A stretch of DNA of 63,644 nt, filler included, from Bipalium vagum (GCA_037834085.1; 3 parts of 3 records of this genome joined end to end with filler, not necessarily neighbours in it), one strand, 5' to 3'; counted from the whole stretch's first letter, positions 1 to 63,644 are shown. Translations and numbers: made by a program. Notes: a model not told the origin generated them from the letters alone.

Positions 1-977
1 ATTAGAAATAAATATATTAGAAATAAATATATTATAAATAAAGAGATTATAAAGAAATGAATAAATATTATAAACAAATATAAAAAAATAAATAATCACA
101 ATAAAAATGTATTTGATACTGTGAAATTAATTAAACTATTTTTCATTCTTTTTTCATCTTCAAAATAAAGTTGACAATTTTATAATTTTTGATTTTTAAA
201 TATTTATTTTGATAAATATTTTTTATTTTATTCATAAAAGTATCTGATTAAATAATTATTCAATCCCAATGGTTGTTTGTACTAAATATATACCTAAAAT
301 CAACCCACGTGAATATTAAAATATATTAAAAAAATAGAACTGTTGCTAAATTAAATGAAGATATTAAAGTTATAATTTAATTGATATTTTACTTTGAATT
401 ATTAAGTTTAATAATATTTTTCTGAAAATCGTGCGGAAAAGTTGAGCATTTCAAATATATGAAATATTTAAAAAATTAATAATGATTGTCAGAATTAATT
501 AAAATTTACTAATGAGTAAATTTTTAATCTTTCAGAGTTTATATTTTTATTATTAGTCGTAATAAATAGTCAGCTTTCAATGTGTTGGAATTTTATTTTT
601 ATTGAGTATTTCTTTTTTCAAAACGTTGTTTAATTTTTAATCTCCAAGCCTGGAAAATTGGTTCTAAGATTGATAATTATTTTTAAATAAGTACCCATTA
701 AAACAAATTCAACACTTTTTAAATATATTTTTATGTTTAAAATAAACAATGATAAAATCATTCCACAAATAACCTTCGAACTTCTGATTCATATTTGCTT
801 ACGAAATAGTAAGTTTCCTTTTAAATATTTATTTGGTAGATATCTAAACCCAAATCACTACATGATTATAACGTACCAAAATTTACGCAAGAAGTAATTC
901 TTACACATAACGAATGTCTTTGATAAAATATTAATTTTTTATTCATTCAGAAATTATTTTTCATAGAATTATTAAAA

Positions 978-1700
978 ATGAACAGGTATTCAAAAGTCGA
1001 AAGGATTGTCATTTTTTAGAAATACTCAGAAAACTATGAAGATTTAGCAGTTATGATTTGTAATTTTCATAAAAATATGAGTGAAATCGTGATTTTAACT
1101 TCATCAACTGTAAAGCGATTTATTAAAAAATTCAGGGACATTGGATCAATTAATGGTTTTAAGCAATATGGTCATCCTTCTACTAAGCGTTCGACACGAA
1201 ATATGAAAGCAGTTCGTGAGATTTGGATGACAACTTGTCATCGTTGTGAAGAATTAAATATTTCGAAGTTCTCTTCAACTTATTCTCATTAAAGATTTGA
1301 ATCTTCATGCTTACAAAGTTCGATTGTCTCAAGAACTGAAGCCTGCTGACCACACAAAACAAATGAAGCTTGTTGAATGAGTTATGAAAAATCAAATGCA
1401 GATTTTAAGTAAAAATCATTTTCAGTGATAAAGCTCATTTCAATCTGAATGATTTCGTACATCGTTATTTGTTGCTCAGAAAATCCATGATTGATTGTGC
1501 AATGAATAATGTATCTACAAGGTATCATTATTTTGTGTCGATTTTTGATCATCATTCCACCATTCTTCTCTGATAATAATTTGGTTTATCAGGCAATAAC
1601 AATTAATGATTCTTGCTATCGCGACATGATAATCCAATATTTGGTTCCTAAATTACAAGGTATTGATGTTGAAAGTTATAGACTGTATTTTAATTTAATT
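978..1700 (+). mobile_element. Degenerate Tc1/mariner-superfamily transposase (rosa/DD41D-like)
   Basis: Frameshifted fragments STVKRFIKKFRDIGS, LNLHAYKVRLSQELKPADH and IIFSDKAHFNLN. Confidence 0.65.
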
Positions 1701-3489
1701 TAACAGATATTATCATTAATAATATGTTTTCCAATATTATCGTGACATTATCTTGCTGATAGACAACCTGTAGTATTCTAACTTTTGGTTTCTTTCTTTC
1801 TCCATATGTTCCTTTGTATGTTTTCTTTACATCAGCAACCTTAAAACAAATTTTGTGGTTTAAGGATTCAACAATGTAAACAAGTACCATTATTGTTTGT
1901 AGAATCTTTAATATATATTTATCACCAAATCCAAAAAATCTTTAGATTTTGAACCGACTTACATTATTTTATTACTAATATTGTCGAGAAACTATTATTA
2001 TTAATAATAAAATAAATAATTATATTATTATTTTATTTCTACTATTAATAACTAATTTATTTGACTGCTTTTCATCTAATGTAGATATTTTAATTGATGA
2101 GGCTTTGATGCAAATACAAAACAATAGTTGCAATTTTTGTTTTAGACTTCATTGCTAATTTCAGTGAGGAGAATGCCTAGCTTTGCCTAATAGAAACCAA
2201 CAGAATTCGATTAAATGGTTGAGTTTCAACCATTTATTAACTATCAATATGTCCCAAGTAAATCCTTAAAATGTATTAACCAGGTCTGGGTAGGCAGACT
2301 CAATGAAAACAGGAAATTTCAATTCTAACCTTAAATCTAATATATCCAGGACGATGCAATTTCCATAGTGCACCAATGGAAGTAATATCTGTTAATGTCC
2401 ATAAAAATTAAAATAACGAGTTCATTAATATTCTGTCTTCATAAATGAGAACAGTGAAATAAAGTTTTCTAATATTTCGAAAACAGCGACTGCATTAAAT
2501 AATACGTTTAATTATAGTTCATTTTAATGATACAGTTAAACAAACAAACTTTCAAATAATTGGACTTGCTTTTTTGAAATTAGTGAATTACTGAATAAAC
2601 AATCATTATTTATGACCATAAATATTTAATTACCATAATATATTCAAAATATTATTTGCTACCCTCGTTTGGAGCTTTAAAATTTTTTTTAATATTGGAT
2701 TTATTGAATTTTACTGAATTCTAGCCAAATCATTAATTAAATATTTCATTCTCCATATTGATTTAATATAATAAAAAGAATCAATGCAACCTAAGGAAAG
2801 AAAATTTGGCTTTGATTTGTTTTAATTTTTATTGATATCAAATTTTTAGATAAAAGGTTTATGTAAACCGTCCAAAAAATTAGAATTTAATATATTTCTG
2901 GGTTTGGTGAATTACATTTAATTCGGAATTGACAAATGAAGTTTCTCATCATAAATTTGCGATTTATGACAGGATCATTACATTTCACATTTGAACAGCC
3001 GTTTATCTTGAGACAATTTCATCAAAAAATAACTGAAATTAATATATTTGTAAAAATCCAATTATTGTTTTATTAAGTGAGCAATTTTTTTTGTTTTAAC
3101 GATCACAAAGAATTATCGCATTTCTCAATATTTTTCTTAGAATTTTTTCTTTGATTCTGTGTAACGTAATACGTTATTTGTAGTTATCAAATAAACTTAA
3201 TGAAAATTTTGGTTAATGCTTGTTTGAGTGTTTGGTCTGTTTTTTTTTCAGTTGACGAATTTATTTTCAATTTTTATTTATTTCTTGGTTTATGCTTACC
3301 TGCTGACTTTCATCGTTATATAATTGAATAGTTTACACAAGCTCTACAAAGATCGGAATTGATCTACAGGAAGAACAATTTTTCGTTACATGGTAACTCA
3401 GTATTTATTTATTTTTATTTTTATTATTATTATATTTAATCCTAATTACTGAATTATAGAAGAAACACTTTCGAAGGATTTTCCTACTG

Positions 3490-3903
3490 ATTTTGATAAT
3501 TCTATCATGGTTATACGATAAAAAATAGTCCCTGGTAAATTCTGAGTTTGACTCATTCAGACTGCCGCATGGTCTTTCACTTCTGTTTGGCTGTTAGATT
3601 CATCGTTTTTAAAATAATCTATCCATCGTCTGACGTTGCTGACATCGATTGTCTTAGTTTTTAAAGCATTGAAAAGCGTCTTGTAATTTTGACGGCATCG
3701 GTTTTGCCCGATTTGAATAAAAATTCTATTGCACAGCGTTGTTTGATTTTTCTGCTTATTTCAGGTGCCATTTTTAAAAAAGAAATATATTTAAATAAAA
3801 ATAAATTTTGTTTCATAATGTATTAATAACCGGTATTTATACTTGAATAATGATTTTTTGGTAAAAATAAATATTATTCAAAATATTTGCATACAGGCAT
3901 TAC
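3490..3903 (-). mobile_element. mariner 5' remnant
   Basis: MAPEISRKIKQRCAIEFLFKSG...DVSNVRRWIDYF resembles the mariner N-terminal HTH region. Confidence 0.55.
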
Positions 3904-4402
3904 TTTTTGAATGACCTAATATTAATTATATTAATATTATATATAAAAATAAGAGAACGAGCGATGAGGTTCCACTTTGTCCATTATATTGATCCGAAAC
4001 CACTTTCAGAAAGGAAAATTTTTCAAAAATTCATTGAAGTGTCTCAAATTCACTTTTCTGATGAAATTCACCAAGTTTCCTTTCTACTGTATTTATCCTC
4101 GGATGGAATACTGGGAGAGTTTAGTACAAAGTTTGGAGAATATTTTATTGAAAAGTTTTTAAAATGTTGATTATGTTCTAAAACTTCACCTCATTATGGA
4201 ATCATAATTTAATTAAATATGAAAAATAATGTTTTCACTAGCAATTAAAATAAAAATTGAATTAATAATTATAATAAATAAATAATTATTATTAAATATT
4301 AAATTATTATTAAATTATTATATTATTATTAAATATTAATAGTTCCAAAATGAGGTGGGAAATCAAGAAGCCAGTAAAACGGAAAAAAATTATTGCTAGA
4401 TT

Positions 4403-7153
4403 TTATATCACAAAAACTCTAATTATTACCTTGGAGATTTCAGGCTTAGACTCTTCGGAATTATAATTTTCGGGATTAAAATGCAAATTTGCTGTACCGT
4501 ACCACATGTGGTTTACGTTGGAGAACAGATTATCGGTCCATCTGTTATCATTGGTGAGGGTTCTTTCTGAACTTTGATTTATTTCAATTTCAGAAGACTT
4601 ATACTTTCCACGATGATTGTGTAGTTTTGCTGATATTCGTCTAATAAACATTAAAACAATAAATAATCCTAAGAAAACACCACTCATTGTCACAATAGAT
4701 ATAACTATAACGACACGAAACTGATCATTAGAGAAATCCATTACTGAAGTGAAAGTCGTTTTGGAAGATACTGATACTTTTAGAGTTATTTCTGTAGATA
4801 AATTCGGACTACCGTTGTCACTTGCCACAAGTTTAATTATATAATTACCGACTCCCATACGAGAGCGGGTTCTCAGTTCTCCACTCTGGGTGTCAACATA
4901 AACCAATTCATTACCCTCAGAAACACTGTATGATATATTACCATTGGGTAAAGAGTCGAGGTCAACTGCTTGAGCAATTATTATTCTTTGATCTGGAATC
5001 AAAATACTTGTTGTGTTTATACTAGCAGAATCTGGCGTTGGATGGACCCATTTCGGATAATTGTCGTTAACATCCAATACTTGCAAAGTTATGACGTCAA
5101 TACTGGTAAGCTCTGGTTTACCTTGATCACATATCATAATGAAGATTGTATATAATTCGATATTTTCTCTGTCTAAAGTTTTATGTAATGTGATATTTCC
5201 TGATGTATTATCAATTGTGAAGATACTTTTGAGATTATTGTTGGACTCTGATGATTGAATTAAGGAGATATGTTTCCCAATAACTTTTTGTATAAAGAAC
5301 TTTACTGTTCCGTTTTCTCCCAAGTCTGGATCTTCTGATTTTAGTTGTGCCAAGAATTTAGGTATTTTGTTTTCATTTTCTTCAATTGTCAACTTGGGAG
5401 GATTTAGAATTATGGGAATATTATCATTGATATCCGTTATGGTAACGAAAACGGTGGTAGTAGCAGTCTTCGTTGTTGTTTCTCCAGGATCAATGGCAAA
5501 AACAACAATTTCTAATTTATCTTGCTTTTCTCTATCTAAGCCCTTAACAGTTCTCAGGAAACCCGATACAGGATCTATTAAAAAAAATCTTTCGGTTCGA
5601 GGTGCTATTTCATAGATCAACTGAGATGTTGCATCATCATCAGTTGCCTCTAACTGAAGTAAGAAGTGACCATTGCTGTTATCTTCTGGGACTTCAATAA
5701 AATATTGTGATTTTTTGAATTTCGGCGAAAATTCATTGACATCTTGGATCTTTACGGTAATCTCTTCTTCCGTTGTTAACTGCGGAATTCCTTTGTCGGA
5801 ACAGAAAATTCTCACTTGAAAATGGCTTTCAATTTCCCTGTCAAACGTTCTTCTAGGCTGTAATGTGTATATATCTCGCCCTTTGACCGATTGTGAATTG
5901 GAAAGTTTGAAATTGTTTTCTCCGTGTGTCAAATTGCAATCAACCTCCGAATTAAGACCAATATCGCCATCCGAAACCCAAATGATTGCAAAGTGAGACA
6001 AGGATGTTTGGTTTTCTTTAATATTAAATTCCTTTTTGTTCGGACCCAAGGAATTTATGTTGATTACTGGTCTCTGATTATTTACATCTTTCAAGTGAAC
6101 AAATACTGTTGCATATCCAACTTTTGGCACGCTTCCACCATCAGAAGCTTCAACACTTATGGAAAAGTCTTGAGCAACATTTTTACAATTGAGTATTTTC
6201 TGTAATTTTATTTCTCCGGTATGAGAACTGATGTAAAAGTATGATAACATAGACTGGTCTTGTACCTGTCCGAAACGATATCGAACCTGTCCAAACAGTC
6301 CAGAATCCGAATCCGTGGCAGTTACATTTGCTACCACTTCTCCTACCATTGCGTTCTCCATGATCGTTATTTTATATTCTTTTTGTAAAAATACTGGGTG
6401 ATTGTCATTTATATCTAGGACGGAAATAGCTAACGTTTGATTGCCGCATAATGGACTGGTTCCACAGTCACATGCGGTGAGAGTGGTTTTATAATGTACT
6501 TGGGTCTCATAATCAAGAGCCTTTATGATAATTAGATACAGAAGATTTGGGAAACTAATATTAAAAACATGATTAAAACCATACATGAAATAAGAACAAA
6601 TATTATTTGGCTCTATATCGGGATCGGAAGCAGTTCTTAGAGATATTTTGTATCCTACTTGAACCGCCTCACTTATCTGAATTTGATAATACGATTCCGA
6701 AAACGTTGGTTGATGATCATTGATGTCTTGTATCGTTATAATAACATTGATCCAATAGTCGAGTGGTACAAAAACTGTCAATTCAATTTGACATCGATCC
6801 AGTGACGTGAAGCTTGTTGGACAGATCTGTTCTCTATCAATTCGTTGAGCAATGTGCAACTTTCCTGTATCCTCTTCCAAAGAGAAGTATTTCAACAGCT
6901 TTCCGTCTTCGTACAGCTTGAAGATGGATTTTGGCTGGATTTTAATAAGGTTGGAATCAATGTTGAGATTTCCAATTAAATTCCCAATCTCCGTTTCTTC
7001 CTTGACAGCATAGAGAATATTTCGTATGACATCATTGCAAAAGAACATTTTCCATTCATTCTCAATTAAAACAATAAAGATCAGAATTCTTTGCAATTTG
7101 ACGTTGACAATTTTCGGCCACAATTCAATGAAAAATGTTGTCTCCAGATACAT
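4403..7153 (-). CDS. Protocadherin (7 cadherin repeats, delta1-like architecture); ectodomain, TM and start of tail in a single large exon
   Basis: 916-aa uninterrupted ORF. Cadherin linker motifs DINDHQP, DINDNHP, DVNNQRP, DVNEFSP, DINDNIP and DVNDNYP, plus a 7th repeat, with repeated LDRE/xDxD motifs. EC1 has the protocadherin-type RIDREQIC..C. TM segment VVIVISIVTMSGVFLGLFIVLMFI followed by RR. A donor AAG|GTAATA at 4430/4429 suggests the tail may continue in further exons that I could not place. Confidence 0.93.
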   Translation of the reverse strand: MYLETTFFIELWPKIVNVKLQRILIFIVLIENEWKMFFCNDVIRNILYAVKEETEIGNLIGNLNIDSNLIKIQPKSIFKLYEDGKLLKYFSLEEDTGKLHIAQRIDREQICPTSFTSLDRCQIELTVFVPLDYWINVIITIQDINDHQPTFSESYYQIQISEAVQVGYKISLRTASDPDIEPNNICSYFMYGFNHVFNISFPNLLYLIIIKALDYETQVHYKTTLTACDCGTSPLCGNQTLAISVLDINDNHPVFLQKEYKITIMENAMVGEVVANVTATDSDSGLFGQVRYRFGQVQDQSMLSYFYISSHTGEIKLQKILNCKNVAQDFSISVEASDGGSVPKVGYATVFVHLKDVNNQRPVININSLGPNKKEFNIKENQTSLSHFAIIWVSDGDIGLNSEVDCNLTHGENNFKLSNSQSVKGRDIYTLQPRRTFDREIESHFQVRIFCSDKGIPQLTTEEEITVKIQDVNEFSPKFKKSQYFIEVPEDNSNGHFLLQLEATDDDATSQLIYEIAPRTERFFLIDPVSGFLRTVKGLDREKQDKLEIVVFAIDPGETTTKTATTTVFVTITDINDNIPIILNPPKLTIEENENKIPKFLAQLKSEDPDLGENGTVKFFIQKVIGKHISLIQSSESNNNLKSIFTIDNTSGNITLHKTLDRENIELYTIFIMICDQGKPELTSIDVITLQVLDVNDNYPKWVHPTPDSASINTTSILIPDQRIIIAQAVDLDSLPNGNISYSVSEGNELVYVDTQSGELRTRSRMGVGNYIIKLVASDNGSPNLSTEITLKVSVSSKTTFTSVMDFSNDQFRVVIVISIVTMSGVFLGLFIVLMFIRRISAKLHNHRGKYKSSEIEINQSSERTLTNDNRWTDNLFSNVNHMWYGTANLHFNPENYNSEESKPEISKVIIRVFVI

Positions 7154-8097
7154 TGTGATGAACGATTTTGCAAATTATTTACACCCTTTTTCACTATAAA
7201 AAATTGTTTGAGAAAAAAATGATAATGAATTTCTTACATATAATCTCGCTGGTAGCCAATAGAATCAGCTCTCTTTCATCATTGAGACTGGGATTTGATA
7301 ACCAGTTCTCATAAAACTGGATGATGATGATGATGATCGCTGTCTTCAGTAGTCGTTCTCATTACCCACTCAAGATTCTGACTAGTGTAAAGCGCTCGGG
7401 GATATCAAACACTCCTTTGACATTTCCGTATAAATCCAGGAAGGAAACTTGAACATTAAGTCTTTGGAATCAAAACCTATTTTAAAAATTATTTTTATTA
7501 TTTCGTATTATGATTATATTTGAGTTACTGGGGCCGTTAAACCTATAAATTTTTCAAAAATTAAATTAAAATTAAATTTATAAAATATTTAATTTAGCAA
7601 ATAATTATTTTTAAATTATTCTTGAAAATAATTTTGTTTTACAGCTTGGTTCCCATAAGAGTGATTTTTATATTTTAAAATCATTTTTAATAAGAAATGG
7701 AATTTTAATAAAGATTTATTAATTTATTGAAACTTGCGAAAGTACAATTATCCACCATTCTTTTTTTATTTAGAAATGATAATTATGAATATATTTTAAA
7801 AATTTATATTATTATATATTAAATTAAATATTATATATACGAATACTTTATATGTATACTTTATACTTTATTTAACATCTTTAAGATAATTCGTAAATAA
7901 TAATATTATTATTTAATATTTGATATTTAATATTTTTACACAACTAAATTAAAATTTTAAATTAAAATATTTTTTTATTATTAATAAATTAATATAAATA
8001 TAAATATAAATAAAGATAAATAAATATTGATAAATATTAAAACATATAAATAAATAAATATGGTTTTCTAAAGAATTAAATTTAATCATAAAATATA

Positions 8098-9384
8098 CAG
8101 GGTGCGTCAGCTATTTGAGGACAAAAATTTATATTAAAGGTAAGTAATATTTTTAATGAAAATAATGTATATTTTTAAGCAATATTAGAAACTTTATTTG
8201 TCTTAAGTACACAAGTTTGATCTATTCAATAAAATCGCCTTCAATGTTAATTACAGCTTCAAGGCGGCTTCTGAAAAGCTTACAAGTCGCGATCAAATGG
8301 TTTTTTTTCATATTTATTATAGCAGACCTTACAGAAGCCCGTAATTAATCTTTGGTATTATGAGGATATTTGTTCGTCTCCTTCTCTACGACGCGCCATA
8401 CGAAATAGTCCAAAGGATTTAAATCGGGTGAGCTAGGTGGTCATAAATTTGGAGTGAAATGATCGTTAAAATTTAGCGATAGCCATTTTTGTGTTTTTAA
8501 TGCTATATGGCATGGAGCTGAGTCTTTTTGGAACACATAAGGCCTACCCTGGGCAACTTTTTAAATCCAGGTCTTTACATATGTATCCAGACAATCGATA
8601 TAAAGAGATGCATTAATTCTATGTCCCTTTGGAAAGATATACGGAGGCATAACATGACCTTCGTTGCTCAAAACCCCCAATATCATTAAAGATGATGGAA
8701 ACTTGATGTGCATAACATTAGGGTCTTCAGAAGCACTGGAGCACAGCCATCGATCGTTCCTCCTATTAACCTTTTGATCTTGAGTAAAACATTTTTCATC
8801 AGAAAAGAACCATAAAATATTTGAATGATCAGGATGCTTAATTTTGTTTAAAAGACACTTCCAGTGGATTTTCTTTGCTTTTTGCCTATACAAAATGTTT
8901 TCTTTTCATGACGTAAGACTTGCATTTTAAATCATTGTGTACCGTTCGACTGTTGACTCAGAAACCGGTAGTCGATGGGCAATTTCTCTCATTGATGTTC
9001 CGGGATTTTCATGAACCACATCATGGACTTTTTGAACAAAATTAGCATTTCTGACAATGTCTGAACGAAATGAATGTGTTTTTCTCTTAGATATAAACAT
9101 TTTGATCAGATGCCAAACATTCTTTTCTAATTTTATTGACAAACGATCTGGCCACATTAAGAAATTTGAAAATTTCTAAGTTACTGTGTCCGGCGGCTAA
9201 TGCAACAATACCTGCGTGCCTTTTCATTTCTTGTGTTAATTCAAAAGTTCTCTTCCATTTCTAAAATAAAAAATAAATATTTAATTTTTTATCAATAAAT
9301 ATTGCAAATCAATTTTAGCGCCAATAAAAAAATTATCATGATATATTTTAACAATTTTTATCCTCAAATAGCTGACGCAACCTG
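8098..9384 (-). mobile_element. Full-length but inactivated DD37D (maT) transposon, 1287 bp
   Basis: TIRs cagggtgcgtcagctatttgagga / tcctcaaatagctgacgcaacctg (1 mismatch), each flanked by TA. Catalytic FSDEK, QKDSAPCH and SPDLNPLDY with 37 residues between D2 and D3. Contains stops and frameshifts. Confidence 0.92.
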
Positions 9385-9389
9385 TATGT

Positions 9390-12100
9390 TAACATACACA
9401 ACTAGACAAAAAAATGAGGCTTACATAATTTATATCATATATTATGACAACATTTATTTTAACAATTTTACAGTAATTTTACAAAAATTTTCAAACAATA
9501 TATCATTAACTAAATAAAAAATATTAAGTAATTATAAATCAATGAATAATTCTTCCTTTTTCAAAAACAATAGAAATATTAGAAAATCAGTAAATGTAAA
9601 ATTAGTAACAAATGAAGAACCAAAAAAATACGTAAACCAACATTTGAAAGATGAGAAATATTTTCTGAAAACTATTAAAATACATTTTCATATGTGTGCT
9701 AAAAAGGTGTCGCTATGTATTATTGATCTGAAAGTAGAATTTCATTTGTCTTGTCAGATAACTTAACTTTTATTTTTCTTTGTACGATTATCAATTTTAT
9801 CTTCTTCAATTTTATAGTTATCTTCACTTTTATACATCTGACAAACTTCTTCTTTGACAATCCATTATCAAAACTATCTTTTAAATATTTTAAAACTGTT
9901 TTTGAAAAAATAATAAGATTATCATCAACATATTATACAATAACATCGTTTTTCCAGATCAGGAAGGACCAATGTTAACATACTAAAAATTGATAATAAA
10001 TTAGAATTATTTTTTATTTTTATTAATTATCATTTAAGAAATCATCACGAAAAATTCCATTTTTTAAAAAATAAAATTATTAAAATATTTTAGTTGGTCT
10101 ATTATTATTAGTCCAACTTAAAAATAAAACATTAAATCTGTTTTAAGTGAATAGTAAAACTAATTTCCTCTCCATTAAAATATATTAAATAAATAAAAAC
10201 ATTTAAATTTTCTTTCAGAAATATTTCTTGTAATTAAAAGATAATAAATTCGAAAATTTAATCTCTCAATTACTCAATAATCGTTTTTAACAGTATTTTA
10301 TGGATAATCAAAAATAATGTTACTATTTTTTCCATTAAAATATTCACCTTATTCAATATTTAAATGACTCATAATTCTGTTTATAGTTGAAATTTTAACT
10401 GATTTTGAAAAAGGATTTCCTTCTTCGTAAATTTTTTCTATCAAATCCTAAAAGATTTGCTAAAGAATTTTCTACTGGAAATTAAACTGGAAATTGAACT
10501 GGAAATTGAATTGTAAATTCTTTTGATATTTTCAATATAATATATATTTAGAAAAATTGGATTTGACTTAATTTTTCCTTCTTTTCTAAAGTTTCTAAAG
10601 TGTAATCATATTTAAATTCATTTTTTATAACTTTAGATATTTCTTCAATTTCATATGCACCTGGCGCTATTTTTAAAGTTTTGTTACTGAATCATTTTTC
10701 CTATCTGTTATTTTTATTATTATTTCATTATTGTTTTGATTAATATTAAATATTAAATTAAAAGTATAAAAATAAACAAAGGCAATTCACAGTTCAAATT
10801 AGAATCAAGTTTAGAAGGAAATTCAAATTTTAAAGAAATATTTGATTCTTTTTTTTATAATTTATGATGTTTTAATTTTTTGAGATAAAAGATAAGATAT
10901 TTTTTGTAGAGTTTCTTCCATTTTGTCTATTTTCAATTATTATATATTTATTTTATGTGAATTATTTTTAATTATTGATTAGGAAAATGTTTAACGATTA
11001 TTTTATCATAATTTTTATTTTTATTTTTTTGTTTTTATACTCTATTTAAGATTTTTAAAAGTAAATGATCAGGATTATCATGACAGATAAATATTTTTCT
11101 TAAAGTTATAAATTAATTAAGTAAATTTTAGGGTTAAAAAGTTTATAACCTTGTTCTCCTCTTTATTTATAATATTATCTAAATAGATTGACTCTTTTAT
11201 TTTAACTATATTTTTCATTAAATATGTATTTATAATTATACAAATTTTTTATATTGTAATCTTTATCCCATTGATTAATAAAAGTATTAGAATAATTTAC
11301 TCCTATTAAAGATTTTAAATTATTGGTTAATATACATTATCCTTTAACATCAGGTTTTGTAAAACTTTTTCATCACCAATTTCCACCACGTGGAAAGGAT
11401 AACCATTTAATATTAATTTATTTATCATATTTTTAAAAAATAAAAATATTCTTTCAATTTTTCTTTATTTTCTTTTTTAAATTCTGGTTTCAATTCTGTT
11501 TTTACTTCTTTATTTATTTTTTCAATTACTTTATTTTCCTAAACTTGTTTTTAATATTTTCTTTACATTCATTAATAATTATTTTTGCTTGTATATTTTC
11601 TTCATAAGTTAAAAATTTATCTTCTAAAGCTTTCATGTGAAATACTAAATTTATTAATTGAATTTTTTAGAGACTCTTAAATTTCTTGGTATAACTTTTT
11701 TTCTTTTAGAAGTAATGTTTCTGCTATTGGTTTCAGAAATAAATACACTTACAGCTCCAAAAATTGCAGTACCAATAGGAATACAAAATCCTAGTCCAAT
11801 TACTAAAGTTGATACTCCTGTCAAAATTGCTGATCCCATTCCAACAGTTTCACTTATACAATTACTTCCTAATTTTAAATGAGAATCAATTTTTACATTC
11901 TTTAATTTTAATTTTTATTAATGGGTTAATAAATTTTTTCATTCATAAAATTTTCAATTTTTAATTTTTTTAGTTGAGCAATTAAAGGATTAGAAAATCG
12001 TTCTTCATCTTCGTAAATAAATCTATTATCTTTTAAAGTTGGATAAATAGAAGAAGTTGGTTTTTGTTCATTAAGTTTTTCTTCAAATTTTTCTTCCATC
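9390..12100. mobile_element. Fossil Polinton/Maverick (adintovirus-like) fragment: pPolB (+), packaging ATPase (-), penton (-), hydrophobic ORF (-)
   Basis: + strand about 9530-9766: YKSMNNSSF.KTIE/NIRKSVNVKLVT...IIDL (pPolB). - strand about 9930-9985: IGPS*SGKTMLLYNML (Walker A). - strand about 10136-10925: MEETLQKI, KIAPGAYEIEEI, NSLANLLGF, GEYFNGK, FNGEEISFTIHLK (minor capsid). - strand 11654-11880: Gly-rich hydrophobic ORF. Confidence 0.8.
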
Positions 12101-12499
12101 TTTAATTATTCTTTTAATATCCATTTACAAACTAAATAATATAAATATTAAATTCATTATGAATATTATCCTTATTTATCAATATCGGAAAAAATAAAAT
12201 AAAATGTAAAGTTATGATTTATTCATTTCAGCAATGATTTTTTGATTTATCTTTTAAAATAAAACAAAATATTTAGAATACACATTTTGGAAAACTGATA
12301 ATATCAATTGTGATTTGAAGTGTTACTTGGAAGATCTTTAAAAATCAAATAAAAGATAATTAATATAATTTGAATAACTATTATTTTTACCTTTTTCATA
12401 TTTAACTAGGTTTAAAGGAAAATGTGAATTGTTAACTTTTGTTCCTTTTTTTCTGTTTCTGTGTCTAGTAATGTGTGATAAAAGTTATTTATATACATT

Positions 12500-12635
12500 A
12501 GGGCCTGTCTAAATTGAACAACCATGTTCAACCGTGTACTATTTAACCTGTTAAATTGAAAAACTGTAATACTTGAACTCCTATTGAATTTGAACAATTT
12601 GGTCGGTACAAAGTAGTGTTCAATTTAAACAATTT
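12500..12635. mobile_element. MITE/pogo-like subterminal remnant
   Basis: Repeated aaattgaaca/tgttcaattt motifs in both orientations. Similar motifs with a ...ggtttcactgta end occur at 29445-29512. Confidence 0.35.
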
Positions 12636-13007
12636 AAAATATTTTTGATCAATTACATCAAAATCATTAAATATAATTCATATTAATAATGATAAATGAT
12701 AATGATACGGATAATAATAAATCCGTAAACCCTTCTGAAATTAGATATTTTGTAAAACAATCTAAAAGTTCAATTTCGATATTCTTAACCCATATAAAAT
12801 CAGTCACTTTTTAGGAACTTAACAAATATAAATTTAAGTATGTATACATTATTTAATATTTTTAAAATATTTTAAAAGTAAATGAATGAATGAAATTTTA
12901 AAAATAAATTTATTTTTAAAATTTAATAGAAAAAAATTTCCACGTCTGAGAGAATTTGCTTAAATATTATTTGTTTTATCACTTCATAAATTTACTCTAA
13001 AATGACT

Positions 13008-14154
13008 TGTAGTTTTGATAGCAAACCAATTGATATTAACATCGCAGTCATCACCGACACGGATCCAATCACTGAAGGGTGGCGATGTTAAAGAAATTCA
13101 TCACGCAGTACATAAAGTATTTCACGATGAAAGAAACTCTGAGAAACACTGATCTATTGTTTATTAGATCTGGATTTGATGGAGAAGTACGAAAGCACGG
13201 CCGGAAAGTTAATGGATTTGAAGGAAGACTACGGTTGGGTTTTTTTTTTCATACTAAAAGATTTGATGGGTGATTGGGAAAAGTTACTCAACTATCTTAG
13301 AGAAGCCGGTAGCGTGACAATTTTCTGGAGAAAGTCTGTGGAGACTACGACCAAGTCCAAATCCACGAGTAGATTCGGCCAACATTCCAGGAGCAGCATC
13401 CGTGATTCAGGCAGTGCCAACTCCTTCGAACAATCAATAGATTAGCATATTTGATTAAAACTTGTGAATCAAAACATTTACCATTGTGTATTTGTGATCC
13501 CTTAATATTGTATTGTTTTTATCAAAACATTTAACATTGTGTATTTGTGATCCCTTAATGTTGTATTGTTTTTAATCTTGGCGTTATATTGCCGTTTTGT
13601 AATATATGTAATAAATGTAAAGTCAAATTTGATTGATTGATAAAATATTAAAAAATAAAGCGAATATTTATGCAACCCAAATTTTACGTAAACCCAAATT
13701 TAAATATTTGTAAAAATAACTGAGGAGCTTTTTGTGCATCTACAATTACTATAGACGATTTATGAAAGAGTATGCACTGAAAGCAAAAGCTATGTAATGA
13801 TTATGCGGAATTAATAATAAGAAATTGATTTGGACACCAGGAGTAAATAAAGCATTTGAAGAACTAAAAGAGGCACTGATAACCAACCCAATATTTTTCT
13901 TTCAAGAATAAAGAATTAAATAAAGAATTCATTCTTGAAACTGATGAAATTTTGATACAATTCGGAATTTTAAAGTTTTTTTCAAAGAAAGATTCAAATG
14001 GCCATGAAAGAGATGTAGCACATGACTCGTATTCAATGAACGCTCGCGTAAAAGGTTACAGTGTGACACGTAGTTTGTAATTAGTTTTGTAATCATTTCA
14101 ATCATTATTTATATGGGAGATAGTAGTTTGATAGTAAACCAATTGATATTAACA
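13008..14154 (+). mobile_element. Internally deleted Ty3/Gypsy element bounded by about 34-bp LTR-like direct repeats
   Basis: tgtagttttgatagcaaaccaattgatattaaca (13008-13041) recurs as tagtagtttgatagtaaaccaattgatattaaca (14121-14154) right after gggaga. The inside has gag remnants (DWEKLLNY) and RT/RNase H remnants (LRSFLCIYNYYRRF, KLIWTPGVNKAFEELK, FCNHFNHYLYG) homologous to the 53-58 kb element. Confidence 0.8.
13468..13573 (+). repeat. 53-bp tandem duplication
   Basis: atcaaaacatttaccattgtgtatttgtgatcccttaatattgtattgttttt x2 with 2 mismatches. Confidence 0.9.
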
Positions 14155-14421
14155 GTTACTTTTAACATCATGGTTATTTTTTAAATATAATTTTTTATTT
14201 AGTTTAATAGAATTAAATTAATTAATAATAAAATAAATTCTCATTTACTGTCTAGGAATCATAAAATGTTGTTTGTATATATCAATACAAATTTATTAAA
14301 TTCAGCGTCATTTGACATTTGTAATATGGCTTCGAAAAGTTAATTAGTGTTATTTTTTATTTAATAGAAATGGAATGATTTTTTATATATCAGCTGTTGA
14401 AATTTACACATTTTTAGAGTA

Positions 14422-14836
14422 ATGAATGAGACATTAAGTTCTAATATATGGCCTAGTTTTGAAAATTCCCGCCAAAATTGGAATGATCAATTTAAAAGCA
14501 ATTCAGCTAATAGTTGGCAATATAATATCAATAATTCAACAGAAATTTATCAATCACCCGTGGATTTAAATACATTATGGTCTGCTAAATCTGAAGTAAG
14601 CGATGAGTGTGAGAAAGATTCGTACATCAAATCGATATGGAGTACGAGCGCAAGTCCAAATCATAACTTGTCGGAAAATAATATCTTGACTATGCAAGCT
14701 GATAGTCGAAAATCAAATTTTGAAAAAGCTTCAGCTGATTCTCAAAAATTGAATATTAGTTATTTAATTGTGTCAAATGAACGTTGGGGAAATATAAAAA
14801 TCAACCAGACAACTCCTTGGACTATTTGTGAAATTG
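14422..14836 (+). CDS. TNRC6: GW182/TNRC6 exon 1 (Trp-containing N-terminus, motif I)
   Basis: ATG at 14422 with an in-frame stop upstream. Donor G|GTATGG at 14836/14837, then a 46-nt intron to ttgtag at 14882. Confidence 0.8.
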
Positions 14837-17800
14837 GTATGGTTTTGAGATGAACATTGTTTTTAGTTTATTGATCTTGTAGATGATAGTGAGAAACGAG
14901 CACGCGATCCTATGGTATGGCGAGCTAAAGTCGATGGAACTGAAATTTGGGAAGAATACTACACCAAGCAACACGGCAAGCGACGTCCCCATCAAATAGA
15001 CAATTCCTCATTCAATGCCAGTGAAATTATGTGGTCATCCTCATCTGATATTTCCCAGAATGCCAATCTGTTATGGTCGAATAAATCAAATGAAGTCAAT
15101 TCCGCCGGACAGACAGATCTTTTTTTACCAAATTATGGTGGAAATGGAAATAATCATTCCAATTTCAGTTCTAATAATGGAGTTAGGCAGGTAATGTCAT
15201 CTCTTTCATTGTGTGATAATAATTCTAAGAAAAAAATTATGGATTTCCATGAAATGGAAATAATTTTTGTTGAAAATATTTTTGTGCATTAATTGATTAA
15301 CTTTAACGACTGAAATAATTTATATTGAATAATAATTTTTAATGATTGTGTCATGTGATTGGATTAAATGTCCAGATTAAAGTATTTTTTGGCAAATAAT
15401 TCATCTATAAGTAAAATCGTTTAGCTGCAGTCGAAAATGGTAAATTTCTTGTTAAATTTCGAATTTTTCCATCGAGCTAGTGCATATTTTGACCGGAATT
15501 CGTGGTGGCGGCGGTTGGATTGTCAGCGGGAACAGAAATGATGGCTATTTTCTAATTTATGAGAAATTCTAAAAATGTAATAAAATAATATTCCTAGAAA
15601 ATTATTGATGAAAATAATAATTTATTAAAAAATCGATATATGAAGACATTAAACTATGAAAGAAATATATTTTCAATTATTTATTATTTAATTGATTTAA
15701 TTTAAATGATATTTTAATTTTAATATTTCATATATTATATGTACAATATTTTAAAAATTGAAAATTTTATTTATATTTTAAATATTTAATCAATTTTATT
15801 TTATTAATAATTCTATTATGGGTGTGAATAAATAACCAGACTTTTTTGAAGAAATAATGAAGAAGAAGAAACTAAAGTTAATAATATAAAGTCTTTGACG
15901 TCTCTATTCGTATGGCACCCATCTTACTAGTTTTTCAATCATTCAAATTGTTTGTAAACGTTTGGTCACGGTAGAACGATCGAATCAAAATGATATTTAC
16001 ATATGATCTTACGTCTGACATGAATTTTGGCTGAGCAAAGTCTTCAATTCTACATCATCAAACTATTTTGGGCGCCCAAATCAATCATAGTCCTTGATGT
16101 TGAAATCATCATTTTTAAACCGATGAAACCATTCAAAAATTGTGTTTTTGACAAAGCATCTTTCCCATATGTTCCCTCTAATAAATGGCAACTCTCAATG
16201 ACTCTTCTTAGAGTAAACAAATCTTCCCGCAAATACTGCTTTCTCCAATTTTCAAAATTTTGCAACCTAGATTAACTAAAGAGGAATATTTAAAAAAATC
16301 ATTCTTACATTTAAATTTGATAGATAAATATTGATATTTTAAATAACATATTATTTATGTATAACCAAGAATTTTAAAACTGAAAGTTTTTGTTTGATTC
16401 CTGTTACTTATTCATACCTAATATTTTTAATTATTTAAGAAATTTTCTAAAAGAAAAATTCAAATAATACTAACAAGAAATTAATTGATAATATAATGAG
16501 GTTTTATATCCATTATTTAATTTTAAACAAGAATTAGGAATATACAAACATGAAATTATCGCAACATGACCGTTTCAATTCTTTATTATTTAACTTATTG
16601 ATTTAATTCATGAATTTAATGTACAGATTTTTTTAACTTAAGCACAAGCTATATTATGAAACTTTTCAAATCAAAGATTTATTGATTTATTCAAATTTAT
16701 TTTATTACTTATTTTTATTTAATTATTTTTTTAATTTAATAATATTTTTATTTTTAATTAATTATATATGAAAGATATTTTACTTATTAATTTAAAATTA
16801 AAAAATTATCATGGCACTAAAATAAAGCTAATAATAATAGAGTTTACAGATTTAATTTTTGTCGTAATCGAATGTAAAAACAATCGATATTTATTAGATT
16901 TGAGTCGTCGGGGCTATGTCGAAGAAAAAGTCTTTCCGTTTCAGTCTTAAAATTTCTCACAATAATGTTATTATTATTACTGCAGAGCAGCTTGAAACAG
17001 TAGACTATTTTTAACTTGTCTGGTCACCAAAGTGGTGTTAGATTTATTATTAATCAAATTTTCTATTTTGCATAATCAGGCGAAATATTTTCCGCCACGT
17101 AAAACATGACAATGAATAATTTAATTATGATTTAACCAATGAATTATCTTACTTTGGAATCCGCTTGTCCTGTGAGAAACTGCTTTGTCTACTTTATTTC
17201 TTTTTTTACTAGCAGCAAAAAAGAATATTCGTCAAAACAGGCTTTTTGAAGATTTTCATTCCATTGCCAAACTTATTTCTTGAACAATAACTTAAATTTT
17301 TTCACTCCACTGAATATGTATAAAATCGATAGTGTATTGTTGAAAAAAATTCTTAAATGATTATCGAAAACACGATAATTTTTTTTTAAAAATCAATAGT
17401 TTTCACTTTATTCAATTTCACTTTTAATTAAAATTCTATAAAAAATTTTAATTGATTTTCTAATGAAAACATTGACAGACGAGAATTACATTGATTAATT
17501 TTTCTGGACTGGATTAAAGTATCAAACCGCTTTAATTTGTTTGAATAATTTTTATATATTATTTGACACTTATACAAATATAAAAAATATTGCCGGCAAT
17601 AGCTTCCATCTTCACTTCCGACATCATCAGATGTTACCAATAGTAACCTTTACATTTCATTTTCTGAAAATACAATGGCTTTTTTGCTACCAGTATCATT
17701 ATTGTTAATCAAAATTATCATGTCAGAAATTTTTATCTGATTCATATTCAATCAAATGAATAGTTTAAGTTTAGTTTTTCAATTTATTTACAATACCCCT

Positions 17801-20800
17801 CATTAAAATTAATATTTCTCATTTTTGCATGGTATAATAATCATTATAATAAAAATGATAATAAACGTTTTTATTAATATAAATAATAGCTTCTTAGAAT
17901 ATCTTTTAGTGACAATATTGATTTTAGAAATTATCTTTCAAATTGGACAATTTAATGATTGCAATGTATTTTCTTCTACATTAAGAAATAGTAAAATCTC
18001 TCTATGTCTCAAAGAAAATGTCTCATCCTTATCCACAAAAAATGCTTTTTAATATTCTAAATATAAGATAGAGAAACATTTTCCCTGTTAAGCGTAGCAT
18101 AACGCAATATTTTTAATTATAGGGGAAAATCTGCTTTTAATTTTTTATTATAAACAGACGATTGCGAAACTGTATTTGTTCATGATAATAACATTTGCTT
18201 TCTCTTTTGTTATTATCGATTTTGGAAAACATTAAACGTTTCATAGGAAAATGATGAAACAAGATATTTTCTATATTTCTGTATATATTTCTGTTTTTCA
18301 CAGGAAAAAATGCTGTGTTTCACATGGTTTGGTGCTGTTAAATTGGAATCTATTCAGCGTTGGCAGCTGTTCTCTATTGTTTTCTTAGTTTAATTTATCA
18401 TAAATTTTGCTTGAAAAAGTAAATATTACTTAGAACTTGCGTTTCATGTTATTTGCGTATCTTTCCGGGCCTTTTGTTTATTAAGAAATCATGAATCATT
18501 TTTAAATATATTTTAAAAATTACAATTTCCCTTTTGAATATAATTTAACAATTTTCAACATAGATTTTACAGAATAAAAATACTAATAAAAATGTAATAA
18601 TTACGTTTCTAATGGTTGTTATTAAAATGAACTTTAAATATTTATTATTAATTAAAAATAATATTATTAAAGGATAAGTGAACAAAATAACTTCAGTTAT
18701 ACATTTGAAATAAAGTTTTTGTGCAGAAAGATTGATTCTTAAACATAAATAAGAAATTAAGTAAACTTTTGAATTTTTAATCAATAATCAATTTAAATCT
18801 GTCATTTGACCGGTGATAAAATTTCAAGAATCAATTACACAAAACAGCGTACACTTTGTACATTGTTTATCAATTGAAGTAAAATCAATGTAACTTACTG
18901 CGGAGATTAGCACAATATTATGATTATTAAAATTCTGACAATCAGTTATCGAATTAAAAATTAGATACAGAAATTTATGAAATTATTATTATATTTTTAG
19001 TAAATTTAAATACATTTTGTTGAGTATTACCTTTTTAACAAATATATTGATAGAAAATAAATAATATTTAAATTGAACCAAATAAAAAAATCCATTATTT
19101 TATTTCTTTCAAAATAAATATTAAATAATCAATATTTTTCATTATTTAAAATTCTTTTGAAGACGTGGAATATTTATTAATTGAAAAAATATTTTTAAAT
19201 AATTTAGGTCAAGAAATAAAAGTTTGGCCAACAGAGTTTCCGATTGAGGCAAATATATTTTCTGTAAAATAAAAATGTCTTGATTTTCAAGATTAATTAT
19301 TATATGATAAATGTTAACAGAATTGGAAACCAATTAAAAATCTTTAGTTACACTTATACACGAAATTGGTCTGTTAATTGCACTAGAGTGACTATCCATT
19401 TCTTGTCAGCATGGCTATTTTTTGTAAGGATTTTATTAAAATTCTCAAAAATTGAAAATAAATCTAATCATTGCATAACAAAAATAAAAAATGTATTATA
19501 ATTTGACTTATCATATTTTTTTATTCAATTATAAACATACAATATTAATTAAAATTTTACAATTTTCTAATAATATTAAAATTATTATTTTATTTTGTCT
19601 CAGATAGATCTAACGAATTTATAATCAAATAACTTTAGTAAATATAAATTACGACAGAATTTTTTGACTTCTTTTTATTAAATTGTCTCTGTTTATCGAT
19701 TGTAATTTTTGAAATTTTGTGATTTAAAATACAAATAATATTTAGGTAAATTGAGACAGGTATTTTGATTGACCCTAAGCTTATCATGATTATTTTATTG
19801 TATTCAACTCGAATTTTGAAATTAATTTCAAAAGTAAAAATTTTTTTTTCAATTTTAAAGCTGTTAATTTGCTGTCATCATTTTAAAATCTAGGAACTGA
19901 AAATTGATAAAAATTAATGAACTGCCAATAGAGTTTAGGTATAAGGAAATTTGCTGTGTGTAAGTAAACCATATTGAACCAAACTTTCTTCAAGGAACAT
20001 CTGTCTTATTTTTTGATCCGTTGGCATGTCTTTGTCTGTGTGTGTATCATTAAACGGATTTGATTTCGTATTTGATAAATTAAGGAATTCCCCGCTTGTC
20101 ATTAAAATGCTTCCATTGGAGACATGCTTCATGCTATTTTCATCTAGGGTGGCTCCAGAGCGCATTTACAAATACCTCTCACAGGCAGACTGACACACAC
20201 CATCATTTTGATTATCATCACTAAGGCATATTTATGAATCGATATCCCTAATATGTGAAATCATTGTCCAAAAGATGTCTACAATTATCATTTTCCTCTC
20301 CTTTCTACACACATTGACGATGTGCAGAAATTCGATATTTATTTAATTAGTTTAATTTTATTAATTTCCCTTTTCACATTTACATTTGTCAAATTTTTCA
20401 TCTCTTAAACTGCAATTTTTCATGTAAATATTATGTAAAATCTCTATCTTGTCAATAGTGTACCAATATTATGAGTACTTTTATTCAAATCAACATAATC
20501 TGTTTTCTATCTGACAAAGCCGCCTAGAATTATCACAGTTCCTCATTTTCCAATATATTCAATAAATGTCAGGGTCTTCTGTTTTAAAATTAAAATTTTT
20601 CGATCATCTGTTTTCCAATTTAATCCACATTTTTGTGTTTAGTAATTTATAAAAAAAATGATCTTTTTTCAGTCAAATTTAGCGGATATATTTCTCATCA
20701 TTTCTTTTATAAATTTAATGTTTTTCTATTGATTTAATATAATTGAAATAATTATCGATATTTATTAACGACTATCACAAAACCCGGAATGTAGTATCTG

Positions 20801-23800
20801 GTGATAAAGAAAATTAAAGTAATTTAATTATATAATTTTGATTTATGATCATTGATCTTAGATGATTTTCATTACTTTTGAATGTTAAAATATTTATACT
20901 ATTGATTTTGTATTATTGACTTTCTTGTGAGAAATTGTCTAATCAATATTAATTTCTTTTTTATCCAAAATCAATTTGTCAATTAAAAATATTTTGATTA
21001 TGAATTTAGTCGATATTTTTAGAAAATGTTATTGGATATTATTTTCTAAAACTTCAATTTTTTATTAATTTTTCTTTCACAATACTTTTTTTAAAAAATT
21101 AATAATAAAAATATTGGACAAAATATGAAAACTTTCTTTTTGTGCAGAGTATGACTAGAAATCAAGCTCAAAAGTATTTGCAAGAAATGGGTTTCAGTCT
21201 GAGTGATTCAATTGGTGCATTAGTAAACAATCAGATGGATCTTCCAAAGGCTCTGAACGAGTTGCAAAGCAAGTACCGAATTTTCACAAACGGTGTCCAC
21301 CAGTCTTACAATAACCGCCTCATCATGGACAATGGTAGCCTTACTCGTATTCCACCATGTTCTCCAATCAATCCTATTGTCGGTCAAAATGCATCAATGG
21401 TCAACTCTAATTATCCCAACAATATAGAAATGTTTCATTCTGATATCTCAGACCAAGTAAGCTGTTTTCTCGATTGGTTTCGTTGTACTCACTGTTTGGG
21501 TTTATATCAGGAGATCAAAAGAAGCACATGATTTTAAGCTAATTGATAACTTATTTCAATTATTAATCTTAGAATGTTTGTTGGCTAAGAGATTTTTTGA
21601 GAAGTGTTAGTGAAATCATTTATTATCTCATTCTTAAAACACTTGTTTCAGAAACAAGTTCAATTTACGTTGTTTGATTACAGCTGAACATTTCTTCTTT
21701 GATGATGAATATTATTAAATTAAATAAAATGAGTTCTTCTTTAAATCAATTGAACACAAAGAGGAGAATGCTTCTAATGTTTATGTAGTTTTTTGAAATT
21801 ATCCTTTTTCACAAAAATTCTCCTTAAGATATTCTGCTGACTTTGTTGAGCTTGATTCTCTTTTTGCGGGGGAGCTTCGTCTCTTTAGTTTCGAGTTACC
21901 TCATTGCATTGTCCATAGCAACATCAGGGGAACTCAAAAAAGTTTCAATCATTTTCTGATGTCACTAGCAAGGATTGTTACTGATATTGGATATTATTCA
22001 AAATTGATTTATTCATGTACTATCTCATTAAATAGTCTTTGGGACGTTGACCTTGGATTTCGGATTCTCTTTTACAACAGTCTTTGTTGAGAAAGCCAAT
22101 CAAATAAAATTTACTTCAATGCTAGTTACCCAGTTATTGGTGAAGTCTTCACTTTTCCACTTCATGAAGTTATCACCAATAAGCTGAAATATCATAGAAC
22201 AGGTGCGAGAAGGGTTCTCAGTCAATTAACGGGTGACAACAAAAAGACAAGACTTCGACTTTGCACAGAGCTGAAAAACCGACATGACCAGGAATGTAAT
22301 GTTTTTTTTGGACAGTATTATGACCAGTGATGAGACATGGATTCATCATTATGAACCGTAATCTAAAAAACAAAGCATAGAATGAAGGCATTCAAGCTCA
22401 ACAGTCAAGAAAAAGTTTCGAACCCAATCATCAGCAAGAAAATTCATGATGACAATTTTTTTTTACTCAATGGGCCCGGTTTTGTCGATTTTATATGACT
22501 AGTCGAGAATAAATGGCACATACTAGGGTGACATGCTCATGAACAAAGTTAAGTCAGCAATATTGATAAAACACCCTGGGTATCAACGTGGAGTTATCAT
22601 TTTGCTTCACGATAATTTAAGGCCTCAGAAAACTCGAGAAACCATTGATAAGTTACATTGGAAGCTATAGCTTCACCCTCCATATAGCCTTTCCCTGGAT
22701 CCATCGGATTTTAATTTGTTTACTTACGAGGTCAGAAGTTTATTGACAATAATCATATAAAAGAAAATGTGCTAAATTGGCTCCGAGGTCAGGACAAATT
22801 ATTCTTTGCAACCGATATAAGTAAACTTATTCACAGATGGGACAAGTGTATAAATGTTTGTGGAGATTATATTGAAAAGTAATCACAGTGTCACATTGAT
22901 TAAAAAAAGTGTTTTCTCTATTATTCTGTCTTTAATTATTGAACTACCCTCTTATTATGAATATTTAAATTGGTTTCCTTTTATCAGTAAACCTTTTCAT
23001 TCACTGATCACATCCTAACGTGTATAATACTTTTATATACCTATTTATAACTTTGCGCATTGCTTTTGACAATGAGTTTCATTAAATATTAGAGTTATTA
23101 AATATTTTTACAATTAAATTCTCTAAATTTATATATTCTTTAAATATAATTCAAATTCTCAAGACTTATTATTATTATTATTGTAAAAATAAAATTCGAG
23201 TTATTAAAATATGTTCTATGAAATATTCTTTATTGATTTAAAAATTATCTGTTATCAAAATTTAAGGTCAATTCTTTTAATAAAAAATAAAAAAATTGAC
23301 TTTTCGTTTGACCTAAGTGGCTTTACTTAAAATTTTCAAATCGAATTTTCGTACCTAATATCTTTTGTCTGTATATCGATTCCGTTGCTTTTTGTGAAAG
23401 AATTGTGTATTAGCCAAACAGTAACTCACACTTTCCATGAAAGAAAATCTCCCAGTTACTTCGGAAAGAGTTTAAGAGTTTACTGATTTATATCTTCATT
23501 AACCAATTGCACTTTAATATTTTTTGTGCATTTTTGTTTAATTTTTTCAACAGGTTTTCTTTAAGAGGTATAACTTGAATATAATTGAAGGGGTATAAAC
23601 TAGAACATGACTAATTTATAAGTTATTTAACATGAATATTATTTCCAGAGATTGTTGTATCCTTAAAAACTCTCTCAAAACAGTAAAATGCTTTTTTAAA
23701 AAATCAGTGGAACGAAAATTTGTTCTTTGAATACACTGACTATTTATCCCATAACTTTTAATTATGAAAGTTTATCGACGAAAAATATATATTTAGTAAA

Positions 23801-26800
23801 AGTTAAAGCTTAGACATTGATTTTCTTTTTAATTGTTAATTACCCAGATTCTTCCATTCTTAAAAATGATTTGTCAGACATCGTATTTTGCAGAAATTTT
23901 CAATTTCTCTTTAATTCAATAACTCATTATCAGAAATCAATTCTTATCTTGTAAAATTGTGCTACCAATATTGATTGAGGCAATCATTTCACTCTTCGCA
24001 GTTTCCAATTTAAAATCTCAATCTACTTAATTTTATTTTATTTTTCTCCACAAGCACTGCATACCGACCACTTTTCCCAGATAGACACATAATATGGCTA
24101 AATTTGGATTTCTAATTGGTCGGTGGCTCAGTTTCCAGTGAATGGAGTGGCGGATGATTGTAGAAAATAAAGGATGTCGGGAGTATCGAATTGATGAACT
24201 AGACAAATGCAGAATAGTTTTCTTACTACAAAGGCTCATCTTCGTCAAAAAGGGAAATCGTATAATTGTAAAATTAACCATTAGAATGCCTCCACCAGTT
24301 TTTTCTCTGCAAAACTGGATGGTTTTGGTAAATTATCTTATTAAAATATAATGAATCTTTTTAACGTATTTTCGATTTATTAAATTTTGTTTATTTTTCG
24401 TATTAATTTTATCGGTTTTTAATATTTATTGATTTTTTTGTTTTTGAAAAATGTTCCTATTGTTGTTATTTGTCATTTTGAAACATAATATGTTAATAAA
24501 ATGAATATTTGAGAAAAATGCACACCATTTTCTAAAATATTGTGTTTAAACCTACTGTGTTTCAATTTTCAGATGATGGATTCAAAATACATGGGTAATA
24601 TGGACCAAAACATGACAGCTTTCAACCGGATGAGTGAGACTAGTTGTCAACATTCAAGTAATTTGTCCAGACAGCAAGACTCATTTCGAAACAACTTTCA
24701 CAACAGTGGTATCAACAATCGAGCCATGTCTACGAATTCCGGACATTTTCCCAACTCCTCTGATATGGGTCTACTCAATCAAGGCATGAATCGAATGAAT
24801 ATGAATTTCAATGTTCGATCGAACTCCATTACCAATAATAGCTCATTCAATGGATTGCATAATAATAATAACAATAATAGCAATAGTAACAGCAACAACA
24901 ATTATAACATGGATCTCCGACAAAATGGTTCTGGTATTCCAAATATTTTCGGAAGATCGATCTCAAAGCCGTCATTTTTCTCTCTAAATAATTCTGGAAT
25001 GAATTGGAACACAGAATCGTCTGTTATGTCGCCAAATGGTGCTATGTCAGATACAAGCCAATCACATCTTGCCAAAAACATTTCTTGTCTCGCCAGACCA
25101 GATAAAATAGCAATTGTTATCAAGAAAGTGCAGCATGTCAGTAATTGAAGATTGATTATTATCATTATTAATTATTATTAATTATTATTATTATTATTAT
25201 TTTCATTATTATCATTTTTATTTTTATTTATTAAAATTTTGTTTAATTTTACATTTTATTGGAAATCGATAACAATGCTAATAATAATAACATTCTTTTA
25301 TCAATGTTGAGAAAAAATGAATGTTATTGAAAAACCTTATAATTTTTCTTGTTAATAAAACATTTAAAATCAATTATATTCAATTTTCTAAACTTTTTAA
25401 AAAGTTTTAATTTGATAAGAGAAAATTGATAATTGATTTTTAAAAAAATTATTAATTAAAATTATCAAATCAGTTTTCCAAGTAAACCCTTACAATTCAA
25501 ATTCAAAAGTATTGATAAAAATAATTTTGATAATCGATTATATAAATTTTGAAAGATTTAAAACTTGAAAATTATTTTTCGTAGAAAATTATAAAGAAAA
25601 CTCCATGAATTTCGTAAATATTCAAAATCAAACTTTTCTTTTTAAAAATGGGTCTGTCAAAATCAATTTTAAAATCATTTGTATTTGATTTTTTTTATTG
25701 AATTTTAATTTTATTTCTAATAATTATTTTATTGATTTGTTTAACAGAGGTAGAGACACGTAACACATAAATGGCACTATTCTGTAAATAATATGAAACA
25801 GAAATTGAGCAATTTCAATTTTTGTTTATTTTTCAACAAAATTTTTATTTCAATTTAATCAATAACAGTTTTACGGAAATCAGTTTAGTTCATAAACTTT
25901 TTAATTATAATCAATATTCTGGAAATTGGTATTGATTTCTCGTTTCTTACACGAAATCCATTTAATGTTGATAATATAAAATTTATTTTTCGTAAATATC
26001 AATAATAGTTTTTTTTATTTGTCTGCAAAGTTTCATTAATTTTATCAATCAATTTAGTTTATTTTTCGAGGAAAACGGAGTGTTGTTGTTCAATCTGTGA
26101 CGGTATTTCTGCTTCTCTACTATTTGAATTCATTTTTGGTAGAAAGCAAACAGCGACATTTCACCTTCCCATCACAATAAAACAAACGTCACTAAAAATT
26201 ATCCTTTGGCGTGACCAATCAAAAATGTGTTTTCTGCAGAATACTGTTGAAATTTTCATAATTTTCCTTAGCAAAATTTTTATTTGAAGTTTTTTTATTC
26301 CAATATTATTTAATATTTATAGTATTTATTTATGTCAGTTGTGAACTTGAATGATGTGTGACTGTTTGGAACCGACTTTGATGGTTGCCGAAAATCAACA
26401 GAACAGTATTTTAGACATTCTAATCAATAAATTATGTAAACAACTTTTTTCTTCATTTCCAGTAAAAATCGCCAATCCTTTTCTTCCAGTAAATTATAAA
26501 TTATTAGTTTATTTCTTTATTTATAGGTATTATTATGGATAAAATATTTGCTTGTAGTTTATTTTTGTTCTATTTATATGAGATGGTGAATAGAAGACCG
26601 GTTTTCGATATTATCTTCTATTTTTCATATATGTGTGTTCAGTGGTTCAAAATTTGATTTTAGATATTTTAATTGATTTTAAAACAAATCCGCTTTTATA
26701 TATTGATTGTCGATTTCGTTTCACAGAGATATTTAAATTAATGTTAGATGATGGTGGATTGTCAGAAAAAATTCTGTCCAGTTATAATTTTGGAATTGGA

Positions 26801-27749
26801 TTGTGTCCGTCGTAATTTTTTTTGATAAATAATCAATGCGCTGGAGATCATGCAGTCACTTTAATAAATAAGCTACATTTTCAGACATCCGCGTCGGACA
26901 GGTCATTAAATATTTTGGTCTTTGTCAATCAGACATGAACTTTTTACACCTAATGTTTCTTTACCATTCCATGTGATTGATACGTTCTGATAATGATGGT
27001 GTCATACATGTCAATGGCAAAATTTTTTGTGACTGGATAACATTGACAATTTTGGATTATTTTGTTACCACTCTACTTCCATTTTTTTGAAATTATTGAT
27101 TTTTTAAAAAATAATTATTTATTTATTTCTTGTTAATTTTTGTTAAAACCACACTAGAGATTTTTCAAAATAAAGATCATTTTTATATTACTTTTCCGTC
27201 ATGTTCTTGCTATTCTTATACACTCACCTCTTGTTAATAAAATTATAAAACATTTTGTTCGAACATTTCCTCTCATTAAATCTCATTTGTCTGTTTGCAT
27301 TTGTAACGATCCTCAAAAAGTCGTTCATGAACCAAATTTTTATTTATTCAGGTAATTTTTATATCAATTTGTAAGATTTTTACATTAACACTGTTCTTTT
27401 GTGCTGCCGCACACATAATATAAAATAAAAGGATAGATATGGATGTTTTCCATTTTAAATTGATTTTTTGTATTATTATTATTGTCTTTCTATGCAAACT
27501 AAACTCTTTATTTTATATTTCACTCAACTCTTTCAGAAACATATTGATTTTATTAAATCAATTTGTATGGATTCTGGAGCTATGGTCAATTTTCATTTAA
27601 ATCCCCAAGCTCAATCGATAATAGTTCAGTTTACAAATATTCAAGAGGCTTATCGTTGCTTAAACATTATCCAAAGCCAATTATCTCTTCGAGTCGAACT
27701 AATTAATAGTCAAGACGATTTCATACATTACATGACCGGTGCTAATTAA
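14422..27749 (+). CDS. TNRC6: GW182/TNRC6-family miRNA-silencing scaffold, compact form; join(14422..14836,14883..15190,21148..21456,24573..25136,27537..27749), about 602 aa
   Basis: Five exons with GT-AG boundaries and compatible phases (1,0,0,0), 1809 nt ending in TAA. Domains in GW182 order: VSNERWGNIKINQTTPW (motif I, cf. LSNxGWGQTxIxQxTAW), WRAKVDGTEIWE (DNGTxxW(E)-type Ago-binding motif), UBA-like YLQEMGFSLSDSIGALVNNQMDLPKALNEL, an N/M/S-rich region, and a C-terminal RRM IKSICMDSGAMVNFHLNPQAQSIIVQF (cf. LRTLCMQHGPLITFHLNL). Confidence 0.85.
14883..15190 (+). CDS. TNRC6: GW182/TNRC6 exon 2 (VDGTEIWE motif)
   Basis: Phase-1 acceptor restores the frame D-D-S-E-K-R-A-R-D-P-M-V-W. Donor CAG|GTAATG at 15190. 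Confidence 0.8.
15816..16422 (-). mobile_element. Internally deleted mariner in GW182 intron 2
   Basis: Imperfect inverted ends (tatgggtgtgaataaataacc / gttacttattcatacctaata) and a Mos1-like N-terminus KQYLRE...LLEGTYGKDALSKTQ. Confidence 0.7.
16850..18480 (-). mobile_element. Degenerate hAT-like transposase remnant
   Basis: Fragments SPIIKNIALC, IIHCH and TERLF...RRLKS (dimerisation-domain-like), in the expected order on the - strand. Confidence 0.4.
21148..21456 (+). CDS. TNRC6: GW182/TNRC6 exon 3 (UBA-like domain)
   Basis: Acceptor ttttgtgcag|AGT, MGF-containing UBA signature, donor CAA|GTAAGC; phase 0 at both ends. Confidence 0.85.
22175..22953 (+). mobile_element. mariner remnant (3' two-thirds with TIR) in GW182 intron 3
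   Basis: IMTSDETWIHHYEP, LLHDN, HPPYS..PSDF and RWDKCI...GDYIEK*; end taattattgaactaccctctta. Confidence 0.85.
24573..25136 (+). CDS. TNRC6: GW182/TNRC6 exon 4 (Asn/Met/Ser-rich low-complexity region plus first RRM strand)
   Basis: Acceptor ttttcag|ATG; poly-Asn run at about 24861-24908; ends IAIVIKKVQH|GTCAGT in phase 0. Confidence 0.8.
25750..26300 (-). mobile_element. Tc1-like remnant in GW182 intron 4
   Basis: DWSRQRIIFSD and KMNS-like fragments; heavily decayed. Confidence 0.35.
27537..27749 (+). CDS. TNRC6: GW182/TNRC6 exon 5 (RRM, stop)
   Basis: Acceptor tttcag|AAA; TNRC6-type RRM residues (CM..G....FHLN); TAA at 27747-27749. Confidence 0.85.
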   Translation, partial: KHIDFIKSICMDSGAMVNFHLNPQAQSIIVQFTNIQEAYRCLNIIQSQLSLRVELINSQDDFIHYMTGAN

Positions 27750-28599
27750 AAACCTTTATAAGATTATTGACTTTGTCTCAAAAACATTTTCCACTGATTT
27801 CATGGTGTGTTATAGATAAAAATTGCTGGACAAAAATCCAATATCACAAGCCAGTGACATCGATTCCTCTTGCTCTGCAGCACAACTCTAGAATCTATCG
27901 AAACATTATTATATATATCATCTACCTTTTCAGTGTTGCATAAACGGAGTCCACGAAAACCGCTGCGATTTTAACGTATTTATTATCATTATTTTTATTT
28001 TATTTTGCCTTGGTTCTATTTTTACACGGACTGCTCGTTTTCCTCACTTTCTGCGTTTCGCTTACTACTCTCTCTATATATGTCTATACAGATAGACTGA
28101 GTCAGTCGATTTCAGTACCCGAATTTCTTTCGAATTCCAACGAAAATCAACCGATATATATTATCTTTATGTTCAAACAAAAATTTGATCAGAAATCAAT
28201 AAAAGACAAGCATTTTCCAGTTTTTTGATTATTGTTCGTTCATTTATTTATAATTTATGTTATGATAATAATAATAATTATTATTATTATGTCCAGTAAA
28301 GTGTGATAGTTCCAATTTTTGTTCGATTTTATGTTGGGGTGCCTCAGTAATTTTGTGATTTAATCAATATTGTGTATTTATAAATTTGATTTGTCAATGC
28401 TCACTGATCAGCGAATCAATTCCAAAGCTTTTGTATCATCGTATTAAAGAATGTACACGTAAAAGTTCTCTTATTTATTGATAATTTGTAAAATTTATTA
28501 TTATTATGATTATTATTATTATTATTAACACTGGTGTCGTCTCTTGCATTGTTCCTGTTTTTGAATACATCAATATCTCAAGATATTGATATTTTGAAC

Positions 28600-29100
28600 A
28601 CGGTTGTGATGGATAATAGTTGTTGCTTTCTACATTCAAATAGCATTCTTTTTTCTTAAACAATGCAAGTAAAAAACTGCTTTAATGTCATAATGTGCAT
28701 CTCACTTTCTAATGAAATCTGACCGTTTCATTTGTCTTTTCTTGGGGCTGTAAATTCTTATTGTGTGCACTCTTTGATTTTTGGTATTGTTTATTTCAAT
28801 CAGCTGACTTCTCGATGTAACGTTATTTCGTGTTTTTGTTCGATAATAATTTCCAATTAATCTTTTCAAGCCAATAGTTCGTCCAGCCACATCCCAGTTA
28901 GTCTATTTATACGAAAAAGGAACCCCCAGTCGATTTTCAGTTCTCTTTTACTCTTTTGGTTTGGTCGTAACATACAATAATATAGCATTTTGTCGTCCCG
29001 TAGAGAGAATGTGTCAGTTTGGTTTCCATTTAATTGTTTTCTTCAGAACCATTAGTCAACGCTTATTAGAAAAAGGTTTGCGGGTGCTTTAATAAAATGA
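28600..29100 (-). mobile_element. Possible non-LTR retrotransposon APE endonuclease remnant
   Basis: Fragments GVPFSY and VTSRSQLIEI...TIRIYSP resemble the GVxF and YAP motifs of LINE endonucleases. Confidence 0.35.
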
Positions 29101-29165
29101 TTTAAGGTTTTTATGATATATAAACAATGAGAATGTGTTTTAAATATAAAAAATTTATATATATA

Positions 29166-29265
29166 NNNNNNNNNNNNNNNNNNNNNNNNNNNNNNNNNNN
29201 NNNNNNNNNTTAATTAATTAANNNNNNNNNNNNNNNNNNNNNNNNNNNNNNNNNNNNNNNNNNNN
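29166..29265. other. Assembly gap with artificial six-frame-stop linker
   Basis: 44 N + TTAATTAATTAA + 44 N = exactly 100 nt. Confidence 0.95.
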
Positions 29266-29589
29266 GATCACCTTACTGCAATCGAAAGTCTTCTTCTACA
29301 GAAACGATTGGCATCTATGAAAACCTTAACATTGGACAAATAATTTGTAAATAATGTAGTTTACTAACTCAACATCTTATTTAATAAAATATTTGTTTTA
29401 TACCTTCGATTTTAGTGAAATTTTAGACACACCTCCCGAGAATGAACGGGTGTCTACATTGAACATTTTTTTTCCGACCGAGGGTGTTCAATCTAACCAG
29501 GTTTCACTGTAATTTGCAACTATTCAAATTTATTAATGATTTATAAAGAAATTGATTTTTAAATATTTATTAAATTAGTTCGATACCAG

Positions 29590-30440
29590 AATTAGTATAA
29601 GAAATTTGAGAAAGGCAATTTTAATTTGGAGGACCAACCAAGGTCGGGAGCCCCAACTGTAGTGAATGATGATATGTTGAGACCAGAAATCGAATCAAAT
29701 CCCCGTCAAACCACATATAATTGTGCCAAGACATATGGACGTGATCTGAACATCATTGGAAATCATCTCAAAAGCATTGGGAATATCAGCAAACTTAGCA
29801 AATTGACAAATGAGAATAGAATTCACAGAACTACTTCTTCTGATACTCTACTCTCACGATTCAAAACTGGTTCTTTTCTTGATCAATTGTCATTTGGATA
29901 TGAGAAATTAATTTTCTACATCGACGATAAAAGAGATAGGTAATGGTTAAATTTAAACACACTTCAAAATCTAAGTCACACCATTAAACGTGTTACTGTC
30001 TGGTGGGATATCCATGGCATTATGTATTGAGAACTCTTGGAAAATGGCAACATCATATTCCGAACATTATTCTCAACCATTTGGAAAAATAAGTCAAAAT
30101 ATCATGTCTATTCTAAAAAAATAGAAAAGGCTTGATCCCAAAAATGCCTCAAGATAGAGATGGTTCTTAACATACCCACTATATTCTCCTGGCATCCTTC
30201 CATCTACTTAATATTTATTTCGATCTCTTCAAAATTAGTTCAAATGGTAATAGTTTCAAAAAGGAAATGCCATCTCGTTATTTTTAGACTTAAAGAAATC
30301 CGATTTGTATCGCAAAGGCGTTGAAACACTATCACAGAGATGATCATAAGTTGTCCAATCCGATCGAGAATATATATTTGATTGACATTCAAAAACATTT
30401 TCGTAATTTATTTAAATATTACCAAAACACAAAGTCGTGT
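29590..30440 (+). mobile_element. mariner remnant
   Basis: LEDQPRSGAP, IESNPRQT, SFGYEKLIFY, VWWDIHG and HPLYSP fragments. Confidence 0.8.
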
Positions 30441-31109
30441 ATACCTTGACCCATTCAATTTTAGATAAATTTTACAGATATATTTTACGCTACATGGATA
30501 TACCACTTCAGTTAAATAAGAGATCCTGTTTTTCAAAGATAAAGTCCAATTTCATTGACATTAAAAGTCTGAGACTACAAAGAATGCTCAAAATGTCAGA
30601 GACTGGACGGAAAGGGATAATATAATATATAACCTCTTATGACATAAAAATATTAATAAATAAAAAAGACTTCATTATTGGAATATTCAATAATGATAGG
30701 CTCAAATCTCACTCAACCATCATTAATAAATTTTGTTTTTCATTATATAAATAAAAAATTTCGCTAAATTACCCTATGATTTTTATGAAGGGGCTACAAG
30801 TATTTATGAGGAGATAATGGGTTTTGATGAATTGGAAATGCAATTTAAACAAAATTACTTTGCATTTGATGTGAGAGCATTGGGAAAGCTAAGATAATGG
30901 TATATTTATTTTCATTTTTGGATATCAAAACGCTAATAAAAATATATAATATATAAAAATATTAAATATATAATAATTAATAATAATATTAAAAATTATA
31001 ATAATAATATTATTAAAAAGTATAATACTAATATTATATAATTTATAATAATTATTAATTTAATAAAAATACAATAATATTATTATATAGATATTGTATT
31101 GTTATTAGA

Positions 31110-31314
31110 TGTAGTTAGGGTAGTTTGCTAACTCTCTTCTAACTCAACACGAAGCCCCAGAATAATTGACTAAAATAACGAGGTAGCGTGTAAAAAATAT
31201 TAATTTTATCACAATTACAATCGCTAAGCAAACTGATTTGCCTCCTGACGAAGGATAAATCCTTCGGTAAAGATATGGAAAATTGTTTATAATTTATTAA
31301 CTAATTTTACTACA
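31110..31314. mobile_element. Possible short solo LTR
   Basis: TGTAGT...ACTACA inverted termini around a 205-bp GC-elevated island; no clean TSD. Confidence 0.35.
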
Positions 31315-31870
31315 TGTAAATATTGATTATTAACTTCTGTGATATCATCTTATTATATTAACTTAAGTTACTAAATAAACATTCTCTTTCTTATAATTAT
31401 TGGATAATCTATTTTTAGTAAATTAATTATTTATCATTTATTAAGTCAATTATTTATTAACTTTTTAATTGATTTTAAGTAATGTAAATATTATCATATT
31501 CACACTTATTAATATTTTTAACTATAGTTATGTTCCTAGATTTTTTATAATTTTTAGAAGTTGGAAGCATTACTATTAAAAAAGAATACAACACATAAAA
31601 GAACACCATATACAAGCTAAAGTGTACCGCATATAAAATATGTACAACAAAGAATGATAAAATAAAGAGACAAAATATTTACTATCAGAGTTATCGCATT
31701 GTCATTCTAATGTTAAATCAACCATTATTTAGTTTTTTTTTTGATTTTTTACTTTTTCTTTAGTCTTGATTGTTTTTATTGTTGGTGGTGCTGTGGGACC
31801 CTTCACAATATAATAATTATTAATAATTTTACCAATTATAGAAGTTAGGGTTTTTGAATTTAAATCTCAT

Positions 31871-32060
31871 TTAACCCTTTCGCTGCTCCACACGTATATA
31901 TTCGCAAAAAAAACTTGTGTATCATACGCTACCGACGAATATTTTCGCGCTTAGTTTTAAATTAGTTAGCTGCTCAATACGACTATTTTTACTATGTATT
32001 ATTCATGTTTTCTGCTCTATACGATTATTTTTGCTGTTTAACCCTTTCGCTGCTCCACAC
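31871..32060 (+). repeat. Two direct copies of a piggyBac-like terminus
   Basis: ttaaccctttcgctgctccacac at 31871-31893 and 32038-32060 (TTAA followed by CCCTTT). Confidence 0.6.
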
Positions 32061-33960
32061 AGCGAAATTTTCGTGTGACAATCAAAGTTTGTTTTTTGAT
32101 CGCTTTCGATAAGGGTTTCGGAATCGGATTGTGTGGAACTGTGATCGTCTTTTCAGAATTATTTGAATTTTTTAAAGCTGGTTTTGGCAAAAGGTTTGGT
32201 TCAATTTCGAGTATGAGTTCTTTAAATTGTTGTCTGATCTCTTTTTCACAAATCGTGAAATCGCGAATTGCTCTCTCGGAAATATTAAAAATTTCCAATA
32301 GCTCATGGATTGATTTTCCGGCTTGTAATTCGTTCAATACATCAATCTTCTTCCTAAGTGGAAATGAAGACGGCACTTTTGGCTGGGTCTTCGACCTAAT
32401 TCCTACGTCGTCGTTTTTGGCACCGTTTTGATCAATTAACGGCTTCTTTGCCGCCTCTCCATTGATCAATTGCTCTGACAACCATTTTCGATTGAGGGGG
32501 AGTGCATACGTTTTGATGAGCAAACGTCAACCCTTTGAAATCAGACAACAAGGGAATCTAAAATCTTTATTGATCGCATCAGGCAATGTTCATCATTATT
32601 GATAACCACCACTAGAACAATAATTGACTCACATTACTCTTTGGTAGCTTCAGCTTAGATCCCCGGATATCAGGTTTAAGCTCTTCTGGTCACCAATCAA
32701 TTACCAAGCTATCTCGGAACCTGACCGCAATCTTTAGTGTAGAATTCTCCGTTCACACATTGACAATAAAAATAATTAATAGTGAAACTTAAATTACGAA
32801 GTACCATAGATAATTTGGCCAAGCTGGCTGATTTGTGGTTTCTTTTTTATAGTGACATTCCCCAGCAACCCGATTGATTCTGTCACGTGTTCGGAAATAT
32901 CACCAATCATTTCCCGCTCATTCTTCCGGATTGCCTCCGCCATATTAATTCATTCTTGGGCTTAAACTCAAACCAATTAATTTAATCCTTATACCCGAAA
33001 GAGCTCCAGCTTACAACCCACTTCATTAATTATTTTCCTGGTTAGCTTCTTTTGTTGATTAGGTTTTCCAAATCTCGCGCTTATGGCATAGGTATGACCA
33101 GTCGAAATAAGTGAATGGATAAAATATTCCATTTATTTATTTATTATTATTATCATGTTCGGAAAACGAAATATTTGTACAAATCGTGTACACAAGTCAC
33201 CCAGAGAGAGATGATGTAAAATTAGTCTTTTAAGCCTTAACAGAAATATATTGATGGCGACAGAACCATGAGAACTTTAACCTTGAAGACAGGTTATCAC
33301 TAATCTCCCCTTACCTTTCAACTCCTTTACAGAAATATGAAACAGTAATGGTTCACTATTGGTGCTGGTGTCCACAACAGTCCTGCATCCTCGACAATAA
33401 GAATAATTATCTCGGGAACCGGGGAAGGTGGTCCATTGCTTCCATGTCGCTCACAAATCGAAAACGACATAAATAATGCAAAAATCTCCTCAGCTGACTT
33501 ATCAAAACAAAATTTCAAATTTCCTTTCAGTTTACCTTTCGACCTATTCGGGAAAGACGGGATAAAAGGGCATTTGACAATGGGTCTTTCACACTGGGGA
33601 AGGAATAAATTCTGGACCTGACGCGATTTATTCGGTCAACCAATAAATAGAAATAAAATAAATAAATAAATAACCACCACGAGAGGAGGCGCATGAATAA
33701 AGGACGGAAAACGGAATCTTAATGAATAGATGAACGAAAGTACACCAAGTATTCCTATCAGATGGCCACCGAGAGTCACCGTTGCCATTATTGATCAAAA
33801 GTCCCATTGTGGTAGCCAACAAATACGTAATATAAACAATTAAAAATATAATGGAGTTTGTTTTAATGCTCACGTTGGAAAGCTGGACTCGTTGGACGTG
33901 GTCCCAGCAATCTGGGTTTCATTATTGATCCTCGGTCACGCCATTGTCGAAGCCCGTACT
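32038..33960 (-). pseudogene. Decayed mobile-element-type coding region: CENP-B/psq-type HTH, preceded by possible Ulp1-like and OTU-like fragments
   Basis: ORF 32038-32523 has FPLRKKIDVLNELQAGKSIHELLEIFNISERAIRD. Upstream fragments VVVINNDEHCLMRSIKILDSL and INNGNGDSRW are weak protease-like matches. Confidence 0.4.
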
Positions 33961-34194
33961 GACCCAAATGGGCTTTCTGTTTAAACAATTTTTTAATAAT
34001 TTTACTTTTGTTAAATATTTTGTTTAATGACGCAGACGAGCGATGACATTGCGTTTCATGTTTGGAAATATTTCCTCAATTTTTAATTTCTTGGAAATTA
34101 AAACAAAAAATATAAATAATATTTTTTGATTTTTTATTAATTATTTATTAATAATAAATTTTTAATAACTTATTTTTATTAAATAATTAATTAA

Positions 34195-34196
<2 letters not shown>

Positions 34197-34235
<39 letters not shown>
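34197..34235. repeat. (ATT)n microsatellite
   Basis: About 12 consecutive tat/att units. Confidence 0.9.
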
Positions 34236-34236
<1 letters not shown>

Positions 34237-34433
34237 ATATTATTTTTAAAATATCGTTCATAAATATTATTATAGTTATTAATTATATACTACAACGATT
34301 TGATTGATTTATCAGTTTTATATATCCATAATTAATGGCGATCAATTTATAATTAATTATATTAATTACCGAAGTCATGATAATGATAATAAATAAAATA
34401 ATAAATAAATAATATTTTCTAAAATAAAAATAA

Positions 34434-34573
34434 NNNNNNNNNNNNNNNNNNNNNNNNNNNNNNNNNNNNNNNNNNNNNNNNNNNNNNNNNNNNNNNNNNN
34501 NNNNNNNNNNNNNNNNNNNNNNNNNNNNNNNNNNNNNNNNNNNNNNNNNNNNNNNNNNNNNNNNNNNNNNNNN
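34434..34573. other. Assembly gap (140 N)
   Basis: Run of N. Confidence 0.99.
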
Positions 34574-35029
34574 ATAAATTCTAAAATAAACTGTTTTTAT
34601 TTATGAAAATTCTTTTGGAAAGTGATGGAGAACTTTCAAATCGGATCTTGTCGATAATATTTAATTAAAATAAACATTAAAATTAAATTAAACATTTTAT
34701 TTATTAACAGGAATGCAGAACAAAAAATTAATTTAATTTAAAAAACATTAAAAATTTGTTTTAATTATTTATCTATAAATAATATTTTTGAATGAATGTG
34801 GTGCATGAAAAACAGCATGAAAAAAAATAATATGTTTATTTACATCTTTTATTGTCTTTATATTAATAACCATAAATAATGATAATAAATAATAAATATA
34901 AAACTCTAATACTTAATAATAATATTTACCTAGTTGGATAAGTTTCTGGAATAAATAAAATAACAAAAAAAACATAAGTCAGTTACTCGTAAGGGGAGAA
35001 ACGCTAATAACTGTTTTTATAAGAAAGAC

Positions 35030-35750
35030 GGGATCAATTTAACTTGACACTACAACAACCATCAATTTAATCTGACACTACATATTGTAATCAATTAAAT
35101 CTGACACCACACAAAAAATCAAGAAATCAATTTAAATCAATACATTTATTATATACTAAATAATTTTACAAAATGGTTCCTCCTTCCAGATTTCCAGCCA
35201 CATGAATTCTTTGGAAAAAGCATACTTTTATCGTCATAGACGCCCTTCGTCAATTTGAGCGGTAATTTTATATTTTGTGAAAGTTTTCCAGTATCTGAGG
35301 CTACGAAATGATACTTATGTGCTACCGATTTCTTGTAAAATAAATTGATTCTATCAAATATAAGATATCTCTATCTTATTAAGACTGGGGCTGAAATCGA
35401 AACTTAACATTTTATTTGTGAATATTGCATCCCATTATACCACAAAGACATGGCTTTTATGGCCTTCCTGATTCACTTTTTAAGATGACAACCATGAGCC
35501 CGATCGAATACTTATTGTTTTTGCCCATTTGGTATTGTTACATATCCGTACTAAACCATCTGTTGTGGATTTCGTCGCAGTTAATTTCATCTCACCATTG
35601 CACCCAACGCAGAAGTGCGTATCAATTATCGGTTTTTGGCTCACTAACCAGTTGAACATTACATTTTCGTTGTATCTAAAATATTTAATTAATGCTAAAT
35701 TATTTATTTTGAAATCGGAAACCATTCCAAGCTGTCACACCAGGAAGATT
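35030..35750 (-). mobile_element. Merlin (IS1595/ISXO2-like) transposon remnant
   Basis: CVGCNGEMKL...DGLVRIC...SIRSGSWL N-terminus; VAHKYHFV..DTG..SQNI and EFMW C-terminus; three atcaatt..tgacac.aca repeats at 35033-35112. Confidence 0.8.
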
Positions 35751-36986
35751 TTTATTCATTTTAGCTTATCTTCGATATTTTCAAGTTTATTTCAACTTAG
35801 ACAGGTTCAACTGAGGTGCAGTGGTTGCTATGTTACATCACCAGTCTCATTGTGTAGTCGACACACTGAGTATATCAAAAATGGAAGTGTGTCTTGACAA
35901 TTTCAATTTTCTCTTTTCAGGACTTTTGTCAAAAGGACACCTTTAATATCTTCCCGAAATGTTATGAAAATTGAGATTGAAGGGAAACTCAATTAATTTC
36001 ATTTAATGACCGAAAAATGAATTTCAAGAATGAAAAATATCAAAAGTATCAAAATAGAGAATCAATAAATCAACCCAACCCATTATAATTATTAATTATA
36101 AAAATATCGCAGAAATATTGACATAATGAAAGTGATAAATTGGATTTCCCATAGATTTTCACTAAATCATTTCTTCGGGAGTTTGGTCTCATCTTTTGGT
36201 CGGTGGGAGTTTTAATTTCCCCAATAAATTTTAATTCTTCATTTAAAAATCAATATTTTCAAATTATTGATTAACCCTCAGTTATGGTCGAGAATACAAT
36301 TAGTTATAATTAGTTGAGGAAAATGACTTTTTATATTTTTTTATATTATAAATAATAATCTGAAGATATGATGTCCGGATCACTTGGAGGCCGAATCATT
36401 GCTTCCCAAGACACGATGTGTAAAAATGTATTTCGTCGTTAGAAGTGTGTGGTGATGAGAAAAATTATTTTTTTCAATAATGTTCTTTCTCGATTGGTCA
36501 ATAATGTGACAGTCAATTCATTTACGCCAATTCAAAACGATCCAGCTCCCTTCTGGTTGGGAACGGCTAATTTTGGTGTTACACAGGGAATCGGTCGGAA
36601 ATAACTTTTGAATTCTGTTATATAGATTCTCAGCTGAGGGATGATCGAAATAAATCGGGAATTTTTGTACAACAAAATAAAACAATGTAAATAGAACGAC
36701 CGAGTGACTGTATAAAAATACGAATCAGTATACAGAAATACCAAAGTCGAATCAAAAAGATTTGTTTATGTCATTTTTACATTTGTCTGAGAACTTTCTG
36801 ATTGATCCTCGTAAATATTTTATTAATTTCGAATATTACATGTGGAAAATATCAATAGAAATTGTTTGAAAATGCAATTTGCCATAATAAAAATAAATAA
36901 ATAAATAATATAAAATATAATCAATAATAATAATCCTTAAAATGTTAATAAGTATAAAACTATTTCCAAATGTCCGGTCTGTACTA

Positions 36987-37600
36987 TTATTAGGTTTTTC
37001 AAAAGTTTCTGTGATTTTGGTAATTCAATTTTCTTTTATCAAAATAAATATTTTTAAAAATTGATTTGATCATTGATATTTTCCTATCAATCTATATTTG
37101 TCAGTTTTGTTTAAATAAACATATCAATGCGTTTAGTTTAATTTTGATTAGAGTAATATGAATACAGAAAATTTTGAAATTCGAAGTTTGGTTCGTCATT
37201 ATTGGAAAAGAGACTCTGCGATATTGGAGGATGAGGTATCGTTGCCTATAGTCTCAGACTGGTTCAAAAATTTTCAAAACGGAGATACTAGTCTCGAAGA
37301 TGAGCCTCGTCAGGGAAGACCTTCTGTGATAAATGAAAGAGTACTACTCGAAGCATTAATTAATCAATCACAGTCCTACACAAACGACTTATCTACGATG
37401 TTAATGAGCATTGCTAAGCACAGCTTGACTTATTCAATAAAATTCTGAAAAGAAAATATCCCAGTTTAATCATTAGAAAGCACATACTTGATCAGTATGA
37501 CGATGCGCCAGCTCACTGGGCACCTTTGGCGCAAGAAAAAATCCCCTTATTGAATGACCATAATTCACTTCAAATATTCACCATGGGACAAAATTATGAT
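36987..37600 (+). mobile_element. mariner 5' remnant with TIR
   Basis: tattaggtttttcaaaagtttc terminus; WFKNFQNGDTSLEDEPRQGRPS. Confidence 0.8.
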
Positions 37601-39165
37601 ATTCAAAACATCTCTCGATCGGTTCCACCAATGAGTCAGCTGGAATATTTGAATATTTCCATTCTTCTCTTTGACTCCATTCCAGAATATTAATAGATTC
37701 ATGAATAAGTTAAGATACATAAGGCAAGAGTTGTCCTGCATAATGTTGTATTTTCCATGTTGATGATGTTGAACCTTAAGATTTCATTATTTTTAAATAA
37801 TTCAAACAAGATCTGATGAAATTGTGGTGCCATGTTCTTGTTATTATTCAGAGATTATATATGAAATATTTGAAAGAAAATAAAAACGGATTATTAAAAA
37901 CGCTGATTTTTCGAGTCCCTTCTATATAAATAAAGAGATAAAATCGAAATGAATCTCTTTTTCTTTAAAGACAGGATACGTTGTAATGTCAATCAAACAA
38001 AGATTCATAAATTACTCTTAGTAAAATGATAACGATTTTGTGTCACCCTCAAACTAAGCGTCAATCGAACGACCCTCTGGACTCCCGAGGGAGAGAGAGC
38101 GATAAGAATAATTCCTCCTCAGTGCTTTTCCAGGTACTTTTGTCCTAAAATGGAAAAAACATTAAAAACTTTACACCATTTTTTATCTTTCGTAAGGAAA
38201 AAGCGTTTGTCGAATTAATTAATTTTTGTTTTACAAAAAATCTTTCTTCCACATTTCGAGGGAAAAATCAATTATTTCTTTTTTTTCTTTGATTTTCTCG
38301 CAGCAAAAAAACTTTTAAAAATTTTCAAAATTATTTTTTCAAAAGTGAAATGAAATTCAAAAATAAATTATCCGAGAAAATCAATATCGATTTTATATCA
38401 ATAAATTCATTAACCTATCACCACTTCTGAGGGATTTCCTCGAGAATAAATAACATTTTGAAATTTTAATTTAAATCTTTTCAAGATGAAAATGATATTT
38501 GATAATAATTATTATTAATTATTATCATTATTATTAAAATAAAAATAATAATAAATTAAAATTTTTATTAAAAAATTAACCGAAGAGTTCAGTCAAACCA
38601 ACTGTTAAAATATTTTTTTTCGTTCATTTGTGGGTAAAACTGAACTTTACCTGATTTTCTTTTTTGTTAAGATTAAATTACTATGAAACCACGTCGTAAC
38701 ACTTAGCTCGTTAACTTTACTGACCCCTTCACTTTTGTCAAAACATGTTCGAAAATGAATGAATCAAAACTAGTACGAATAAAACTTTATTTCAACTATC
38801 ACAATTACAACGGTGATCACACAATCTTAAACGTTAAATGTCTCAAGGTTCACGCTAAGACAATGCTACAAAATCAAAAATAAAGGATAATAATAATAAT
38901 GATCAATCAATCAATCAAGTTAAATAAAAATTTCTATAAAATGTTCAATTAATAAAATAAATTTTAGTTTTAAAATGAAAAGTAAAAAAGAAAAGAAAAA
39001 CAATGACATCAACTCTCATCGATCCCTTAGACCACAGGTCCATATGGTCATCTGCTGACCCCGATCAAGTTAGCTCTGAAACGCTTTAATATTATTAGCT
39101 CCTGCCGCATAATTGAGGGCATAAAAATTGTTTACTAGATTTATCCTCCGATGTAATTTCTCGTA

Positions 39166-52720: not shown

Positions 52721-53005
52721 ATTTGTTTAAAGCTCCATTTATCAATTTTTTATACTTAAATTTTGTTCTAGAATGAATTATTATTATTATTATTTTATTA
52801 TTATTAGTATTATTATTATTATAAGGAAAATCAATGTCTTCGTGAATTTGTAATTAATATATATTTATTATAATTTATTATTATTTTATTATAATTTATT
52901 TATTATTATTATTTATTATATATTAACTACGAATAGAATTTAAAAGGATTTGTTTGAATTAACAAAGTCAGGTAGAAATTCAGTTTTCAAATTTGTGCCT
53001 AATAA

Positions 53006-56000
53006 ATGCTTAAGGAAGAGTTTGATTGTTTTTACATCGCGACCACACAACCGGACCCGATAGCTGAACGATTATTGCCGAAGATGCTATGTAGAGGAGA
53101 TGATGTGGAAAAATTCATTGCACAAGCTCACAGATATTTCGAAGCCAGGAACATTCCATCCAAAAGAAGAGAATCATTGATTTATTGTATGCTGGATGAA
53201 GACATTGTCGATGAATATGCTAAAACATCCGGAAAAATTGCAGGCTATGAAGATCGTCTACGACTGGCATTCGGCCAACAGACATGGTGACAGATTGGGA
53301 AAAACTTCTGGCTTACCGAAGAGAAAGTGAACCAATTCAGGTATTTTTCAAGAACATTGACAAACTGGTTAAGAAAGCACTGTCCCACGATCTGCTAGAA
53401 GAACAGCTCAAAATACAGATGATAATCAAAGCAATCAACAACAAAAGGATCGGTAATGAAATTAAGTTACGGAAGCTCACAACAGTGAAAGAAATCGAAG
53501 AATTATTCGTGGTGATGAGCAAAATCGAAAATTCCAACCAGGTACCCATTGAAACAGTGAAAACTTACCGAGATGCGGTGAGAAGTACAAATATCCAGAA
53601 CGTAAGCCGTCCTCAATTTAAATATTATGAGCAGCGAACAGCTTGCTGTACTAACTGTAACCGTATTGGTCACATGGCTATGGAATGTCCGACAAGGAGA
53701 AGAATAGAATGTTGGTCCTGTAATAAAGTGGGACACGTCAGCAGAGAATGCCCAGAACGAAAAGTGGGGCACATAAGGAGGACATGTAAATATTTTCAGA
53801 ATACAAAATGGAATCGAAACGGACAGCGACAGTCAGTGGAGGAAACGACAATGATGAGGTACGGCAATAACGGATGAACCAAAATGTTCCACAGAAACGG
53901 GATTAATACAATGTACGACGAAAATGATTTCAGATCTGAGGACATCACGTCGGAGGTTCACGAGAGTGTAGAGCACAGATACCCAAACAAGAAGGCTCCA
54001 CTAGTTGGGGAATTGGTGGGAACGTTATATCAGACGATTCCCGAGACGCCAAGGCGAACGGAATCGTTTGGATAAATAGCGGAGAAGATATACAGGTTTG
54101 TGAAAAGGGATAGTTTCGTGGACAGGGAGCAGATTGAAAACAAGAATATGCCGAATACATAGGTGGCCGGGATTTTATACGATCGAATGCAAGGCCGACC
54201 GAGCACAATCGTGGAAATTCAAGGAATAAAATTCGATTGCTTGTTAGACACAGGGGCAGGCGTAAGTGTTATGAGCAATAGATATTTTCAGAAACTACGG
54301 AAGATAAGTCTGGATGGAAATAGTGATCAATTACGCTGTGCAAATGACACAAAACTGACGACCTTAGGAAAGATAAAGGTTAGGAATGAATGAATGTACC
54401 GAGAAGTAGAATTTATTGTGGTGGAAAACGTAGTACCAGGGATGATTGCAGGAATCGATTTTCAAAGGTTATTCGGATATAAAATACGTCTTGAGGGAGA
54501 TAGTTCAGAATACAGCTATACAACGGAAGCAATAAGAATCGGAGAAAATATGATAAAAGACAATGGTGGGGACTTCAATGGAAATTTTTGTAAAATTGAA
54601 CCAAAGTTTGGAAGATTAATACAAACGGACGAAAAAATCAAGAAAGCTTTGATCTCAATAGATACAAGAGGTACAAGCTTAGATTAATCATTCAGAAATA
54701 CGGAGATGCATTCATGGCTGATAAATGGGACATTAGTCGAACACACGTCATGAAGCATGAAATCTAAAAGAAAGGAGACCCAATCAATGTCAAGCCGTTT
54801 AGACAACCAATAAATTTAGAGGTCTACCTAAACATAGAATAGTTACAAGAGGAAACACAATAAATGTTAAGCCATGGAGGCAACTTACGCATTTTGAAGA
54901 CAAGATAAATGAAGCGATTGATAATTTAAATATGAATAACATCATCAAAAAGTGCAACTCTGCCCTGAATACACCACTGATATGTATGTGGAAGAAAGAA
55001 AAGAAGGACATTAGACTTTGTCTAGATTTTCGACGACTAAACCTCGTAACGGAAAGACAGGCCTTCCCTATGTCGAATGTAGATGAGATGTTGGACAGAC
55101 TTAATGAAGCCGTTTATTTCAGCTCTATCGACCTCGGTCAGGCTTACTATCAGGTAGAATTGGATGAAGATTCGAAGGAGAAGACAGCATTCTCGACGAA
55201 AGTAGGACAATTCGGAATCGCTGCAGCACTAGGTACATTTCAAGAATTGATGACCAAAATCCTGGGAGACATGAGAGGAGCTTTCATGTATCTAGATGAC
55301 ATTCTAATACACTCTGAAGGTCTAGAAGAACACTACGAACGCTTAAATCAAGTGCTGGTGAGAATTTAATCAGCAGGACTACGAATAAACTCAGACAAAT
55401 GGTTATTTATACAAAAAGAAATAAAATTTTTGGGGCATATTATAAGCAATGACGGTGTGAGAGCCGACCGTACGAAAGTCGATGATGTAAAGAAATTTGA
55501 ACGCCCAAAGTGTGAAAAAATGTCCGATGTTTTCTTGGCCTTTGCAACTATTATTGGCGATTCATCAAGGGTTATGCAAACAAGGCTAGAGCATGAGAGG
55601 AACTTTGTGAACTGATCAAAGAGAAACTAATTTGGACAGAAGCGTGCAATAAAGCCTTTTCAGAGATGAAAACACCCCTTACCAATCCACCCGTGCTGAG
55701 TTACCCAGACATACGAGGAGAATTTATTCTAGATATGGACGCCAGCTTTGATACGATTGGAGCAGTGCTGGCCCAGAAAGACAGTGAATGTAAGGAAAGA
55801 GTATTGCATATGGATCCCATGCAATGTTCGCCCACGAAAGAGGATACTGCATTACCCGAAAGGAACTCTTATCAATTTACTATTTCTGCAATCATTTCAT
55901 ACACTATCTTTACGGTAAAAGATTCATATTAAGGACAGATCACAAAGCCATTTTATTCATGATCACGTCAAAGAAACCGATCACTCCACAGTTCCAGACT

Positions 56001-57810
56001 TGGATAAATTATTTAAGCGGCTTAGATATAAAACTAGAATACCGACAGGGAGCCAGTCAAATGAATGCAGACGCAATGACAAGGTTAAAATGTGGAATAT
56101 GTTCACATTCTCAAATGGTGCACGAAGAGGCAAAAACCGAAAACATAAAGACACGGGTACTGACAATAACGACAAACGAAGTTCACAAATGGCAGCATGA
56201 CAGCAATGAAATCAGACAAATAAAGGAAAGAGTTGCAAAAGAACAAGATACAAAATCATCGGTAAAATTGATTGAAATGGAATTAGGCATTCCTCAAACA
56301 ACTGCATACTGCATTTTGACCGAGGTATTTTGTTTTCGTAACGTTAATTCGAGGTTTGTTCCACACAAACTCACCGAAGACCAAAAAATGACAGACATCA
56401 TTAGAAGTGCTCGGAAGGACCCAAACTTTTTGAAAACGATTGTTACCGGTGACGAGACGTGTTGTTTTAGGTATGAACCCGACACAAAGCAGCAGAGTGC
56501 TGAATGGAGATCGCCGGATGAGAGAAAGCGAAAAAATCTCGTTTGAAAAAATCAAAAGTGAACGTTATGCTGATTTGCTTTTACGATTCCAAAGGAATTA
56601 TCCACAAAGAGTTTGTTCCACTCGGCCAAACAATTACAGGAGACTTTTACTTAGATGTCATGAAGCGATTGCTGGCAAGAATTTGTCGTGTTCGGCCAGA
56701 ATATCGAGAAAACGGCAGTTGGACTCTTTTGCACGATAATGCACCTTCACATCGTTCAAGAGTTGTGACTGACTTTTTGGTCAAAAATCAGATTATTGCT
56801 TTGAAACATTCACCCTATTCACCTGATCTCGCTCTGTGCGACTACTATCTGTTCCCCAAGCTTCATTTGACGATCAAAGGAAAGCTTCACGAGTCGCTTG
56901 AGGCCATCAAAAGTACGGTGACCGATGTCCTAAAAATCATTACCAAAAAGTACATAGAGAAGTCGTTTGACAACTTGTTAGTGCGTGCAAATTTGTGTAT
57001 CGATGCAAAAGACGATTACATTGATTAATAAAAATTATTTTTTTCAAAATAAATACTGGTTGCTTTTTTTTTAAAGTTCGGTTATTTTTGGAATGGAGGG
57101 TGTATGTGGCCCACTGAAAGAAACGCGGTTTCGGCAGAAGTACATAGTTGGAATTATCGACCAATTTAGTAAATGCATCTCTCTAACAGCGGCGACTAGA
57201 CAGGATGAGGATACAATATGGTATACAATTAGAGATAAATGGGTACTACGTTTCGGAGCACCAAAAGAAATCCACGTGAATTGTGGCAAATCATTTGAAT
57301 CAAGAACTCGCTCCAGGAGGCCAGAATTGGAATCTTCATGTCCAGCTCGTATCGCCACCAAGCCAATGGAGTAATAAAAAAACAATTTTGTACGATTTGT
57401 GAATTCTTAAACTCAACAATGAAAGAAAGAAAAGTAACCGATTGGGCTAGTATCCTTCCCGAAGTAGAGTTTGTATTAAATGCTACGGTGCAGAAGACAA
57501 TCGGAGTCAGTCCAGCCGAGGTCGTGTTTGGAAGAAGCATCAATAGAGACAGATGGATCAGAGAAGCAGAGACAGAGGAGACCACGGGAATCGAAAGAAG
57601 TCAGGGGAGAACAAGAAGAAAATTTTCCAACAATGACGAAGTACTGGTCAAGATCGAAAATAGAACAAAAGACAGTGGCAGATTCGAAGGTCCATTCCAG
57701 GTCATAAGAAAGATACACGATCGGAGATACAAACTACAAAATCAAAAGGAAAATTAATTCAAAGAAATGTGGAAAAGATTAAGAAGTTTCTTAAAGGAGG
57801 GAGATGTGAG
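53006..57810 (+). mobile_element. Degenerate Ty3/Gypsy LTR retrotransposon (gag-PR-RT-RH-INT)
   Basis: Two CCHC knuckles (CTNCNRIGHMAMEC, CWSCNKVGHVSREC), protease LLDTGA, RT LCLDFRRLN/YLDD, RNase H ILDMDAS...KELL...TDH, integrase CGPL...IDQFSK...HQANG and GPF motif. PPT aaaggagggaga (57793-57804) is followed by TG. Many stops and frameshifts. Confidence 0.95.
56245..57102 (+). mobile_element. 5'-truncated DD34D mariner nested in the Gypsy integrase
   Basis: FVPHKL, TGDET, LHDNAPSH and YSPDLALCDY (34 aa between D2 and D3). The 3' TIR ...gttatttttggaatggagggtg is followed by TA (57103-57104), then the integrase resumes at CGPLKET. Confidence 0.92.
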
Positions 57811-58689
57811 GATTATTAATAATATTAAAAAATTAATTCAAAATCATTTGTTGTTTAAATAATCCGGTTGTCGGCGGATAAGTTGTTTTAAAATACATTT
57901 TAAAAGCGTATTTATTTTTTATGATTTCAGACATCGAACATGAAATAGCCGTAGCTAACAATCATCTTTTGCAAAAAATTGTGCATTTTCTCAAAGATCG
58001 TATCTTTAAAGGGTTTGGACAAGGTAGGGAATGAATGCCAATATTTGGTAGTGTCCAAAAGCAAAATGATATCATCATGAGATGGAGCAACAGGTTGAAA
58101 GATGAGTTAAGACAATTGAAAATATCTTTTTCCCTACAGTTAAGCATCTTGTCATTGTTATTTTTGAGAAATCTTCACTTCAAATGACCACACCAGATTA
58201 AGATTTATGAAATCTAAAGAAAAGTGCAACACTGAGTGGTATTTAAAGGTACTAAATGTCCAAGTAACATCGTTACAGCTGCTGAAAAAGTCCCTTATGT
58301 ATAATGGAGGCCAATTGAAGCTACATATCTTGGAAACTTTATGTAATCAGATCCTAAAACAATGGCTGTCTAATTAGGCCATTCCATGTCAGTAAGATTT
58401 GTGGAAGTTTTCAAGGCTAAAGGATGTTTCATCAATTATTAAAGACTAAAATAGTATTTGCTTATGTTTATTGTAATTGGATCTCTATGTTAAAGGTAGG
58501 GAAATGGTTTTTTTACCTTCGTAATTCTTCTGTTCGCTATATTAGTTAACGTACTGTATTGGAACTTTAATAAGACTGAAATGTTTATTTTTTATTATTT
58601 TCTTGTGAAGTGTAAATGTAAAGACATCATTTCGGTGATAATTCGAATTCCGGTAAATTAATATTCTATAATACCACAATGTATGATCA

Positions 58690-59400
58690 TTTTTTCAAGT
58701 GGCCATAACTCTTAATGTAGAAACGATTCCGTAGATTGTACGACAGATAAGATAGTAACGATTAGATCTAAAACATTGATCTTCAAGTCAGTCCTGTGAT
58801 TTCAAGTAAAGAAAACATTTTGATGATGAGAATATTGAGTAGGTATCGAGGCTACCTCAGGTGCTCTTTGTCCTTATGTAGACGTAGTCTGAAGATAGAC
58901 ACATATATACCTTGAACACATATATATCATTGTTTCTGAACAACTCTAACTCCAGGAAGTATCAATTGAGACATTCTTGGATTTTTGCAAACCTTTGAAA
59001 ATCTTACGCAAATATTTAAATAAAAAATAGATTTATTTTACCATTTGGATAATGCCTACTTTGAAGGATATCAAACTATTCCTTTCAAATCTCCTTCAAA
59101 TGACGTAAGTAAGCGGTGTGCTGACACAAAAATTTTTAGAAATCCCACTTAATAATCTTTTTCGACACAAGCATGCAAAAGGTCTTTGTCAATGAATGAC
59201 AATTGATCCTCTTTAGGCTGATTTTCGATATTAAATCTACCACTACTGAACTTGGTAAGCCAGTTATATGCGGTCCGAAGAAGTATAATATCCTTTCCAA
59301 AACGTTCATTGATGACCGCCTGTATTGACCAGAATTTAGATCCGATTTGAAATCTCACATCAACAATGCGCGTTAATCTTCATGCAGATATTGATTTTGA
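58690..59400 (-). mobile_element. mariner remnant
   Basis: INERFGKD...RTAYNWLTKFSSGRFNIENQP. Confidence 0.65.
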
Positions 59401-59468
59401 CGGTCATTATCATATTGTAAATAGCTCCTAAATATAGTGAATTATCAACAACACATATATGAAACAAA

Positions 59469-60200
59469 TAACAGGTTGTCGGAATGAAAATGTCGGTTAT
59501 ATAAATTGTAAAATGCTTTGTAAAAAAATAATTTGTTTATCTAATATATTTGTATTTATTCTAAAGCACATTTATTTAAATTTTTAAAACCTTTTGGATC
59601 AAACTTGAATGATAAAAACTATGGTATACGTACTTGCCTGCTTAATGATTTCAAATTATGAAAAAATGCATCTGAATCTCAACATAATATATCCAATGTA
59701 TTCGGCAATGATGTTTCTCATTACGACAGTGCCAACGTTGGTTTCATCGTTTCAAAAATAGTAATGAAATCCTGGAAGACGAAGTGCATGGAAAACGTCC
59801 AGGAAAAGGTTGATAATCAGATACTTATGGATTACATCGAATTAGATCCAACACAAACTACAAGAGAACTTGTGGAGAAGTTCGGATGTCATCATTCAAC
59901 CATTGCTGATCACTTGTACACCTTTGGAAAGATGAACCGTTGCGGTAAATGGGTGCCACACAAGCTGCAGATAAGGTAACGCGAGTCACCATGAATGGAA
60001 TTCTTCTCCCCAGTGCCAACAGCTAAGGGTTTTTCAAGTCTATCATCAGATCGGATGAAAATGGATATGTTATAAAAAAACAACAGAAAGGGACAGTAGT
60101 TAAGTCCGAAACCAAAAATAATGTCTTTGCAAAAGAAAATATCAACAGACTCAATAAAATGGTGATCAATGATGACAGTGAACTCCATGATTACGGAAGA
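59469..60200 (+). mobile_element. mariner 5' remnant with TIR
   Basis: tacaggttgtcggaatgaaaatgtcgg-like terminus; ELDPTQTTREL...GKWVPHKL. Confidence 0.85.
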
Positions 60201-60608
60201 CATTTAACTCTATCTGTGTAAGTCCTAAATATCTGGCATTTAATTTCATTCCTTTTTTACAAATAATATTCTCGAACCGACAGCTAATAAAAAAAATTAG
60301 TCTTTAATTTTGGTTAAATATTGACTACTTATAAATTGTAATCAGACACTGAAAGATTTAGATAATAGGTTCGTACTTGTGAAAATGTTTGGAATGTCTA
60401 TTGTCCCTGAAGATATTCATTGTCCATTATAAAATTGTTGACCAAAAGGGTCTATTCATTATGAAGTCCAAGTCAGACTCCCTTGGGCATACAAATCGTG
60501 AGGTGAGTAAAGTATTGGGAAATTGTTTCAGTTTTTCTTGGTAACATTTAGAAAATTTTAATTTTATTATGAATTTTAGAAAAAATTAAAATGAACTAAT
60601 TAAATATT

Positions 60609-60611
<3 letters not shown>

Positions 60612-60643
<32 letters not shown>
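60612..60643. repeat. (AAT)n microsatellite
   Basis: About 10 units. Confidence 0.9.
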
Positions 60644-60646
<3 letters not shown>

Positions 60647-60959
60647 TATTATTATTTATAATTTTATATTCTGTTCATGAATATTAAGTGAATATTAACA
60701 AAATATAAAGTCCAATTTTATTCTTCGTTTAATAAAAGTCTCGTAAATTCATTTTTAAAACTTTTAATAATATTTTTTCAATGATGGTGTCTATTTTAAT
60801 ATGTTACAAGTTACATGTGGTAATAATTTTATTTATTTAACGGGATAAATTGATAAGTTTAATCAATTTTAAAAGCATTTGTCCCCAAATCAAAATGTTA
60901 ATAATAACAGTATGATGAAGTATGATGAAGAAAGTCTTTCGAGAAAATATTCTATCAAA

Positions 60960-62230
60960 GTATTGGATTGCTGAAGAAATACCGGTGAACTGTTTAATTT
61001 TACTAAACAAACAATAATAAACAATTTTTAATAGTAATCAATCAATCAATATTTTCAAGTCTATTGATTAAAAATAATTTTAATTAAGCTTATAAAAATA
61101 AAGTTTTTTGGTTTTTCGAGAAGTAAATTCTTCAAGGTCGATCAACTACCTTCCGTTTGTAGAAAGGCTGCTTTTATGAATCGACCGCCGCGTTTAGATG
61201 GCTTCTAGATTTATAGAGAACAATTTCGATTGGTTTAATGTACTACGTCCCAGAAGAAAATCCAATCCAAATAAACACTACTTACGTCAAATGCTGTGAA
61301 ACGAATTAGCTAATGATATTGGCATTGATGAAGACAGGCTTATCGGTATTTGCATGAAATATGAAAATTGCAAAAATCAGGTCTTATCATGCATTGTAAC
61401 CGATGATGAAAAATGGTCCCTGTACATCAGTTTAATTCATAAGAAAAAATAGTTCAATCAGCAAACAAAACCCGATCTTAATTCCCGAAAACATTTAGCT
61501 TTTGGTGGAACTAAGAAGTGCTAATTATGAATTGCGTCAGGAAAATCAGACAATAACCTTTGAAATTTATTGCCAACAATTACTTTGAATGGACGACTTG
61601 AAACTAAAAAAATTTTTTTGTAAACAAAACATTGCCCGACCGCCACCTCTTTACTAAGGAAGCAGTCATTGATAAAGTCTGTTGAAAGTTACTGCATTGA
61701 CCGAGGTTTTCACAATATTATTTCTTCCGATCTGTACTAAGAAATTTGTCTGAAGCAAATTGGTGGGCACACTCTTGAAGGATAGTGCCCACCAGCAAAA
61801 TTAGTCCAAAAGAATTCTTGAAGTCAAAATGTGAGGAGTACGCCATAAATAAATGATTATATTTTGTTTATAAAAATACAAAACATGTTATATTTAGTCT
61901 GAAGGGTGTCCGGTAAATCTCATAACAAGAAGGAAAGTTAACATCGCTGATGATTCTGATGCAAATCTAACAAATTTTGCTTCAAGTATAAGTGTAATAT
62001 TCAACATTTAAATTTTATATGAAATCAATAATATGTCGGTTAATTTTGATACTAAAATTCCAGTTGTAATCCTAATGGCGAAATATGAGTCACCTATCAT
62101 GGTAATTCGTGGATTGAAACAACGTGTATTCAAACCGACAATGTTAATCAAACAACCAAATAAACAATTTTATTATAATTTTATGATAAACCTGGGGTCA
62201 GTCCCATGGTCGAAGTTCAATGGTGTACGT
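60960..62230 (+). mobile_element. mariner remnant followed by a Tc1-like 5' fragment
   Basis: IVTDDEKWSLY, FWWN and NIARP fragments at 61390-61640; gggtgtccggtaaatctc TIR-like at 61904; MAKYESPIMVIRGLK. Confidence 0.6.
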
Positions 62231-63644
62231 TAACCTTTTCTTAATGTTTCATGGAAAGAAATAACGATAATAGAACATAAGGAACAACTTTTCAAAAGAC
62301 TTTAGGGTGAATTTTAGATTATGTGAGCAAAAGGATAACAATGGTAACTTTTATCCGAGAAAACAAAGATCCCGAAACTTAGAAGATTTATCTTTTGTGA
62401 AATATATAAAAATTGAATGGTTTTTATATAACCCTGATGATCTTAATATAAAACTTATAGATTTATAAATGACCACTACTATGTAAATAAACTTTTCTTT
62501 GAAACCTTTCAATTTGCTACAAGTGATCGTCTGTAGTGGGAAGACTGACCTTAATCCTCAGACCACGTTCTGCTTTGGTCTGCCAAAAACTCAGCTCCAA
62601 TATTGACCTCAAGCCAATAAAAATCACTTATAATTATTATATTCATTATTTGCTTTATATTTAATATTATATTTTTATAAAAAAAAGTTAATTTTTTTTA
62701 TTTAATGTATTTTTACTTTTTTTTATTATTTTTTTATTCTAATGCTTTTGCAAGAAACTTTTTCAGACGAAACAATTTTTCAAACTATAAAATGAAAAGA
62801 AAGCCATATGAGTCCTCAGCCTTAACATTTTTACGGGAATTTTTCTTAATTCTTTCTCCAATGACCTTCTCTAATGATAACGTTTTATCAAAGATTTTTC
62901 ATTGTCCTTACCCAATTTTATCTTTTTTATTAATTATTTTCTCATTTTTGCTGTGTCAATTTTATTTACCACAAGAATAAAAAAGAGAAAAAACATTTAC
63001 AAACGTGTTTTATTAATAATTAAATTTAATTTATGAACAAATTTCCCGTTCAATAATTAATTTCCTCAAAGTGTTAACGTCTTCACATGTTCAAAACTTT
63101 TTCTAATTATTATTTTATTAAAATTATGTTTTTGTTTTATATTATTTTTTATGTTAAAATTATTATTTTTAAAAAAACATTACATTTATTATAAAAATTC
63201 AATAAATCAATTTTAAATTGATTTATTTTTTGTTAAAATGTTTTAATTATTGATTTTAACTATTATTCTTTAATTGTTATGTTTAATTAATTTTCAGAAA
63301 ATTATGAAAATTAAAATTTATGAGAATTTTTGTTTTAATTAATATAATGACTAACTACGCTTGTTGAAATATGTTTAAACATTTGATCAAAAATTCCAAA
63401 TACGTATTGCCAATAGAAATAAAAAACCTGTTTCATTGTAACGACGGAGTCTTTAATAAAAGAAAAATAATAGTTTAACACAATAAAAATATTTATTTCT
63501 CTAAAAATTACAATGTACAAGCTTACCATCATGTCTGCAAAATATTATATATTTCTAAATTATATAAATAGTTAACATAATATTACAAAAATGCTTATAA
63601 AATAAATTATAATCAACAAAAAATGTATACTATAAAAATTATAA

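Follow-up and report, generated by a model that had tools for sequence, protein, structure and literature searches.

GW182 proteins and GW-poor adaptors

GW182 family proteins have been described as sharing one order of regions, in which a W-rich region is followed by a UBA domain, a low-complexity linker and an RRM (PMC4615383, PMC3384334). In human TNRC6, each Argonaute site has two or more Trp that stand at least ten residues apart (PMC9262622). In fly GW182, one N-terminal GWG carries nearly all AGO1 binding, and a fragment of residues 1-490 rescued the knockdown on one reporter (PMC2965232). Motifs of the form WG/S/T and G/S/TW recruit CCR4-NOT, a function distinct from that of the Argonaute motifs (PMC5314787). 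The GW182 RRM has LLLKNL as RNP2 and QGIALCKY as RNP1, with an extra α3 helix and no aromatic residues in RNP1 or RNP2 (PMC2685099). The nematode adaptors AIN-1 and AIN-2 bind ALG-1 via two to three GW repeats (PMC3384334) and use the same Argonaute Trp pockets (PMC5147811). Very divergent putative GW182 proteins have been reported in all flatworm lineages (Fontenla et al. 2017, PMC5594548); Table S4 of that paper gives candidates across flatworms, with a 234-bp region lacking annotation for S. mediterranea.

The protein described here is predicted from a flatworm locus. It resembles Drosophila GW182 (Gawky) and human TNRC6A/B/C in domain order, RRM type and the presence of Trp pairs at least 10 residues apart. 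However, the fly protein has 12 N-terminal repeats and the human ones have more than 20 (PMC3384334), compared with no GW and one WG here. It is also only 602 aa long, its linker is Asn-rich (21%) rather than Gln-rich (4%), it has no PAM2-like pattern, and one Trp follows the UBA and none the RRM. The flatworm candidates, going by their description, are likewise very divergent, and tBLASTn reached them only in steps that started from Macrostomum, whereas the Macrostomum GW182 keeps a Q-rich region and part of the silencing-domain motif (PMC5594548). AIN-1 and AIN-2 resemble this protein in being short and GW-poor, with no PAM2 and with Argonaute binding via few Trp (PMC3384334, PMC5147811), but they lack a UBA and an RRM and still carry 7 and 4 GW repeats (PMC3384334), whereas the protein here has a UBA-like segment and a predicted RRM fold. 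The N-terminal effector domain of Drosophila GW182 (aa 205-490) also consists of N-terminal Trp motifs, which repress without binding AGO1; the fly domain is one of three and is GW/WG-based (PMC2965232), whereas the one proposed here would be the sole one and of the hydrophobic-W-S type. In the literature searched, which covers few subscription journals, no UBA/RRM-bearing GW182 that lacks GW and silencing motifs was found.

A five-exon gene model without GW repeats

The window is the whole stretch of Bipalium vagum DNA that was analysed, 63,644 nucleotides with filler included (GCA_037834085.1). Five predicted exons joined into an open frame of 602 aa, and all predicted introns are GT-AG. The features of the locus are as follows.

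~13000-14160 (+): decayed Gypsy-type gag/pol remnant, upstream of and outside the gene, with its end about 260 bases from the ATG
14321..14417 (+): candidate 5' UTR intron (97 nt) or trans-splice acceptor, acceptor score 1.7, just before the ATG
14422..14836 (+): coding portion of exon 1; aa 1-138, rich in Ser and Asn, seven Trp, among them the hydrophobic-W-S residues W53 and W73 as well as the W122-W133 pair; donor score 3.0
14785..14950 (+): predicted Argonaute-binding core; W122 (the sole WG), W133, W151 and W161, split by intron 1
14883..15190 (+): exon 2; aa 139-241, W151-W161 pair with DGTEIWE, W189 and W203 hydrophobic-W-S
21148..21456 (+): exon 3; aa 242-344, UBA-like domain at ~21163-21270
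24573..25136 (+): exon 4; aa 345-532, a linker rich in Asn and Ser that holds W489 in N-W-N
25101-25136 (+): first RRM strand, at the end of exon 4 in the spliced model
27537..27749 (+): exon 5; aa 533-602 and stop, remaining RRM and C-terminal helix

Recounting the five-exon join gave 12 Trp, no GW and one WG, the same composition and length that the sequence-only reading had reported for its 602-aa protein. That reading had placed the protein at 14422..15190, which corresponds to exons 1 and 2 (aa 1-241) only and not to the full 602 aa. Intron 1 is 46 nt long. Three other exon-4 donors are in frame too, giving proteins of 595, 599 and 564 aa with identical Trp, GW and WG counts, and the donor at 25137 was the best of the four scored (1.6 vs -4.9, -4.2 and -0.4; 25023 was left out). 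With the neighboring protocadherin as training set for the coding model, the modelled frame scored best in all five exons. Contigs of run X1, which is possibly the assembly's own source, matched all five exons with no differences. The splicing of the five-exon model is predicted, and none of the 15 listed joints (of 248; contig runs X1 and X2) coincided with a modelled intron. Run X2, which carries another organism code, contained a 243-base contig (14999-15241, depth 2.2) identical to exon 2, by carry-over or because the same animal was inside that sample.

Additional GW-rich exons, which would have changed the picture given by the sequence-only reading, were searched for on this contig among stop-free AG..GT/GC pieces with at least 9 coding bases. 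None of the 442 pieces in 7200-29165 and none of the 158 in 1-7200 contained two or more GW/WG; six and two pieces, respectively, contained one. Two of these 8 (among 600 open pieces) were inside the Gypsy remnant; they are the only upstream exon candidates with GW (13013-13444) and were rejected as Gypsy remnants. Splicing from 14320 to the acceptor-like site before the ATG leaves an in-frame upstream stop, and therefore gives no coding extension. At the other end, the protein stops only a few residues past the C-terminal helix of the RRM, and the contig ends 1.4 kb past the stop codon. In the relative P0153, the called frame is open past the RRM where the window has a stop: a Trp lies directly after the residues matching the protein C-terminus, followed by about 150 repeat-like residues. 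A GC-rich piece in intron 2 (15481-15543, +) has a Gly run and then a Trp in one frame, and it was below the splice-site thresholds.

Genomic setting

The window is AT-rich (19-40% GC in 2-kb windows) with many transposon remnants. N-linkers at 29166-29265 and 44928-45027 join three contigs, and therefore adjacency across those points is not real. The N-runs flank a short spacer, which at the first site has stops in all frames. The GW182-like gene and the protocadherin are both on the first contig, on opposite strands. The protocadherin (4406-7174, -) is a long single-exon frame with six cadherin repeats, and its best one-to-one HMMER match was P0009, at 71% identity. The Gypsy remnant upstream of the GW182-like gene matched a Gypsy element at 53-56 kb by tblastn (E 9e-8 and 2e-12), and the ends of this remnant may be marked by a 30-base stretch that, by eye, recurs in similar form near 13005 and 14125. 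The element itself (53006-57754, +) is of the Gypsy type with zinc knuckles and reverse transcriptase, and is interrupted by a mariner-type transposase at ~56200-57025. Three further places gave no Pfam match: a short frame at 39169-39426 (-) that has basic pairs and a start resembling a signal peptide, neuropeptide-precursor-like by eye; a Cys-rich frame at 49689-50135 (-) with a hydrophobic start, possibly secreted; and two adjoining GC-richer open frames of 102 and 96 aa at 33330-33918 (-), possibly exons.

Tryptophan motifs of the N-terminal region

Eleven of the 12 Trp lie before the UBA-like segment; only W489 follows it, and none follows the RRM. Trp is enriched in aa 1-241 (11/241), with P = 9e-5 at an assumed background of 1.1% and P = 2e-7 against the neighboring protocadherin (5/881). 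The four hydrophobic-W-S contexts noticed in the sequence-only reading (W53, W73, W189 and W203) are real, since shuffling aa 1-241 (100,000 rounds) gave an expectation of 0.23 (P = 6e-5, for a pattern chosen post hoc). In the same region, GW plus WG came to 1, where 0.73 was expected and Gly makes up 3.3%. Since the Trp are kept and GW/WG is near chance, what was lost is the Gly enrichment, rather than GW being avoided. Trp followed by G/S/T was mildly enriched (6/11 vs 2.65 expected, P = 0.026), while W-motifs counted on either side were not (7 vs 4.67 expected, P = 0.13). Flanking glycines are not known to be strictly needed for Trp-mediated Argonaute binding.

The spacings within the predicted Argonaute core are 11, 18 and 10. 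The W122-W133 (11) and W151-W161 (10) pairs agree with the published rule of at least ten residues for Argonaute sites, as do W53-W73 (20) and W189-W203 (14), but the rule is a loose one, as every successive Trp spacing in the 602-aa protein is at least 10. Two hydrophobic-W-S motifs lie on each side of the core. The stretch aa 119-163 seems to resemble GW182 motif I, with DGTEIWE presumably its second half and not a separate motif. Two motif-I-like patterns, in their fuller form, occurred once each when all six reading frames of the window were counted, both in the GW182-like gene; these patterns were partly fitted to the sequence itself, and the two adjoin across intron 1. Searches for N-terminal homologues with exon 1 gave 0 of 163 candidates, and the exon 2 query with aa 1-45 gave none. 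The single exon 2 match among 105 metagenome stretches was a chance match in a bacterial-type gene and was dropped.

UBA-like segment, linker and apparently missing silencing domain

The UBA-like segment reached Pfam UBA_7 at E 0.031, below the cut-off, and 0.83 with the Atlas UBA clusters. Its best UBA sequence match was that of TDRD3 (E 0.2), and the TNRC6 UBA was absent from the results of the PDB sequence search. The predicted model has three helices at low confidence (pLDDT 70, pTM 0.33); with this model Foldseek gave 0 matches, and no UBA was among the best 50 VIA matches (best Z 4.5). The low-complexity linker, aa 286-520, contains 21% Asn, 17% Ser and 4% Gln, and thus is Asn-rich in the place where GW182 proteins have a Gln-rich region between UBA and RRM.

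Four short PAM2-like patterns were absent from the 602-aa model, and Pfam gave nothing for exon 4. Neither PAM2 nor the Mid/C-terminal W-motifs of the GW182 silencing domain were found in the model. The human silencing domain has 11 Trp (PMC5785596) and Nematostella has 11 W-motifs (PMC5314787), compared with one post-UBA Trp here. In the gene model as it stands, the canonical C-terminal silencing domain seems to be absent from the protein, a point that the sequence-only reading did not raise.

RRM and probable GW182 identity

The AlphaFold model of the RRM has a β-α-β-β-α-β fold with a third, C-terminal helix (pLDDT 84); its input was exon 5 plus 14 codons of intron sequence, which stood in for the real first strand. 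It reached 0.89 with the Atlas RRM_1 cluster. Compared with the fly GW182 RRM (2WBR), it gave a Z of 8.3 with an rmsd of 3.1 over 80 aligned residues, and the alignment spans 2WBR residues 1113-1198, to the end of α3. In the fold search 2WBR ranked 14 of 48,161, within 1 Z of other RRMs; the RRMs of NELF-E, Puf1, 9G8 and SYNCRIP (Z 8.5-9.1) were equal to or above it, and several non-RRM folds also equalled or outscored it. In a second comparison, of 998 chains, its rank was 39. Foldseek gave nothing at E<=0.001 for the RRM model, with 2WBR not among the matches listed, and the PDB sequence searches did not recover it. Pfam gave no significant family for any of the five exons or six further queries, and no GW182-specific family. 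The RRM query matched none of 50 metagenome stretches, and Rfam gave 0 matches. One of nine candidates in the exon 5 search, P0153, has an RRM exon 84% identical.

By eye, aa 525-530 (IVIKKV) align with RNP2 LLLKNL and aa 557-564 (AQSIIVQF) with RNP1 QGIALCKY, the RNA-binding positions of both RNPs are non-aromatic, and the RNP span is 39 residues, against 40 in PMC2685099. Both features of the GW182 RRM, the extra α3 and the lack of RNP aromatics, are therefore found here, with a stand-in for the first strand. Where the fly RRM has W1118, this protein has Ala by eye.

Taken in order, the Trp-rich N-terminus, the weak UBA, the Asn-rich linker and the terminal RRM with its extra helix follow the GW182 arrangement, with both the UBA and RRM folds being predictions. 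Orthology to GW182/TNRC6 is very likely, and we regard the protein as probably a genuine GW182 in much reduced form. GW repeats, the Gln-rich region, PAM2 and C-terminal W-motifs were not found, and we therefore call it a GW182-like variant, not a certified member of the family. The proposal that this is a divergent, short GW182-like adaptor that profile searches miss is supported by the domain order, the RRM features and the lack of a Pfam GW182 family. The accompanying proposal of a minimal Argonaute-binding code was not supported, as the kept Trp pairs fit known Argonaute sites and the W-S motifs fit the CCR4-NOT definition. The missing GW repeats are less surprising because a WG-bearing Trp pair is kept and GW-poor adaptors are known.

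Proposed mechanism

We propose, with a probability of about 0.5, that the protein is a GW182 orthologue in which the Trp pairs bind Argonaute and the W-S motifs recruit CCR4-NOT. The W122-W133 and W151-W161 pairs would grip the microRNA Argonaute, and the four flanking hydrophobic-W-S motifs would recruit the CCR4-NOT deadenylase, substituting for the C-terminal W-motifs and PAM2 that are absent from the model. The protein would then work like the fly fragment 1-490, with an Argonaute site plus an N-terminal effector domain. The proposal starts from the reading frames, the positions and contexts of the Trp, and the fact that the model contains neither GW nor PAM2-like patterns, all of which were observed. 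We infer the orthology, the Argonaute binding and the division of labor between Trp pairs and W-S motifs by analogy with work in fly, human, Nematostella and nematode. This assignment is favored on account of the spacing rule for Argonaute sites, the fly effector data and the CCR4-NOT motif definition. Several observations count against this explanation: no search named GW182, the UBA matches stayed below threshold, W-motifs on either side are not enriched, fly W1118 is Ala here, the N-terminal searches found no homologue, and in another laboratory N-terminal fragments of the fly protein did not rescue on most reporters (PMC3384334). A wider version is doubtful, namely that this is a GW182 without silencing domain or GW, with glycine-free N-terminal Trp motifs, in which about 200 N-terminal residues hold both Argonaute and deadenylase binding and silencing is free of PAM2-PABP across the lineage.

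The W-S motifs could themselves be replacement Argonaute sites, which would make this a true GW182 with multivalent, glycine-free Argonaute binding. All four are in the N-terminal region, where GW repeats usually bind Argonaute, their pattern is non-random (P = 6e-5, post hoc), the spacings of W53-W73 and W189-W203 comply with the ten-residue rule, and GW182 proteins commonly have several additive Argonaute sites (PMC3384334, PMC5314787). We nevertheless consider this unlikely, since the WG-containing Trp pair is kept and no new code is required, the W-S motifs match the definition of CCR4-NOT motifs (PMC5314787), and the fly N-terminal GW/WG beyond the first 205 aa do not bind AGO1 (PMC2965232). 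A still weaker candidate is an AIN-2-like, effector-less Argonaute adaptor or reduced paralogue that leaves silencing to some other protein or to a second, more canonical GW182 elsewhere in the genome. The frames of the locus are intact, with coding signal in all five exons and 84% RRM identity in P0153, and the seven Trp outside the core pairs in aa 1-241 point to retained binding surfaces. These observations argue against such an adaptor, whereas the lack of a PAM2-like pattern and the single post-UBA Trp agree with it, as do AIN-2, which binds ALG-1 but showed no significant PAB-1 or deadenylase binding (PMC3384334), and the GW182-independent miRISC known in C. elegans embryos (PMC5147811).

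The remaining two explanations concern the gene itself. GW-rich or silencing-domain exons could lie beyond the contig or be micro-exons, so that the protein would be more canonical than the model. The splicing is a prediction, there is an acceptor-like site before the ATG, the contig stops 1.4 kb past the stop codon, and the P0153 frame runs on beyond the RRM and includes a Trp there. Against these points, none of the 600 open pieces had two or more GW/WG, the five exons join in frame unaided, and the exon 5 stop is identical in the X1 contig; an incomplete model is thus improbable. A UBA-plus-RRM protein with a Trp-rich disordered N-terminus but no GW182 homology is a very improbable explanation, because the domain order is GW182-like, the RRM lacks RNP aromatics and has a third helix, and the two-part Trp motif seems to resemble motif I, with its patterns found once each in the window and both in this gene. 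What speaks for a non-homologue is that no search assigned the subfamily, 2WBR was tied with other RRMs, the best UBA sequence match was TDRD3 (E 0.2), and GW repeats, PAM2 and the Gln-rich region are missing.

Implications

No new binding code is revealed by the protein alone, and both GW-poor adaptors from nematodes and divergent candidates from flatworms have already been published. That the silencing domain is apparently lost makes a more testable oddity than the missing GW repeats, and the presence of only 11 N-terminal Trp makes a full mutant scan a small one. Should the model hold, the locus would also show that fast-evolving animals can be wrongly scored as lacking GW182 when the call relies on GW repeats or Pfam. 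The protein would then be a natural deletion experiment on two debated points, the need for Trp-adjacent glycine in Argonaute binding and the ability of an N-terminal effector alone to carry microRNA silencing without PAM2 and C-terminal W-motifs.
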